Assembly (NCBI GenBank): GCA_977020255.1
Contig: CDROCS010000318.1
Location: 248,001 to 312,000 of the forward strand
Reading direction: 5' to 3'
Length of the DNA stretch: 64,000 bases
Source of the DNA: Obrimoposthia wandeli
Lineage: Eukaryota
The notes beneath the pieces were generated by a model that saw only the letters and a program-made list of their open reading frames with translations, was not told the origin of the DNA and did not search any database. Shown piece after piece: positions 1 through 64,000 of the stretch. The number at the start of each line of letters is the position of its first letter. Position 1 is the stretch's first letter. The position numbers and the translations under genes were made by a program.

Positions 1-420
1 ATTTTTTTTTAAAAGTGGAAGCAATTTGAAATGTTTGAACAAAATCCTTTGGAGAAAATTCTGAAATGTTTGAAATAAATTCAGATAAGCATAAAGTCAA
101 TGAGAGTTAATAGCATAATTTTAAGCTCTGTTAGATTCATCAGTAACTTTCTTTTACAGGAATAATACGCTCATGTTCAATTATTGTGGCCATTGTTGTG
201 ATTTTTGAAATGTTTGTTTGTTAATTAACCACTCTGACTAATCAAAGGGTTTCGTCAGTAAATGTGTTTAATTGAAGTACAGACATGTCTGGTTGTCTGA
301 TTTGAAATTGGAATCAGTCAATCGTGTTGATATGTGCGTGTTGTTTTAACCAATTGCACATCGTGATTTGTAACTACACGCTCGTGGTGTACCCGTAAGT
401 GCTATATAATAGCAGTAGGT

Positions 421-659
421 GGAAGGATGGAGTCTAGACCAATTTACCCCCCATACTAAAGGGTGTCACTCCATAAGGATGTCACACCATAAAAGGTGTC
501 TTGCCACACCATAAGGGTATATGTTGCCTCACCTCTGGTGAGGCAACATATACCCTTATGGTGTGGCAAGACACCTTTTATGGTGTGACACCCTTATGGT
601 GTGACACCCTTTAGAGGGAGGGGGATGGGGGGGTAAATTGATCTAGACTCCATCCTTCC
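421..659. repeat. Terminal palindrome/hairpin, left (239 nt)
   Basis: 481-533 and 537-589 form a perfect 53-bp stem with a TCT loop. It extends to 456-614 with 2 mismatches. After a G-rich bulge, 421-451 pairs with ~629-659 (1 mismatch). Confidence 0.92.
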
Positions 660-699
660 TTGATATACTACTATGGTCGTCCATAGTTTAAAGGGTCAA

Positions 700-1075
700 T
701 TGGCTTAGTCTCCACCCTTCTTTTTGAGATATACCACTATGAAAGGGTCAATTGGCTTAGTCTCCACCCTTCTTTTAGTGGTCTAGTCTCCACCCATCTT
801 TTTGTGGTCTAGTCTCCACCCATCTTTTTGTGGTCTAGTCTCCACCCTTCTTTTAGTGATCTAGTCTCCACCCTTCTTTTAGTGATCTAGTCTCCACCCA
901 TCTTTTTGTGGTCTAGTCTCCACCCTTATTTTTGGTTAACCACTAATTCAAAGGATCAAGTGGCTTAGTCTCCACCCATCTCTTGTGGTCTAGTCTCCAC
1001 CCTTATTTTTGGTTAACCACTAATTCAAAGGATCAAGTGGCTTAGTCTCCACCCTTCTTTTTTGTGATCTAGTCC
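700..1075 (+). repeat. 26-bp subterminal repeat (core GTCTCCACCC), 11 copies
   Basis: Core at 708, 760, 786, 812, 838, 864, 890, 916, 968, 993 and 1045. Confidence 0.9.
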
Positions 1076-1596
1076 ATAATGAAAATTTATGATAAAGTTC
1101 ACACTTAACAATTAAGAATATATGACGTAATCATACACACACTATTTTATGTGAAAATCAAGGCTAAAGTTCACTCTTATCAGTTAAGGAATGTGGTTTT
1201 TAACACACACACTATTCTATGTGAAAGTTTAGATCAAATTATTTTCCTAGGTTTTCACATTTATAGAATTATGATAAAATTTCTTTAAATAACTTCAATT
1301 ATATATTAAAATAAAAATAAAATAAGAAAGAAGTCAGAGAATAATACAAAATTAAACACATTTATTATGTAATTTCATAATATCATCTTCAAACTTAAGT
1401 GAATAACATTTACAAAGTAAGAAAGTCCATTCTTTATACATTCTTTTCGTTTCAACGACTAAGTTACAACAGTATTAATAGAAAATTAGTAAAAATATTA
1501 ATTTATTTTGAATATTTGAATGTGAGTTTGAATAAATGAGAGGTAGAATGAATGTAAATGAATAAAATTATGCATGCAAGTATGAATGTCATTTAC

Positions 1597-2546
1597 AAGT
1601 AAGAGGGTTTAGCAAGTGAATGTAATTTTAAAAATAAGAGTGTCGATAGTTTGATTGAATGCAAGTGTAATTTAGACTATAAGTAAATTAAAATAGAGTT
1701 TTTGTTGAATAAATTATAGTTAGATTGAATGCAAGTATGACGAGCAAGTGATTGATAGTTTGAATTTTCAATACAAGTAAGTGGGTTTAGCAAGTGAATG
1801 TAATTTTAAAAAATAAGAGTGTCGATAGTTTGATTGAATGCAAGTGTAATTTAGACTATAAGTAAATTAAAATAGAGTTTTTGTTGAATAAATTATAGTT
1901 AGATTGAATGCAAGTATGACGAGCAAGTGATTGATAGTTTGAATTTTCAATACAAGTAAGTGGGTTTAGCAAGTGAATGTAATTTTAAAAATAAGAGTGT
2001 CGATAGTTTGATTGAATGCAAGTGTAATTTAGACTATAAGTAAATTAAAATAGAGTTTTTGTTGAATAAATTATAGTTAGATTGAATGCAAGTATGACGA
2101 GCAAGTGATTGATAGTTTGAATTTTCAATACAAGTAAGTGGGTTTAGCAAGTGAATGTAATTTTAAAAATAAGAGTGTCGATAGTTTGATTGAATGCAAG
2201 TGTAATTTAGACTATAAGTAAATTAAAATAGAGTTTTTGTTGAATAAATTATAGTTAGATTGAATGCAAGTATGACGAGCAAGTGATTGTTAGTTTGAAT
2301 TTTCAATACAAGTAAGTGGGTTTAGCAAGTGAATGTAATTTTAAAAATAAGAGTGTCGATAGTTTGATTGAATGCAAGTGTAATTTAGACTATAAGTAAA
2401 TTAAAATAGAGTTTTTGTTGAATAAATTATAGTTAGATTGAATGCAAGTATGACGAGCAAGTGATTGATAGTTTGAATTTTCAATACAAGTAAGTGGGTT
2501 TAGCAAGTGAATGTAATTTTAAAAATAAGAGTGTCGATAGTTTGAT
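1597..2546 (+). repeat. 178-bp satellite, 5 full units (left arm)
   Basis: Marker TGTCGATAG at 1641, 1820, 1998, 2176, 2354 and 2532. Confidence 0.95.
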
Positions 2547-2842
2547 TTTTTAAATTACTTGATATTTTTTTTGCCATTGTCCGTTTAATATAATATGAAT
2601 ATTCAATTTATTTCTTCAAAAATTCATTTTATATGTTAAATAATATTCTTTATCACATTATTGTGGTTTTTATCAAGTGATTTTAACCTTAAACTATAAA
2701 AATATTTTAATTATAAAGTTAGTTGCTGTACCCCGCCCACTGCATATAACATAAATTTCAAATATAAAGTACTATTAAGTTATTATTTCGAATAGTAAAT
2801 GTTTTTTCGAGTTATTTAATTTTGTTTACTAGACATTCGAAA

Positions 2843-5800
2843 ATTTACTTGTAAACTACAATATTTATTTGTTGTTGTATATATTTAGTTTAAAATGGTG
2901 TAAGTTATTACTTTAATATAATTTACAACCAAAACTTCAAATAGTTTACTTGTAAACTACAATATTTATTTGTTGTTGTATATATTTAGTTTAAAATGTT
3001 GTAAGTTATTACTTTAATATAATTTTCAACAAAAACTTCAAGTAGTTTACTTATTAAACATAAGTTTAATGTTTTGTACAATAAATTGACTTGTAAACAT
3101 AATTTATTTTGATATATTTTCAATTTAAAATGTTGTAAGTTATTACTTTAATATAATTTACAACAAAAACTTCAAGTAGTTTAAAATGTTACACAATAAA
3201 ATGTTTATTTGTAAGTTATTACTTTAATATAATTTTCAACAAAAAATTCAAGTAGTTTACTTATTAAACATAAGTTTAATGTTTTGTACAATAAATTGAC
3301 TTGTAAACATAATTTATTTTGATATATTTTCAATTTAATATGTTGTAAGTTATTACTTTAATATAATTTACAACAAAAACTTCAAGTAGTTTACTTATTA
3401 AACATAAGTTTAATGTTTTGTACAATAAATTGACTTGTAAACATAATTTATTTTGATATATTTTCAATTTAATATGTTGTAAGTTATTACTTTAATATAA
3501 TTTACAACAAAAACTTCAAGTAATTTACTTGTAAACTACAATATTTATTTGTTGTTGTATATATTTAGTTTAAAATGTTGTAAGTTATTACTTTAATATA
3601 ATTTTCAACAAAAACTTCAAGTAGTTTACTTATTAAACATAAGTTTAATGTTTTGTACAATAAATTGACTTGTAAACATAATTTATTTTGATATATTTTC
3701 AATTTAATATGTTGTAAGTTATTACTTTAATATAATTTACAACAAAAACTTCAAGTAGTTTACTTATTAAACATAAGTTTAATGTTTTGTACAATAAATT
3801 GACTTGTAAACATAATTTATTTTGATATATTTTCAATTTAATATGTTGTAAGTTATTACTTTAATATAATTTACAAAAAAAACTTCAAGTAATTTACTTG
3901 TAAACTACAATATTTATTTGTTGTTGTATATATTTAGTTTAAAATGTTGTAAGTTATTACTTTAATATAATTTTCAACAAAAAAACTTCAAGTAGTTTAC
4001 TTATTAAACATAAGTTTAATGTTTTGTACAATAAATTGACTTGTAAACATAATTTATTTTGATATATTTTCAATTTAATATGTTGTAAGTTATTACTTTA
4101 ATATAATTTACAACAAAAACTTCAAGTAGTTTACTTATTAAACATAAGTTTAATGTTTTGTACAATAAATTGACTTGTAAACATAATTTATTTTGATATA
4201 TTTTCAATTTAATATGTTGTAAGTTATTACTTTAATATAATTTACAACAAAAACTTCAAGTAATTTACTTGTAAACTACAATATTTATTTGTTGTTGTAT
4301 ATATTTAGTTTAAAATGTTGTAAGTTATTACTTTAATATAATTTTCAACAAAAACTTCAAGTAATTTACTTGTAAACTACAATATTTATTTGTTGTTGTA
4401 TATATTTAGTTTAAAATGTTGTAAGTTATTACTTTAATATAATTTTCAACAAAAATTTCAAGTAGTTTACTTATTAAACATAAGTTTAATGTTTGTACAA
4501 TAAATTGACTTGTAAACATAATTTATTTTTGATATATTTTCAATTTAATATGTTGTAAGTTATTACTTTAATATAATTTACAACAAAAACTTCAAGTAGT
4601 TTACTTATTAAACATAAGTTTAATGTTTTGTACAATAAATTGACTTGTAAACATAATTTATTTTGATATATTTTTAATTTAATATGTTGTAAGTTATTAC
4701 TTTAATATAATTTACAACAAAAACTTCAAGTAGTTTACTTATTAAACATAAGTTTAATGTTTTGTACAATAAATTGACTTGTAAACATAATTTATTTTGA
4801 TATATTTTCAATTTAATATGTTGTAAGTTATTACTTTAATATAATTTACAACAAAAACTTCAAGTAATTTACTTGTAAACTACAATATTTATTTGTTGTT
4901 GTATATATTTAGTTTAAAATGTTGTTAGTTATTACTTTAATATAATTTTCAACAAAAACTTCGAGTAGTTTACTTATTAAACATAAGTTTAATGTTTTGT
5001 ACAATAAATTGACTTGTTAACATAATATATTTATGCATATATTAACTTTAATATGTTGTAACTTATTACTTTAATATAATTTTCAACAAAAACTTCAAGT
5101 AGTTTACTTATTAATCATAAGTTTAATGTTTTGTACAATAATTTGACTTGTAAACATAATATATTTATGCATATATTAACTTTAATATGTTGTAACTTAT
5201 TACTTTAATATAATTTTCAACAAAAACTTCAAGTAGTTTACTTATTAATCATAAGTTTAATGTTTTGTACAATAAATTGACTTGTAAACATAATTTATTT
5301 TTGATATATTTTCAATTTAATATGTTGTAAGTTATTACTTTAATATAATTTACAACAAAAACTTCAAGTAGTTTACTTATTAAACATAAGTTTAATGTTT
5401 TGTACAATAAATTGACTTGTAAACATAATTTATTTTGATATATTTTCAATTTAATATGTTGTAAGTTATTACTTTAATATAATTTACAACAAAAACTTCA
5501 AGTAGTTTACTTATTAAACATAAGTTTACTTATTAAACATAAGTTTAATGTTTTGTACAATAAATTGACTTGTAAACATAATTTATTTTGATATATTTTC
5601 AATTTAATATGTTGTAAGTTATTACTTTAATATAATTTACAACAAAAACTTCAAGTAATTTACTTGTAAACTACAATATTTATTTGTTGTTGTATATATT
5701 TAGTTTAAAATGTTGTAAGTTATTACTTTAATATAATTTTCAACAAAAACTTCTAGTAATTTACTTGTAAACTACAATATTTATTTGTTGTTGTATATAT

Positions 5801-8157
5801 TTAGTTTAAAATGTTGTAAGTTATTACTTTAATATAATTTTCAACAAAAATTTCAAGTAGTTTACTTATTAAACATAAGTTTAATGTTTTGTACAATAAA
5901 TTGACTTGTAAACATAATTTATTTTTGATATATTTTCAATTTAATATGTTGTAAGTTATTACTTTAATATAATTTACAACAAAAACTTCAAGTAGTTTAC
6001 TTATTAAACATAAGTTTAATGTTTTGTACAATAAATTGACTTGTAAACATAATTTATTTTGATATATTTTCCATTTAATATGTTGTAAGTTATTACTTTA
6101 ATATAATTTACAACAAAAACTTCAAGTAGTTTACTTATTAAACATAAGTTTAATGTTTTGTACAATAAATTGACTTGTAAACATAATTTATTTTGATATA
6201 TTTTCAATTTAATATGTTGTAAGTTATTACTTTAATATAATTTACAACAAAAACTTCAAGTAATTTACTTGTAAACTACAATATTTATTTGTTGTTGTAT
6301 ATATTTAGTTTAAAATGTTGTTAGTTATTACTTTAATATAATTTTCAACAAAAACTTCGAGTAGTTTACTTATTAAACATAAGTTTAATGTTTTGTACAA
6401 TAAATTGACTTGTTAACATAATATATTTATGCATATATTAACTTTAATATGTTGTAACTTATTACTTTAATATAATTTTCAACAAAAACTTCAAGTAGTT
6501 TACTTATTAATCATAAGTTTAATGTTTTGTACAATAATTTGACTTGTAAACATAATATATTTATGCATATATTAACTTTAATATGTTGTAACTTATTACT
6601 TTAATATAATTTTCAACAAAAAACTTCAAGTAGTTTACTTATTAATCATAAGTTTAATGTTTTGTACAATAAATTGACTTGTAAACATAATTTATTTTTG
6701 ATATATTTTCAATTTAATATGTTGTAAGTTATTACTTTAATATAATTTACAACAAAAACTTCAAGTAGTTTACTTATTAAACATAAGTTTAATGTTTTGT
6801 ACAATAAATTGACTTGTAAACATAATTTATTTTGATATATTTTCAATTTAATATGTTGTAAGTTATTACTTTAATATAATTTACAACAAAAACTTCAAGT
6901 AATTTACTTGTAAACTACAATATTTATTTGTTGTTGTATATATTTATATATATTTAGTTTAAAATGTTGTAAGTTATTACTTTAATATAATTTTCAACAA
7001 AAACTTCAAGTAGTTTACTTATTAAACATAAGTTTAATGTTTTGTACAATAAATTGACTTGTAAACATAATTTATTTTGATATATTTTCAATTTAATATG
7101 TTGTAAGTTATTACTTTAATATAATTTACAACAAAAACTTCAAGTAATTTACTTGTAAACTACAATATTTATTTGTTGTTGTATATATTTAGTTTAAAAT
7201 GTTGTAAGTTATTACTTTAATATAATTTTCAACAAAAACTTCAAGTAGTTTACTTATTAATCATAAGTTTAATGATTTGATCAATAAATTGACTTGTAAA
7301 CATAATATAATTTGCATATTTTCAATTTAACACGTTGTAAGTTATTACTATAATATAACATTACAAAAAAAGTAATTAAACATAAGTTTACTGTTTTGTA
7401 AATAAATGACTTGTAAACATAATATATTTATACATATATTCACTTTAAAATGTTGTAAGTTATTACTTTAATATAATTTTCAACAAAAAAAAAAAAACTT
7501 CAAGTAGTTTACTTATTAAACATAAGTTTAATGTTTTGTACAATAAATTGACTTGTAAACATAATTTATTTTGATATATTTTCAATTTAATATGTTGTAA
7601 GTTATTACTTTAATATAATTTACAACAAAAACTTCAAGTAATTTACTTGTAAACTACAATATTTATTTGTTGTTGTATATATTCAGTTTAAAATGTTGTA
7701 AGTTATTACTTTAATATAATTTTCAACAAAAATTTCAAGTAGTTTACTTATTAATCATAATATTAATGATTGATCAATAAATTGACTTGTAAACATAATA
7801 TAATTTGCATATTTTCAATTTAACACGTTGTAAGTTATTACTATAATATTACATTACATAAAAAAGTAATTGATAGTTTACTATCGTTTACAATAAATTG
7901 ACTTGTAAACATAATATATTTATGCATATATTCACTTTAATATGTTGTAAGTTATTACTTTATTATAATTTTCAACAAAAACTTCAAGTAGTTTACTTAT
8001 TAAACATAAGTTTAATGTTTTGTACAATAAATTGACTTGTAAACATAATTTATTTTGATATATTTTCAATTTAATATGTTGTAAGTTATTACTTTAATAT
8101 AATTTACAACAAAAACTTCAAGTAATTTACTTGTAAACTACAATATTTATTTGTTGT

Positions 8158-8201
<44 letters not shown>

Positions 8202-8243
8202 GTTTAAAATGTTGTAAGTTAATACTTTAATATAATTTACAAA
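2843..8243 (+). repeat. AT-rich composite satellite (134-bp A units and 101-bp B units plus variants; about 40-45 units) with higher-order structure
   Basis: Units share the core ATGTTGTAAGTTATTACTTTAATATAATTT(T/A)CAACAAAAACTTCAAGTA. A: 3371 to 3505 = 134 bp; B: 3505 to 3606 = 101 bp. A (TA)n tract at ~8161-8198 lies in the last unit. Confidence 0.93.
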
Positions 8244-8823
8244 TATCGTAACAACCAAGTTAACTTACCAGATAACTGTGTAGTTAAGGTAATTTATCAT
8301 TTAGTCTGAAACAATGAATACCAAATCGCCTACAATGCATGTGTTGGGGTTTCTATACGAAACTTGGTATAGAGCCTCTTGAATGCGCGGAGGGCCCCAA
8401 CGTGAGTTCGATTAGAAGCAGGTCTTAAAGTTGGTCGTGGCCTACTTAGTGTTATGGTTGCCTAATCTCTTGTGCTATCTGAAGGTATTTGATTTGATGT
8501 CTCTTAGTCTGAAGGGTGTAAAAACAACTTGTTCTAATGTAGGAAATTGTTTATTCGTAATTCACGTAACTAACACAACAATACGTTTATGTACGTATTT
8601 CTAAAAAGTATGATAAAATTCCTAAAGGACTTCTGTAAGTCTCTACAAGAAGTGGGGATGAACCACGTATCGATTTTACGTTCAGGTGATTAAGTTTTTT
8701 AGGTTTAGTCTTCTTACTCAGGTTGGTTAATCTATAACGCAACTCTCTTAAATTTCTTCGCTCCTACTTCTTATCTCTAGATAATGTTTCTTGGTTCCTT
8801 AACTCTATCTGTGTGTGTTTGAC

Positions 8824-9258
8824 CCGAATTGTCTACTGTAAACAATGGGTCTCCTAAAAACCTAATTGTCAAGATGACAATGAAAACTTACTCCTAATTG
8901 TCAACTACGGACAATGAACGAACCGAATTGTCAGCTAGGGACAATGAGTCTTACCGAATTGTCTACTAGGGACAATGAGTATTTATCCGAATTGTCAACT
9001 AGGGACAATGAATGAACCTAATTGTCAGCTAGGGACAATGAATCTTACGGTAAAAAGTCTGGGTATGATTCCTAATTGTCGCTGGGGACAATGAATAAAT
9101 GTCAGATCTTAATTACCAACTAGGGGCAATGATTTTGTTAAAGAGTCGGATTGTCCTAATTGCCAGCTAGGGGCAATGAATTTGTGTATTAGTTTAAAAT
9201 GTAGAATTACCAACAAGGGGTAATGACAGTATCCTAATTGCCAACTAGGGGCAATGAA
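8824..9258. repeat. Array of 12 spaced palindromic motifs CC(G/T)AATTGTC-N7-GACAATGA with variable spacers
   Basis: Left arms start at 8828, 8865, 8897, 8927, 8958, 8991, 9021, 9075, 9112, 9159, 9206 and 9237. The loop is mostly 7 nt (A(A/G)CTAGG). Confidence 0.9.
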
Positions 9259-9471
9259 TAGTCTAGTTGGTGTTCTTACCAGTTACGGCAACTAGTGGGA
9301 CGTCCGATGCAGATCCGTAGGTTTTCCGGAATCCTCTTCGAAACAGAGATTGTCCCTTGCGTGAGGCTTGAGTACACGCTTGACCTGACCTTTGGATACT
9401 GGACAATTATTTTTTATTCAGATACTGAACAACTATTCTTTATTTACCTCGAATGCACTTCGGCTTGGTTT

Positions 9472-9774
9472 TTCTGGACACGTGGCCTTTTGGATAACAA
9501 TTATTGGACACTTGGCTTTTGGATAACGATTATTGGACACTTGGCTTTTTGGATAACGATTATTGGACACTTGGCTTTTCGGTTAACGATTATTGGACAC
9601 TGGGCTTTTCGGTTAACGATTATTGGACACTTGGCTTTTTGGTTAACGATTATTGGACACTTGGCTTTTTGGTTAACGATTATTGGACACTTGGCTTTTT
9701 GGTTAACGATTATTGGACACTTGGCTTTTTGGTTAACGATTATTGGACACTTGGCTTTTTGGTTAACGATTATT
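9472..9774 (+). repeat. 30-bp tandem repeat (TATTGGACACTTGGCTTTTTGGTTAACGAT), about 10 copies
   Basis: TATTGGACAC at 9502, 9531, 9561, 9591, 9621, 9651, 9681, 9711 and 9741, plus a degenerate copy near 9472. Confidence 0.95.
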
Positions 9775-9837
9775 CAATTTATCTAAAAACAAATTAATAC
9801 GGTCCAAAACCACCAAAAATTTACCGTTGTTCTCCGC

Positions 9838-10006
9838 CTAGTTGATTGCTCGTCCAGTTGATTGCTCGTAGTATTTTTATTTGTGACTTGTTGCTCTTTG
9901 GTTCTCCTTATATAAAGGCACTGTACGTCAATCAATTGACGGCTGCTTGACGATTTGGTTCGGCGATATCGGAGAGGCAAAATGGAATGTCAATCAATTG
10001 ACAGCT
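9838..10006. promoter_or_regulatory. Putative promoter or control region of the element
   Basis: Contains AGTTGATTGCTCG twice, a TATA-like TATATAAAG near 9909, and the palindrome GTCAATCAATTGAC twice (~9927, ~9990). Function is inferred only. Confidence 0.3.
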
Positions 10007-10957
10007 GGAATTGAAATTAGTCTATTGCACGAAAAAGTGCTTACCTTCTTGAATCCTTGATTGACGTGTTTAATTAACCGTTTTTTCTTAATTACTTCTA
10101 AATTGTCCCTTTTGGGTTAATTAATTTAACTTTTATACATTTTCGCATAATACACGACCTTCGTGGTCCTCCTAATTTTTACCCTAAATTCCACTAATTT
10201 TAATTCTAAAACTAAAATTAATATTTTAATCTAATTTTCAACCTTGCTTTCAAGGATTTTTATTTTAGTATTTAATCGACTAAAATATTTAATTTTCTTA
10301 ATTCTCAACCTTAACACATGTATAATTTAATTGTCAACTACAGTAAACTATAATTACTCTTTGTGTACAGTAATAATTTCCAATATATTAAAGTAAACAT
10401 TTACAAAATATAATCTGTTTACAAGTCAATTTATCATACAAATCCTTAAATTATGATTAATAAGTAAACTACTTGAAGTTTATTGTTGTAAATATATTAT
10501 GTTTACAAGTCAATTTATCGTACAAATCATTAATATTATGATTATTAAGTAAACTATTTGAAGTTTTGGTTGTAAATTATATTAAAGTAATAACTTACAA
10601 CATTTTAAACTAAATATATACAACAACAAATAAATATTGTAGTTTACAAGTAAATTTTCGAATGTCTAGTAAACAAAATTAAATAACTCGAAAAAACATT
10701 TACTATTCGAAATAATAAACTTAATAGTACTTTATATTTGAAATTTATGTTATATGCAGTGGGCGGGGTACAGCAACTAACTTTATAATTAAAATATTTT
10801 TATAGTTTAAGGTTAAAATCACTTGATAAAAACCACAATAATGTGATAAAGAATATTATTTAACATATAAAATGAATTTTTGAAGAAATAAATTGAATAT
10901 TCATATTATATTAAACGGGCAATGGCAAAAAAAAAATCAAGTAATTTAAAAAAAAAT

Positions 10958-13150
10958 CAAACTATCGACACTCTTATTTTTTAAAATTACATTCACTTGC
11001 TAAACCCACTTACTTGTATTGAAAATTCAAACTAACAATCACTTGCTCGTCATACTTGCATTCAATCTAACTATAATTTATTCAACAAAAACTCTATTTT
11101 AATTTACTTATAGTCTAAATTACACTTGCATTCAATCAAACTATCGACACTCTTATTTTTAAAATTACATTCACTTGCTAAACCCACTTACTTGTATTGA
11201 AATTCAAACTATCAATCACTTGCTCGTCATACTTGCATTCAATCTAACTATAATTTATTCAACAAAAACTCTATTTTAATTTACTTATAGTCTAAATTAC
11301 ACTTGCATTCAATCAAACTATCGACACTCTTATTTTTAAAATTACATTCACTTGCTAAACCCACTTACTTGTATTGAAAATTCAAACTATCTATCACTTG
11401 CTCGTCATACTTGCATTCAATCTAACTATAATTTATTCAACAAAAACTCTATTTTAATTTACTTATAGTCTAAATTACACTTGCATTCAATCAAACTATC
11501 GACACTCTTATTTTTAAAATTACATTCACTTGCTAAACCCACTTACTTGTATTGAAAATTCAAACTATCAATCACTTGCTCGTCATACTTGCATTCAATC
11601 TAACTATAATTTATTCAACAAAAACTCTATTTTAATTTACTTATAGTCTAAATTACACTTGCATTCAATCAAACTATCGACACTCTTATTTTTAAAATTA
11701 CATTCACTTGCTAAACCCACTTACTTGTATTGAAAATTCAAACTATCAATCACTTGCTCGTCATACTTGCATTCAATCTAACTATAATTTATTCAACAAA
11801 ACTCTATTTTAATTTACTTATAGTCTAAATTACACTTGCATTCAATCAAACTATCGACACTCTTATTTTTAAAATTACATTCACTTGCTAAACCCACTTA
11901 CTTGTATTGAAAATTCAAACTATCAATCACTTGCTCGTCATACTTGCATTCAATCTAACTATAATTTATTCAACAAAAACTCTATTTTAATTTACTTATA
12001 GTCTAAATTACACTTGCATTCAATCAAACTATCGACACTCTTATTTTTAAAATTACATTCACTTGCTAAACCCACTTACTTGTATTGAAAATTCAAACTA
12101 TCAATCACTTGCTCGTCATACTTGCATTCAATCTAACTATAATTTATTCAACAAAACTCTATTTTAATTTACTTATAGTCTAAATTACACTTGCATTCAA
12201 TCAAACTATCGACACTCTTATTTTTAAAATTACATTCACTTGCTAAACCCACTTACTTGTATTGAAAATTCAAACTATCAATCACTTGCTCGTCATACTT
12301 GCATTCAATCTAACTATAATTTATTCAACAAAAACTCTATTTTAATTTACTTATAGTCTAAATTACACTTGCATTCAATCAAACTATCGACACTCTTATT
12401 TTTAAAATTACATTCACTTGCTAAACCCACTTACTTGTATTGAAAATTCAAACTATCAATCACTTGCTCGTCATACTTGCATTCAATCTAACTATAATTT
12501 ATTCAACAAAACCTCTATTTTAATTTACTTATAGTCTAAATTACACTTGCATTCAATCAAACTATCGACACTCTTATTTTTAAAATTACATTCACTTGCT
12601 AAACCCACTTACTTGTATTGAAAATTCAAACTATCAATCACTTGCTCGTCATACTTGCATTCAATCTAACTATAATTTATTCAACAAAACTCTATTTTAA
12701 TTTACTTATAGTCTAAATTACACTTGCATTCAATCAAACTATCGACACTCTTATTTTTAAAATTACATTCACTTGCTAAACCCACTTACTTGTATTGAAA
12801 ATTCAAACTATCAATCACTTGCTCGTCATACTTGCATTCAATCTAACTATAATTTATTCAACAAAAACTCTATTTTAATTTACTTATAGTCTAAATTACA
12901 CTTGCATTCAATCAAACTATCGACACTCTTATTTTTTAAAATTACATTCACTTGCTAAACCCACTTACTTGTATTGAAAATTCAAACTATCAATCACTTG
13001 CTCGTCATACTTGCATTCAATCTAACTATAATTTATTCAACAAAAACTCTATTTTAATTTACTTATAGTCTAAATTACACTTGCATTCAATCAAACTATC
13101 GACACTCTTATTTTTAAAATTACATTCACTTGCTAAACCCTCTTACTTGT
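10958..13150 (-). repeat. 178-bp satellite, 12 full units (right arm)
   Basis: Marker CGACACT occurs 13 times from 10966 to 13100, spaced 177-179 bp. Confidence 0.95.
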
Positions 13151-13669
13151 AAATGACATTCATACTTGCATGCATAATTTTATTCATTTACATTCATTCT
13201 ACCTCTCATTTATTCAAACTCACATTCAAATATTCAAAATAAATTAATATTTTTACTAATTTTCTATTAATACCGTTGTAACATAGTCGTTGAAACGAAA
13301 AGAATGTATAAAGAATGGACTTTCTTACTTTGTAAATGTTATTCACTTAAGTTTGAAGATGATATTATGAAATTACATAATAAATGTGTTTAATTTTGTA
13401 TTATTCTCTGACTTCTTTCTTATTTTATTTTTATTTTAATATATAATTGAAGTTATTTAAAGAAATTTTATCATAATTCTATAAATGTGAAAACCTAGGA
13501 AAATAATTAGATCTAAACTTTCACATAGAATAGTGTGTGTGTTAAAAACCACATTCCTTAACTGATAAGAGTGAACTTTAGCCTTGATTTTCACATAAAA
13601 TAGTGTGTGTATGATTACGTCATATATTCTTAATTGTTAAGTGTGAACTTTATCATAAATTTTCATTAT

Positions 13670-14020
13670 GGACTAGATCACAAAAAAGAAGGGTGGAGAC
13701 TAAGCCACTTGATCCTTTGAATTAGTGGTTAACCAAAAATAAGGGTGGAGACTAGACCACAAGAGATGGGTGGAGACTAAGCCACTTGATCCTTTGAATT
13801 AGTGGTTAACCAAAAATAAGGGTGGAGACTAGACCACAAAAAGATGGGTGGAGACTAGATCACTAAAAGAAGGGTGGAGACTAGATCACTAAAAGAAGGG
13901 TGGAGACTAGACCACAAAAAGATGGGTGGAGACTAGACCACAAAAAGAAGGGTGGAGACTAAGCCAATTGACCCTTTCATAGTGGTATATCTCAAAAAGA
14001 AGGGTGGAGACTAAGCCAAT
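13670..14020 (-). repeat. 26-bp subterminal repeat (GGGTGGAGAC), 10 copies
   Basis: Core at 13691, 13743, 13768, 13820, 13846, 13872, 13898, 13924, 13950 and 14002. Confidence 0.9.
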
Positions 14021-14059
14021 TGACCCTTTAAACTATGGACGACCATAGTAGTATATCAA

Positions 14060-14299
14060 GGAAGGATGGAGTCTAGATCAATTTACCCCCCCCCATCCCC
14101 CTCCCTCTAAAGGGTGTCACACCATAAGGGTGTCACACCATAAAAGGTGTCTTGCCACACCATAAGGGTATATGTTGCCTCACCAGAGGTGAGGCAACAT
14201 ATACCCTTATGGTGTGGCAAGACACCTTTTATGGTGTGACATCCTTATGGAGTGACACCCTTTAGGGGGGGGGTAAATTGGTCTAGACTCCATCCTTCC
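14060..14299. repeat. Terminal palindrome/hairpin, right (240 nt)
   Basis: Mirror copy of 421-659, centred on CCTCACC-AGA-GGTGAGG. Confidence 0.92.
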
Positions 14300-15038
14300 A
14301 CCTACTAATAGCCCGACGATTGTTGTAATTGTTTTTCTGTATGTGCATGTAAAAAGGAAAATATGATGAAAATTCTGACTGCGATGGTGAGTGTGAGGAT
14401 TGTAATAAACAAAGAGCTGAGGTGATAAATCTGAAATTTTGGATAAGTAGAGAAACAATGAAAAGGTCAGTTTAAGTGGTGATGAAATTAGTGTAATGCA
14501 CGTTTATTTTGAAAACAAAGTTGATGATCAAGTTATCTTTATTTCATGGTTATTGTGTTATAATGCTACTCATGTTCCCGAAAAACTTTATCTTTATGTG
14601 TGAATAATTTGTGCATCACGTCGACCACGAAGTTAACAGTGTTCAATTGTATGTATTTGGTATTGACAACTTAAAATGATTCTAATTATGACGATCTTTG
14701 AAAGGTTATTCTTAATTTTTATCATTAATTAAACATACTATGTGAATTTATTGGATAGTGGTACTTAGAAATTAAAACATAATTTGGCAGATAAAATATA
14801 GTTACCTCTATAGCAGAAGTGTCCAGACGTTTTCAGGCGCGAGTAAAATCAATGATTCTCTTAATCTTTAAGTCAAAAACTTCTTCAAAAAATCGAAAAT
14901 GATTATTTTTGGATCTTTTCAGTTTTTATAATAAACAAATAAAATTCATAAATTTTCTAATATTATCAGATTTCAGTTAAAATTTGTCCAAAAATACATC
15001 CACTGTTATATTTTACCTTACTTTACCTTACTCCAAAG

Positions 15039-15423
15039 GAACTGGCTCCAATAAGAGTATATCGTGGTGCAATGAGTCCTGGATATGAACTTATTCTTTA
15101 TCTTGGCGTTCCCCTAAGTACTTGCAATTGTGTGTGTGTGCTGATGTTTGTAAGTCTATGGAATTATTACTATTATTTACTGTCAGAGGAATAATATTTG
15201 TATTATTCTTCAAATATGTATATGCCTTCCAAAAATCTGATACAATCGTTTTCCCAGATAAATTAAAGCTTTAAATTGTATCCACTAATGAAACATTGTT
15301 TTATTTCTCGACATATGACACCAGATACCCATTGATTTGGCAGCTGGTAAACAATATGGTTATTTTGACCTGAGCAACAGCTCTCATCTATCTCAACAAC
15401 AATTCCGGGCCTCCAATCGATGA
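15039..15423 (+). CDS. Possible last two exons (15039-15149, 15325-15423) of an unidentified plus-strand gene
   Basis: AG/GT-bounded, phase-0 compatible frames: ELAPIRVYRGAMSPGYELILYLGVPLSTCNCVCVLMF + IPIDLAAGKQYGYFDLSNSSHLSQQQFRASNR*. No family recognised. Confidence 0.3.
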
Positions 15424-15949
15424 TTATAACTGATCATCTCAGAGTTAGTTCGCTCAATCCACAACGATGCAAGGGTTAATATCAAATTCTTCTTCACAAA
15501 AGCATACGGTGCTATATTCGTTGACTATCAATAAATATATAATACAAATTTATGGTAGGGAAGTCGGGACTCTTCAAGCCAAGTTTATTTCCTTAGCGAC
15601 TTTTCTTTGCGGTATCCATTCCGACGACATCGCCATCTATCATGTCGATCTATTAAGTTCAAAGTCATGTCTTCAGAGAAATTCAAATATGTAGGAGGAA
15701 TACTTACTCTCTGTAAGAGCGAACGATACTTTTATTGTCGTTGCATTCTTGTATTAACTTCAGCAACTTCATCGTCAACGAAACAAAATTTCAAAAATGT
15801 AACTAAATAAAACAAACGTTTTAGCAAATAACATTTAAAACAACAATTAAACTGATTTCATTAAATGGCTTAAAACTAGTTATATGATAAAAATACTATT
15901 GACCTGCATGTTTCTGATATTTTAAAATGAAAAGAGAAATATTGCTAAC

Positions 15950-16069
15950 CATATCATAATCCTTGAAATATGGTGCGATGTTGATTCGTCGCTGCTTCAC
16001 CTGTTCTTTCATAGCATTAAGGATAACAGATATTTTCTTCTCCTCGTTTAATGACAGATTCTGTAGAGC
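15950..16069 (-). CDS. EF-hand-like repeat protein, exon 7 (3' end of gene unresolved)
   Basis: Follows a 43-nt intron; encodes ALQNLSLNEEKKISVILNAMKEQVKQRRINIAPYFKDYDM; GTTAGC donor. Exons 1-7 total 390 codons. Confidence 0.75.
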
Positions 16070-16112
16070 CTGTTGAGAAATTAGTCTCGATGCAGTTCTC
16101 CAATAGAATTAC

Positions 16113-16186
16113 CCTTGATAAAGACCCACTCGGAGGATAGGGAGCTTCTTTCAGAGGATCTTTCTCCATATTCAGCACATGGAAAG
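16113..16186 (-). CDS. EF-hand-like repeat protein, exon 6
   Basis: TTTTCTAG acceptor; encodes (P)FHVLNMEKDPLKEAPYPPSGSLSR; phase-consistent. Confidence 0.75.
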
Positions 16187-17576
16187 CTAGAAAACAATTA
16201 ATTCCAATAAAATTTGTTTTAGAGTTTAAGGGATTTTGACATTCAGATTCAAGTGAACGTCTTAAAACTTTGTTTGGAATTCACTGTACGTTCATTTCTA
16301 TAATCATCAACGTATAAGCCTCCTACTTACATTTAAAATTATTAACGGTGAACTATAGGTGAAACATAGGATAATGTAAGCTTAAATTGTCATGGGGATA
16401 TTGAAAAAGATATTATATACGAATTCCTAGTGGACCATGTTTGATACGCAGAACTGACGACCTAGAGAACGGGAATATCTGAGTGAGCAGTAATAAATAT
16501 CGTATCTATCCAAATCGATATTCACATCATGTTTATTAGATGATAATTCTACAAACTTAGTAACAATATAGATAAGGGAAGACGGAAAATTACATTTGTA
16601 CTTATGAAATAAAAGAAGAAAAGATTCGGATGATATAAATTTTCTTAATAGAATTCAAAATTTTCAATTCAATTTTAATAAATTCAATAATAAATTCTTT
16701 CATATTTTTATCAAAAATTTTATAAAGAATCTCATTTAATTTTGTAGAAATTACGTTTGTAAAATATGTTAAGCGATAAAGATTGTTAACTTATTTCAAT
16801 TTTATAAGAAAAATATTAATATGTTATTTGTTTAATTTGTTTGAACCTTCTAAAATTACACATAAAGTTTAATATGAATTCCATTAAAGATTATTTTAGA
16901 AAATACTTTTTTTATTGACTATATTTATTCATTTATTTAAATGATAAAGTTAATCTAGTTTTTTGTTTCTAAGTTATATACATTTAATTAATTATAACTA
17001 TTTCAAAAGAATCAGTATTAGCTATATTTTATAATTTTTTTTGTATAGTACATTTAAAATTTATCTGTAATATATTATTGAATAAATATATTGAAATTAA
17101 TCATATGCATTATTATTTAAATTAGTAATAATTAAAAAGACTGTTTTGTAATATATTTACAATAATTTCTAAAGTTATTTGCAATATTATTTTAATATAA
17201 CAAATTATAGAAAATAATATTTAAAACTGTACATTTATAACTTTTAACTTAATACAGATAGGTCGTTAAAAACTATACAGAATTATTTTAATTAATCATT
17301 TTGTTGCTTGATTTTTTAATAATTTTTGTCCAATTTGATTTGTGACCGAAAATGTATGAAATTTGTTGATACATATAACAACGGTTAGAATATACTAATA
17401 AAAACATGTCGCAAATAGTTCACGAGTGTATTGTGTCGACAAACTTTGACTCGTGTATGAAATGGGTTAAATAAGCGACACTGTCCATTGGTTCGCAGAT
17501 CAATCTGACATTATTGCACCAGGTTGAAAGTTATCGACGGTAAACGGGGCAACTACAATGAGATTTTTCCACTTAC

Positions 17577-17773
17577 GATTATCCATGTTACGGCAGAAAT
17601 CGCGATAAGAAACAAATCCATCCGGTCGTCGATAATAATTGGCCAGTTTCTGAATCTCGCCTCGGGCCAATCCGGACTCCCGGCCAATGGCCATGCTCAG
17701 GGCACACACAAATTGGTTCTCAGTGACTGAGTCATGTCTGAGTTTGTCATGATCCACAAAGAAATCCATGATC
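17577..17773 (-). CDS. EF-hand-like repeat protein, exon 5
   Basis: Encodes (R)IMDFFVDHDKLRHDSVTENQFVCAL...DGFVSYRDFCRNMDN; GTAAGT donor, phase 1. Repeats the D-x-D-K-L-R-x-x-x-V-T-x-x-Q-F motif of exons 1-2. Confidence 0.85.
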
Positions 17774-18822
17774 CTGCGTGAGCATTGTTAAATTATAAAT
17801 TGGTTTTAAGGCTTCGATTTGATGTAAATTGAATATTTTCGAAACCAATAATATGTCTTATTTTAGATAAGCTTTTTAAATGTGTTAAAATATTAAATCT
17901 CTTAAATGATAATGAAAAACGTTTGGTACTGGAAGGATTAGAATTCCTTTCAAATTTACAGTAATTAAAAAGTTGTTGAATAAAACAAAGAAAAAGTGTA
18001 TTGGATCAACGTACACTAGCAAGGGAAAATTTTGAAAGTGTAATACTGTTAAATTGACGAGATTAAAATCCTTGATATATATAAGAGAAAAAGTAATAAA
18101 AAAGTTATGAATTTAGTTTTAAGTCAAACATTTCAAATTATTTGTTTATCTAAACGAAAGTTATTTAAAATTTTGTTTAAACATAAAATAAACTATTTTG
18201 AAAGTTATAATATTTTTTAATAATATAAACTTTAGTTTCAGTTATTTGAAAAATAGTATAACTTATTTATTAGAATAACCTATATACACAGTTACAGAAA
18301 ATAATTATTTCGAAACAAGTTTCGTTTCAATTTTTGTTAATTTCAGAGCATTAAAATAAAATTTGATTGTTTATTTCCAAATTTCTTCATTTTTCATGGT
18401 ATTTAGCAGATGAATGATAAAAATGATATCTTATAAATATTTACTTTTATTTAAAATTGATAAACTTAATATTCAGAAATGCCCAGTTGCGATTATTTCC
18501 TTGTTAAAAAATGCAAAACGGGCTTCAAAGTCAAAATCTATAATATTGAAATTAAAAACATTGTAAAAATTTAGATTTGAATTTAAGTTACAAATAAATT
18601 AAACTGTAAGGATATGTAATTATAAATTGAAGAGTATAACTAAAATAAGAAAATGCTTTTCAAATCGAAAAATAATAATAACAGAGGCCTAAATTTCATC
18701 CATATTAGACTTTTAAATTAAGCTTCAATGCAGTAGAATTGAAAACTATGTAAACTTGAGGTAAAGACGTAGACTATATAGGGAACAAGCAACTGCTTCG
18801 TCCAAACCTGCAACCATGAGTA

Positions 18823-20612
18823 CACCTATTGTAACTTAGTAAGTTATACTAAGTCAATTAGTAAGTTAGAATCACTTAAACGTGATTAGATCATTTAATT
18901 ACCAATGTAATTGCAAATGATTTAAGTGGTTTTAACTTATTTGTAGTTTAACTTATTTAACAGTTTAATGTTATTTTATACACTTTAACTGTTTTTAAAC
19001 TTTAAATTTTACAGTTAAACGTGATTTTATTATATAATTTATATTTATTATAATTATATAATGATTTAACTGTTTTTTGGATATAAAGTTTAAAAAGGAA
19101 TGAAGAAAAAATAAATAGAAATGTTATATTTATAATACATAGTTATAAAATGGATTCTTTCTTCATGTATCGCGGAAAGAATTTTTTTATGTGACTGTAA
19201 TGAGAAGTTACATCTTGGTTTGAGGAATCAATCAGTACGCCAGCGATACTTTCGCGGATTTTAAATATTTTTTCCTCCGATGAAGCTTGCAGCATACCAG
19301 CAGTCCGCGTAAGTTTCTTCCTCACATCACTTTTCACTTTAGAAAAAACCGTTTCAATAGGGTTTAAAAGGGACTGTAAGGGGGTAAATTTACAATTTTG
19401 TGGAGTGATGAGGTGGTGAGTGTCCGATTGTGGATACTGGCGTTGTCATGGATAAGATAATGTTGGGTATCTGGTAATCGTAGAGACAGATCTGCTACGA
19501 AAGCTTGATAAAGTAAATGGGTAAACGATCCTGCTACAACTTCAGAATGTACAGGACCCTGTTTTGAAATTGCCATGACGAGGCTTAGTGATCGGGATCG
19601 AGCTGGGACGGTATGGTATATACGAAGTCCCCGTCGAGATCGACCCATTCTTTGTCTTGTCCAGACATTTATAGACGTTTCATCTATATAGATGCATTCT
19701 TTGGACTTCCAACCTTCTTCCATCAATTTTGTTACGTATTCGCAACGCAAATCTTTTACGGCATCTGAGTTTTGCCAACTACAGAGTACCTTATTTTCTT
19801 CCGGGTGACAAGTTGACCTTTTAAAAAATTAGCGATTGTTTTCATGCTGGGACTAATATTGTGATTTTCTGCCACGAACATATTAATCTCATTTAAAGTA
19901 GCTGTGTTGTTGGCGTCCAGAAAACATAAAATTGCTTCACCGATAGTTTCGGTTATTAATTTGTGCCGATAACCTCCAACATGTCCAGTTGACAGAACTT
20001 CATTCTTATTGTACCTTTTAGAATAATAATTTTAAAAATTCAAATGAAATACCTGGACACTAAATTGTATATGGACCCCGAACACTGGTAGCCCAACATC
20101 TTAGCTAATGATACATAATCATGTCCTTCATGATAACATTTTATGATTCTTTCCTTATCTATACGAGAAATTCTATAAAAAATAAAGATATGTTAAATGT
20201 TAAAAAACAAACTTTTGTCGAGATTTAAGTGGTGTAGGCTGACTAGGTCCATCCAAATCATTAAATCGGAAAGGAAATGTACGCTCAGACTCTACACTCG
20301 ATATATTTGAAAGGTTTTCATACATTTTTAATATACCTAATCTAACTTAGTAAGTTCTTTTTAACTTAGTAAGTTGCTATCAAATTGTGCCTCTCGGTGG
20401 GTTTTGATTGGATTGTTATTATTTTCAAATCCACGTATGTATGTGGTATTTTATTTTTACCTGTATTTTAATCTAATAACCTATTTTTAATTTAGTAACT
20501 TGGCCAGAAACTCAGTTGTACCCAATTCAGGCTATGTGATTCTATTCAAATATCAAATGCAGGTATTAATTTAGTAACTTATCTAATTTAATTTACTAAT
20601 TTACAATAGGCG
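18823..20612 (-). mobile_element. IS630/Tc1-superfamily DNA transposon (~1.8 kb) in intron 4 of the EF-hand gene
   Basis: Imperfect TIRs CCTATTGTAA(C/A)TTAGTAA at 18825 and 20610; TA on the left flank only; subterminal TTAGTAAGTT repeats; internal DDE transposase. Confidence 0.8.
19143..20000 (-). pseudogene. Frameshifted Tc1/IS630-like DDE transposase
   Basis: Motifs IYIDET, LIHDNASIH and LPPYSPF-(L)NPIE. There is a 1-nt loss in a T-run near 19366 and another frameshift near 19780. Confidence 0.85.
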
Positions 20613-20786
20613 TCGTAGATTTGACAATCAATGTTGGAATTGAGAAAGTGAAAACAAACAGAACAGAAAAGGATACTTTTGTAAAATAAATTATCATTAG
20701 TTACTCTCTACTTGTAGTTTGGAGTGAGTACACGGATAACGCATCTGACTACAGGTCGAAAGAAGCCCACAATACCAAAGCCCAAC

Positions 20787-21070
20787 CTGATACCGCGCTT
20801 GTGGACAGTGAAGCGGATTCTGTCCTCGATCATCTGCACCGATGGACTGTCACACCGTTCTTGGGGCAGCATTCTGGCCGCTCGAGCTGTATCCTCGGTG
20901 GTGTTGAGCACCGCCATCTGTTGTAGCCTGATGTCTTCTATGGCCACAAGGTCGTTGTGCAGATTCAGGTAGTTGATCATTGTTGGATTCTCAGGGTGTC
21001 TGTATTTGCGAACTAGCAGAGTTAGTTCTGTGTCAGTGATGTCCTTGGGACCCGGAAATCCGCGGTAGAA
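20787..21070 (-). CDS. EF-hand-like repeat protein, exon 4
   Basis: TTTCTGCAG acceptor; encodes FYRGFPGPKDITDTELTLLVRKY...INYLNLHND...IEDRIRFTVHKRGI(R); GTTGGG donor, phase 2. Confidence 0.82.
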
Positions 21071-21369
21071 CTGCAGAAATAGGAATTTCCAGTGCGGAGT
21101 TTGAAGATACGGGAGAAAATTGAATTTTTAGTCATTTAATCAATCGCGTGAAAGAATTTATCGATGGAAAATATTTGTGTATTTCATAAATTGTAATTGA
21201 AATAAAGGTAAACTAGGTATACAATATTGTATGCAACTACATGTACTATATGTACTAAGAGAATAAATACTTTTATTGTTTAGTTAAGCATTTACATTTA
21301 TCTTCATAAGATAATTATAATAGAAAGAGATAGAAGGATATATAAAGGAGATAAATCCAAAAAACGAAC

Positions 21370-21535
21370 CTGTGTTTCAGTGATGAGCCCGATGTTATGG
21401 ACGTCAAAGTCCCGATAGGAATTGCGGATTGTGAATCCCTGGTATTCGTAGAATTGATTGAGTCGCTGTAGTATTGGCAACAGTCGAGCCTCAGATTCAG
21501 GTGAGAGTGGTCGTACAGAACGTACTTGACCAAGG
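21370..21535 (-). CDS. EF-hand-like repeat protein, exon 3
   Basis: CAG acceptor; encodes (Y)LGQVRSVRPLSPE...RNSYRDFDVHNIGLITETQ; GTTCGT donor, phase 0. Confidence 0.85.
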
Positions 21536-22294
21536 CTGTGTTTGAGAGAACGAATAAATATGGTCAAAACCTTTACAAAACTTTCATTATTTACCAAAAT
21601 GTCCACTGAAAGTATATCAACTCAACATAAGCCTAACGAATGTGAGTTAAATCGAAATAAGTAGCTTGCGTATACAAATAAAAAACTTGCAAAAATAATT
21701 AATTAGTTCTTTTAAATCAACTTAAATGGGTTCATCACCCAAGACGTTATTAAAGAGGCAAAAATGCTAAATTTCTGTTCATGTCGATTTTTAGTTGAAA
21801 TATCTCCGAACCTTTGCAGTCTATCTAAATGAAACTTGATAGGTGCAGTCAAAACATTTCCTACCTTTCCAAATTTATGTGCGTTGGGTGTGTGAAAGAG
21901 CCCGCTAAAAATAGGAATTTCAATATTGTGTAGGTAGATGGTTGAAATACTAGTTTTTCCCGTCTTGGGTTGAAATATCTCCCGAAGTCAAGGAAACTTT
22001 GCAGACGTAACTTAGACATCAATTGCCATTTCCGTAGGAAATTGTAGTCAAATGTAATACTTAAATATTAGGGAAATGAACATTCTTTTAATCTCGTCAG
22101 GAAAAAAGACTTTAAAAGTTTGGTTTAAATCATCGTTTAATAGCAGCAAAACTCGCTTATATATTCAAAAGTAATTTATTTGTCAGTGTGTAATATTTTC
22201 TACATATTAATTATTTTGTAGAATCGTTTCTATGAAACAACATAGAGCATCAATAATTATATCAAAGATTGCTAAAACATTCCTTCACACTTAC

Positions 22295-22490
22295 TATTCC
22301 GGAGTGTTCTTTATCTGATCAGCAGGATTAATGTGCATCAAATGAGGATCGAATTTCCCATCAACTTCTTCACAGAATCTGCGCCAATTCATCTTCTGTC
22401 CGTCACTATACCGACCCACTAATTCCTGCTCCTCTTGTTCAGAAAATTTCACACCCATATTCTGCCACAATATTCTAAAAAATTGGTTGT
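22295..22490 (-). CDS. EF-hand-like repeat protein, exon 2
   Basis: Follows a 45-nt intron; encodes NNQFFRILWQNMGVKF...MNWRRFCEEVDGKF...KNTPE; GTAAGT donor, phase 2. Confidence 0.85.
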
Positions 22491-22535
22491 CTTTTTTAAA
22501 ATAATTTTTAAACATTTGATAGAAAAAATATGTAC

Positions 22536-22668
22536 TTGTAACAAATCCAGATCGCAATTTATCAAAATCCAAAAAATATTCATTGATTCTGATACTTTTT
22601 ACATCACATGTTTCTTTTAACTTACCTTCAATATTAAATTGAGAAGTTGGTGCAACACAAGCTGACAT
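22536..22668 (-). CDS. EF-hand-like repeat protein, exon 1
   Basis: ATG at 22668; encodes MSACVAPT...IRINEYFLDFDKLRSGFVT; GTACAT donor, phase 1. Confidence 0.8.
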
Positions 22669-23349
22669 TTGAAGTTATTAAAGTTTAAAGATTACTGTTA
22701 AATTTAACTTTAAATTAATTCCTTATTCTCGTTCTTATAGTTACTGAGTATTAAAACAATAACAGTGAATCTCGAAATTCAAATGTTTTCAAAATCAATT
22801 TCAAATATTAAATTTTGCAATTTTAAAAAATATATATAAAACTATAAATAGCAACAACAATGAAAGTATTTGATTAATTTAAGTTGATAATTTTTTTTAT
22901 AAAAGTTTATTAGTTTACCATTATTTTACTTTCGTCAAAATTACAGAATTGTTTAGCAGAGTTGGAACCGGCCATTAAACCCACCCCCGGCCGATATTGG
23001 CCGGTAAATAAAATATTAATTTATGAAAGCTTTTATATTTTTTCAATATTTTAGAAAGCATCTTTATGTGAGAGCACTTGTATTCAATCTTTGATTTAAA
23101 AAATTAATATTAATTTCGTTGACATTTTTGCTTTTTATTAATCTGTTCGTAAGAAAGACTCTAGTTCGAGAGTTCTCAACAGTATATGACTGGTATGTAT
23201 ATGAGTGAGGCAAAAAGGTCAAGTTGGTCATAAAGTTTGACAAGGATTAAAGTCTAATTTAGGATTACCGACCCCATCTTTGATACGACGTAATGAAATT
23301 AGTGTAATTTCTTCTTTTTTTTTTGAACATATCTTTACTGCTTGGTACA

Positions 23350-23760
23350 GCCCCTATCGACCTATCGACAACATCAAGTTTTTGAATATCAAAATATCTG
23401 ACAATAACAGCCAAAATCTGTGCTACTGTGATATCTGTACATTTATCTATTAGCATCGAAAATTGATTAGTTTTGCAAATATTAGAAATGTTTAATTTTT
23501 TGTGATAGGATAAGCCTTCTTGTATAATATTAAAAAAACTTTGATAGCCTTCATATTTACCTGTTTTACAATTTGACTATCATGGAATACTTTCTTACAT
23601 GCTTTCACAAGGTGATCACATACTGCAAAGGGCAAATTGTGTTCAGAAATGAAAGTCTCAATTATTAATTCTGCCTTTCCTGTTATTTCACTATCCGTTG
23701 GTTTACATGTGTTGGGAATGGAGAAGAGGTGTATTTATATTTTTGGGATAGTTAAATTTA
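23350..23760 (-). pseudogene. hAT transposase fragment
   Basis: Reads ...FISEHNLPFAVCDHL... then FSMLIDKCTDITVAQILAVIVRYFD, resembling the hAT IIDESTD...LAVxIRYFD segment. Confidence 0.6.
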
Positions 23761-23937
23761 TTGAAATTTTAGTGTTGATTGTTTTTGTGAAAAGGAGTTG
23801 ATTTTTGAAAGTTTTAATTATTTCTTTAATTGAAAAATAACTAGGAGAAATTTCCTTAATTAGCAAAATTGATTGATTAAGTAAACTGCATCTTGACATT
23901 TTTTCAATCTTGATAATTTCAGTTATTATCAGTCCTT

Positions 23938-23983
23938 GACCGGCTTAACCGGTTTCGCCCTTCGGGCTTATCAGGGTGACGGC
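23938..23983 (-). ncRNA. Type I hammerhead ribozyme core (G8A variant, probably inactive)
   Basis: Minus strand reads CUGAUAA-GCCC-GAA-GGGC-GAA-ACCGG-UUAAG-CCGGU-C. Stems II and III are perfect; the 3' strand of stem I is absent. Confidence 0.75.
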
Positions 23984-24523
23984 AGATTTATCTCTGGCTT
24001 CGCGGTGGGCAAAGTGCTCGCGAAGTCAGACATAAAAAGAAAAAAAACAGTGAATAATAAATAATTATCTGGACAAAGTCGCCCAGATTACAACATACAT
24101 CAGGCCGGGAATTCGTCTCGTTATCGGCTAGCGTTCGTCGGAAAGCGACAGATAGCAACTGTCTCTGGAGTGCGGTTGCTGACGTTTCGGGTTTCAGTCC
24201 ATTCTCAGCCTTCTCTCCATCTCGCTTGACCTTTTCGACCTACACACTCTCTGGTGCTGCGGCCCGCTCAATCCCTGCAACATCATCACCAAGCTGGTCG
24301 GACTGATTTTTCTGTCCTCTTCTCCTCGCACACTCCCTCTCGTGTATCTCGTCTACATTCTAGCTGTGTTTGTGAACTTAGCTTCATACCTGTCTCTCTC
24401 CCTCTAAATCTGTACGATGATGATGATTGGTTGCTATAAATAGCGATGGAATTGTGGAATATAGGCAAGAGTTACAGACACAAAATTTTGCTGTGATCAT
24501 TATTTCTTTTGTAAAAATATTGT
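23938..24523 (-). mobile_element. Penelope-like/retrozyme-like insert (586 bp) carrying hammerhead motifs
   Basis: GC-richer insert between two copies of a 127/126-bp direct repeat (23811-23937, 24524-24649). A type I hammerhead core sits at the junction and a second degenerate core at 24181-24208. Confidence 0.65.
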
Positions 24524-25289
24524 GTTTTAATTATTTCTTTAATTGAAAACTAACTAGGGGAAATTTCCTTAATTAGCAAAATTGATTGATTAAGTAAACT
24601 GCATCTTGACATTTTTTAATCCTGATAATTTCAGTTATTATCAGTCCTTCACATGAATTCAATTTAGTAAATTTATTTTGCTGAAGATTCTATATATTCA
24701 ATTAATATTTATAACTGTTGCACATGCAACAAAGAAAGTATCAAGTGGTTTAGCAGTCGTCATAATATTAATACAATTTTATGTTTAGATGTAGTTTGAT
24801 GACTCATTAACAGAGTACTGTTTTCGTTTCTGATTTTCCCTTTGCAACAAATACAATAACACGTATCTTTTTCAGTTCAATCCTCCCTAACCAATCCTTA
24901 AATTAGGGAATTGCGAACCATTCGTTTTAAAAAATTTTTGAATACCAATTTTTGCTTATCTTTCTTGATGGAGAATATTCTTAATTTATGATTAATAATG
25001 ATGTGAGTTTTGCTGTTGATTGAAAAAATGTGCTGTTAAATGTTAACATCAGAAAATGCTGTTAACAGCGCTATTAAACAGCACATATTATGTAATATTA
25101 TTAACAGTAAATAATCTATATAACCAAACAAGCTGTTAGATTAAATTAAACAGAGCAGATGAATCAGTATAATCATATGCATATATCATAAGAAAAAAAG
25201 TCTATGAAACAATATATATTAAAAATTAAATTGAAACATACTACATATTGTATAACAAATACATTATATTGCTTTTAATTTTATTATAA

Positions 25290-25900
25290 CTTATTGTTTA
25301 GATTTGATCTTATATCTGTATGTAATTGTCTGTGCTTACTGAAAGATCTTTCTACTGATTCTTCTGTTATTGAAATTTTAAGAATTAAATTTAATAAAGT
25401 TTCATGCGCTGGAAAATTCGTAACCTTTACGTTTTTATTTTACATTGATAATAATTTTATATCAGACATTTCTTTTACAAGTTCATCATGCTTTATTACT
25501 GATAAAATACTTTTAGCCCGAGTTGAAAAGTAGTCAGTGTAAGGGTTCTCTCTATTTAATATAATTAATCTATTTAAAAAAAAAAGTTTTAAAATAATCG
25601 GATATTTTTCCTAACGGAGAAAATCAAAATAGGTTCAATCTTTTCTGCCACAGTTCTATTAATTTTGATTTTATAGATTTCGGAAGACCTAAATCAGTAT
25701 TCCATTCAACCAGTATTGAACCAGTACTACATTGTTTACCTAAGTAATGGCTTTTTTTCACCTTATAAATATCATTAATATTAAAAATGAATTACTTTCT
25801 GTAATACTACATTTTTCTTTATTAAGCATGTCCTCATGCTTTTTCATATGATTGCTCAGCGAGGAACTATGCAAATGGCCATTTGCATATTTTATTATTT
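25290..25900 (-). pseudogene. Decayed, internally deleted hAT transposase
   Basis: Zn-finger-like SSLSNHMKKH near 25850 and C-terminal dimerization-like EESVERSFSKHRQLHTDIRSNL near 25310-25375; in-frame stops present. Confidence 0.55.
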
Positions 25901-28592
25901 TCTTACAATAATAACATATAATATGTAATTATTTTTAGAATCAGAAAAATATTTGTTTAAATCCATTTTTCTTCTATTAATATTATGTAATATTAATTAA
26001 ATTAAACAATAAAAATGTTCTAGACTATTATGTAAGATTAATTAAATAAAAAATATTATATAAATAAATTTCAACTTATTAGTTTTTTTATTAACTATAA
26101 TGAAAATTATATAAATTATATAATTTATATATTGCTGGTAATTTACTGTTAACGGCATAACTTTTTGAATGCTGTTAACAGCCGAAGCTGTTACGGAGCT
26201 GTTAACAGCAGTGCTGTTTTTATCACTGATGATTAGTTAATAATAATGATTATATAATATGTAATTTACAATAAATAATATTAAAACAACCACTTTAACA
26301 ATTACAAATTATAATATATATTGTGAAAATATACTATTTGAGTATTTGTGAAGCATAAAATGTTGTATTAAATTTTTTATAGTATTTTAAATATATTTAC
26401 AAACTTTATATATAAAAATTTACTTAAAAATTAATAACATAGGAAAAAACCCAGATTTTGGTGTTTCCAAAAAAACAAACACAGAAACCAAGATTGTACC
26501 AAAAAAACAGATCTGAGTTAAAACAGAGCTATGGTTGTAATAAGTCAAAAGAATAAATAAAAAACTGTAAAATTAAATTTTCAAAAATGTTTATAGGTAC
26601 TAGACTTTTGTAAATAAATGCTTTCATTAACATTTTATGGATATAATTATGTCATTGAGAAATTGTGAATATGTTCGTCAGATTTATAATAAGCTGCAAA
26701 ATAATACTGATGTCATTAAAAAAACACAATTTAAACAATGCTAAATGTCATATATTTAGTAAGTTTGCACAAGAAGAAGTAGGGTTTTTCTGAAATGCAT
26801 AAAAGTGCGCATAAAGTGGGGAAGGGCGTTTGTTGGAAAACAGATGTATATAGCAGTATAATCTGAAAATTGTCATCAAGTCATAAATTGATATTAGAAA
26901 TGCATAGTTCAGAGAGAACACAATCGACTATTCAGGTATTTGGAGTATATAATGATATGTGATTTATAGGTTGATACTGCAAGTCACAATAAAAATTAGG
27001 CACTTAGGGAACCCTTAGACTTGCAGAAAGCAATTTTAAAAATTCGAAAAAGAGTCCCATTAAATTAGTATACAGAAAAAAAAGACTCATAAATACTGTT
27101 TATTATCATTGTAAGAACTTTACAATTTACATACAAACTAATACAATCATTTTAATTCGCATGGTAAAAATATCAACACCAGAACTAGACAGAACCAAAT
27201 TGATCCCTTTGTATTTGGTTTTGGTTGGATTCTTTATTTGAATAGTCTGATGCAACATAAATATGCCCTATTAAAAAACAATTAATTTTCACAAAAAAAC
27301 ACTGCGACATATTTAAATTTTCCTACAAAAAATAACAATGGCAGTTCTTTTTTCTAAAAATGATAAACTATTATTTAGACTTAGAAGTATTTATTTTTGT
27401 AACCAATGCTCTCAAATCCATAAGATATAGTACGACTCTAAATGATTTAAAGAACACAATATCTAAACAAAATACATTCAAATAAAAATTTAAAACAACA
27501 ATAACAAAAGTCGATTTTGTTTACTAATTTCTATTGAAACCCAAAATTGTTTGTGTACCTAAGATGTATTGCATAAAACCTCGACATTAAAAATCATTCA
27601 CTTGTGTGTACTGAATGACACTGCGTACAGTGGCCATAGATTTGGAGGGGTCAGTAAATCACACAAAGCCAATTATTTACAGTTTTGAAAATCACTCCAA
27701 ATTGGAAGATCAGTATTAGTAGCAAAACGTTATTCTCGACCTTCAGAACAGTATCATTATAAACAGAAATCTCTAACATGGCAAGAACACTATCAAAGGA
27801 AAACGGCATAAGATTTTATTTTGTTTTTAAGAACCAAACAGTCTAATAGTTTCCAAAAATTATATTCCTTGTAAATAAAACCTGATACCTTCTGTTATAA
27901 TGGGTACATAGTATTGATGCAGCTTTTGTATCTTATTGTTTCATCGATCGAAATAGTAATTAAACAGCAAACTAATCCCTTTCATATTATATTAAAAACC
28001 ATTGACTGATCAATTTGTAGTAGATTCGTAACATTTATAGTAATTCTTAACGTTAAATTTGAAAAGGTAATTACAAGTAAAACATATATTCATATATATA
28101 TATATATATATATATAAATAAGGTAAATATCTTACGTTAAAAGGAATAATAGATAAATGAAATGTTTTTACGAGTTCCAAATGATTTAATTTACTATAAT
28201 TGTGAGATTCAGTTAAACGATTAAATGTCTGAAAGTAATAAAATAATTATTAGTAACTATTTCATATGTCTTCTCACACATTTTTTGCAGATGACGATTT
28301 ACAGTTCCAATGCAAATGTGATCGAAAGCTATAAGGTGTGCTAAACAACTTCCCACTACCAGTGTTTAAGGTTTGCTTTGGATACAGTATAACAATATCT
28401 TTCCGTTAACCCAACTAAGAATTTATGAATATGGATTATGCATTTATAATTATCAATAATTGATTTTTCAAATATTTATCTAAAAAATGATTCAACGTGT
28501 GAATTTGAAATTATTGATTATCAAATTCAACATAATATGAATAAAATGAATAATTACAAAGAGCCTAATAATGTGCAAATATGGGAAATATT

Positions 28593-31475
28593 CAGTGGTG
28601 GGATTCAAGGGTTCGCACCGGTTCGCGCGAACCGGTTCCTAAAAATATAAAAGTTCGCAGAACCGCCTGAACCGGTTCCTGGACTACCTACTTCGACTGA
28701 AACGTACATAATCATCTGGATAAAAAATATATAATTTTTTAATTCGTTGATTGAACGCATTATTTATTCTTATTTATTCTTATATTAATATTAATGGGAA
28801 AGTCAAAATTTCGAAACTATTATTAAAATTCAGCAAACATTTAACTACAATATATTAATATTTAAACATAAAAAAATCCGAGCACAGATTTTTTCATGTA
28901 TATATAATATGGTGAAATGAACCTTCTACATATAACAATGGTTCAACCGTTTAAGTAAAATTGATATATATATTTTAATGATAAATTATATCGAGTGTTT
29001 TACATGTAATTTGTAATGGGATATTATAATATGATACACTAAATATTAAATTTATCACATGATACTGTTATTATAATATATTATTTCTTCAACAGATTAG
29101 CTCAATAATAATTAAGAATCATTTAATTGTAGATTTATCACCCTGTAATGAAGCGACAGCATAGTATAGCTGATTTTTTTTCAAAATCTCCAAAGACTGA
29201 TGGAAAGGAAAACTCTGAACAAACAAATTTCGCATCAGGTTCAGCAAGCGATAATATTTCGAAACAAGCAACATCATCCGAATATCTAACATTACAGAAA
29301 GAAACTTGTGATAAAACATCTGAAAATGCAAATCTGCAAGATAAAGAGTATGAAATTGTTAGGAATAATGATCTTCCTGACAAGCCGAGATGTTTAAGAA
29401 GAAATACGATTGTTTAGTTGTTATAAACAAGAAACTAGGGTGTGATTCATGTGCCAAATTTGATGCTTTAACTGGAAAGGATATACACATATCTAAAGAA
29501 TGGAAGAAATGTAACGTTGAAGGACACGGGAAAAATAAAGCCGTTGAGCAGGCGTCTCTTAGGAAAAAAATGAACGACCATTTTACATCTAAAGCACACA
29601 ATTTATGCGTTATACATCTGAAAGAACGCCAAAATGATGGTATTACCAAAGCTATTGATAAAATAAATGAAAAATTTAATAGCTCTACAAACAAAGTATT
29701 CAATACAGTTTATAGTATAGTAAAACGAAATCTACCGTTTTCTGCCGTTGAAGATGAAATTGAATTACAAATCAAAAATGGCTTAGATATGGGAGTAGGA
29801 CTTCATTCTCGAAAAACTGCTGTTAAAATAGTTGATCACATTGCGAAAGAGATCAAAACAAAAGTATTTGCTAAAATAATTCAACAAAATTTAAAAATTT
29901 GTGTTATCATTGATGAAGCTTCCACTATATCTAACAAGCCAGTTTTGGTAATTTTTATAAAAGTTGAAGATAGTGAATTTTCGCCAACAATTTTTGTAGA
30001 TTTAGTTCAGTTGGAGGGTCAGGATGCAGAAACAATATACACTACTTTGTTGAATAGTTTGAATAATGTAGGCTTTGATGACGAATATTTAACAAACAAT
30101 CTAATAGCATTTTGTTCCGACGGGGCAAGTGTAATGCTTGGCAAAGTATCTGGTGTTAGCGCCATAATTAAACAAGGTTTTCCAGATATTATCATTTGGC
30201 ACTGTTTGAATCATCGTTTGCAACTCGTTTTGGATGATTCTATCAAAGATATAAAACAGGTGAATCACTTCAAAACATTTATTGATGAAATTTACAAGAT
30301 ATTTCACCAGTCAAATAAAAACCAAATGGAACTTTTCAAAATTTCCGAACAACTTGGAATAGAAATTCTAAAAATTGGTAGAGTTTTAGGACCGAGATGG
30401 GCTGCTTGCAGTCTTAGATCAACAGTTGCAGTATGGCGTGCTTACCCAGCATTATTTGATTATTTTAGTAGCAAAGAAAAGTTCACAGGAATGGCCAAGC
30501 GTTTTGCAAACAGATATTTCCTTGAGGATTTAGCTTTAATGATAGATATATTAAAGGAAATATCATTACTTTCAAATGCTCTACAATGTAGAAATTTAAA
30601 TTTGCCACGAGCCGAAAAGTTAATAAGAAGGTCAATCAAGGCGCTAGAAATGATGAAAGAAATGAAAGGTTCTTATGAAACAAAAATTGACGAGACTGTT
30701 GCTTCTGATGCATTTCTTCATATTAAGTTTGTTCAAAATAAGAAATATATTAACCTTCCTCGCCAAAGCCTGTTAGATTCTATTATAAAAAATATGAAAC
30801 TAAGATTGATGGATTCTGATGAAATAAAAGCAAGCAAAAACTCCAAAGAAATTGATAACAAAATTCACTGTTTAGTAAACATCGTTAGCCCTGAATCATG
30901 GGATATTGATGAAGTTGTTGTATCGTGGAAACAAGCTGAAGAAAAATTACCCGGATTCTATAAGCAGTTTCACCATAAAATATGCGTTAACGATTTCCGT
31001 GACTATGTAGAAAATGTTATAGAAAACCGTCTCAATCAAGATGTTCCTTCTACAATACAAAAAGCAAAAAATATTATTAATACAATTGCTTTGAGTTCTG
31101 CTGAAGCGGAACGCGGATTTTCAGTTATGAATGTGATATATAGCGATAAAAGGAATCGTCTTGAAGTTCAAAATGTCGCAAATCTTATGGTAATAAAGTT
31201 AATTGGTCTTCCTCTTAATTTATGGGATTCTATGGATTCTGTTAAAACGTGGCTAAGAAAACACCACACAGCTGATGATAAAAGAGTGAAGCATTCATCT
31301 AATAGTTCTTATAATTCTAATGAATTATCAATCTGGAAATATTTGGAATATGATGGTAAATAAAATGATTAATTGGACTTGTTTATTATTAACCACACAC
31401 GGAAAAATTGATTTAATTCCACATCAACCGGTAAATGAGCGAACCGGTTGCTAAACAGTTTGAATCCCACCACTG
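28593..31475 (+). mobile_element. hAT DNA transposon (2,883 bp), KIAA1586/ZNF862-like transposase
   Basis: Perfect 16-bp TIRs (CAGTGGTGGGATTCAA / TTGAATCCCACCACTG), perfect 8-bp TSD GAAATATT (28585-28592, 31476-31483), and subterminal GAACCGGTT repeats. Confidence 0.95.
29148..31363 (+). CDS. hAT transposase, split by one frameshift near 29390 (89-aa ORF + 657-aa ORF)
   Basis: Motifs IIDEAST, CSDGASVMLG, WHCLNHRLQL, RW, and SSAEAERGFS with the C-terminal dimerization domain. Confidence 0.9.
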
Positions 31476-31539
31476 GAAATATTTAACATAAGTATTGATC
31501 ATGCAGATGCTAATTTTGAAAGGAGTGAGGAAAGATACT

Positions 31540-31950
31540 ATGAATGAAAACATTGATAATCCACCCAGCTATTTCAAACTATTTTTAAAGAGAGAATGAA
31601 AATATATAGAACAATATAAAATTTTATACATCCACAGATGAAATAAAAGTTATTATGGTCCTTGACATGAGAATGGGAATTTTTGAAGTTCCAAAATATT
31701 GCATGTGCAGGAGTAGTAAATATCGACTATAAATCATTACTGATGGCATGTCTCGTTCAAAATTTGAAGAACTAAGAAAATACTTTTATTTCGTTGACAC
31801 TGACCACCGACAAAACTAATGTAAGATATGATTGAATAATCAAGATATGTACACTGCTAACTGGATTTAGACAAGCTTGTGTTTCAACAAGAAACAAATA
31901 TGTCAGTAATGAGGATGAGCAAATTTTAACTTTCAAAGGGATATATGGAT
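31540..31950 (+). pseudogene. piggyBac transposase relic
   Basis: MSRSKFEELRKYFYFVD and DEQILTFKG match the piggyBac MSRxRF...LHF and DEQMIPFKG motifs; many stops. Confidence 0.65.
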
Positions 31951-31955
31951 TAAAT

Positions 31956-32100
31956 CAGGGTTTTCAACCGGGATCCATATAGACCCTGGACGTCCACAGG
32001 ATATTTTAGGGGGTCCACAGAAAAAAGAGAGTAGATTGGCGGTCTACAGAACATTTTGGGGGTTCATAGAACATTCTGGGGATCCTGTGAAGAAAAATAG
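31956..32100 (+). mobile_element. Left end of a hAT (Charlie-like) non-autonomous element
   Basis: CAGGGTTTTCAACC terminus followed by GGGGGTCCACAGAA-type subterminal repeats; the right end was not found. Confidence 0.4.
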
Positions 32101-34711
32101 TAAATTACTATATTAATTAAAATGTAATTATTATATAAATTAGAATAAAATAAATATACGTAACAGTTATAAATACGTAAAACCTTTAATCTTATTTTTA
32201 AGTTAATTTTTTTGATTATTTTGTTTAAATATACAAACTTTGTTAATTTTTTTACACCTTTTCTAATTCTTTACAAATTTTTCTATATTTTTGAATTTAT
32301 TCATTAAACGTTTATTATTAAATGGTAAGCTATATTTTAACTTTTTTATATTATGTAAATAAATGTGTTTGTATATCATTGTTATCACTTACTGCATCGT
32401 TTCTTAATTGGGGTGCAAATTTTATTAAGATATGACAAAAGTTAAATAGGTTAAAAAAGAGTCTTTTTAGGGCATGCCATTTAATAAATACAAAATTAAA
32501 ATTTTTCTATTTGTTGAGTTTTTTTAAAAAGCAATCAGAAAAAAATAACGGAGGGTAATAAGAAAGTAATATATTGAGAACAAGCCAAACAAAATGGCAT
32601 TCAAAGTATATAGCATACATTATGTTAATTGCTTTACATTAAAATTATTTTTCATGAATAAAAAAATACCCAATCAAACTATTTGATGTGTTTATGTTCT
32701 TGCTAACACAATTAAAAAATTATGCAAATAGTTAGTGCCATTTAAAAACTTCATTGTCAAATTTGACAACTATTTCAACAATTGCTGGCTTGAAGCTAAT
32801 TTGATGAATCTTTTTTTAAACTATTGTTGTGTATGCTCAATGGTTGATGCCCAAATATATAACATAAATAAAATATCACCTTATGGTAAAATGATTTGAA
32901 ATTGTAAATTATATAATTCTATAATGGATGGAATGGTTGACAGTGACCTCTTCGACAGGTTATCATTTCTTTATTGATCAGATCATACGAGCAAAAGGTA
33001 GTAAATGTGATTTTTTATTGGTACATTCAAAGATCTTTGATTAATTCGTGGATTATGAACAGATAATCTCACTCTTAAAGTAAATACCTGAAATTTTGTA
33101 CTTATGTTGCTATGATTCAGACGATTCAGAAGGGTAATATTTTTATGATAATAAATTAAATAATATACTTGATTACTTTAAATAAATAACCAATAGATCG
33201 TAAGTGAGATTCTCTCATAAATTTAACCCGAAAAGTCCAAATTAAAGTTTTTAAATCTTCTGTTTCACTAGACATTTGTTGATTTGATTCTTTTGATCAT
33301 TGAACATCGTCAAAAGACAAAAATGAAGTAAAATCTATGGCTATAAATAGTAAGCTATTGTATAAACCGGTTTGTCAATTATGTATTTTTCAAGTTTTTT
33401 CTCTCTAATTCCGAATAGGCTAAATTGCACGCGCCTGTATCTTTTTTAAATACATGTTTTGTATTTTTTATATTTTAAATTAATATTTAAATCCATAAGA
33501 TGTTAATTATGCAATTTAAAAAATTGCCACACTTTGCTTGCAGGCATGAAAAGGTTTAAACATATTAAGTTAAGTCAAAATTGAAACTGCTGTGATATAC
33601 ACTAAGTTTATTATTGAAATTATTTATTGTATATTAATCCAAATAAAAATTTAATCGTATAAAAATAGAAATTCAAGCATTTATATAATCAATAGCTACA
33701 CACAATAGACAAAAAATTCATTCATAATAGTAATGTTCTCTATATTAATATCTTATTTAGTACAATGTCAATTTTTGAAAAAATTTGAACTATCTTTGTT
33801 TATATAATATACAAAAGTTAATTTTAATTTTAAATTTATATTTAATTGAAAATTAATAAAACATATTAAAGTCATGTTTAAAAATGTATTTTATTAAATA
33901 AATATGACTTAGTGATTTTTGGTATAAATTTAATTAAAAATGCTTTTTGAAATGTTCGTAAAACAATTTTAAAAATTTTAATATAAATTACATAAAAACT
34001 TATTATGTAAAAATTTGGTCATGTAAGCATAATAAAAATCTGTTAATTTAACTGATATGTTGGAATTTCTGCATTTACATTTAATTTGAAAACATCTATA
34101 CATCTAATTATTTTAAATTTTATTTGCTGTTCATAAAAAGATATAGCATGAAGCTTATAGAATTAACACATAAATTATTTTCTCATGCAATTATTTTTAA
34201 ATTAAAAGAAATTATTATTTATTTTAAATTTCATTAAAATATATATAGATTTTTAAATGTAAATAATTTACTCAAATTTAGTTCAGAAATATTTTAAATA
34301 CAATATTTTATAGAAAAATTTTGAAATAAATATAATTTTTGAGTAATTTACAGTATTTTAAAGATAATAAAATTTAAATTAATTATTTTTTGTGACTTGT
34401 TTTCTTTTCTGATTTTACTTTTTATTTATAAAATATATAATTAGTTTTTATAAAATGTAAATAATTTACTCAAATTTAGTTCAGTAATGTTTTTTAATAT
34501 ATTATTTTATAGAAAAAAGTGGCAATATATATCATTTTAAAGTATTTTCAAGATGAAAGAATTTCAATTAAAAAGAGTATTTTATTTATTTTTAAAATTT
34601 GTTTCATGTGATTCTATTTTTATTAATTTAACATTTTTTAAAACACTCTTATAATTTTCAATGTATCTTATTCATCAAAAGATATTTTGAAATTTGTAAA
34701 AATAATAATTT

Positions 34712-34866
34712 ATGAACTCTAATAATGATAAAATTAAAACTTTATTTAATTGGTGTAATTTACAAACCAAAGATTGTCCTCATGTAGAAATTAAAAATTT
34801 TACAACGTCCTGGAGGAACGGATTGGGATTTTGTGCAATTTTACAAAATTACGCTCCAAATTTGAT
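34712..34866 (+). CDS. MICAL-like protein (CH-LIM-NPF-bMERB), exon 1: start of CH domain
   Basis: Encodes MNSNNDKIKTLFNWCNLQTKDCPHVEIKNFTTSWRNGLGFCAILQNYAPNL; GTAAGC donor, phase 2. Confidence 0.85.
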
Positions 34867-35362
34867 GTAAGCATATGTAATTATTTCTTTTATACAGAAT
34901 ACAGTATTTTTTCTTAAAATTTACAGGATTTGAACTTTGATTGTTTTTGAACTTGATTTTAGACTAGTTTCAATATTTATTTAAATGAATTACAATAATA
35001 TTAATTTTAGTTAATATTGTTACTTTTTTTTTCTAAAATTGATTTACAATTTACATTACTTTTGTAATATTTTAAAATTTTGGTCCTCTTTGTTAAAATC
35101 TGTAATTGTATTTTATTATTACCGTAATTTCCCCTCATATTTATTGAACTTGGAGTTGCAAATATTTAATATTTTGAAAAAAGTAATTCAATCATATTGA
35201 ACTATTTTTATGAGATTTATCTGTATGAAACTCATTAACCGGTTCTTTTAATGAACAGTTCTGTATAATAGATATTGTGCGTACATTTAGAAACAGAAAT
35301 TTAAGCGTAATATAAAAGTTCGCAAAAAGGTATTGCTACATTTAAAAAAAATAAAATATGTA

Positions 35363-35465
35363 CAGTAGAGCGCCGCTATAAAGACACGGCACTACAGGGG
35401 CACATCCGCTATTAAGGCAGGTTTGTCTGTCGCGTAAGGGGTGCCTCTATTGCGGCGCTCTACTG
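35363..35465. mobile_element. 103-bp MITE (pogo/Tigger-like ends)
   Basis: Perfect 14-bp TIR CAGTAGAGCGCCGC, imperfect to ~25 bp; TA on both flanks. Confidence 0.88.
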
Positions 35466-35939
35466 TATTTTATTCAATGTGACCAATAATAAAAGATAAA
35501 TCTCTACGCAAGTGCTAGTCACTTTTAATGATTCACTAATTTTTTTTGCTCTTATACCTGGTCATCAGTAACAACATCATCCTCATCGCTTTTACAATTT
35601 GCATTTGATCAATAAATTCATTCTCTTTATTGTCAAACATTATATAATCCTAGAAGCATTTGTTCTCTATTATTCCTTATGTTTAGTATAATGATATTGC
35701 ATGTGCTATCTGGTCTTCATCTGCTCCTTTCACTCCAATTTTTCTTTGAATAAATCCAACCTTACACTGTTTTGTATTGTAAAATTGTGCTTTATTAGAA
35801 ATTATATATGAGTACTGGATCTGTACTGAGTGATATCAGTAGAAGTGACAGATCAACCAGCAACACCTCCGATAAAAATATTTAAAAAGTGAAAATTTTC
35901 ATGTCTGAAAATCCTACATAATCAATAATAATATCCCAT

Positions 35940-36654
35940 AAGAATATCAGTCAGGCAACAGTTCATCGCATTGTTAGGAACGAATTGAAGCTGAAGCCAT
36001 ATACGCGTCTGATTCACGAATTGAATGACGACAATCCTGATTGACCTCTGCAGTTTAGATACATGTTTATTTCAACGTGTAATGATAAGAAATGCTGATC
36101 AGTCGCTTCTGGTGAAGAGATGAATTCACTTTTAAATTGAATAGATAGGTAAACATACATTCGGGTTGCTTCGAACCAACAAATTAATCAAAAAATCATT
36201 CAAATCGCCAGGTTTGACAATATGGAGTGCTCTGATATCATTGGGCCATTTTCTTTGATGGCACAATAACTGGTGAAAGTTACCTTGACATGCTACAAAC
36301 TATTTTGATAATCAATTAGAATGAAGAACCAATGTGAATGAGAACAACGGTTGGACAAAAACTTTGTCTGTTAGTCCACCTGATATGACGACACTAGATT
36401 TTTTCTTGTGTGAACATCTCAAATATACTGTTTATTTTGAACCGTTCAATGACTAGGACTCAAACATAAATCATTTCATTATTTGAAAAACTTTATCATA
36501 TTCAAAACACATGTTGTTTCCCGATGTCATCGCTGCATCTCTGCTGAAGGCAAAAATTCGAACATTAAAAATAATTATATTTTTTGTTGTATTTTGCAAA
36601 TTTTGCTTATGTTGAACAGTTTTTTTTCATAAATTATTTTGAATCATCCTGTAT
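35940..36654 (+). pseudogene. Decayed mariner/Tc1 (DD41D/rosa-like) transposase relic
   Basis: Reads QATVHRIVRNELKLKPY...IHELNDDNPD and SPPDMTTLDFFLCEHLKYTVY (compare SPDLTPLDFFLWGYLK); ends ATCCTGTA. Confidence 0.65.
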
Positions 36655-36989
36655 TTAAAACGAAAGACAAAATTCCCAGAGTAAATTTTGCAGCCTACTT
36701 TCTTCAACAATATCCCAAAAGAAACATAAAAAAGCTTTAAATAAAATAAATATATAAAAGTAAATTTGTATAAATGCATACGTAAATGTATTTTTGTGTA
36801 TATACGAAGAAAAGCTTTAACAAATAAATTGAAAATAACACTTCATGAACATTGTAAGTAAATTTCTTGTAATTCGATTTTTCAGTGACGCCATAAATCG
36901 GACCGGATTTGACGATAAAAAAACAAAAATTATTTAAATGTAATATGCACATATATTTATTTACGATGCGCTATGGTGATAAATAGCTT

Positions 36990-37200
36990 CCTCAGAGACT
37001 AGCACTTTCCTCGTCCATCTTGGAGGATATGTCAACGTTTTTCTTGAACCGACTGAGTCAATTCATACTCACTTCATCTTCATCGATTTCATTCAACTGT
37101 CTGGCTAACTGAGATGCTTTCTGTTTAAAGATTTCATAGTTTACGTATCGCTCTGGTTGATCTGCTCTTATACCGGTAAACCACTAGAGTAGGACGACGA
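36990..37200 (-). pseudogene. Tigger/pogo CENP-B-type HTH fragment
   Basis: Reads LL*WFTGIRA...IFKQKASQLARQL...SMN*LSRFKK, a CENP-B HTH pattern with stops. Confidence 0.45.
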
Positions 37201-38445
37201 TTGTTTTTTTCAATTTTCAAACGTCTAATTCGTTTGACATTATCACTTTCAAAAGACTATATATTTTTCTTTCACTTTCTGTCTATGTTTTAGTTATTTG
37301 AGATGAAAACGTGAAACGTGTTTTTCTTGATAGAAGGGTTTTTCTTTAAAATATACACTTTTTCCACTACTGTCCGATTTATGTGTTCACGCTTAGCCAC
37401 AATAGAAAACTAAATGATAAATAGCGTCAAGAAACAAATAAAGTTTCCAAATAATTTAGCTACATATCTGTTTTTAGCATTACTTTATCACAGTTCTACT
37501 GTTAAACAACAAATTGACTATTCACCAGATTAAATATAGTATAATTAGGTTGAGGCTGTTAAAATTCACAGATACTGGTTTATACTGAAACAATATAAAT
37601 TCAAAAAAGACTGGAAATCATTTGGGACTGCACATTTGTACCAGTATATGTGATAGACTGATTATGCTTAATAAACTATTACAAATAACACACATCACGC
37701 TAAAACTTATTTTGTCATCGTATCTCGACAGAAAAGCGTCAAATTCAACATTATCTCCTTCACAAACTTAATCATATTGTTCTTCAGAATAATTATTAAA
37801 TGTTCATCACAATCTTTACTCATTATTGCAGTCAGAACCTTTTAGTTTAATAAACATAACACAACTTTCACATACATAAAAATGTCGGGGTGTTATATAG
37901 GTCAGGAATACGCGCCACATATTTGCAATTAAAAAAACCAAGCACTGCTAAGTGCATCTCATTTTAATTTTGATTAAATGCTGATTTTCATAACTTTCTT
38001 ATCCCGCAATTAATCTTCAACATATATGCATATTTTTTCATTCTTATTTTATTTAAATGAATCCCATCGAATTTGTCTATGGAATGATCAATGCTCTGTG
38101 CATTCGAGTTGCATGAGATTTCATTATGATATATTTAAAAATTATTGAGTAATGTTGTAAACTTTGAGAAAATGTTTTAATGTCCCTTGAAGCTGAAAAT
38201 AAATGTCATGATAAAGAATTTTGTACAGAGCTTGTAATCAAGTGCAAGCAGCTGAAATTGGAGCTGACAATTATGTCTTTCTGTCAGTATTTGATGTGCA
38301 TATTCCCGTGCTGTGTGTATTGGAGAGATTAATAGTTTGAGAAATAATTAGTTGAAATAATTATTCAGGGATGAATTATTTCGATAAATTGTATTTATTT
38401 TTTATAGTTGAACTTGGTGTATTTGTTTATCTATCACTTTTTCAG

Positions 38446-38494
38446 AGACGTTTCAAAGCTCAATCCAGAAAATGTGCAAGAAAACTGCGAACTC
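38446..38494 (+). CDS. MICAL-like protein, exon 2
   Basis: Encodes (I)DVSKLNPENVQENCEL; TTTCAG/GTAAGA boundaries; phases fit exons 1 and 3. Confidence 0.8.
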
Positions 38495-40287
38495 GTAAGA
38501 TCATTTTATATAAACAATTTAATAAAAATAATTTGAAAGAAGGATTGAAAATCTCTGTAAATTAATTTCTTGACAGGTTAATAATTTGTTAATACATCAC
38601 AACATGAACATTTTTCCTAGAGGAAATAAAATTTATTAGATTTATTCAGATTACGACAAAAATTAATTTTTATACTCCATCACATCCAAAAAGCTTTAAT
38701 TATGATTTAAAGTCTAAAAAGTTATTTTTAATATTTTAATTCTATTTATTATCACTAATTTGAAAAAAATGGAATTAAATACTAAAAAACTATAATGGAA
38801 ACTGATATTATAGATTATCAAAAGCGGATGTCCATAGACATTTTATTGATAAGTCAAGATCAGTTAAATGACTTGAATTTTTCTAAACGCCAATCTGATA
38901 TGCATGGCTCACGTTCGCAACAATGGAGTCTATTAGAAATCAATACAAATATTTCCGGTTTTTGTAACAGATCGTCCTAATAATTAATTTTTAAAATTAA
39001 ACATAGTGTTTCATTTGTGTCGAATCGTTATTTTATGTAAAAAATTGTGTTTTCTGACCATGTCGATATCTAAAAATTCTGAAGAGATGTTCTTTTTAAT
39101 AACCATAAATATGCTATAAAAAGTTATTGTTGTGTAAATAGCTATTACATTTCTTTTGTAATTTTTTGCGAGCGTATTTATTTCCTTTTATTTGGAGGTA
39201 TTATTTTAAAGTTAAAAAATAATATATATATATATTGACTGAGGGTAAAAAGTTATTTACGGTTAAAGCAAATTTAAATTATATCGACAGATAATTTAAT
39301 TTTAAAATATTAAAAAAAATCAACTAATTTTTGAATCAGTCTGTCGATCTATAAAGAAAAATCTTTTGATGGAGAAATATCAAAATTCAAACCAAATTTT
39401 GATCAACTACTTTTGATTTGACTTTTGATGATGATCCCAAAAACTGGCTTTCATTTTTCACCATTCACCAATATGATTTTCGTTTATATTATAATCTTGC
39501 GACTTTTTTATTTTCATTTTCTTCTACAGTTTAAATTTTGATGTATAAAATTTTTTGTTGGTTTTTCACAATCATTTCCCAGGGATATTTTTTTAAAGCG
39601 TTTACATTTTACTTTATCAATGAAGAAAATCGAATAATGAGATTTATTTGTTATCTGTTGCGGGTTATAAAATACGAAAAAAAGAATTAAAAGTTTTTAA
39701 TCTTCAGCGGGTTATGTGCTAGAGAATACAGTAATTATAGTGACCCCAACCCTAAAGTCATAATAGTAATAAGATAATAAAATAAGTTTTATTTTATCTT
39801 CAAAATAGTAAATTACTAGAAAATTAATACTGTTTAATTTCAATGTTGTTGCCATTTTCTGTAATTCATATATATATTTGTTTCTCCACACCTTTACAAC
39901 ATAGTTATTTACAGTTCACCAGACATCATGCTAGATGCTTTGGTTATCGAGTTCTGAGACCATCAAGAGTTGTGGATGTGTCTTGTATACGAACTGCTTG
40001 AAGTATCTACATAGGAAGAAATCACATGGACAAGTCTACAACTTCTCTACATTTACCAGCTTGATAAAAAAATCATAGTGAAAACGGGTTTCACTATAAT
40101 GCGGATTTCGTAAAATATTAGTAAATATATAGAATAAAACTATATTTAATCCTTTAAAAATATCAATATTGATTTCAAAATCTATATATAATATTCTTAA
40201 AACTCACATTTTAAAAATTATTCTTTTATCTGATATTTTTCCGAGTCAATATTGCAGAATACTAATATTAAAACATATTGTATTGAA

Positions 40288-41496
40288 ATGTCAAGTCTAA
40301 CAAAAGGAAGCACAGACAATGTTGGTCCAAAACAAACAACAGTGGGTAACATTAAAAAATTAACTAGATGTTATAAAGTGTCATGAAGATGGTGCATCAT
40401 TGGCTAAAATTGCATGCGATTATAAATGAGTCATCTGTGTGTGCTATTGTAAAGAAGAAACAACAATATAAAGATCATGGAATTGCTACTGCATCGTACA
40501 TGTCAAAAAGATTTGCACAGAATAGAGATAAAACATGTTGAATATGGAACGACTTTTATTAATGTGGATTGAAGATTGTAATGAAAAAAGAATTCAAGTC
40601 AGTCAACTTATTATTCAAGAAAAAGCACGAAGTCTTTTTAACACAGTTACCACTCAAAATGAAGACTGGTTCACAAATTATTTTTGTCTCGCAACTGAAC
40701 TATATTGCAAAGAAAATGACAGTAAATTTAAAATTATTTTGTTATTAGATAACGCACCAGGACATTCATCTGCACTTGGTGATTTAAATAACAATGTTAA
40801 AATTGTATTTTTTACTGCCAAACACAACTTCGTTATTACAACCGATGGACCAAGGAGTGATCGCAACATTCAAGGCTTATTATATGAGACAAGCTTATTC
40901 TCATGCAATTAAAATTACGGCAGGAGAAAATGCTATTTCATTAACTGATTTTTGGAAGAACTATAATATCAGAATTGCAACTGAAAATATTGATTCAGCA
41001 TGATGTTAAGTTACTGTTTGCAACATGAGAGATGCATGGGAAAAGCTTTTGCCTCACTGCACGAATGATTTTGGTGGTTTTGAATCTCAAGTTCAAACAG
41101 TTGTAGAAAACATTGTTCAGGTCGTGAAAGAACTTGGATTTAATAATGTAGACAATGCTAATGTGCGTGAATGTATCGACTCTCATTCTGGTGAGCTCGA
41201 TAACTAAACTCTCGTAGAAATTGATCAGAAACAAGCATATGAAGAAGAGGAAAAAAAAATAATAAAATGATCTAGTTGAAATAAAAAAAATTAGCATTGC
41301 TGACATGGACAAATTATTTTCACTTTATGATAAAGCTTCCAAAATTATTATGAATCGAAACCCAAATGTCGAACGCAGCATCCAAGTGCGAAACTCTGCT
41401 GAAAAAAGTATTCGATGTTACAGAGAACTTTATGCCACAAAAACGAAGAAGAAATCAGTCCAAACTTCTTTGCTTAAATATTTTTCTAAACAATAA
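40288..41496 (+). pseudogene. Tigger (TIGD1-like) transposase relic with internal deletion
   Basis: MERLLLMWIED...IIQEKARSLF (HTH) is fused directly to ILLLDNAPGH and LLPNTTSLLQPMDQGVIATFKAYY (DDE_1); several frameshifts. Confidence 0.85.
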
Positions 41497-44318
41497 AACC
41501 TTCAGAATTCTTTTTGTTTCAATCAATATTAAATTATAATCTTGTTTCATTATCTCTGTTAATGCTCTTTTTTAATGCATTTAATAACTATTAATTATTT
41601 TATAGTATGTACATATCGATATTTATTCAGTTCGGAACGAATTACTATTAAACCCATTATATAATGCATAAAACAGTGCGGGACAATTCTGGTACGAATT
41701 ACCTGCACTGTTCGGGGTATTACGGTACATTTTTTGCAGATTCATTTCTAAGCATACTTTATCAAAGCTTATCTGTTTATTCAACAAAACAGATGTTAAA
41801 AATTCAATCAATGACATTGTTCTGACAAAATGAACAATTTAAATATAGATTCAATGTAATCGATAGACACAAATGTATTTTAAGATGATATGCGTTGAGT
41901 TTAAATGATTGAGAACATAGCACAAAAATGTACGATGGAAATTTCTGGGAAAATATTTGTGAATAGCTTTTATAAAATGTAGGAAAATGGTTTTGCGATC
42001 ATCATTCATTATTTTGTAATTAAGTCAAAGTAGTGTATTATACGAAGTATGCGAAGAAGCATTTAGTTTTCTAAAATAATTAGTCATTGTCTATAATAGA
42101 TTCTACGGACAAAGGTTGTATCTACAAAATATTCCCTGACTTTATTTTTTCACACTAAAATGTCCATTAGCACTTAGCATTTTTAAAATTTGACATTTAG
42201 TTGGTAAGACTAAAAAAATAGAAAAAAAAAGCATTCTGAGTTCAAAAATAGAGCCATTTTGTACGATGTAACGAAATTATGTAGCAATTGCTTTTTACTT
42301 TTAATTTATTATATAAGACTCAATTTTTATATATTTTAGCATATGTATAGTTATAATGTCGTCTTACTGTTAGTTAATTTTGTGACAATTCGGTAAATGA
42401 TTAGTATTTGGCAAGTTACATTTTGATATGAAATAACCTCTAACGTCCTTTAAAATAATATAATAACACGGAAAAGTTATTATAAAGATGACAAAAATGT
42501 TTATTCTTAATAGTTTAGGTTAACGTAAGAAATCTTCCCTTTGAACCAGAAATTTGGGTTAACTTCGAGACACTGTTAAAAAAATGAATAAATAGGCCCT
42601 GTACTTATGTAAAAGTATTCTAAAGATAGTCTGCAAATCCTTATTGTATGTTAAAACGAAAGTAATTATACTTTAATATCTTTAAATTAATGTTTACCAA
42701 AAGTGCTTGTCAAAGTTCAGTAATATCTATGCGTATGGAAGTGATAAAAAGTATATTTAATATATTAAAAAAAAACGCGTCTAATTCGAAAAACTCTACA
42801 GTGTTGATAGATTATAAGTCTATTTTAAAATGGTCCCAATTTCTTCATCCGATTTGGTTTTAGTTATTGTTCAGACCTGAGATCGGATGTTTTAGAGTTG
42901 TGTGCGTGTGTTAACATAATAATTATAATGTTAAAAGTCGTTACAGAAAAGTGATGTTTTGTTTCAAAAAATGAATTGTGAAAATTTGAATTGGTTGTAA
43001 AAGAAAAAACTAGCGTATGTGAGTTTTTGTTAAATAAATTGTTGGAGTCATTTTTTGTATTTTACTTCGACGATGGACGCAGAAACAGTTATGAAAGGCG
43101 ATTTCATATAAATTAACCAGATTCCTATAACTATTATTGGCACAATTAAAGATGCAAAACTATTTAAAAATAACCAAAATCTTTGTTGAAGATACAATTG
43201 ATAATGAAGAATATACTATACTATACAAGTTTTAAATGTAATCGAAATTGTTTAAGACTTTAACAGAACGTTGTATTGCAAAAAGTAATTTTGACAGTTT
43301 ATCCCAGCTTAAAACCTCTATTTTAGAATAGTGGGATAATATTTCTTATGAATACATTCCAAATTTTAATCTTAATTTCTTGTAAAATTGTTAGACTTCA
43401 TCAATAGAAATGGATGTTTTCCTTATAATATTAAATTAATTTTCTATTTTCTAATTTTAATTGATATGAAAATTTAATTACTACACGAATTCCTTACACG
43501 TTTGTATTTTACTTACAATAATCAGTAGTATAAAACATCAATATGTGTTTCTTTATTTGATTCTTGGAGTTAAAAAATTCCTAAAACTGGTTTGACAGTA
43601 TTTGTTCTGTGGTTCATTACTAATGTGTTGAAGTATTTATGTTATTATGATGTTAAGGTTATTATTTATTTAATTTCCACACAATTTGCAAATATACTAA
43701 TTATTTGAATATTAGTAAAATAAATTTTGATTTTCTTTTGATCATTTCTAAATATTGTGAATAGTCGTGTTATTTATCAATATATTTATAAAATTTATAA
43801 AAACTTAAATTAAAATATATTTTAAAAGGACATCATCAGGAAATGCAGCTTAGGTGCTTTATATGTTATCTCTAGCAATTTCGACACAAACGGCTTAATA
43901 CAAATCTTGATTGATCTTCAAATATTCTGATTGGGTATTGCGATTAGGTTTCCAGCTTCACAGATAACTCTCATCATATTTAAAAAAATCATAATAAATT
44001 CTAGTAAATTATTAGATTATTCTCGTTTACTAGATCTTTACTCATATTATGATCAAGGAATGCACTCTTTATACTCGGTTGGTTATGTTATCTAGCCGCT
44101 GTGCGAAGATGACAATGTGCTTCTTCATTGTACAATAGAGAGCAACAGTTAGATTTAAAATTATTACAATATGTATATCCAAGGGTGTATTAAATGCATT
44201 TGAAAATTCAGAAAATCGCAGCCTCGTAACTGTTTATATTTAAGATTTTTTTGATCTGGCTTAAAACGAATGCAGGTCTTATAAGTTCTCAGTTTACAAT
44301 GTACTCTCTATTATGCAG

Positions 44319-44463
44319 GCGTTTTCAGTGGCCGAGAAAGAGTTCAGTATCCCGGCCTTGCTGGACGCCAGAGATATGGTGATCATGAAGAGCCCCGACC
44401 GACTTAGCATCATTACTTATCTCTTCCAGTACATCAGTATTCTTTCACACAATAATTCTCCAA
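44319..44463 (+). CDS. MICAL-like protein, exon 3: end of CH domain
   Basis: Encodes [39 protein letters not shown], the typical C-terminal half of the EHBP1/MICAL CH domain. Confidence 0.88.
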
Positions 44464-46366
44464 GTGAGTCTAATAAAAGTCAATGAAAAATATGTTCAAA
44501 ATTGACTATGGAAGTTTTAAAAACGACTCGGCTATTAACCACTGACCTACATGTAACGATTAATTTTTAAAATTTGTCTAAACCCATCTAGGGTTTCCAA
44601 TATACGGTTGATTTAAAACAATATTTTAATATTTTTACACCACTCTTATCAAAAATCTGAATATTGTCCGAGATTGAAAAATATGACTATTCATAGAAAC
44701 CGTAAGAATGATTCAGATGTATTTTACTAAGTATACTTAATGGTCCCGGCTTGTCAACTCCCAAAGGATTGATCTCACTTAATTTCATATAAAACTCTTT
44801 CAATCAAAAGCAAATCGAAATAATTTATAGCTATAATCAAAATATTTAATATATTTTTCAAAAACATTTGTTGAAATATGGTAGCCCAATCAGATATACG
44901 GGTTTTTAAAAATGTCAGCTCTACTTGTTGTTTGTCATTAAAAAAATAACGTTAGCTGCTTGATACTATAAACTATTGCTTCTTGTAAAGCCTCACTTTT
45001 GTTGAATTCGGTTTGACTTGTCTGTTTTTGCGTTTGTGACTGTATTCTAGGTAAATGATTTGTCTTGTGTCGAATTTACAGACAAATATTTACGTGATAA
45101 ATGGCTACTTTCAGAATGTAGCCATGATATAGGTTTACAGTAGTTATAGTCTGACCTCAGCATTATTTATACAGATGTGTGAATTTCAACTTTCTTTTTG
45201 AAATTCATTTTAGCTTTTTTATTGTATCATTTTCTAGCACACTCAACCATTTTTTAACAGCAGTCTACACTTAGGAGCTGATGATGAAATTCTAAATGCT
45301 GTCATTTAGATGTCTAAATTTATACCCTATAATTAGAGACTATTTTTCCGAGTTGAAAGAATGGTTAAATTTTAATTCGATTATAGTGCAAAATAAAAAT
45401 TTAACTTCCGTTCTGTAATTCTTAATTCTCAAGTTGTACGAATATCGAATGGAACATACCAGTAAATTAGAAATGTCTTAGTTGCGTTAAATGTTAAATT
45501 AAAAACAAACAGTTTTAAGCAGCTGATAACATATAAGATATCCTTTTTGAATTTAATAAACAATTTAAAACGTTTAATAAAGGAAGCACTAAATAGATTC
45601 TGCAAATAAAATATCACATGCTAATTTTTTAATATTTAAATTTCTAGTAACAAATGTATAACGTGAAAGTTTATGTACATTTATGCAACTTTTTTAAAGA
45701 GAATTTTATAAAATAGATGTAAGTATAACTAATTTTTTTCTCAATGTTTTGGTGAAATTTAAAAATAATTGTTGTCTCTAAAATAAACATAAAGGTTAAT
45801 AAAATAAATACATTAAATACTGGTAACAAGTACTTCTTGAAAAATGCTTATTGCAAAAAATAACTGAAAAAAGCTTTTAAAAATGTTCGAACTCTGCTAA
45901 GAAACAGGCTTTCCTCTGCAAATGAGTAGAAGTCTGATTATGAAATTATTGGAAAATAAGGTATATCAATAACATACCATTAAACAAATTTAATATGTTC
46001 GTGAAGATCCAGATTTTTTTACATGTCCCTGAAATTGGAAAAATTCTTTAGAATATCCATTAAATGTTATTATATAATTTTTACTTATTACGGAAAACCT
46101 TAATAAGTTTTAGATCAACTTTGCGGAAATACATGTAATATCTCTGATATATTTTCGTGTACCGCACCGTAACTTTTGTCTATATTTTTCTAACGAAACC
46201 ATGAATCCATTTTCTGATTGTGAATTTGAAGATGATCTTTCTTTTTTCGATAGCAGCAGTTCGTTTATTCACTTAAAAGGTTAGTTACGATGTGGATCAT
46301 GTAGCATTTTCTTGACATGTTTTCTGTCGCTACCAATGAATTCATCTCATTGCTCCTCCGTTTCAG

Positions 46367-46434
46367 AGAAGCCAGTAAAGAACAGTCCCCTGGCTTCGAT
46401 CGAGAACATCTCCAATGGAAATATTTCTAAGCCA
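46367..46434 (+). CDS. MICAL-like protein, exon 4
   Basis: Encodes (K)KPVKNSPLASIENISNGNISKP; TTTCAG/GTAAGT boundaries; phase-consistent. Confidence 0.7.
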
Positions 46435-49400
46435 GTAAGTTGGGTTTCGTTTTACCCGTTCTTCGATGATAGTAACATATTTTTCAAATCAAAAGAACTG
46501 CATTAGAACTTCTCAAATATCATTTGAGAATAAAATCATTTTGTTATTTTTTGTGTTCTAAGAACAAAATATTAGCCATTTTCGCTTTCCGCTTATTTTT
46601 AAGAGATTTTATTTTTAATAAACTTTATCACCAGGAAATATCCTTGATCCTATTGTTAACATTATCATAAATGCTTTTGTATTTTTTTACCAGAACAGTA
46701 TTTGTGTGTTTCCACACCAAAATAAAACCATTGAACGTAATCTTTCAAGATATTTAGTATCGAATTTAGCTGTTGTAAATCGTCAAATACTTTTCTGAAT
46801 TGACCGCTTGTCATTTGTTTGAAAGAAGAACGCATATACATTTGAATGTGCACAAGCCACTAGATAATTCAATGTTCGATGTACAGACGATCGAAATAAA
46901 CCTACCATCCGATCTATCTGAATTTTAAACAAAAACTACATTATCGCCAGACTAGAATTACATAGCCTTATACTTTTGCAATATTCTTTTACTAAGAAGT
47001 AAGTTGAATCACCCAATAATTTATCACAACGAATTAATACTTTATTGAGGTACTAAATAATTTATATGTTCGATTTCTGAGGATATATACAGAAACATAG
47101 AAATTTACGGATTGGTGCACTTTTTCTCTCAAAGTTAATAACTTTTTATTTGTTGTATGATATCATTTTACATTTGGTGTAACATTTTTTGGTGTCACTC
47201 GAATACAGAACCAAATTTCTAGGTCTTAGATAGTTTAAGTGGCTTTGTAAACAATTTTTTAGTGAATGGTGCCGCACAGAAAAAGGAAATGTCTATAATT
47301 TTGTTTGGGGTGTTTCTGTAACAACAAAAACAAAAAATACTTACAAATATTTGATCAATAAAATGATTACAAAATATTCGCATTTCAGAGAAATTAATGA
47401 TTTTTTAAAGCTTTATTTTTGCTTACAGTCAACTCTGATAATTTGAAAATCATATGAGCAGCTAATCAAATTATGTAATTTATTGAAAATACCTTTCGGT
47501 TAGAAACTAAAATAAAAGATTTTTCGAGCAAAATTACCAGTTTCTCTAAGCAGAAAAAGTTGTTTTTATTTAAACTGTTTATAATATAAATTTATGGAAT
47601 ATTAAATGTTGCTGCATCGAAAATATGTTTGACCAAAGCCTTCTTCTTTCTTTAGCATTTTTTGACAAGTCTACTTACCGGTGAATGTCACTTTTACGTC
47701 AAACCTATTTTCAAATTGCAGCAGTTGTTCGACCATTTTCATAATATTTTACAAGTTCTTGACTTTCTTGTAGCGGGCGTTGATTTACAGAAGTGAACAA
47801 TTTACACGAACAAAAAGATCGATGTGCATAAACATGAAATACTTTGAAACAAACATATCTTTAAAAAATGAGTGGTTAATTTAATTTTTGTTGCATTTTC
47901 TTAGTTGAGCAGGTAATTGTAGTTAAACATTACTAATATAGTTTTATATATGGAATACTTAAAATATGGTAAAAATAAAACATTAGATATGGATAAACCG
48001 TGTATGTCAAACTAAAAAAAAGTATCCCAAATCTTCTTTATATTTACAAAATACTCTCAAAAAGAGCTATAATGAACAATGTTACTCACAAAAAACATTT
48101 TAAAATATGTAATTAAATCAAATTAATATTTTTACATAATAATATTGTTTAAATGTTGCGTTGCTAAGAGTTTCATAAATTTATATATTTTAAAACAAAA
48201 TTGAAAATGAAATAAAAAAGTATTGAAATGGAACTAATTATCAAAAAACTACTCAGCAGATAACAAATAGTAATTTATTATTTTAATTTTAAAATTGTGG
48301 TTGCGTTTGTTAAAATTTTAACTATACGAAACAAATTATGTTGGGTTTTTACATGTTTAAATATTTTTTAAAATAATGAATATACCTAACCACTTTTTTA
48401 GATTAAATGAGTAAATTATAAAATTTTATAAAGAACTGTGATTTCCACCTTCGATAAGTTCCCTTGTCATTAGTAGCGTTTTAGTAGTTTTTGATTTAAA
48501 CGACTCTTACAGAAAAGATTTTATTGCAGTTGATGAATTTCTTCATTATGTCTGGTTTTCAAATAAATTGCAATTAAAATTTAAAAAAGTTCACATTTAA
48601 TGTTGAATGCTAGACATACCGTGAAGTTTCCTCAAAGAAAAGATCATCAATATAGCCATTAATCTCTTGTCTTGTTCTCTTAGTTTTAATGTCTTCACAC
48701 AAATAGATTCTAACTGAATAGAATCTAACTGAATCTGCATTTAAGCTGATGGATGTGGAGTAATTGTTTTGTAATTCATTGGGACTACCTCATTTTGTAT
48801 ACACAACTATCATAATTAACGTCGTCCTCGTTGTGTTGAAGTTCGTTAAAACCAATCGATAGTGCATAGACGAAAAAATTAAATGTTAAAGTTCATGGTC
48901 AGCTCTGACGTCAAGTTATTGACAAAATGTGTAAGAAAGAGATTTAGGTAAGCGATGTTTAAAACATAAAACATGTTAGGTTATCAGTATACTATATACT
49001 ATATGAGTGCAATAAATATTATTGGAAACAAATCCATCTCAGGAAACCTATTTTTATGATAAATAACGATTTGACATATATAAAACAGTAAGATCTGTTA
49101 CGAAATATGAGATTTATATGTTGTAAATGTGAGATAAGTATTTCATTTTGCCATTTAGAAAGATTCCAGTCATTTAATCGACATTTCAAAATCTGTATCC
49201 GTAATATCCTTTTTCCATAATAATCTTTTCGGTATCTAACTCTGATACAGAAATTTTACAAATTGCGGTGAATTTAATTAAATCAAGATAAATACATTAA
49301 AAATGCCTTTTCAGATATAAAATAATAATTAAATTCTTTGGATATTATGAATGCATTAAAATTATTGTTGTCGTAATAAGGATGTAAAATAAATTCATTT

Positions 49401-51329
49401 TCGTTACAGGAAAAAGTTTCATGTGGCGCTGTTTTATCCATAAAATACAACATATTATTTTCAACAGTCACAAACAATCTTTTAGTGTAAAACATTCGTA
49501 AATTATCCTCACAAAACCAAATTTATCCTCAAATATAGCAAGTACAAACGGTATAAATCTGAACCTCTGCTAATCAATGATGATTGATTAATTTTCCATT
49601 AGAATTAAATAAATAAAATTTGCATTATAAACGCGAGAAATTTTCACATTTAAATAAGCAACTGAAATTTTATAAAAAGAGAATCGTGATTTTGTTTTGG
49701 GATTTATGTTTCCGTGCTAATTGAACTTATTTATGGGTTTGTTGAATGCTATTAATATTGAAATTCTATTTAACATTTATGATGTATATTTGGATATTTC
49801 GTGACAATTTAATCCTTATTCTTCGGGTAATTTTGAGTGAAAATGTTAAAAAATAATACATACAGTTAAGTTTTTTTATTGAAGAAATAATGCAAATATC
49901 GTTCAAATAGCAAAAACAAAAATCTACCGATAGTGATTTGGAACAAATCGATCTCATGGATGATTCTGGTTCTAATTTGTGTAGTTTGTCTTACCGATTG
50001 CCACTATCTTTCCGGATGTTGTGTGTGTGTTTGTGTGCTGTCAATGTTGTCATAGTTACTACAGAAGAATACTTGAAGAATGTTTCGTACAATAAACACG
50101 AATCAATGATATTTATCGCTAAATCGGTTAATTATGTTAATGTAGATTGTTTAATCATGAATTAGACAATTTGAAGGAAAACTGAAGCAGTGATATGTAA
50201 ACTTTTCGTAAGACCCGCACACAGTAAGAAAGACTTATTTACACAAATATTTAGATATATTATTTATAGTTGAGATTTACTTCGTTTAATTTTCAAATAG
50301 AAGGGTGGGCTTGTTTTGGTTACAAACAAATTCCAATCGGGGCTCAATGTTGATCAAACATACACGTACTTCGTCATCCAACATTAACAAATGTGTCATC
50401 TGAAAATCATATTTCGCAGAGACTAGAGATTCAAAACGAGAGTGAGCCACTTTACTCAAATCAGGATCTTAAAATTCGTTAAAACACTTATGACATAGGA
50501 TATTGAGTAGCAGCAAGTGGTTTTCTCTGACGAGAAGCTTTTAATGTGCTCAGCTCAAATATTTTCAAATACTATTTGGTATTGTCCTATTTTTTATATT
50601 GAATTTTAAAGGCAAATATGATTGAGTGAGTAAATTGTTTTAAATACATTTTTCAAAAGGAATCATTTTTATTTTAGTACCTGGAATCTACGTATTATTT
50701 GTCTGTGTTGACTGACTTGACTACAAATAAGAGTTATAGAAAAAAAAATCAATTTTTTATTGAGGTACTTGAAAGTTATCTCGCGGCATAGAAAAATTAC
50801 AAAGAAAATTATATTGAAAATGAATTTGTTAGAAATATATTACTTTTAAATATAAATAATACATAAAAATTATGTTGAATTTGTATCATTGCATGTGTAT
50901 TTCATAGAGAAATAAGTTTACAAAATACATTTTTTGTATTAAATTTACAATTTTTATTAGAATACCGGGTTTGGTTGCTATAATTTTCAAACTCAATTGA
51001 TGCCATTTTAACGTGACCTATAAATCATATTTTTCACTAATGTTCATGTAAATGTTTAACATCAGAATTTATAAAAACTAACCGTATCATTTAAATGTTA
51101 ATAATATAAATTACAAAAAAAATTAGAGATATTTTGTTAGGAACTGAATTCAGTGTTTTGTCAATAATTGGCTGCAAGGCTTGTTCAAGATTGTATCATA
51201 TAGTACCTAATGTGTTCTTCTCCACATACTTAGCTCTTAGTTACTTGAACGATATCTAATACGCTTTAAATATTGATTTTTTATCAATGATATTCGACTG
51301 ACGATTTTGTGCCACTTGCCCTTTTCCAG

Positions 51330-52548
51330 GTGTCCGAGCAGAACTCGAACAGTGCAGAGTCGTCGCCGTCCAAATCGCTGTCTTCTCCAAGTCCAGCAGC
51401 AGTTATAGAAGAGTCCTCAGAAGAGGTAGCAACATCAGACAAAGAGGCAGCTCTCTCTATGGGGGAGTGTCCCATCTGCGGGCTGGTTGTGCCGCTGCTA
51501 GAAAAGATGACGGTGGGCGACAAGCTCTATCATCGGGCCTGTTATCGGCAGAATCAGCTAGCCAATCTACGCAACCGTAACCGCACTCTGGAGCGACACC
51601 AGGTCAACGAGTCCAATCGTCAGGATCCAGAGCCTGACTCAAGCTCAGCGATGAATGTGTCCATCAATGCCTCCAGTAATGACTCTCTCAGCTCCTTCCA
51701 ACAACAGCAGCAGAAGCAACAACCAGATCACAAGCAGCAACACCTACTGCCTCCACTGTCTGCCAGCAACCGCCTTTCGCAGGGAAGCCTGTCTTCTCTC
51801 ACCAGCATCGGTAGCAAGAAACGCGTCGCTCCTTTGCCTCCACCACCCAAGCCGCCCAAACCACAGAAGCAGACTCTACCAGTTGCCAAACCGCGACTAC
51901 ATAAACCGGACATCGAGGTCTATCCCGACAAGAAGAATCCATTCGAAACAGAGGAAGAAGATGTCCAGCAGCTCAATCCATTCGCAACAGAGGAAGAAGA
52001 TGTCCAGCAGCTCAATCCATTCGCTGAGTTTCTCTCCGACGAAGACAATGACAATTCGACAAAAGGTGATCAGAAGAAAGACAAGGGGGTGCAGAAGACC
52101 ACCAAACGCAAGGCTCCCGTTGTTCCAGCTCCTTTAAAGTCTGTAGGTACAAATGTAGCGACCACTCTTCCTAAAGAAGATGATGCGGAACTAAAATCAA
52201 AAGAAGTGGTAACAGAAACGAAAAAGGAGAAACAAACGGATCCTGAAGCAACATCGGAAGTGATTGAAGTAGCACCAATAGATAAAATTCCTGAAGTAAA
52301 AATGCGGGCAAGCAAGTCAGAAGAAAGCCTCAGCACTACGACAACAAGTAACAGTACTCACAGCAGCAACCGACAGACCCAGAAGGCTCCAGCGCCTTCG
52401 AGGCCTGTTCCCACAAAACGGGAGGTTCGTGGTGACAGATCGGACTTCATTGCCTTCGAGACTATCTATGCTCAATTGGAGCAGGTCAATCAAAAACAAA
52501 CCGAGATCGAGACGCGTGGCAGAACCCTACAGAACGCACTGTGGGAGA
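51330..52548 (+). CDS. MICAL-like protein, exon 5: partial LIM, Pro-rich region, 3 NPF motifs, start of bMERB
   Basis: 1,219-nt exon inside the 417-aa ORF; TTCCAG acceptor, GTGAGT donor; encodes CPICG...YHRAC, NPF x3 and LEQVNQKQTEIETRGRTLQ. Confidence 0.9.
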
Positions 52549-53599
52549 GTGAGTACAATTAACTGTTCAGTAAAATAACTTTCACTTTACAATATTTGCA
52601 TTAAGTTCTATCACAACTCTTAACTCTGAACAGATTTTGGGGTCTTTAGTCACATATGCACAACTCTACAAGGTTAGATTCAGAATATCAATGTGGAACT
52701 ACTTTTCTTGGATAATGTGGTACTAATCGAAACTTTGAGTAGCCATTTGATTCATTGTAAACTTATTTGGCATGTCAGACGTCATTGGAACTTCGATCAT
52801 GTTTCCAATATGCTGCATTTCAATAGATTTGCACGTCGTTTCCTATACATGTGCAAATTTGACACTTATTCTTCCCATTTGGTGGAAGGATCTGGACGGC
52901 TGACATAACGGAGTGATGAATTGTTCCTCTTCATAAACCTCAATAGATTTATTATACATTGAAACTAAAAATAACAAATTACACCAACAATCTGATTCCT
53001 GAAAAAAAGTTTAGAACATTCATTTTGCCATCCACTTAGGCTTTGTTTTAATCAAAACGGTTAACATAAACTCTCCAATCATAATCCATTTTTAAATCCT
53101 TTTGTAAATCTGGCCAAATGTGGGACCGACCATGTCTACCTCTTTTTTCACGTGAAAGTTTTGACAATAAATCCTTTCTCTTTCTCCTTTCCCTTATGCT
53201 GGAATAACCACCAGAAAAAATAAACTTGCCTTCCGTTTTCCACTTTGCTCTGTAAAACGAATTATCTCTAATTTAGTTTCGACTGTATATTATTTGTGAC
53301 TATGATTATATGGAATAGTTGATGTTTAATACGTGTAAATAAAGATCTTTAAATTATGTTACTTTTAACATTTTTATTGCGTGGTATACTAAAAAATATG
53401 AAAATCAACAAAATTAAGGATTTGCGTTATTCAGGAGATTTTAGGGTATATACATTCTTTACTTTCTTTGTTTTTGATGTTCATTTAATTTCAATTTGTT
53501 TGCATTAATACTCTAAATATATTGAGGTTTTTAGACCCCAAAACCACAAACAGATAATACATAAATATTCTGAATTGTGTTTTTCAATCCTCTTTGTAG

Positions 53600-53702
53600 C
53601 CAAGGAACACGATGTAAACTTCGAAGATATGCTCCAAGACTGGCTCGAATTGGTTCAAGAGAAAAATGAACTCTTCATGGAGGAAAAGAGATGGCATGAA
53701 AT
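53600..53702 (+). CDS. MICAL-like protein, exon 6 (bMERB)
   Basis: Encodes (T)KEHDVNFEDMLQDWLELVQEKNELFMEEKRWHE, matching the bMERB W-x-x-L-V-x-E-K-N-x-L motif. Confidence 0.88.
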
Positions 53703-54719
53703 GTAAGTAATACAAATAATCTATAAATGTCACTGCAAAAATTTAGTTTTATTGTATGGATAATTCAAGAAATAAATACGCCACTATCTTTGTTTGTCGG
53801 TTATTAATGGTCTAAAGATAAATAATCATTTTTGGTTATTACTGTTTTATAAGACAAAACTAAGCGAACGACATAATCTCATTTGGTAGGCTCCGCTTAT
53901 TAATATGTTGGACTCATTAATCATAGGTTTGTGATAAAACTCGACATGTATACCCTTTTGCATAAATTCACTTTGTAGGCGTTGAAGTAATTTATTATTA
54001 AATGAAATCTGAAAGAAACATGGAATCTAATGTAATAATAACAATATATTTAATATAGTGTTAATATCTGATAAATCTATGATTTAATACTTAAAATCGC
54101 TTCCTGTTTTCTGTTATTTTTCGAAATATTTTCTGAATAGTTAAATCTTCAGCTTCTTGAATTTCCAACATTGTTACAGTTTCTTTTATCAATTGGTAAA
54201 TTTTCCTAGACTCGCAGCATAAATTTTCCATCACTGTGTTTGTCATTTGAAAATTCCTTAACCAATCTACAGTCATATATTTATATATACATCGGGGTCT
54301 AGAATATCATTTTGAATATTTAGGCTCTTGAAAACAATTCTGGTATTTATAGGTAGCTAATAAAACTTCATTAAATGTTCACTCATACTTTTTTAAAAGT
54401 TTAATATAATTCTTACGCTTTGTTTATTTTTTGTATGCGATTTAAGCAGCAATATTAAACAGAAATTTGTTTAAAAATTAAGTTTTGATTTAAAAATCTT
54501 ATAGTTAAGTCAGTGATTAGGTATTTTCTTCTTATTTTTTGATATGACTGTTACAGGTTCTTATCATTATTAATTTGACAGTTCATTGTTATCTGTAATG
54601 AAGATTGATATGTTTCTTGCAGATCGAGATGGTTAGCGAAATAACATATATTAAGGCTCTTTTTTGCAAATATTCTACATCAAAACTAACTCACTATTTC
54701 AATAACCATGTCACGTGTT

Positions 54720-54990
54720 CTTTCAGGGGTACACGATGGGGTATTTAGGGGTACTTATGATTTTTCGAAAAATCCTTACTTTGATAATCGAAAACAACCA
54801 AAGTTTATATTTGATATTGATAACTCCTTTAAACTCTAGTATGAATCTTACAGGACGCATTGATTTCACGTTTTCAAGTATATTTTTACATACATTGGGT
54901 AGAACTTATCATCAAAATTATGCATGCAGATCTTAGAAAAATTTTCGATGAAGCTGTAGAGTTAATTTTGTTAAATATTGTCCACTTAAA
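54720..54990 (+). pseudogene. hAT (Buster/Charlie-like) fragment
   Basis: IKIMHADLRKIFDEAVELI resembles the Buster segment following HCxxH; short and decayed. Confidence 0.35.
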
Positions 54991-56417
54991 GTTTAACTCA
55001 TTTTCGGTTTTGTAATTGTAAGCATAATTGTAACCGACCAGATTTACTACTTACATTTATAAGTAATATATTTATGTATGTTTAAGCTTGACTTGTCAAT
55101 ATTTTGTATAAATTTAATTAAATCAAAGATCACAATAAAAAATTTATTCCCTCAGATATATTCGCTCATTTCAATTATCTCAATTTATCATTAGGATAGA
55201 ATATATTTATATTCCATATTCAAGAAAAGGTGAATTCTATTATCTCAAAATTGGAACTTTTAAATAAATGTCCGTCGTAGAGAATTTAATTCAGTTGCAT
55301 ATGTTCATTCTGGTCAAAAAAGAATTGTGATGCATTGCAAACTTTTATTGTCGTTAAAGTTTACATAATAAATATAAAATATGTACAGTAGTTATGACAT
55401 TTTAATAGATATGTACATTAGTTTGAATTTGAATAAAAATGTATTCATTCGCAGAAATACGGCATGTCAATACCGACGCTAATTTGTGTTTATAGGGATA
55501 TTAAATTTCCTGGCAACGCTCATAACTCATAGCAAATTAAGTAAGCCCTTCACCGATAACAATTAATTGCTCAGAGAAGAATTCTGATCTCTTTTTGAGG
55601 TTTATACAGCAAACCAAAATTGTTTGAATTTAACTAATTAATCAAATTAACTTCTGCTACTTCCTTTAATCGATTTTAACTCTTGAAACTGAAAAAATCG
55701 ATGAATCAGTGAATCTTATCGATATCTTAAGTTTTCTGTTTTTGAAAGAGAATAAGAGTCGTTTTTGTATGCCGAATATAATTGCTAGTTACGTTGCATT
55801 GATGGATAGCCTAGTTTGTGATCAATGTAGCATGACGGGAGAAGCTAAATGTGTCCGGCATTTGATTCATCAACTTCAAAGATGGGACCTAGAAAGTCTA
55901 TATGACTCCCACACTTCATCTCTTATATTTTGAAAAGAAGTAAACCAGAGTGATTGTTCCCGTTACATTTGGAAACATAAATATTCCAATCAAACGTATC
56001 TAAGCACTTTTTTGTTATCTTAAAAATAACTCTTAACGTCCAAATATTTCACCGAAACCCTCGAGACTTTTTATGACAAATATTTGCATTTTAACATGCT
56101 ACTGAAGCGTCGGAGAAAAATTAGACTAATTACCAAGCCATAAGCAAATGTGACCCACGACCACCTCAAATTAGCTTTGTAAAATTGCACTTTATTGTGT
56201 TTTATCGAAAAAGTACTCTGAATGGACTTACAAAGTCGTTCTTTCAGTGGTGGTTTAAATCCTTCATGGGTTCAAATGCACTCATAGATATTGTATGGTA
56301 AAAATAAGTCATAATTGTTGAGAATTTTTATTTTTAATAACATAATTTATCTTCATTATTCATGATTTCTTACTCTGTTTTTTTTTAAATTTGACCTACA
56401 TTTTGCATATTTTTCAG

Positions 56418-56491
56418 ACTCAAAATGCAAGAATTAGAAGAAAGACATTCAGACCTGGAATTCGAGTTGCGATTACTTCTAGGAATACAAG
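56418..56491 (+). CDS. MICAL-like protein, exon 7 (bMERB)
   Basis: Encodes (I)LKMQELEERHSDLEFELRLLLGIQ; GTTGGG donor, phase 1. Confidence 0.88.
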
Positions 56492-57096
56492 GTTGGGAAT
56501 GTTTTGTTTATGTTTGAATATATCAGTAATATAAGAAATTGTATTAAAGTACAGTTCCACTTATATCAGGGTCAGAACAAAATACTGATATGTGAATTTG
56601 TGCAAAGATGTATCGAATATCACAACCCTTTTAGTAGAGACTTACCAACTTCAAAGTAATTAAAAATCCTCTTATTGGTAGTTTATTGATATTGCTGGAT
56701 GTATTACTTTATACGTCCATAAAGAGTTTCATTTGAAGGTGAAGGAATATCAACTGGTTTTATAAATGCAGCATTATATTTTAGTTTAGCACATAAAAAG
56801 AAAAACAATTATAAAGATGTCTATGGTTGTAGATGAAAGTATCTATAAGCTTTTTTGTGATGTTTTAACATAAACTTTAATACATGGCAACTTGATGAAG
56901 AAATTAAAATAACTAAAGAACTTTATAATAAATATATTAAAGAGATATTTAAGATTAAAATTTATACGAAAATGGTAAAAATTAAGAATAAAAATAAGAA
57001 TAAAAATAATATAGATATTAAAATATTTAAAAAGTTTGAGAATTTTATCAAATTTGAATTTTAAAAATAAATAATTTATAAAAAAATTCATTTATT

Positions 57097-57400
57097 TTAG
57101 TTAAATTTTTCAAAAGTATACGTAGTTATTCCATCATTGTCGTTTATTATTTTTTCTTTAAAAGAATATAATTCTCTTTTATTTTGTCTCATTAGATACA
57201 TTTGTGACAACCTATAATTATCTAGATATTTAGTTTTATTATTAAATAATGTGTTTTCATATTCTTCATATCTGAAGCTTTTGTAATTCCTGTTTTTATA
57301 TGACATCCTCTGACTCAATATATTTAGCTAACATTCTAGCACTATTTCGCTTTAAAATGATATTTAGCGTAGATTTAGGAAGATGTGCTCCTTCTTTAAC
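57097..57400 (-). pseudogene. Probable C-terminal relic of a Polinton protein-primed DNA polymerase B
   Basis: YEEYENTLFNNKTKY...MYLMRQNKRELYSFKEK...NDGITTYTF resembles, from recall, the Polinton pPolB end (F-x-DY-x-x-CLF...Y-x-I-x-QNK-x-AL-x-x-FDDKR...DGI-x-T). Not confirmed by a search. Confidence 0.45.
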
Positions 57401-58829
57401 GTATTTATCATTATAAACATTACCTCAATTGAAAAAATCTTTTCACTTTTAATATCAGTCGATATTTAAACTTAAGTTGTTATCTAAACAAAATAGTAAA
57501 ATATGGTTCATATGAATAAATTAAAACTATGAAAGTAAGCGCATTATAAAAAGTTAGGTCTCTACTTTTATCATTAGAAACATGTGTGAATTCGAAATAG
57601 ATAAGCAATGTATGAGCACGCATTAAACATGCTTTACTGTACTATAGAATCAATTAAGTTTATTTGATAAACTGTTTTAATATATAATAATTTTTACTTT
57701 ATTTCTCCGCGTATAAGTGTCAAAAAAGTTTTTCAATTTACAAGTATGTATTAATATTTATTATCATTTCCATAAATTTGGTGTGTAGACTCATTTCAGT
57801 TCACTTCTAGCTTGCTTTTATTTGTCATTTTGCCATTTTAACACTTTTTTAATCATTATCTATATACCTTTTACCGAAAAAATAGTGAATTCAATTTTCA
57901 AATAGGCTATTTATAAATTCAACTTAAATTTATATCACAGTTTAATTTATTGTCGATAAGAAAGCATGAAAATATGAATTTTTCGGGATCTCTAAGTAAC
58001 AATTATCCAATAATTAATCGCAAATCAAGAAGTTGCTAATTTGCAGTCTTCTTGGAATTCAGACCACAACAGTGATATCAAAACAAGTTTCACCTTGCCA
58101 GGTTCATCAAGTGCTCAACAATGTTTATTATTTTTTTATTTCAACCCACTTATTTGCTACACAATCTCATTATACAATTTACAGTAAACATCGCTTTTAT
58201 CTTTAATCTGTTTTATCTAATAAAGCTTAAATATGTAACCAATTGATATTTTTATTACTTTTAGTACACAAAGGAAGCTTTGTCAGATAAAACAGATTAA
58301 AAATAAAATCAATGTTTTTTATATATTGTGCAAAATATTGTTTAGTAAACAAGTGCGAGATAATAGTAAATTAGGCGAAACATATTTTGATCACTGTCGT
58401 GGTATAAGTTAGATAACCACAATGAACGAATTTTATAACGTTGATTTGTGACTTATTCTACGATGTTTGTTTCTTAGAGCTCATATAAGTTTCAAAAAAT
58501 TAAAACTCTTCATATTCTGATGTTTACAATAAAATAACATTTTATAATTTTAAGTTGCATTTTTAAACTTTCTATGTTTTAATTTTCTTCCACTATTTTT
58601 AAATTGTTCGGTAAAATGTGCATAGAAATTGCTTTATTTTCATATCTTTTGACTTGCTCAATAACTTGAAGTAGTAAAATAATAGCACAGGAAGACATTA
58701 CAATTTTATTTTTTGATTAAATAACTGTTTTTAAAAAATCTTTCTTGGAAAATAAAGTTTGGGTCCTCCAAAAAAATCGTAGGGGGAATAATTATTTTCC
58801 GTATATCTTAATTTCTCTTTGAATATTAT

Positions 58830-59048
58830 CTACGCTTTCTCGCTCATAACGTTTTCCAGCTGTGGTATTATTCCTAAAGATTTTGCGACCAAAGCTTCTT
58901 GATGTAAAGTACAATGAAAAGGAATAATTTCATGATAAATTTGACAGGAGAACAATTTACGAAATCCTTTGTTTTTTACAATCTTAGCTGGTGCTCCATC
59001 TGTTGCCATGGATACTATTTGTTCGATGTTTATGTTTTTATTTCTCAA
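58830..59048 (-). pseudogene. hAT (GTF2IRD2/SPIN-like) transposase fragment
   Basis: SMATDGAPAKIVKNKGF...FHCTLHQEALVAK is the hAT TDGA / CxxH segment. Confidence 0.75.
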
Positions 59049-60959
59049 GCATTTTAAGATACTTTCTGAAACTAATTTTTAGTTAAATAAATTTGTAACT
59101 ATAATCTACACAGGGCCTGAAAAAACTATATTGAGTTAAAGTGGTCTATAAAAACAAATTAAAAAAAAACTTAGTTAATATTAAAATTCAAATATTTGCC
59201 ATGGCCTTTGAATTTTTTACGAAGAGACGCAGGTACCCGACCTTCATTATAATTTGCAAGTAGAAAAGCATTTTGAGGAATTTGCAAATATTAATGCATC
59301 AAAAATATTAAAACGAACGCTGTAATATCAATTGCATATAGCTTCGTTTGGGATTTCATTTATATGGTATCTCGGTCGCTGTAATCTGCTTTTATAGCTT
59401 GTGTAAGCATCAGTTTTACATCCTCAAATTGACTAATTATATATTTGAATATTCTTTCCCAAATGATGAATAGTATGAAATGCGGACTATATTCAGGATT
59501 TAGTTTGTCCTAATGACAATTCCCTACATTTCTCTGTGTTGGGTTGCAATTTTCTCGTTTTGTATCCAAGACTTATTTCAGGCAACTTTTGTAATCAATT
59601 TAACTGTTATAAGCAGAACGTAATAATGAATTTCACAATGTAATCGTTTTTGAAAAAGTGTAATGGCAATGCAAATCGCGTATTTAGAAAATGAATGTAA
59701 ATTTAAAGAAGAGTAAATATTTAAAAGTTTTTGTTGTAGATTAAAGGAATATAAATCAACATAGAGTCAGCTTATATTAAATATCTTTAAAGTCTTCTGT
59801 GTAAATTTGGCTGAACCTTAGAATTTAACATATTTATAAAAAAGATTTGCAAATACGAATACAATTATATTTTTATTTTTGCAATTTATACAACCACATG
59901 AGCTATTTGGTTATTTTTGAAATTTACAATTTTTTCCCGAGACATCCTGTTTTACAGACATTTTGAAAATCCTGTACTGGTACCATTAGATTTGATTTAG
60001 CAACTTCGTGCAAACTATCTTGGTGTTAAGGCACTGATTATCTTGGCAAAATGTCTGCATATGGAGTAAATTAATTTCGAGTATGTTAGAAGACCGACGT
60101 TCAGGCATAACTATTTTGATAAATAAACAGCACGTATTGTTATTGTTATTGTCATTAATGAGCAATGCAAACATATCACACATTCACGAGCATAAAGATT
60201 ACCTAAAGACCCATAAACCACAGTTTACACAATCTATTAGAGTATATCGTTGCTTTAAAATACCAAGATGTGTGCCATGCGTATAGGTATCACCGTTATC
60301 ACGAGATTGATTTCATTACGGTTTCCTCAACCTCAGTTGGTTAAACCTCTTGTTCGAAGCCAATATCATTTTTTGCATGATGTTCTTTTAATTTCTCTGT
60401 TGAACGTTTTTTATCTATATTTTCTTGGCGTTTACATAATTCGCAAATTTCTCAATTTTTATCATTAGTTAATGAACATTTGATACGTAAGAGTGACGGT
60501 TTATGAGATAGTTAATGTCAGGTTGACATCTAATAGCTCTTCTTTATTAACATTTTGATGATGTCCACTGTCAGTTCAGAAGCAACAACACCAACTTGAG
60601 GCTTTTTTCTCATTATTTTCATTAAGTTTTTCATCCGTACTTTTCTTAGTATTTAAAAAAATTAAACTTCATTTTAAAAATGATTCCTTAAATTTTCAGT
60701 ACCAAAAATATTTTTAAATTACAAAAATATTTTATAAGGACATAACCTAATTTATTTTAATTATCTTATAAATTTGTAGATATTATATTTCAAACATTTA
60801 AAAAAGTACTCTGTAACAGCTAATGAACACAGAATATCTTGAAAAATATCATTTTAAAAATATTCAAATTGAATCAGAGTATGCAATTTGAACAATATTC
60901 TGAATAGCTAATTGTAATTGTAAGAAAATATTTCTCTAGTGTTCTCCTTTCTCTTTCAG

Positions 60960-61065
60960 AGTCTCTGAAAACGGCGACAGAAAAAGCTCGCGAAGAAGAG
61001 CTTCTGAATCAGATCCTCGAGACCGTGAACCAGAGAGCCATGCTGGTGGAGAGTGAAGATGACGT
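60960..61065 (+). CDS. MICAL-like protein, exon 8 (bMERB; 3' boundary uncertain)
   Basis: Encodes (E)SLKTATEKAREEELLNQILETVNQRAMLVESEDDV. Either it splices at GTGAGC (61066) or it stops at TGA (61067-61069). Confidence 0.82.
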
Positions 61066-64000
61066 GTGAGCATTTTATTTTTGGGTTCTAGAGTCAACTT
61101 TGACTTTTTAGTTAGCTGATATTAAAGAACCCAAGATAAAAGTCAATATAAAACTCTTGATCTACATCCATTTTAGTTATTATTTTTAGTATCTACGTAA
61201 AGAGTCGGTGACAGAATTTTAAAGTTTGGATCCAAAATCTTTTTTGACTAATGTCATCAAAATTCTTTAATGTCAGACAAATTATTACATTTCCATCTTT
61301 TTATGGATAACTTCTAACGAGTCTCATACAACTTAAATAAATCTTGTGAACATAGAATTAAATTGCAATTAATTGAATTTGTCTTGATAAATTTAGTGCA
61401 AAATTTGATTTTTAAAAAATGAATTGACTTAATTAGAATTATTTGTAGAAATGAATTGTACTTTAATTAATTGAGTTTGTTTAAATGAATTTTGCCCCAA
61501 AATTTGAATTAAATTTGTTTTAATGAACTCATTTAAATTAGGTTAAAATATTTGAATTCAAAACAAAAAATGGGTTTAGACGATTCCCAGTCTTAAAAGT
61601 TGCAGTTTATCGGTTATTTTTACTAAAATTATGCATTTGCGTGAGAAAAAGTAATTTCTTATAATATTATTCATGTATAAAAGTTCCAGAATAAAGCGGC
61701 GGTTTGGTGGCCATCAGGTCCTACTAACCACCTAGAGGCTACTGACCTTGCCAATTATTTCTATGATTTGCATATTTTTTTCAGAATATTTTAACGTCAT
61801 GTGTCACAGAACACGAATATTAGAATATGCTGAAAGACACGAGATTCATGGTGTAGGAAAATCAAGATAATAAATAAAGAATCCAAACATATGAAAGGGT
61901 TGAAAGTCCAAAAGATCTCAAATAGGTCCTATTTTATTTGAATATCGATTTCTATCAGACATATAATAGCGTATAATAGCAGGTGTTTTATGACGGTGTT
62001 GTCAGTTTGTTCCCCACATATTAATTGATTGGTGCCTGACATATTGCCGGCTCACACAGAGACTGTTGATCTCCAGCATAATAGCATCTAGCATCAAACC
62101 CGTGCAATCATTTATTTTATTTACTTTCTGAACTTCTAAAATAGAACAATGATTCAATGAAACACACGGTTATTGATCAATAGCGGATTGAAGTAGACCA
62201 TCGTTTCATTCTTTGTGGAAGTTGCCAGTAAACCTGATTTATTGACGTCAATTTAACTTCACTCAATCAAATTGTTTACCATTGATATAAAGCTGATTAT
62301 AAACGAAACCATAAAAATATAGCCAGATAAATGAATATTTATAATTCAATGTTGCAAAAGGGCCAAAAAGTAATGCAAAATTTGACAAAACTAAAGTGAA
62401 TATTTTTATATATGCATTAAGTCATCCACTAAACTTTTTTTATCATCTTAAAATTTCCAAAAATCGTTTTGTAGTGTTCTCGCTGTTGACGATGGCCTTG
62501 CTTCAGCTCTTCCACAATCCGGATCATTTTCATGATCTTGCGTAGTTCTAATTTCCGATAGTCTGTTTATCTCCTGGAGTAATCCTAAAACTTTGACATA
62601 ACAAAAAAAATCCAAAATTAACAAATGCGTCCATTTATTTTTTCTATTCTGCTTCATAAAAATGAATAAGAATTACTTAATTTACGTTTCCGTGCCTGCA
62701 AAGTTCGTTTCCATTATTTTCCATGTTTATATTCAGTTTTTTTTTATATTCATTTATGTTTTCGGGCCATATATTAAAATTGTACACCAAAACATTTTGA
62801 GTAAATTACATAAATACTTTTTAAATTTGGCTAAATGACAAAAAGAACATTTAAATTGACAAATTACAAAAATACCTTTCTTATTCAATGAAATTACAAA
62901 TATTTTTCTACTATACTATTTGTAATTCAGTAATTGCAAGTGAATAACGCATTTGATATTATTCAAATAAAAAACATATTTTTATTAATGTTTTAAAAAA
63001 AAATCAAAATAATTTTAATCTCCTTTTAAAATGTCGGTAAAGTGCATGTATGCCAAGCATTTCTTTCAGAATCATGAATATGTTACGATTTCCTAGCATC
63101 TCCATAATTATCAACCATTTCTAAGTGGCATTTGTCAACGAACCTTCTGCCAACCATACAATTTGCCACGACAATCGATAATTAGCAGACAATCTCTTGA
63201 AAATAAGATTTTTAAGCAATTTATCATATTTTACCATAAGCATTCGGCATATCATATGACTTTTAACATACGCCATTGGACATTTTCTCTCAAACTTACT
63301 CAGTGGCTGAGCTTTAACGTTCAAATTCTAATCTAATAAATGAATACTCTATTCTTCACACTACACACCAATAGTTTAATGTTTACCTCTAGCATATTGT
63401 GGTGAAATTCGCATGCAGAAAACTCTGTGTGGGGTTGTTAAGGGGTCAATGATGTTTATAACTTTCAATTGATATTATTACCGTAAATTTGACCAGCAAC
63501 TTTGAATGTAATGTTTTAATATAAATGTACAGTGATGATCATTGAAATTGAAAATAGTTTTCTGGACTGTTTTAATTTAGGACTAAAATTTAGGATTTTA
63601 TCAGGAATATTTAATTAGAATCTCAATAAAGTGTCTTTTACTATTTCATTATATTGTATAAATTATAATTTGTAGAAAAGTTAAGATTCGATTTGCCTGT
63701 GAAACATTTGTATAAAACTTACCATCAGTAATGAAATCAAATCGTCTAAACCTTGCCATAGTGCCAGGGGAAGAAAGCTTAGTGGCTGATAAATGTCAGA
63801 TAACTTCATTATTAGAAAGTAATGGAACATTCGGGTATAGCGAAACATCCGAACCGTTCTATTAAAGTTGTATATAATTATGCACTCAAGCAGATTAAAC
63901 TATGAGAGTAAACATGCATATTGGATGCAAGAGACATGGGTATACGAAATTTGTCTTTTGATGCAGTCATCAGTGCATCTTAACGTTAAAGTATCCAGAC

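Follow-up and report, generated by a model that had tools for sequence, protein, structure and literature searches.

This locus raises the question of how a 13.9-kb block of inverted and tandem repeats came to lie in the genome of Obrimoposthia wandeli, and whose proteins could have moved it. The block occupies positions 414-14306 (13,893 bp) of the window, i.e. the 64-kb stretch of DNA that was analyzed as a whole, and was delimited by its target-site duplication (TSD), its inverted arms and its repeat content. A first-pass annotation had described it as a gene-less, non-autonomous element with an exact 6-bp TSD, AGTAG...CTACT termini, near-identical inverted arms of 2.5 and 3.8 kb and no long open reading frames (ORFs) except repeat-derived ones, and in all of these points the description is borne out by the present analysis. 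Three features go beyond it, namely the terminal palindromes, the polarity of a subterminal 12-nt motif and the small palindromes arrayed within the core.

Boundaries, terminal palindromes and subterminal motifs

The hexamer AATAGC is found as an exact copy on both flanks (positions 408-413 and 14307-14312), which gives a 6-bp TSD for this single insertion, and it is adjoined on both sides by perfectly inverted outer ends (5'-AGTAGG and CCTACT-3'). The chance that two random hexamers from the window are identical is 8.7e-4. In addition, the unique flanking DNA on the left is unrelated to that on the right. The flanks share 7 bp in total (TAATAGC), but the ends are symmetrical only with the 6-bp reading, whereas a 7-bp TSD in the manner of the P superfamily and Galileo (7-8 bp) leaves the ends unequal by one base. 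Other boundaries were rejected as well: a CAG start breaks the end symmetry, a shift to a TA start as in the TA..TA boundaries of the IS3EU type destroys the TSD, and an 8-bp TSD of the hAT type fails at the element boundaries. We consider it very probable that the element is a real insertion, that is, a mobile, non-autonomous DNA transposon of the foldback type.

Each end of the element consists of a 259-bp palindrome in which two end copies of about 125-131 bp are joined tail to tail, and neither palindrome has a TSD of its own. The left one (414-672), delimited by DNA folding and by alignment of its halves, starts with the 7-nt tail AGTAGGT, continues as a near-perfect hairpin (421-658; dG -125.7 kcal/mol, z -26.9) and has a perfect ACTACT at its inner edge (667-672); its two halves align with 110 matches, 4 mismatches and 4 gaps. 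In the right one (14048-14306), delimited by DNA folding, the hairpin spans 14060-14299 (dG -133.7 kcal/mol, z -25.5), the outer end reads ACCTACT, and the inner edge AGTAGT is found at 14047-14052, with its first base one position outside the palindrome interval. A search of the terminal hairpin against Rfam gave zero matches at gathering thresholds and weak miRNA-like scores only at E-value thresholds.

Next to the palindromes lie arrays of a 12-nt motif. The left array (673-1074, plus strand) contains 11 same-direction copies of TAGTCTCCACCC (706-1054) inside 26-bp and 77-bp tandem units, and together with two copies of TAGACTCCATCC in the hairpin the left end carries 13 motif copies. The right array (13671-14047, minus strand) contains 10 same-direction copies of TAGTCTCCACCC (13691-14013). 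In the whole window the motif has 25 copies, all of which lie no more than about 650 bp from one of the element ends and follow a polar arrangement; there is none outside the end regions. All potential mobility signals, namely the AGTAG termini, the 259-bp palindrome and the 10-11 same-direction motifs, are confined in each arm to the outermost ~650 bp. The remainder is cargo and comprises both satellites together with the unique core of 2.1 kb, which is rich in small palindromes and direct repeats.

Arms, satellites, core and neighborhood

The left arm is about 2.4-2.7 kb long and the right arm about 3.65-3.9 kb, a difference which is explained by the copy number of a 178-bp satellite (5.4 versus 12.4) and by one extra 26-bp unit. 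From the outer ends inwards, 414-452 matches 14306-14268 at 39 of 39 positions, followed by 171/173 matches for 454-626, 144/144 for 627-770 and 914/917 for 797-1713. The unique arm segments are 99.3-100% identical out to positions 2850 and 10650, and the symmetry then decays within an AT-rich satellite and stops at about 3150 and 10366. Besides repeat copy number, the arms differ by 7 substitutions.

In detail, the left arm continues with a unique, AT-rich segment A without an ORF (1075-1593; 491/494 identical to 13645-13152), the 178-bp satellite (1594-2547, 5.4 copies, 99% matches between copies) and a unique segment B (2548-2843; 300/302 identical to 10954-10650). It is followed by the AT-rich satellite (2844-8242, GC 17%), for which tandem-repeat analysis gave units of 101, 134, 235 and 369 bp and which closes with a (TA)19 run (8160-8198). 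Its first ~300 bp are mirrored at 10366-10654 and form, together with the right copy of segment B (10655-10954), the right inner arm (10366-10954). The right 178-bp satellite with 12.4 tandem copies (10955-13151) and a segment matching the left segment A (13152-13670) complete the right arm. Tandem repeats make up about 70% of the element, and the remaining 50 kb of the window contain no further copy of any part of it.

The core (8243-10365, plus strand, GC 36%) is unique and non-coding. It contains ten small palindromes (8896-9256) with 6-bp half-sites and a spacer of 7 nt, shortened to 6 nt in a single unit. Co-variation is seen between the half-sites (GTC/GAC, GCC/GGC, ACC/GGT): when nine units are aligned, pairing holds in 53 of the 54 cells, and two of the six pairs change on both sides. 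Further downstream, ten copies of a 30-bp tandem repeat (9475-9774) are followed by a stretch which may act as a promoter (9840-10002). It begins with a pair of 14-bp direct repeats (9840-9869) and further contains a TATA-like TATATAAAGG near 9909 as well as a 14-bp palindrome GTCAATCAATTGAC which is present twice (9927-9940 and 9989-10002). The only ORF of at least 100 aa in the whole element (9295-9786) crosses the 30-bp repeat and derives from it, and a search for homologs among 5.8 billion proteins returned none. Exact look-ups of ORFs, both from the element and from the surrounding host DNA, gave no match, ten core ORFs gave only sub-threshold matches to Pfam (none at the curated threshold), no Rfam family was detected at gathering thresholds in the core or near the insertion site, and no tRNA genes were found, including at or near that site. 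As the element has no genes, it could move only with proteins supplied in trans.

Neither a helper nor a second copy was detected in the window or in viral, metagenome, prokaryote and protein collections. No Polinton genes were seen among the ORFs of at least 68 aa in the window. The terminal 25-mer, the core palindrome, the 30-bp unit and the 26-bp subterminal unit had no matches in viral contigs, nor had the terminal 20-mer in metagenome contigs and prokaryote genome contigs; the subterminal motif had one match in metagenomes (L001), a chance match without repeats.

Two other features of the window were recorded. An apparently intact hAT element with the ends CAGTGGTGG... and an 8-bp TSD is located 14 kb from the element, and its transposase has relatives across many animal groups, the best of them with 65% identity. 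A MICAL-like exon had no match in a word-indexed search; in the full search the best of 8 matches was a Logan contig with 38% identity, and another of them was a MICAL-like 1 cluster from Schistosoma. The host is a metazoan with AT-rich DNA, and it may belong to the spiralians.

Possible modes of movement

Insertion by a Polinton/Maverick helper acting in trans is the best explanation overall, with a probability of roughly 0.4, and is based on one insertion. Vertebrate Mavericks have 6-bp TSDs and end motifs of the type 5'-(AGT)2//(ACT)2-3' or (AG)3//(CT)3, of which (AGT)2//(ACT)2 is the commonest (PMC8097293). The element has a 6-bp TSD at its one insertion site. Its inner palindrome edges (AGTAGT/ACTACT) match the (AGT)2//(ACT)2 motif perfectly, with the consensus being a vertebrate one, and its outer ends AGTAGG//CCTACT have AG...CT and agree with (AGT)2 at 5 of 6 positions, again relative to a vertebrate consensus. 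The length of 13.9 kb supports this reading, since intact vertebrate Mavericks range from 12.7 to 24.6 kb; their terminal inverted repeats (TIRs) of 46-1,447 bp, however, are exceeded by the arms of 2.4-3.9 kb, which weakens it (PMC8097293). It is also weakened by the imperfect outer motif, compared as it is with a vertebrate survey while the host is apparently an invertebrate, and by the single copy without helper, Polinton gene or other copy in the window and collections. According to the first-pass annotation, Polintons are defined by AG...CT ends together with a 6-bp TSD; this combination is indeed a published Polinton/Maverick signature, but "define" is too strong a word, because 6-bp TSDs are also found in IS3EU/GingerRoot and hAT6 elements.

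A Polinton by definition encodes pPolB and an RVE integrase, usually together with capsid, protease and ATPase genes (PMC5499653). The element has no such ORF and no Pfam match at threshold, and judging from its sequence it would be at most a non-autonomous Polinton derivative and not a Polinton proper.

The insertion would have been carried out by a trans-supplied enzyme making target cuts staggered by 6 bp. Among known enzymes the Polinton/Maverick RVE integrase would fit best, because this is the only described class in which 6-bp TSDs are found together with (AGT)2- or (AG)3-type AG...CT ends, and a helper of the Polinton/Maverick type is proposed tentatively. More speculatively, the nested architecture, with a short end copy folded back inside 2.4-kb arms around a unique loop, would be expected from end-initiated strand-displacement replication with template switching, giving copy-back molecules. 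Panhandle pairing of the inverted ends could hold the arms near-identical, and the polar motif array might serve as a protein-loading signal for replication or packaging. There is a report of inverted-repeat expansion in Polintons (PMC3573991), protein-primed replicons have been proposed to undergo panhandle pairing and to restore homology between their inverted terminal repeats (PMC11886824), and Maverick virions have never been observed (PMC8097293). We regard replication or packaging in trans as unlikely. Slightly less likely still is that the element represents a gene-less Polinton/Maverick satellite, i.e. a copy-back molecule resembling a defective genome, which the helper replicates, integrates and perhaps packages and which is padded with satellite DNA to near-helper length. 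If this were true, it would provide indirect evidence of a virus-like cycle in trans for animal Mavericks and an added route for the spread of satellite DNA. The carriage and seeding of satellites by foldbacks such as Tetris and Rehavkus is already documented and is not new. The satellite-carrying foldbacks described so far are members of cut-and-paste superfamilies (Mutator and P, for example), and a foldback with a Maverick insertion signature would extend this architecture to a self-synthesising, virus-like class. If there were a whole family of such dependent elements without proteins, the lengths of its copies, the conservation of their ends and their distribution would indicate whether they are constrained by replication or packaging.

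A serious possibility, although not the favored one, is that the element is an ordinary cut-and-paste foldback whose helper is a DDE transposase with 6-bp duplications, for example one from a hAT of the hAT6 type or from a lineage not yet described. The 12-nt repeats would then be transposase-binding sites and the satellites would have grown within the arms, with no replication or packaging involved. The architecture is that of the FB, Tetris, Rehavkus and Galileo foldbacks, with long inverted arms, internal tandem repeats and, as is often the case for foldbacks, no coding capacity. The Tetris layout is matched domain for domain (terminal, tandem-repeat outer, inner and non-coding middle; PMC4079207), and Rehavkus foldbacks carry satellites in their termini, where extra terminal repeats have been reported to aid transposase binding (PMC12581902). 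The well-studied foldbacks are all cut-and-paste elements, for which polar subterminal repeats are the classic transposase-binding layout, and the 12-nt array is polar and restricted to the ends. Moreover, the foldback structure arose independently in several superfamilies, for example with Galileo in the P superfamily. The TSD, however, lies outside the published lengths: it measures 6 bp, or 7 bp at most, whereas 8-11 bp are found in MULEs and in the MuDR-related FB, Tetris and Rehavkus foldbacks (9 bp being typical, 9 bp in Rehavkus and 8-10 bp in Tetris; PMC6446971; PMC4079207) and 7 bp in Galileo.

Animal hAT6 elements do have 6-bp TSDs (PMC12730594), and the intact-looking hAT 14 kb away points to recent hAT activity in the O. 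wandeli genome. That neighbor nevertheless differs from the element in both its ends and its 8-bp TSD. The ends of hAT elements normally follow a YARNG pattern, in which the second base is A and the fifth is G, a rule outside which AGTAGG/CCTACT falls, and moving the boundary to CAG... is at the expense of the end symmetry; the agreement with hAT6 concerns the TSD length, while the ends are off the usual pattern. Two further superfamilies were rejected. Dada elements have 6-7-bp TSDs and insert into small-RNA genes, and neither an Rfam family nor a tRNA was found at or near the insertion site. IS3EU/GingerRoot elements fit in their 6-bp TSD, but have TA..TA or rarely TG..CA ends (PMC10045372) instead of AG..CT. 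Should the helper be an ordinary transposase, the element would be one more large foldback, which matters mainly for palindrome-driven instability and dispersed satellite DNA.

It is improbable that mobility resides in the 259-bp palindrome as a MITE-like module, two copies of which happened to bracket palindromic, satellite-rich host DNA, with the outer ends being used once to move the whole block. Each end is indeed a complete two-ended module (AGTAGG...ACTACT), and in Drosophila pairs of foldback elements are known to mobilize large segments lying between them (PMC6431247). The inverted symmetry, however, runs 2.2 kb past the modules at 99.3-100% identity, which is unexpected for randomly bracketed host DNA, and the modules lack TSDs of their own; furthermore, this composite names no helper and is compatible with either a Polinton-type or a cut-and-paste explanation. 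Finally, it is highly improbable that the block is not mobile and reflects a palindrome duplicated locally or folded back in error during assembly, with a coincidental 6-bp repeat: assemblers typically struggle with long, near-perfect, satellite-rich palindromes and a single copy is seen in the window, but on either side the exact repeat adjoins an end that is perfectly inverted relative to the other (P about 9e-4), a simple fold-back would not give arms differing in repeat copy number and 7 substitutions, and the unique flanks are unrelated.

Comparison with known systems

Tetris from Drosophila virilis resembles the element in that it has no ORFs and carries satellite DNA in inverted arms built from domains. 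The tandem-repeat domain has units of 220 bp in Tetris versus 178 bp in the element, and both share their ends with a small MITE, which is DAIBAM for Tetris and the 259-bp terminal module for the element. Tetris, which has been assigned to Mutator, has 8-10-bp TSDs and Rehavkus 9-bp TSDs, as opposed to 6 bp and AG...CT ends here. At 13.9 kb the element is also larger than Tetris, FB and Rehavkus, and unlike theirs each of its ends is a (near-)perfect hairpin. Galileo is similar in that its TIRs are long and repetitive inside, many of its copies consist of two TIRs and lack a transposase, and its arms are structurally dynamic, but it differs in its 7-bp TSD and its P-type transposase and ends. 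IS3EU/GingerRoot and hAT6 share the 6-bp TSD, and to our knowledge neither is known for foldback giants.

Polintons/Mavericks share with the element the 6-bp TSD, AG.../...CT ends with AGT reiteration, inverted terminal repeats and the length range, whereas they differ in having protein genes and TIRs of 46-1,447 bp instead of 2.4-3.9 kb. Tlr1 elements and transpovirons, which are reduced relatives of Polintons and Polinton-like viruses, are likewise linear, have inverted terminal repeats, have partly lost the Polinton gene set and depend on other elements (PMC5499653), yet they have kept genes for several proteins (helicase, integrase or capsid), while the element encodes none. Protein-primed viruses form copy-back defective genomes with long inverted repeats, as in the incomplete particles of adenovirus. 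These resemble the element in the inverted end duplication around a unique loop, in the retention of end and subterminal signals and in the loss of genes; they are, however, free viral molecules, whereas the element is integrated and flanked by TSDs, and the likeness is one of analogy only.

Insertion site, arms and coding content of the foldback element

The hexamer AATAGC is found exactly at both 408-413 and 14307-14312 and bounds an element of 13,893 bp (414-14306), which starts with AGTAGG and ends with CCTACT, forming a perfect inverted pair. If the 7 bp (TAATAGC) that both flanks have in common were read as the target-site duplication (TSD), the ends would differ by one base; a TSD of 6 bp keeps them symmetrical. 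The junction positions are set by the inverted ends, and the probability that two hexamers drawn from the window match there by chance is 8.7e-4, which argues against an artefact or coincidence, an explanation we regard as very improbable. We consider this to be a real mobile foldback element with a probability of about 0.85.

In the outer 1.3 kb the left and right arms are identical at 39/39, 171/173, 144/144 and 914/917 positions, every unique arm segment is 99.3–100% identical out to 2850/10650, and a total of 7 substitutions separates the arms in the ~1.6 kb compared. Arm lengths are ~2.4–2.7 kb and 3.65–3.9 kb, the difference consisting of one 26-bp unit and of a 178-bp satellite present in 5.4 versus 12.4 copies. 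Inward of the subterminal motif array, each arm is made up of a unique AT-rich segment, the 178-bp satellite and a second unique segment. The AT-rich satellite on the left extends over 5.4 kb (GC 17%), of which the right side mirrors only ~0.3 kb, and tandem repeats account for ~70% of the element. A perfect (TA)19.5 microsatellite at 8160-8198, in the final ~80 bp of the AT-rich satellite and shortly before the unique core, may be a point of recombination or slippage. The window outside the element (50 kb) contains no second copy of any part of it.

The sole ORF of at least 100 aa in the element (9295-9786) runs through 10 copies of a 30-bp repeat, and a search for homologues of this ORF found none. 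The first-pass annotation, which had described an exact 6-bp TSD, near-identical inverted arms of about these lengths and only repeat-derived long ORFs, was correct on all three points.

Terminal palindromes, motif array and unique core

Each end carries a terminal palindrome of 259 bp (414-672 and 14048-14306), in which a 7-nt tail, AGTAGGT, precedes a near-perfect hairpin of ~238–240 nt. DNA folding yielded dG values of -125.7 and -133.7 kcal/mol (z -26.9 and -25.5). From the inner edge of the palindrome, its second arm reads AGTAGT, 7 extra bases and then the outer arm's sequence beginning GGAAGG; alignment of the two arms of the left palindrome, both non-coding and in unaltered sequence, gave 110 matches, 4 mismatches and 4 gaps. 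From the inner AGTAGT, the shared GGAAGG sequence and the near-perfect pairing it is concluded that each element end is a complete two-ended module, AGTAGG...ACTACT, with two end copies of ~125–131 bp placed tail to tail. No TSD flanks the module itself. Within a module the arms have diverged further than the element's left and right ends have from each other, and in the outer arm of either end the small palindrome GGTGTSACACC is imperfect; the module must therefore predate the event or process behind the likeness of the long arms.

The 64-kb window contains 21 copies of the 12-mer TAGTCTCCACCC and 4 of its variant TAGACTCCATCC, all 25 located at most ~650 bp from an element end (13 left, 12 right), embedded in 26-bp and 77-bp tandem units. 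Relative to the element end the subterminal copies are all oriented alike, with the outermost copy inverted.

The unique core (8243-10365; 2.1 kb, GC 36%) contains, besides the 30-bp repeat array, a TATA-like box, a pair of 14-bp direct repeats and a 14-bp palindrome that is present twice; no Rfam family, tRNA or Pfam domain at threshold was found in it. At 8896-9256 ten small palindromes follow in series, the paired half-sites of which covary (GTC/GAC, GCC/GGC, ACC/GGT); in the nine aligned units 53/54 cells pair and 2/6 pairs change on both sides. Possible explanations are dimer-binding sites, formation of a hairpin or a cruciform, or mutation that corrects palindromes. Of ten core ORFs tested against Pfam, one of 57 aa at 8431-8604 (+) scored 20.3 bits (E 2.9e-4) for Herpes_glycop (glycoprotein M), below the cut-off of 25; the ORF is hydrophobic, so that its composition is the most likely cause of the match.

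Candidate helpers and neighbouring sequences

The clues to the helper, the enzyme or element supplied in trans that moves the gene-less element, are TSD length and end sequence only. MuDR-type and P-type foldbacks are ruled out as movers by published TSD lengths of 8–11 bp for MULEs, 9 bp for Rehavkus, 8–10 bp for Tetris (PMC4079207) and 7 bp for Galileo (PMC3573991). TSDs of 6 bp have been published for IS3EU/GingerRoot, hAT6 and Polinton/Maverick. IS3EU is ruled out by its ends, TA..TA or rarely TG..CA, as compared to AGTAGG//CCTACT. Published Polinton/Maverick ends, surveyed in vertebrates, are 5'-(AGT)2//(ACT)2-3' or (AG)3//(CT)3; the element has AGTAGG//CCTACT outside, and its terminal modules are bounded on the inside by perfect AGTAGT/ACTACT, so that among the described classes a Polinton/Maverick integrase would be the best fit to this one insertion. 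Intact vertebrate Mavericks have TIRs of 46–1,447 bp and lengths of 12.7–24.6 kb (PMC8097293).

We would put a helper of the Polinton/Maverick type at somewhat under even odds. An ordinary transposase is about equally likely. hAT6, which makes 6-bp TSDs, is a candidate, although by the usual hAT end rule the element's ends do not resemble those of a hAT. No helper was found in the window, in viral, metagenome and prokaryote contig collections or in protein searches, and no Polinton genes were seen among ORFs of 68 aa or more in the window. As Polintons are defined by encoding pPolB and an RVE integrase (PMC5499653), the element is by definition not a Polinton; the interpretation given in the first-pass annotation is partly supported, the Polinton link being the best fit by TSD and ends to a single insertion.

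The window is metazoan and AT-rich (~29% GC). Exons of an EF-hand-repeat host gene (17503-22674, -; weak EF-hand_7 match) enclose a Tc1/mariner DDE_3 remnant in three reading frames (19146-20031, -), and the last recognised exon lies ~3 kb from the foldback element. A MICAL-like host gene (+) has a CH exon at 44265-44483 and a large LIM/NPF exon at 51309-52562; among 1.84 billion representatives the MICAL-like exon had 8 matches, including a Schistosoma MICAL-like 1 cluster, the best relative being 38% identical (Logan contig, SRR33002330). The host may be a spiralian. A complete hAT of 2,883 bp (28593-31475; 28585-31483 with TSDs) is flanked by an exact 8-bp TSD, GAAATATT, and its 16-bp inverted ends start with CAGTGGTGG; an intact ORF (29390-31363) encodes a 657-aa transposase of the KIAA1586/Charlie-like kind. 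With no database relative closer than 65% identity, the hAT looks recently active. At 40532-41000 (+) there is a remnant of a pogo/Tc5-type transposase (HTH_Tnp_Tc5, weak DDE_1 match), and ORF pieces at 23268-23734 (-) and 58833-59078 (-) are hAT/DUF4371-like by eye, without Pfam support at E <= 0.01.

Possible mode of propagation and comparison with known foldback elements

The cis features are packed into the outer 650 bp and there are no genes, in agreement with the non-autonomous, cis-only nature proposed in the initial annotation; the arms are near-identical despite the diverged, older terminal hairpin. A helper enzyme would make a staggered 6-bp cut in the target and join the AGTAG ends to it. 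The nested shape, in which a 125-bp end folded on itself lies within 2.4-kb arms that in turn fold around a unique loop, might speculatively have arisen from template switching in end-initiated strand-displacement synthesis. Panhandle pairing of inverted ends has been proposed as a homology-restoring mechanism for protein-primed replicons (PMC11886824), and such pairing might also keep the arms alike here. The polar motif array might serve to load a protein for replication or packaging. Packaging signals near one end of the adenovirus genome are likewise repeated and polar. The array could equally consist of transposase-binding sites, for which cut-and-paste foldbacks provide a precedent (PMC12581902), and the sequence by itself favours none of these readings.

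In its architecture the element is a foldback-type non-autonomous DNA transposon. Tetris from Drosophila virilis, which has a terminal domain in common with a MITE, outer tandem repeats of ~220 bp, an inner domain and a non-coding middle, shows the same domain layout and has also seeded a satellite (PMC4079207), so that satellite seeding by foldback elements is already known. In addition, the Rehavkus foldbacks of Tribolium contain satellites within their termini (PMC12581902), and in Galileo the foldback shape evolved independently in the P superfamily (PMC3573991). Given these precedents, the gene-less, palindromic and satellite-laden make-up of the element is of an already-known kind.

Follow-up and report, generated by a model that had tools for sequence, protein, structure and literature searches.

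Terminal palindromes bounded by end motifs in a gene-less, Maverick-like element of Obrimoposthia wandeli

Terminal palindromes in described systems

The terminal hairpins of parvoviruses and AAV underlie a rolling-hairpin mechanism, and the replication of Mavericks has, to our knowledge, been modelled and not shown. The closest described counterparts of the arrangement reported here belong to the protist Halocafeteria seosinensis, in which all complete members of endogenous virophage subtypes 1, 2, 5 and 6 and of PLV subtype 4 are described as carrying palindromes in TIRs that adjoin TSDs (10.64898/2026.07.28.741278). In the main text of that report, the palindromes are associated with non-pPolB replicases and hairpin priming after excision is proposed, so that the hairpin-priming idea is already in print as an explicit model for protists (10.64898/2026.07.28.741278). 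The same main text mentions neither an inner end motif nor flip and flop isomers, and the supplements may detail such ends.

For Mavericks and Polintons, TIRs of 100-1,500 bp have been described (PMC10748475), and the canonical Maverick end motif is taken here, as stated in PMC8097293, to be (AGT)2//(ACT)2 or (AG)3//(CT)3. In the openly accessible literature searched, terminal hairpins were reported for no animal Maverick, and the terms "hairpin" and "palindrom" are absent from the main text of the animal Maverick/adintovirus papers PMC8097293, PMC10748475 and PMC8502044. Bidnavirus ITRs, for their part, are described as forming no hairpins (PMC4061559).

The element and its ends

The window, that is, the whole 64-kb stretch of DNA that was analysed, contains one element with the following layout.

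408-413, unstranded: left 6-bp TSD AATAGC, same as 14307-14312
414-14306, unstranded: whole element, 13,893 bp, without genes, ~73% tandem arrays (10,108/13,893 bp)
414-2950, plus strand: left TIR, inner end approximate
1594-2547, plus strand: 178-bp tandem array of the left TIR, 5.4 copies
2844-8242, plus strand: AT-rich 101/134-bp composite tandem array
8243-10400, unstranded: non-coding core; holds nine dyad repeat sites (8828-9255) plus a 30-bp array (9475-9774)
10550-14306, minus strand: right TIR, inner end approximate
10955-13151, minus strand: 178-bp tandem array of the right TIR, 12.4 copies
14307-14312, unstranded: right 6-bp TSD AATAGC

With the animal Mavericks and Polintons, as these are described in PMC8097293, PMC10748475 and PMC8502044, the element shares a 6-bp TSD, AGT..ACT ends, long TIRs and a size (13.9 kb) inside their range of 12.7-24.6 kb; unlike them, it has no genes, longer TIRs (~2.5 kb at the left and ~3.7 kb at the right) and an outer AGTAGG instead of (AGT)2. 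Since a 6-bp TSD, here AATAGC on either side, together with AGT..ACT ends is given as the Maverick signature (PMC8097293), we treat it as a non-autonomous Maverick-like element, by its ends only. Neither pPolB nor an RVE integrase was found in the ORF list of the element or in a Pfam scan of its core, so that it would be at most a non-autonomous derivative, and none of its ORFs is a HUH Rep/NS1 nickase. Its single ORF of at least 100 aa crosses the 30-bp array, and as to coding remnants, none of the 30 core fragments scanned (31 were listed) reached the Pfam cut-off, seven having sub-threshold, unrelated matches. The two TIRs differ by 10 substitutions across ~2,540 aligned nt, two of which fall in the C run of the hairpin; otherwise they differ mainly in repeat number, including seven extra 178-bp units at the right.

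There is no further copy of the element within the 64-kb window; blastn of 414-760 gave no match in the phage or plasmid sets, exact-pattern scans of GTDB genomes returned 0 loci, and Rfam gave 0 matches across 400-14400. A composite of two independent mini-elements was considered and rejected, because the inner end runs into an array-unit homologue and then into 2.5 kb of shared TIR. Within the core, nine ATTG(T/C)C-N7-G(A/G)CAAT dyads (8828-9255), mostly ~30 bp apart, resemble a protein-binding array or an internal origin, and at 9900-10020 a TATA-like CCTTATATAAAGG is followed by two GTCAATCAATTGAC dyads, possibly the leftover promoter of the parent element.

Each terminus of the element is occupied by a long hairpin, whose parts and immediate surroundings are listed below.

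414-420, plus strand: left terminus AGTAGGT, beyond the main stem; starts with AGT, short of a full (AGT)2
421-533, plus strand: left outer hairpin arm, with one inverted array motif copy (425-436), a C run and GGTGT-N-ACACC iterons
534-536, plus strand: left hairpin loop TCT; the right loop also reads TCT, outside-in
537-659, plus strand: left inner hairpin arm, with an intact 16-bp iteron repeat (578-611)
616-633, plus strand: G-quadruplex-type motif covering the bulge and the G run, inner arm only
667-672, minus strand: inner end motif, AGTAGT on this strand; bounds the palindrome on the inside and is a candidate resolution site
670-687, unstranded: small hairpin (7 bp) that overlaps the inner end motif, with its mirror at 14032-14049
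690-1074, plus strand: left subterminal array, 26-bp and 51/52-bp units with TAG(A/T)CTCCA(C/T)CC; diverged copies of the inner-arm base
13671-14030, minus strand: right subterminal array
14047-14052, plus strand: right inward-facing AGTAGT end motif
14060-14299, plus strand: right hairpin (inner arm 14060-14184, loop 14185-14187, outer arm 14188-14299)
14086-14105, minus strand: right G4 motif, in the right hairpin
14300-14306, plus strand: right terminus ACCTACT, the 3' flap of the plus strand

A sequence-only reading of this DNA had described a perfect stem around a 3-nt loop and counted 53 bp in it; stem and loop are there, and the left stem measures 54 bp (480-533/537-590, around TCT at 534-536). 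Its lengthening to 78 bp (456-533/537-614) was borne out, with two mismatches, at 470 and 479. The G-rich bulge that had been placed in the inner arm is also present, ~9-10 nt long and inside a G-rich tract (614-633), with the qualification that on either single strand only the 5' hairpin has a G-rich bulge, that of the 3', potentially priming, hairpin being C-rich. Beyond the bulge, a base stem (421-454/625-659) with one mismatch (439) and a 1-nt bulge measures 32-34 bp, where ~31 bp had been estimated, and leaves outside the main stem the seven bases (414-420) already counted to the element end. The equal structure expected at 14060-14299 was found, with a 54-bp perfect stem and a 13-nt bulge, and left and right hairpins differ only in C/G runs. 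The run lengths (453-455, 627-633, 14086-14094 and 14266-14274; 6/7 at the left, 9/9 at the right) agree more closely inside one hairpin than from one end to the other, which hints weakly at copying between arms or at an assembly error.

Folding of the termini as DNA, a check proposed with the first description, gave -125.7 kcal/mol at the left and -133.7 kcal/mol at the right (z of -27.0 and -27.8), and 0/200 shuffles at each end were as stable, which argues that the hairpins are not due to chance. The next-longest perfect stem anywhere in the 64 kb reaches at most 19 bp, such stems being all (TA)n. The hairpin had been delimited to 421-659; it is real, but the whole palindrome extends over 414-672 (259 bases) at the left and 14047-14306 at the right, with an end motif bounding both sides. 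Its inner boundary is a canonical Maverick (AGT)2 pointing inward (ACTACT at 667-672), whereas the outer ends, AGTAGG..CCTACT, match (AGT)2 at 5/6 positions. On the plus strand of the element ACTACT occurs at two places only, 667 and 10468, and the chance of finding one within 20 positions is ~0.007. An assembly or amplification chimera was rejected, the arms differing at identical sites at both ends and the TSD being exact.

The base of the hairpin belongs to the subterminal repeat array. The motif TAG(A/T)CTCCA(C/T)CC has 25 exact copies in the 64 kb, every one in the TIRs (12 forward and one inverted at the left, 11 and one at the right), and the inverted copy lies at each terminus. The inner-arm base aligns with the next 52-bp unit through 37 matches and nine substitutions (9/46), and ACCACT homologues of the inner ACTACT are found in three array units per TIR; from these alignments, the subterminal array reads as degenerate copies of the element end, facing inward. 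Both hairpin arms carry GGTGT-N-ACACC iterons, each of them itself a short dyad, and these, together with the array, are putative sites that would probably be bound by proteins. The 16-bp iteron repeat is perfect (100%) in the inner arm and falls to 88% in the outer arm, the only one in which two iteron substitutions disrupt it. The G4 pattern has two matches in the 64 kb, both in the inner arms (G4Hunter 2.3 and -2.6).

This anatomy can be set against the described systems. Like the H. seosinensis elements, the present one has a palindrome in a TIR adjoining the TSD; those are gene-bearing protist elements with, in subtype 5, a 52-nt palindrome, whereas here the element is gene-less and the palindrome spans 259 bp (main text of 10.64898/2026.07.28.741278). 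An imperfect, bubbled terminal palindrome, iterated stem motifs and, facing the 3' end, a candidate resolution site are shared with parvovirus and AAV ends as described in PMC9896142 and PMC4061559. The foldable palindromes of a rolling-hairpin system are present at both ends; unlike parvoviruses and AAV, the element is integrated with a TSD, is 13.9 kb long, has no HUH Rep/NS1, offers a 7-nt flap for a paired 3' end, and displays no isomers between the two ends of its one copy.

Poxvirus flip/flop telomeres (PMC8956199) and telomere-resolvase ends (PMC13236599) are likewise described as a mismatched hairpin followed by tandem repeats within an inverted repeat. Those ends are covalently closed and their replicated junction mirrors the whole genome end (PMC8956199, PMC13236599), whereas here the symmetry breaks off after 120-136 nt, and GC-rich hairpins sit at ends that are open and integrated. 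A junction of the protelomerase or poxvirus kind was rejected for this reason: in hairpin telomeres of the poxvirus or N15 type the symmetry runs through the whole end, and at this locus it is too short, stopping at 414/672. Finally, Galileo (PMC4168063) and Muta1 (PMC5499845) resemble the element in their long modular TIRs with tandem subterminal repeats, and are described with other termini and TSDs of 7-10 bp, the terminal palindrome of Muta1 being only 10 bp.

Possible readings: recurrent priming, fold-back accident or binding platform

When both TIR ends are placed on one strand, the zipped panhandle (-446.4 kcal/mol) is favoured by 76 kcal/mol over hairpin feet plus stem (-370.3 kcal/mol). 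The "panhandle with hairpin feet" initially imagined, whose hairpins do fold, would therefore be only a kinetic state, in which hairpins would fold first and then be reabsorbed through branch migration. Because of the arm mismatches, moreover, the open duplex end is the equilibrium state and the hairpins would be transient. The last four 3' bases (TACT) are paired, mostly with the inner AGTA, with probabilities of 0.11, 0.26 and 0.45 at 37, 25 and 15 °C, and in the minimum-energy fold the seven 3' bases are unpaired, the natural 3' end being mostly an unpaired 7-nt flap. Self-priming is thus possible, though not built in as in parvoviruses. The idea of self-priming or resolution put forward in the sequence-only reading is a reasonable lead; it gains from the protist precedent and from the inward (AGT)2, and loses from the mostly unpaired 3' end and the single isomer.

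The arms differ from each other at 3/112 positions at the right and 4/113 at the left, and divergence increases from TIR against TIR, through arm against arm, to inner base against array unit; this order makes the palindrome older than the last TIR homogenisation and implies that both ends kept it through one or more transpositions. The arm differences spare the central 54 bp (P 0.048 for five events; P 0.16 for the three substitutions alone). The outer-versus-inner differences are alike at both ends, so that the comparison for flip and flop that had been called for, made here on the two ends of a single copy, yields the same isomer at 2/2 ends.

We tentatively read the locus as a non-autonomous Maverick/Polinton-type element whose end-to-end palindromes would be used for hairpin-primed copying with hairpin transfer, a helper acting in trans, and we hold this to be possible, if somewhat short of probable. 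The layout is the one that fold-back synthesis from a 3' end would leave if cutting at an inward-facing end motif terminated it. Starting from the observed anatomy (a gene-less element with a 6-bp duplication and with a palindrome that has an end motif on each side), the steps that we infer would run as follows. The ends would be freed by a helper integrase (step 1); the 3' ends would fold back, and their last bases, weakly paired to the inner AGTAGT, would serve as primers (step 2); a cut in the template strand, immediately 5' of that AGTAGT, would pass the hairpin to the new strand, the old end being then refilled in flipped orientation (step 3); and flip and flop ends would both be substrates of the integrase (step 4). 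Since the inner boundary carries (AGT)2 pointing inward, a flipped end would likewise start with AGTAG, which hairpin transfer requires; with AGTAG at either boundary, the integrase should accept flip and flop ends alike.

Several features speak for recurrent priming: end motifs stand on both boundaries of the palindrome, the inner one being a canonical (AGT)2; the 3'-terminal TACT pairs preferentially with the inner end motif; the palindrome predates TIR homogenisation and has persisted at both ends; and the arm differences avoid the centre, which is not significant for substitutions alone. Jump-back protein priming, as in adenovirus and phi29, uses trinucleotide reiteration; the outer end AGTAGG has none, which favours hairpin priming. 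Long palindromes at both ends are, besides, likely sites of host breakage. If hairpin priming is used, copies would be expected with swapped arms and with the TSD abutting the inner motif, a prediction that calls for alignment only, and integrase-using animal DNA viruses would be linked to parvovirus-style end resolution. By analogy, the terminal palindromes of the protist relatives, tied to non-pPolB replicases, may point to recurrent priming as well; the main text describing them (10.64898/2026.07.28.741278) does not mention the swapped-arm and TSD prediction. We regard as rather unlikely the wider proposition that an animal Maverick lineage swapped protein priming for rolling-hairpin replication, with the integrase or a partner nuclease as terminal resolvase at the inward (AGT)2, flip and flop ends both integrating, and gene-less 14-kb repeat satellites exploiting such ends.

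Other observations go against recurrent priming, and several of them suit a frozen accident. According to this alternative, which is a possible, if doubtful, account, a single fold-back of a TIR end (an inverted duplication) made the outer arm, the end-like motif so copied was cut by the integrase, copy-correction in the panhandle spread the arrangement to both ends, and an ordinary protein-primed helper would still replicate the element. Both ends are indeed one isomer, with no flip/flop evidence; the polarisable differences lie on the outer arm, the pattern expected of copying on a single occasion, and so do the substitutions that break the 16-bp iteron repeat; the outer end lacks the segment common to the inner end and the array unit; and the inner ACTACT can be explained as an array-unit feature, since three array units of each TIR have ACCACT, without supposing that a cut site has been maintained there. 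The open panhandle is, furthermore, the equilibrium form, more stable than hairpin feet. Against recurrent priming there is also the 3' end, unpaired in the minimum-energy fold of the hairpin; trimming of the flap followed by extension should, moreover, have replaced the outer end by inner sequence, and no such replacement is seen. Neither a helper nor a second copy came out of the window or of the phage, plasmid and GTDB searches. On the other side, perfect 54-bp palindromes with so short a spacer (3 nt) are unstable in the genomes of eukaryotes, and this one nonetheless persisted through ~3% arm divergence; the duplication would also have to stop exactly at an end motif. Fold-back inverted duplication at DNA ends is described as a known outcome of repair, but the fold-backs reported are mostly of 5-34 bp (PMC11724301), against 120 bp here. 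The animal Mavericks described so far in PMC8097293 and PMC10748475 encode pPolB, which suits an accident better than recurrent hairpin priming, and accidental annealing is named as an alternative by the H. seosinensis authors themselves (10.64898/2026.07.28.741278). Were the accident the correct account, the locus would show transposon ends being rebuilt out of fold-backs and subterminal arrays.

It is unlikely that the palindrome serves only as a duplex dyad platform (or cruciform), in which iterons and array motifs would bind an integrase or an origin protein and the element would move without single-strand self-priming. The confinement of all 25 exact copies of the array motif to the TIRs, with one inverted at each terminus, would fit such a platform, as would the short dyads that the iterons form and the nine dyad repeats that the core adds, and the binding of the MULE Muta1 transposase is described as governed by a terminal palindrome and subterminal repeats (PMC5499845); however, short dyads suffice for binding (10 bp in Muta1), which asks for nothing like 110 bp of unbroken pairing up to a 3-nt loop. 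Very unlikely, lastly, is a cut-and-paste element of the foldback type, with long modular TIRs and from another DDE superfamily, for although the diagnostic Maverick genes are absent and the repeat-filled TIRs of ~2.5 and 3.7 kb exceed the 46-1,447 bp given for vertebrate Mavericks, the 6-bp TSD and AGT..ACT ends suit Mavericks (PMC8097293), and TSDs are described as 7-8 bp in Galileo (PMC4168063) and 8-10 bp in MULEs (PMC5499845).

Insertion site and neighbouring DNA

The host DNA has ~28% GC and exon-split genes, and the target site lies within a short host palindrome, GCTAT-ATA-ATAGC (401-413 and 14307-14312). To the right of the element, at 15914-22668 on the minus strand, is a multi-exon host EF-hand gene with 244 relatives in a profile-free search, to which residues 1 to ~398 of ~930-aa relatives map. 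For its C-terminal half, 26 queries gave 0 matches in 1-413, 14307-15950 and the element, so that the element probably sits in an intron of this gene.

Other transposase-like sequences lie elsewhere in the window. A broken Tc1/IS630-type transposase (DDE_3, E 9e-12) lies within an intron of the EF-hand gene (19143-20031, minus strand), an uninterrupted 657-aa hAT transposase-like ORF (PF05699) at 29390-31363, and a broken pogo/Tigger-type transposase (HTH_Tnp_Tc5) at 40532-41496. Two fragments, at 23265-23734 and 58830-59078 (minus strand), look like relics of hAT-type transposases; Pfam gave no match for either. A broken reading frame at 57097-57424 (minus strand) looked to us like the C-terminus of a Polinton-type pPolB, a resemblance that found no support in the ESM Atlas, in Pfam, in the PDB or in homolog and plasmid searches.

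Farther along, 51309-56493 holds a MICAL-like/EHBP-type host gene with a weak bMERB match (E 0.015, below cut-off); we take its LIM-like finger and NPF motifs as a MICAL-like resemblance. Upstream of the EF-hand gene there is also a 130-bp direct repeat (23811-23940 and 24524-24652) with 96% identity between its copies.

What the first reader, a model, noticed from the sequence alone, without database searches (positions are those of the whole stretch)
8824..9258. Array of 12 spaced palindromes with compensatory base changes (origin/enhancer-like)
Seen: ~25-bp units CC(G/T)A-ATTGTC-N7-GACAAT-GA separated by non-repetitive spacers of ~5-30 nt. Along the array the two arms change together: ATTGTC/GACAAT (8865-9092), ATTGCC/GGCAAT (9159, 9237) and ATTACC/GGTAAT (9206), with one half-changed intermediate, ATTACC/GGCAAT (9112). 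Covariation points to selection on symmetry or pairing rather than on sequence. Inference: these are cruciform/hairpin elements or dimeric protein-binding sites, analogous to baculovirus hr palindromes. Alternatively they are RNA stem-loops cut from a repeat-spacer transcript.
Basis: partly seen in the sequence, partly recalled or inferred. Interest (0 to 1): 0.85.

Follow-up and report, generated by a model that had tools for sequence, protein, structure and literature searches.

The report
Hairpin-unit repeat array inside foldback transposon
A real 435-base array of twelve short stem-loop-shaped repeats, whose two arms stay complementary when they change, sits in the non-coding centre of a 13.9-kb foldback-type transposon of an AT-rich animal-like genome; it is a curious but unproven structural or protein-binding array, not a viral origin.

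Summary
Twelve same-orientation units lie at 8827-9257. Each has 6-nt arms around a 5-7-nt loop. The motif occurs 11 times against 0.02 expected and nowhere else in the window. Two stem positions change on both sides (T-A to C-G in four units; G-C to A-T in one). The two single-sided changes are A.C/C.A on the + strand, hence G.T wobbles on the - strand, where all 72 stem cells pair. Given 5-7 random arm substitutions, two or more compensated pairs arise with p of about 0.0006-0.02. This rests on about two independent events in one locus.

The array lies in the ORF-free 2.1-kb middle domain of a foldback-like transposon (415-14305). That element has kilobase inverted arms full of tandem repeats and a 7/8 target-site duplication. 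The window has no viral genes, no Rfam match and no relatives in any searchable collection.

Best reading (about 0.4): structure-constrained stem-loop units read on a single strand by a protein. Rivals are double-stranded dimer-binding sites upstream of a TATA-like promoter (about 0.3), and a neutral minisatellite whose dyads are kept symmetric by template-switch mutation (about 0.22). Homology to baculovirus hr and a CRISPR-like reading are rejected. Interest is moderate to low.

The parts
8821..9259 (.). Array of 12 dyad (stem-loop-shaped) units. Unit starts are 8827, 8864, 8896, 8926, 8957, 8990, 9020, 9074, 9111, 9158, 9205 and 9236. Each unit has 6-nt arms, a 5-7-nt loop, an invariant A before the 5' arm and an invariant G after the 3' arm.
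8821..8851 (-). Unit 1 with an extra outer stem (GACCC/GGGTC). It is the strongest hairpin of the array: -13.0 kcal/mol, z -3.9 on the - strand.
8892..9048 (.). Higher-order block duplication inside the array. Units 3-4 match units 6-7 at 92% over 63 nt; TRF period 94.
   Evidence: (D8)
9107..9259 (.). Units 9-12. This clade carries the C-G replacement of the T-A stem pair. Units 9 and 11 also carry the G-to-A change, which is compensated only in unit 11.
415..14305 (.). Host element: a 13.9-kb foldback-like DNA transposon.
407..414 (.). Left copy of the putative 8-bp target-site duplication (TAATAGCA).
14306..14313 (.). Right copy of the putative target-site duplication (TAATAGCC; 7 of 8 identical).
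415..3150 (.). Left inverted arm. It holds a terminal ~240-bp self-palindromic module (to ~660), 26/77-bp tandem repeats (758-1074) and 178-bp tandem repeats (1594-2547).
3150..8242 (.). AT-rich satellite (periods 134/235/369 bp) that lengthens the left arm. Only ~290 bp of it is present on the right (10366-10657).
8243..10365 (.). Middle domain: unique in the window and without a credible ORF. It holds the array.
9475..9774 (.). Neighbouring 30-bp tandem repeat: 10 copies, 96% matches.
9909..9916 (+). TATA-like box about 650 bp to the right of the array. It lies between two copies of a 14-mer direct repeat (9840-9869) and two copies of a perfect 14-bp palindrome (9927-9940, 9989-10002).
   Evidence: read from the sequence; promoter function is inferred only
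10366..14305 (.). Right inverted arm. It has 12.4 copies of the 178-bp repeat at 10955-13151, 26/77-bp repeats at 13671-13961 and the terminal palindromic module at ~14058-14305.

Best explanation
The array is a tandemly grown, now degenerate set of twelve short stem-loop units (6-bp stem, 5-7-nt loop, bracketed by an invariant A and G). It is carried in the non-coding middle domain of a foldback-type DNA transposon. The constraint acts on complementarity of the arms rather than on their letters. The units therefore most likely act when one strand is single, either as a transcript or as single-stranded DNA. The - strand is the better candidate, because every stem position pairs there. Each hairpin is too weak to stand alone, so a protein that binds the stem-loop, repeated along the array, is inferred. 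Shown here: the units, the covariation, the wobble-only exceptions, the tolerated loop lengths and the transposon context. Inferred only: that the strand is ever single, which strand it is, the binding protein and any benefit to the element or host.
For: There are two stem pairs with changes on both sides and no transversion mismatch: 97.2% of cells pair on the + strand and 100% on the - strand. The slid-partner controls drop to 11-66% paired. Stem pair 10/20 is the top mutual-information pair of 378. Given 5-7 random arm substitutions on a plausible genealogy, P(>=2 compensated pairs) is 0.0006-0.018. Under unconstrained change at the loop's rate, keeping >=97% pairing has P <= 3e-4. The arms change less than the loop (Fisher p = 0.0075). 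The two most diverged units have 4/7 and 5/7 loop positions changed but only 1/12 and 0/12 arm positions changed. Loop lengths of 5, 6 and 7 nt occur with perfect arms. That is easy for a hairpin and awkward for a fixed-spacing dimer site. All units share one orientation and have asymmetric invariant flanks. Single units fold as the predicted hairpin on both strands. The half-changed unit folds only on the - strand.
Against: The covariation comes down to about two independent events, because the four C-G units form one clade, and it comes from one locus only. No other copy could be found. The hairpins are marginal: -3.6 to -4.8 kcal/mol as RNA, with z-scores of -0.5 to -1.7. In the whole-array fold the arms pair between units rather than locally. 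There is no Rfam family and no evidence of transcription. Template switching can symmetrise DNA dyads without selection (PMC8794818). Most known arrays in mobile elements are double-stranded binding sites.
Confidence: 0.4

Rival explanations
1. The units are double-stranded DNA sites for a dimeric sequence-specific protein, either a host factor or a transposase or regulator supplied in trans. The array then works as a multimerised enhancer-, insulator- or transposase-recruiting module. One possibility is that it acts on the TATA-like promoter about 650 bp to its right.
For: The units have dyad symmetry, and the outer half-site letters are invariant: ATT/AAT in 12 of 12 units, plus invariant flanks A and G. 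Twelve sites lie in 435 bp. This resembles known mobile-element arrays: the gypsy insulator with 12 sites in 340 bp (PMC2374998), baculovirus hr (PMC4535591, PMC2834656) and the secondary transposase sites in Galileo repeats (PMC3688188). The downstream layout is a 30-bp repeat array, a duplicated 14-mer, a TATA-like box and two 14-bp palindromes. The arms are too short for a stable structure.
Against: Half-sites read independently should not change together, yet both-sided complementary changes exceed chance. Half-site spacing varies over 5, 6 and 7 bp with perfect arms. A centre-to-centre distance of 13 bp puts the half-sites on different helix faces. Unit spacing shows no helical phasing: 30-54 bp. 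The promoter is only a sequence resemblance.
Confidence: 0.3
2. The array has no function. It is one more internal minisatellite of a repeat-generating foldback element, seeded by a unit that happened to contain a short inverted repeat. Its arms are kept symmetric by replication template switching (quasi-palindrome correction) and by recent block duplication.
For: The element is packed with tandem arrays of 26, 77, 178, 134-369 and 30 bp. Foldback elements are known seeds of satellite DNA, and their middle domains are variable and non-coding (PMC4079207). Units 3-7 are recent block duplicates. Template switching can fix stem pairing in one step (PMC8794818). An unrelated metagenomic contig (L039) is also made of ~28-bp units with co-varying arms, so such arrays are not unique.
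Against: The arms are about 2.5-fold less changed than the loop, and they are intact in the two units whose loops are mostly replaced. Neutral change at the loop's rate almost never keeps >=97% pairing. The units are far more diverged (66-92%) than the element's arms (98-100%). The array is therefore older than this insertion and has been retained.
Confidence: 0.22
3. The array is a homologue of baculovirus hr (a viral origin/enhancer) or part of an integrated large DNA virus.
For: The only support is the general likeness of repeated palindromes separated by other sequence (PMC4535591).
Against: No viral gene occurs in 64 kb. There is one array rather than dispersed copies. The unit, the terminal module and the 30-bp repeat are all absent from viral contigs. 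The dyad is 6+7+6 nt, not a 24-30-bp near-continuous palindrome within a ~64-bp repeat.
Confidence: 0.02
4. The array is a repeat-spacer locus whose transcript is cut at the stem-loops into guide-like small RNAs.
For: The repeats are palindromic and the sequence between them is non-repetitive.
Against: The spacers are 5-29 nt and irregular. They match nothing else in the window. The context is eukaryotic, with no adjacent protein genes. No CRISPR-repeat model hits the array.
Confidence: 0.02

Closest known systems
Foldback-type transposons with internally repetitive arms (Drosophila FB, Tetris, Galileo; PMC4079207, PMC3688188)
   Same: The host element has kilobase inverted arms made of a flanking module plus tandem repeats, a non-coding middle domain, a 7-8-bp target-site duplication and a satellite expanding from the arm. 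In Galileo, repeats inside the arms carry extra transposase-binding sites.
   Different: The palindrome array lies in the middle domain, not in the arms. Its units are dyads with compensatory changes, which the papers read here do not report for those elements. No sequence similarity to them was or could be tested. No autonomous partner was seen. The hAT element in the window has different ends.
Baculovirus homologous regions (hr) (PMC4535591, PMC2834656)
   Same: Both are several copies of a palindrome-containing repeat in one block. hr act as dimer-protein-bound enhancers and origins, which is the working model of the double-stranded rival.
   Different: hr lie in virus genomes in several dispersed copies. 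Their units are ~64-bp repeats with a 24-bp imperfect palindrome, bound by IE-1. Here there is a single array in a cellular transposon, with 6-nt arms around a non-palindromic 7-nt core and no viral genes.
gypsy insulator (12 Su(Hw) sites in 340 bp of a retrotransposon 5' UTR; PMC2374998)
   Same: It has the same number of sites and the same scale, short variable spacers, and is carried by a mobile element in a non-coding stretch.
   Different: The gypsy sites are non-palindromic 12-bp cores in AT-rich flanks within an LTR retroelement. Here the sites are dyads in a DNA transposon, and no binding protein is known.
Stem pairing created or maintained by replication template switching (PMC8794818, PMC5453318)
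   Same: It explains one-step complementary changes in short inverted repeats such as those at stem columns 9/21 and 10/20.
   Different: It is a mutation mechanism, not a function. It does not by itself explain why the arms change less often than the loops.

Membership tests
Baculovirus hr | Lies in a baculovirus (large DNA virus) genome, as several dispersed copies | tested here: not met
   The window holds host-like multi-exon genes and DNA transposons and no viral domain. The motif occurs in one place only. It is absent from viral contigs.
Baculovirus hr | Unit is a ~60-70-bp direct repeat containing a 24-30-bp imperfect palindrome (PMC4535591) | tested here: not met
   The units have 6-nt arms around a 5-7-nt non-palindromic core, at a period of 30-54 bp.
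Baculovirus hr | Bound by IE-1; enhancer and origin activity | not testable with these tools
   No binding or activity data are available, and no IE-1-like gene lies in the window.
Foldback-type DNA transposon (the host element) | Long terminal inverted repeats that contain tandem repeats | tested here: met
   Arms 415-3150 and 10366-14305 are 94-100% complementary and carry 26-, 77- and 178-bp arrays.
Foldback-type DNA transposon (the host element) | Non-coding middle domain between the arms | tested here: met
   The middle domain is 8243-10365. The only ORF over 100 aa (9295-9786) is a read-through of the 30-bp repeat and has no homologue.
Foldback-type DNA transposon (the host element) | Target-site duplication at the outer ends | tested here: met
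   TAATAGCA (407-414) matches TAATAGCC (14306-14313) at 7 of 8 positions. The chance of >=7/8 in a fixed register is about 4e-4.
Foldback-type DNA transposon (the host element) | Multiple copies in the genome; mobilised by a related autonomous element | not testable with these tools
   No eukaryotic genome collection is searchable by DNA. There is one copy in the window.
Transposase secondary binding sites (Galileo type) | Sites lie within the tandem repeats of the inverted arms and are bound by the element's transposase | tested here: not met
   The array is in the middle domain, and the motif is absent from both arms. Binding is not testable.
CRISPR-like repeat-spacer array | Regular repeats with unique spacers of similar length (tens of nt), neighbouring effector genes, prokaryotic or viral host | tested here: not met
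   The spacers are 5-29 nt and irregular. There are no adjacent genes. No CRISPR-DR model hits the array.
Any curated structured-RNA family (Rfam 15) | Covariance-model match | tested here: not met
   There were no matches at gathering thresholds over the window and none in the array at E <= 10.
gypsy-type Su(Hw) insulator | Non-palindromic 12-bp core sites in the 5' UTR of an LTR retrotransposon | tested here: not met
   No LTR-retroelement features surround the array. The units are dyads.

The most novel reading that the evidence does not exclude
A eukaryotic DNA transposon carries, in the loop between its giant inverted arms, a multimerised platform of protein-recognised RNA (or single-stranded DNA) stem-loops kept by compensatory evolution. 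Such a platform could recruit a hairpin-binding factor to the loop of the long hairpin transcript or snap-back strand that such an element forms. It would be a structural-RNA module of a kind not described for foldback elements.
Probability: 0.12. Interest if true: 0.7.

Novelty: new member of a known kind. Interest (0 to 1): 0.35.

Why it matters
If the arms are truly under selection for pairing, this would be a rare case of a DNA transposon carrying a repeated nucleic-acid structure rather than a protein-binding sequence. It could show what the enigmatic middle domains of foldback elements do. If instead template switching keeps the dyads symmetric, the array is a compact natural example of covariation without selection. 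That would be a caution for covariation-based RNA discovery in repeats. Either way the present evidence is one locus with about two informative events, so the practical value today is as a lead for a family-wide comparison.

Tried and rejected
Relatives were sought and not found:
- Exact look-up of the ORF next to the array and of the hAT ORF found nothing.
- A homologue search with the repeat-derived ORF found nothing.
- The unit pattern is absent from viral, metagenome and prokaryote-genome contigs.
- The terminal module and the 30-bp repeat are absent from viral contigs.
- A looser two-unit pattern gave 43 metagenome loci. On inspection these are single chance matches or unrelated repeats.

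Other checks that led nowhere:
- Rfam, tRNA and tmRNA scans were empty.
- The left part of the middle domain folds no better than shuffles, z -0.05 and -1.25.
- The middle domain has no inverted ends of its own, so a nested insertion is not supported.
- The spacers and the middle domain have no second copy in the window.
- The bacterial promoter/terminator scan is irrelevant to a eukaryote.
- A pseudoknot between the 5' flank and the loop was considered and dropped. The flank varies (T/G) without loop compensation, and the connecting loops would have zero length.

Source organism: it could not be named. The MICAL-like exon's best named relatives are Schistosoma proteins at 26% identity. The hAT transposase's best relative is 65% identical and is spread over many phyla. 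The Logan look-ups gave run numbers only.

- My scripts used the column-majority letters of the 12 aligned units as the reference for counting changes and as the start of the neutral simulations.
- One search printed those letters column by column. They were used for counts only and are not reproduced here.
- While reasoning I also recalled a few short textbook binding motifs from memory.

Full report
**1. The observation**

Reading 8500-9600 and listing the units confirms twelve same-orientation units. They start at 8827, 8864, 8896, 8926, 8957, 8990, 9020, 9074, 9111, 9158, 9205 and 9236. A typical one, 8990-9011, reads AATTGTCAACTAGGGACAATGA. The arms are 6 nt.

- The loop is 7 nt in ten units, 5 nt in unit 2 and 6 nt in unit 8.
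- Unit 1 has one arm mismatch but an additional outer stem (8821-8825 with 8847-8851).
- A degenerate unit pattern hits 11 times, all here, against 0.02 expected.
- Half-site patterns are likewise confined to the array.
- G/C-containing 6-bp hairpins are about ten-fold denser here than in the rest of the window.
- TRF and the repeat finder show higher-order periods of 64 and 94 bp. Units 3-4 match units 6-7 at 92%, so some units are recent duplicates.

**2. Covariation**

I aligned the twelve units (A1 for the + strand, A2 for the - strand).

| Measure | + strand | - strand |
|---|---|---|
| Stem cells paired | 97.2% | 100% (72 of 72) |
| Pair at A1 columns 10/20 | T-A in 8 units, C-G in 4 | complementary counts |
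| Pair at A1 columns 9/21 | G-C in 10, A-T in 1, A.C in 1 | the A.C becomes G.T |
| Unit 1 exception | C.A | G.T |

- Sliding the 3' partner by 1-3 columns drops pairing to 11-66% and removes all double changes.
- Of all 378 column pairs, the stem pair 10/20 has the highest mutual information.
- The arms are less changed than the loop: 12/144 against 18/84 cells, Fisher p = 0.0075.
- The two most diverged units have 4/7 and 5/7 loop positions changed but only 1/12 and 0/12 arm positions changed.

Two simulations on a plausible unit genealogy give the following.

- If 30-50 substitutions fall anywhere, two compensated pairs together with >=97% pairing arise with P of 1.5e-5 to 3e-4.
- Conditional on only 5-7 arm substitutions, two or more compensated pairs arise with P of 0.0006 to 0.018.

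Independent arm change is therefore rejected, but on thin data. The four C-G units (9-12) form one clade, so that change is one event. The second compensation sits in the most diverged unit. The genealogy is assumed, not inferred from outside data.

**3. Strength of the structures**

- Single units fold as the expected hairpin at -3.6 to -4.8 kcal/mol as RNA and -0.7 to -4.7 kcal/mol as DNA. Their z-scores are unremarkable.
- The half-changed unit 9 folds only on the - strand.
- Unit 1 on the - strand is the exception, at -13 kcal/mol (z -3.9).
- In whole-array folds the arms pair between units.
- Cruciform extrusion from duplex DNA is therefore implausible, and a free-standing RNA structure is marginal. 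A hairpin reading needs a binding protein.

**4. Context**

The window is AT-rich (about 28% G+C) and ORF-poor. It contains:

- an EF-hand multi-exon gene on the - strand and a MICAL-like gene on the + strand;
- Tc1- and pogo-like fragments;
- a hAT element with an intact 657-aa ORF.

There is no viral gene.

The array lies in the centre of a 13.9-kb inverted-repeat element, 415-14305.

- Its arms (415-3150 and 10366-14305) are 94-100% complementary.
- Each arm starts with a ~240-bp self-palindromic module, followed by 26/77-bp and 178-bp tandem repeats.
- An AT-rich satellite has expanded the left arm by 5 kb.
- The outer flanks, TAATAGCA and TAATAGCC, match at 7 of 8 positions. This indicates insertion as one unit.
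- The 2.1-kb middle domain (8243-10365) is unique in the window. It lacks own inverted ends and credible ORFs.

This is the anatomy described for foldback elements such as Tetris: arms with a flanking domain and tandem repeats, a variable non-coding middle domain, and 8-9-bp duplications (PMC4079207). In Galileo, repeats inside the arms carry secondary transposase-binding sites (PMC3688188).

To the right of the array lie a young 30-bp repeat (10 copies, 96%), a duplicated 14-mer, a TATA-like box at 9909-9916 and two perfect 14-bp palindromes.

**5. Relatives**

None could be obtained.

- No DNA search of eukaryotic genomes is on hand.
- Protein-based look-ups through the repeat-derived ORF failed.
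- The unit is absent from viral, metagenome and prokaryotic contigs.
- A loose two-unit pattern returned 43 metagenome loci at about the chance level.

Two of those loci are worth a note but are not relatives. L016 is a PIF/Harbinger-like element whose subterminal regions are packed with the abutting form of the same hexamers. L039 is a 1-kb contig made wholly of ~28-bp hairpin-shaped units with co-varying arms.

**6. Explanations**

(a) Structure-constrained stem-loops read on one strand by a protein (confidence 0.4).
- For: covariation, wobble-only exceptions on one strand, tolerated loop lengths, one orientation and asymmetric invariant flanks.
- Against: weak stems, a single locus and no sign of transcription.

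(b) Double-stranded dimer sites forming an enhancer-, insulator- or transposase-recruiting array (0.3).
- For: precedent in the gypsy insulator (12 sites in 340 bp, PMC2374998) and baculovirus hr (PMC4535591, PMC2834656), invariant outer half-site letters and the promoter-like layout downstream.
- Against: co-changing half-sites, variable spacing and a 13-bp centre-to-centre distance.

(c) A neutral minisatellite kept symmetric by template switching (0.22).
- For: the mutation mechanism is documented (PMC8794818), and the element is a repeat factory.
- Against: it does not explain why the arms change less than the loops, or why an array much older than this insertion is retained.

(d) hr homology and (e) a CRISPR-like locus are rejected (0.02 each). 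See the membership tests.

**7. Comparison and novelty**

The array works like known multimerised recognition arrays of mobile elements, but it is a member of none that could be tested. The host element passes the structural tests for a foldback-type transposon. I file the finding as a new member of a known kind, namely an internal repeat array of a foldback-type element. It has one unusual property, dyad units with compensatory change, that deserves a family-wide check.

**8. Slips**

My scripts used the column-majority letters of the aligned units as the reference for counts and as the starting state of the simulations. One search printed them column by column. I do not reproduce them. Some short textbook motifs came to mind from memory while reasoning. 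None was used.

**9. Verdict**

- Observation: confirmed.
- Interpretation: partly supported. The covariation is real, but there is no viral kinship, cruciforms are unlikely and a mutational explanation remains open.
- Interest: 0.35.

Noticed in passing
window 415-14305: A 13.9-kb foldback-like transposon with a 7/8 target-site duplication. Over 1281 nt its arms are 100% identical. It carries different copy numbers of a 178-bp repeat (5.4 against 12.4) and a 5-kb AT-rich satellite on one arm only. This is a likely example of satellite growth from a transposon arm.
   Followed up: partly
window 415-662 and 14058-14305: Each end of the foldback element is itself a ~240-bp near-perfect palindrome (MITE-like module). 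The module's own ends are repeated four times in the window.
   Followed up: partly
window 9475-9774: A 30-bp tandem repeat with 10 copies at 96% matches, much younger than the palindrome array beside it. It creates the only ORF over 100 aa in the region (9295-9786), which has no homologue.
   Followed up: partly
window 9840-10002: A promoter-like cluster: a 14-mer direct repeat twice (9840-9853, 9856-9869), a TATA-like box (9909-9916) and a perfect 14-bp palindrome twice (9927-9940, 9989-10002).
   Followed up: no
window 28593-31475: A hAT element with an intact 657-aa ORF (29390-31363; hAT dimerisation domain) and 16-bp inverted ends unlike those of the foldback element. Its best relatives are KIAA1586/ZBED5-like proteins, at most 65% identical and scattered over reptiles, frogs, arthropods, Hydra and tunicates.
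   Followed up: partly
L039 1-1038 (soil metagenome contig Ga0137367_10357748): The whole 1-kb, 22% G+C contig is an array of ~28-bp units, each a 7-bp stem with a 5-nt loop between A-rich spacers. The arms differ between units by paired transitions. It is a second, unrelated example of a co-varying hairpin-unit array, of unknown origin.
   Followed up: partly
L016 1-250 and 2820-3070 (metagenome contig Ga0307517_10061498): A eukaryotic DNA transposon, PIF/Harbinger-like by layout (not checked by domain search). Both subterminal regions are packed with the abutting palindrome GACAATTGTC. These are the same hexamers as the array's arms but in the opposite arrangement.
   Followed up: no
window 15899-22674 (-) and 44265-52559 (+): Host genes. 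One is a multi-exon EF-hand-repeat gene. The other is a MICAL-like gene (CH-domain exon, large low-complexity exon) whose best named relatives are Schistosoma MICAL-like 1 at 26% identity. The source lineage is poorly represented in the protein collections.
   Followed up: partly
window 19146-20031 (-) and 40532-41000 (+): Fragmentary Tc1-like (DDE_3) and pogo-like (HTH_Tnp_Tc5, DDE_1) transposase remnants. Each is split over several reading-frame pieces.
   Followed up: no

Follow-up and report, generated by a model that had tools for sequence, protein, structure and literature searches.

Results

Gene content of the window and the host target

The window, that is, the whole stretch of 64,000 nucleotides of Obrimoposthia wandeli DNA analyzed here (contig CDROCS010000318.1), is AT-rich, mostly with 16-36% GC per kb, and eukaryotic in look. 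Its genes comprise pieces of an EF-hand gene, a CH/bMERB (MICAL-like) gene and transposases of hAT, Tc1-like (DDE_3) and pogo-like (DDE_1) type. The same tandem repeats, with units of 16, 26, 77 and 178 bp, occur at ~459-3400 and ~10400-14262 in mirror order and opposite orientation, enclosing a 134/101-bp satellite (3209-8242) and a 30-bp array (9475-9774) in a large foldback-like inverted structure. A frameshifted Tc1-like transposase (19143-20031, minus strand; DDE_3, E=9e-12) lies amid the EF-hand gene pieces. A hAT element occupies 28594-31363 on the plus strand; its open frame spans 660 codons (Dimer_Tnp_hAT), and its left end bears subterminal AACCGGTT repeats. The plus strand also carries a Pogo/Tigger-like remnant (40532-41003; HTH_Tnp_Tc5, DDE_1) and exons of the MICAL-like gene (44265-53706), with a CH domain, a 423-codon frame containing a LIM-like stretch recognized by eye, and a bMERB domain. 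An imperfect, MITE-like palindrome of 209 bp (72%) is located at 58147-58355.

Homolog alignments revealed a decayed hAT-like transposase, related to DUF4371 and Dimer_Tnp_hAT proteins, at 23202..24998 on the minus strand, which is the target of the insertion described here. Its frame at 23268-23576 has 73 homolog matches, and DUF4371 or Dimer_Tnp_hAT was found in five of the seven scanned. The homolog P0002 (14 of the 73 homologs were used) aligns on both sides of the insert, with residues 7-70 at 24974-24778 and residues 92-208 at 23698-23346, so the insert splits the target between homolog residues 70 and 92. This interval holds ~367 nt of target sequence against ~66 nt expected, a linker ~300 nt longer than that of P0002, and the excess may be either a longer linker in this hAT or other inserted DNA. 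At 23202-23290 (minus strand) a large internal deletion has taken out the stretch of the remnant between homolog residues ~208 and ~577.

Structure of the insert and its target duplication

The insert (23938..24523, minus strand) comprises 586 bp with 46% GC, which makes it GC-rich relative to its surroundings; it encodes no recognized protein, and blastn found no second copy in the window. It is flanked by direct repeats at 23811-23937 and 24524-24649 (127 and 126 bp) that are three substitutions and one indel apart. The copy at the element 3′ end (23811..23937, plus strand) lies in a 66-codon stop-free frame, as stop-free in 40 of 20000 shuffles, which joins the hAT frame after one stop; in the copy at the element 5′ end (24524..24649, plus strand) the hAT frame is broken by a frameshift and a stop. 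Since hAT homologs match both sides of the insert and the left copy lies in the hAT frame, the 127-bp duplication is host DNA. A reading of this repeat as the element's own pLTR or as a circle overlap was ruled out, because the repeat has an AT-rich composition, shares the frame of the hAT remnant and yields no helix I. The 5′ junction has an AT-rich segment (24482..24523) that is like the start of the adjacent repeat over 28 nt at 75%, 11 nt of them exact, an echo seen in 12 of 3000 shuffles and in 5 of 331 comparable adjacent windows; it is possible that this segment is locally templated filler.

On the ribozyme strand, a hairpin with 18-bp arms (23987..24036, minus strand; 89% complementary, -20 kcal/mol) lies directly upstream of the terminal hammerhead motif, and folding of 23938-24030 gives z=-2.59. 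A U-rich tract (24034..24066, minus strand) separates this module from the remaining insert, in which folding places a 9-bp hairpin at 24067..24088 (minus strand). Near the 5′ end of the insert, ATTGG followed by TATAAATA (24424-24452, plus strand) forms a promoter-like stretch facing away from the ribozymes; it may stem from an inverted piece or act as an antisense promoter. Neither a tandem repeat nor a repeat of the element beyond one unit is present in the insert, repeats and inversions of pLTR size are likewise absent from its interior, and no 30-40-bp tail follows the hammerhead. No RT or GIY-YIG Pfam domain was found in nine frames in or beside the insert, in ten long frames, or in 79 of the 120 frames of at least 60 aa listed for 14500-64000, with the minus-strand insert frames 23991-24239 and 24243-24359 excluded; truncated copies often lack an ORF. 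Searches of the insert against phages (E=0.2) and plasmids (E=0.1) returned only short chance-level matches. A plus-strand, A-tailed SINE at 23938-24048 was considered and rejected, its own duplication not being seen.

A hammerhead core at the 3′ end of the insert

Read on the minus strand from 23974 to 23938, the insert ends in CUGAUAA GCCC GAA GGGC GAAA CCGG UUAAG CCGG U C, a type I hammerhead core (HHR-B, 23938..23974) in which C3 to A9 correspond to 23974-23968 and C17 to 23938. Position 8 is an A (23969), resulting in a C3·A8 mismatch; the other core bases of CUGANGA...GAAA...UH are all present. Helix II has 4 bp (GCCC/GGGC) with a GAA loop and is closed by G10.1-C11.1, and helix III has 5 bp, including A15.1-U16.1, and a near-palindromic loop, followed by U16.1-C17. 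The pairing probability of both helices was 1.0 at the two pairs tested. A relaxed hammerhead descriptor matched once in the window and in 15 of 300 shuffled windows; a strict one, requiring G10.1-C11.1 and 4+4 Watson-Crick pairs, also matched once, and in none of 1000 shuffles. HHR-B is the sole window match of the descriptors used for it, and on these sequence grounds it is a real type I hammerhead, beyond chance. The original prediction of a minus-strand core ending in GUC was thus confirmed. Among the covariance models that it proposed as a check, Hammerhead_HH9 scored HHR-B at 22 bits (E=0.011) in a 1.1-kb search, below its gathering threshold of 52, and nothing in an Rfam search of the window reached the gathering threshold.

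The insert 3′ junction lies exactly at C17, for the adjoining base, 23937, is the last base of the left direct repeat, and the predicted coincidence of junction and cleavage site therefore holds. After a G/C mismatch (23938 versus 24650) two further bases match (AC); placing the junction at 23940 would be possible at the price of one later change and is less parsimonious, while the C17 junction needs no change. C17 is one position in a 586-bp insert, and by our own arithmetic an end there has a chance of ~1-2% if ends fall within 50-100 nt of the ribozyme. The 3′ strand of helix I is missing, as was also noted originally. Its position is occupied by host sequence, and the orphan 5′ arm (23975..23985, minus strand) has no partner on the same strand, with no exact 6-mer or one-mismatch 9-mer in the whole window and no two-mismatch 9-mer in 22900-25400, so the two-stranded helix I of a type I hammerhead is not formed.

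Two other readings of the motif were rejected: as a type III hammerhead using upstream GUC triplets, neither helix I nor helix III forms by eye, and had it come from the subterminal AACCGGTT repeats of the hAT element at ~28594, helix II and the core would be left unexplained. Helix III of HHR-B self-dimerizes in silico with 14 of 15 pairs and -21.6 kcal/mol, which is weak evidence given that 144 of 1024 loops are equally good; its near-palindromic form resembles the palindromic helix III described for ribozymes of metazoan Penelope-like elements (PLEs) (PMC4209133).

A second hammerhead motif

Overlooked by the original prediction, a second motif (HHR-A, 24181..24208, minus strand) has the form of a decayed Penelope-type minimal hammerhead, with a weak helix II and without helix III. 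From 24208 to 24181 it reads CUGAGAAU-GG...CC-C-GAAACGUC, where the 8-nt box carries an A at position 8; apart from this A, the motif matches CUGANGAH-G..C-GAAAN-NUH, the consensus of metazoan PLEs (Fig. S3 of PMC4209133). As a candidate minimal type I ribozyme with an 8-nt box it is like the PLE form save for position 8 and helix I, which was not found in register. The pattern, which was chosen post hoc, has no other match in the window and matched 1 of 20000 insert shuffles. Both motifs read CUGA-N-A-A. The cut site of HHR-A is located 243 nt upstream of that of HHR-B on the same strand, and the insert runs 343 nt past it, which implies that the template was uncut there. On alignment, the two segments that end in a ribozyme show no more similarity than shuffles do and are non-homologous, and HHR-A and HHR-B were accordingly rejected as diverged tandem units.

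This lack of homology means that the insert may be composite, which would favor a coincidental end: copying from an arbitrary start on a circular or multimeric retrozyme or PLE RNA, or DNA capture during double-strand-break repair, with the end falling on C17 by chance. The long duplication, the templated-looking 5′ filler and the published retrozyme model, which uses circular templates (PMC7229834), are in line with such an event. It would nevertheless require an accident of ~1-in-100 to 1-in-600, and a more-than-unit repeat of the element is absent, so we regard it as quite unlikely. The likelihoods that we attach to competing readings, here and below, are judgements and not computations.

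Position 8 and present activity

HHR-B lacks a partner for helix I and carries the C3·A8 mismatch, and as it stands it is probably inactive. Among 56 representative PLE ribozymes counted in Fig. S3 of PMC4209133, 54 have an 8-nt first box and two have A8, both with U3, so that C3·A8 occurs in none of those shown. The exact 30-nt HHR-B pattern had no match in bacterial and archaeal genomes, where 39 loci with an HHR-B-like helix II and core were found, with G8 in 35 and A8 in four; compared with these loci, the insert gave core-level matches only. A complete topology of type I or III is present in 22 of the 35 G8 loci (five of them on one contig) versus none of the four A8 loci, and C3·A8 is found in none of the 22 complete hammerheads. 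The single contig, from a Dehalococcoidia assembly, carries five type III hammerheads ~0.7-1.6 kb apart (L001, L002, L019, L020, L021). An animal-style canonical type I hammerhead with a small palindromic helix III was also seen (L034:401-440) in a Poribacteria assembly, on a 3.5-kb contig that may be DNA from the host.

The original prediction had the G8A change arise after insertion, an order of events that the data do not establish. The divergence of the duplication copies gives ~1.2% change per copy (95% range 0.25-3.5%), and by this clock the chance of any change in the 13 core bases since insertion is 14% (3-37%). Considering this low probability together with the second motif, which is also defective and also has A8, the core lesion may be older than the insertion. 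Three single-change routes can equally lead to CUGAUAA: G8 to A, loss of G8 from the Penelope box CUGAUGAA, or U3 to C in a natural U3-A8 variant. The accompanying statement that G8 is needed for catalysis proved too narrow. It is the 3-8 pair that matters, given that C3G/G8C partly rescues activity (Frangieh 2024, PMC11167929) and that U3-A8 is a natural core variant with ~1300 matches in Schistosoma (Cervera 2014, PMC4209133). A defect that predates insertion does not exclude cleavage by a partner ribozyme: metazoan type I ribozymes are known to adopt a dimeric fold (PMC4209133, PMC6155905), and from its topology we infer that the core of one copy would cut the site of the other, so that even a dead copy could be cut.

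The recurrence of CUGA-N-A-A in two non-homologous motifs of one young insert raises another reading, in which C3·A8 is a family feature, either a natural core variant that has low activity or is helped by a protein, or a structure shaped like a ribozyme that marks where RT starts and does not cleave. Natural variants such as U3-A8 and the Anolis ribozyme, which is described as cutting only with protein (PMC11167929), offer precedents. Against it stand the PLE examples and the A8 loci counted above, and HHR-A is decayed in other respects too; we hold this reading to be very improbable.

Discussion

Unusually clean in its anatomy, the insert works like a PLE- or retrozyme-derived retro-insertion, and it offers no ORF or tandem unit by which to assign it to either family. 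Type I ribozymes such as those found here occur in the pLTRs of metazoan PLEs (Cervera and de la Peña 2014, PMC4209133), an account that describes minimal ribozymes and a circle model; their 8-nt box, G10.1-C11.1 and GAAACGUC are common to HHR-A, and dispersed 5′-truncated single copies like the insert are common among PLEs. HHR-B departs from these ribozymes in its 7-nt box and its stable helix III of 5 bp, and both motifs depart from them in C3·A8. The insert also differs from PLEs in its two dissimilar ribozymes 243 nt apart on one strand, in that an RT/GIY-YIG remnant was not found in the frames searched, and in its lack of the tandem or inverted pLTR and of the 30-40-bp tail that extends beyond the pLTR (Craig 2021, PMC8557442).

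Animal non-LTR retrozymes resemble the insert in being non-coding, below 50% GC and structured as RNA (PMC7229834; bioRxiv 10.64898/2026.07.22.740005), and HHR-B in having a canonical-size type I ribozyme with a 4-bp helix II. The 46% GC of the insert, its 127-bp duplication and the 243 nt between its cut sites agree with the description of retrozymes by Cervera 2020 (PMC7229834), with units of 150-450 bp and duplications of >4 bp. In contrast to retrozymes, which are multi-copy families of tandem units that each carry a type I ribozyme and are expressed as circular RNA, the insert is not tandem, and the start of the 243-nt segment lacks the HHR-B helix I partner, so this segment is not a cut-to-cut monomer; moreover, the retrozyme model uses circles and not a linear cut end (PMC7229834). 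Retrozymes have been proposed to derive from pLTRs (Li 2026, 10.64898/2026.07.22.740005) and to be mobilized by PLEs (PMC7229834; 10.64898/2026.07.22.740005).

Two further systems share the 3′ end of the insert in part. In endonuclease-minus PLEs (Athena/Coprina, Terminons) a 3′-terminal ribozyme is linked to the joining of the RNA end with chromosomal DNA, the ribozymes being described as assisting telomere attachment (Craig 2021, PMC8557442); those elements use telomeric overhangs and complementarity to telomeric repeats, whereas the insert is interstitial, has a target duplication and shows no telomeric repeat. Tailless retropseudogenes have a tailless 3′ end and a target duplication, like the insert (Noll et al. 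2015, PMC5322556), but they are mammalian, L1-driven and primed internally at A-rich sites, while the insert lacks evident Watson-Crick terminal complementarity.

Our preferred interpretation, which we consider probable with moderate confidence, takes the insert for a retrocopy, non-coding and truncated at its 5′ end, of an RNA from a PLE pLTR or a PLE-dependent non-LTR retrozyme, and holds that the ribozyme-cut end of this RNA was reverse-transcribed into a nicked target. The observed part consists of the anatomy, the exact C17 junction, the host duplication and the two same-strand hammerhead motifs. A longer transcript would have been cut after C17, either in cis or, in a dimeric fold, by a partner ribozyme; the latter route would work even if the core of the copy was already defective. 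Once a retroelement endonuclease had nicked the plus strand after 23937, reverse transcription would start at the very last base of the RNA, with no tail and no added bases, and proceed through the uncut HHR-A. The 5′ side would be closed by end-joining with short filler, after another nick at a distance of 127 bp. An element 3′ end adjoining the start of the duplication is a hallmark of target-primed reverse transcription. Host duplication, 3′ end at its start and 5′ truncation are all found here, with an atypical duplication length.

Several points weigh against this cut-end interpretation. There is a single copy, with no relative found in the window, in bacterial and archaeal genomes, or among phages and plasmids, and the core is probably dead (C3·A8) yet a post-insertion change has a probability of only ~14%. 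A ribozyme-cut RNA end carries a 2′,3′-cyclic phosphate, and the use of such an end by a PLE enzyme is hypothetical. The 127-bp duplication is far above usual sizes, the filter in PMC5322556 being 8-35 nt. The strongest contrast comes from Poseidon of Anolis (PAc), the only purified PLE, as reported in PMC11167929: its RT starts internally, 111-118 nt into the ORF with the cut at +26, ribozyme mutants insert normally, and the RNA-seq data described there include no reads ending at the cut. PAc shares with the insert a ribozyme near the 3′ end and an AT-rich target, and its enzyme nicks both strands, from which variable duplications could result (PMC11167929). PAc copies, on the other hand, start ~85-92 nt downstream of the cut (the "tail") and cleavage is dispensable, whereas the insert is tailless and stops at the cut.

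Weak flank complementarity also leaves room for the main rival, in which an RNA that had not been cut was primed internally, in the manner of tailless retropseudogenes. The nicked target would then anneal to the helix I 3′ strand just past the stable helix III, and copying would start at C17. Of the first 8 bases predicted for the partner, the target primer could pair with 6 when G·T wobble is allowed (4 without it), PLE enzymes start internally (PMC11167929), and Noll 2015 (PMC5322556) favors this route over pre-cut RNA for tailless copies; A8 in both motifs suggests a decayed source, and an already dead source core fits. The bases at the primer terminus, however, are T·G, T·G and a mismatch, which makes a poor primer, and the helix I partner is inferred rather than observed. 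Between 2 and 7% of window positions score equally, so that landing on C17 would still be a coincidence, and we judge internal priming to be unlikely. Reverse transcription from the cut end remains in our view the most likely reading, at somewhat better than even confidence, while contradicting the only biochemical study and resting on one copy. As a fossil of such an event, which is how it was originally interpreted, the insert is supported by the C17 junction, the target duplication and the missing helix I strand, and opposed by its single copy and by the Poseidon biochemistry.

A more general proposal is tentative and, as a whole, somewhat unlikely: a family of PLE-mobilized ribozyme RNAs in which the hammerhead cut sets the start of target-primed RT, giving tailless, cyclic-phosphate-derived ends and long duplications. 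In its boldest form, the C3·A8 core would be a regulated variant cut by a partner ribozyme. Ribozyme-made 3′ ends are said to have been tied to telomere attachment by Arkhipova in 2017, which would lessen the novelty of the cut-end reading. In the literature searched, mostly outside subscription journals, we found no report of interstitial copies ending at a hammerhead cut site.

The role of hammerheads in PLEs and animal retrozymes is described as unknown (PMC8557442, PMC7761336). If copies in genomes stop precisely at the cut, they would directly attest, as fossils, to the use of cut RNA ends as templates, and the insert is a single-copy hint that ribozyme-cut RNA ends can be copied straight back into chromosomes. 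If this is true, the hammerheads of PLEs and retrozymes would take part directly in integration, in contrast to the internal start of Anolis Poseidon.
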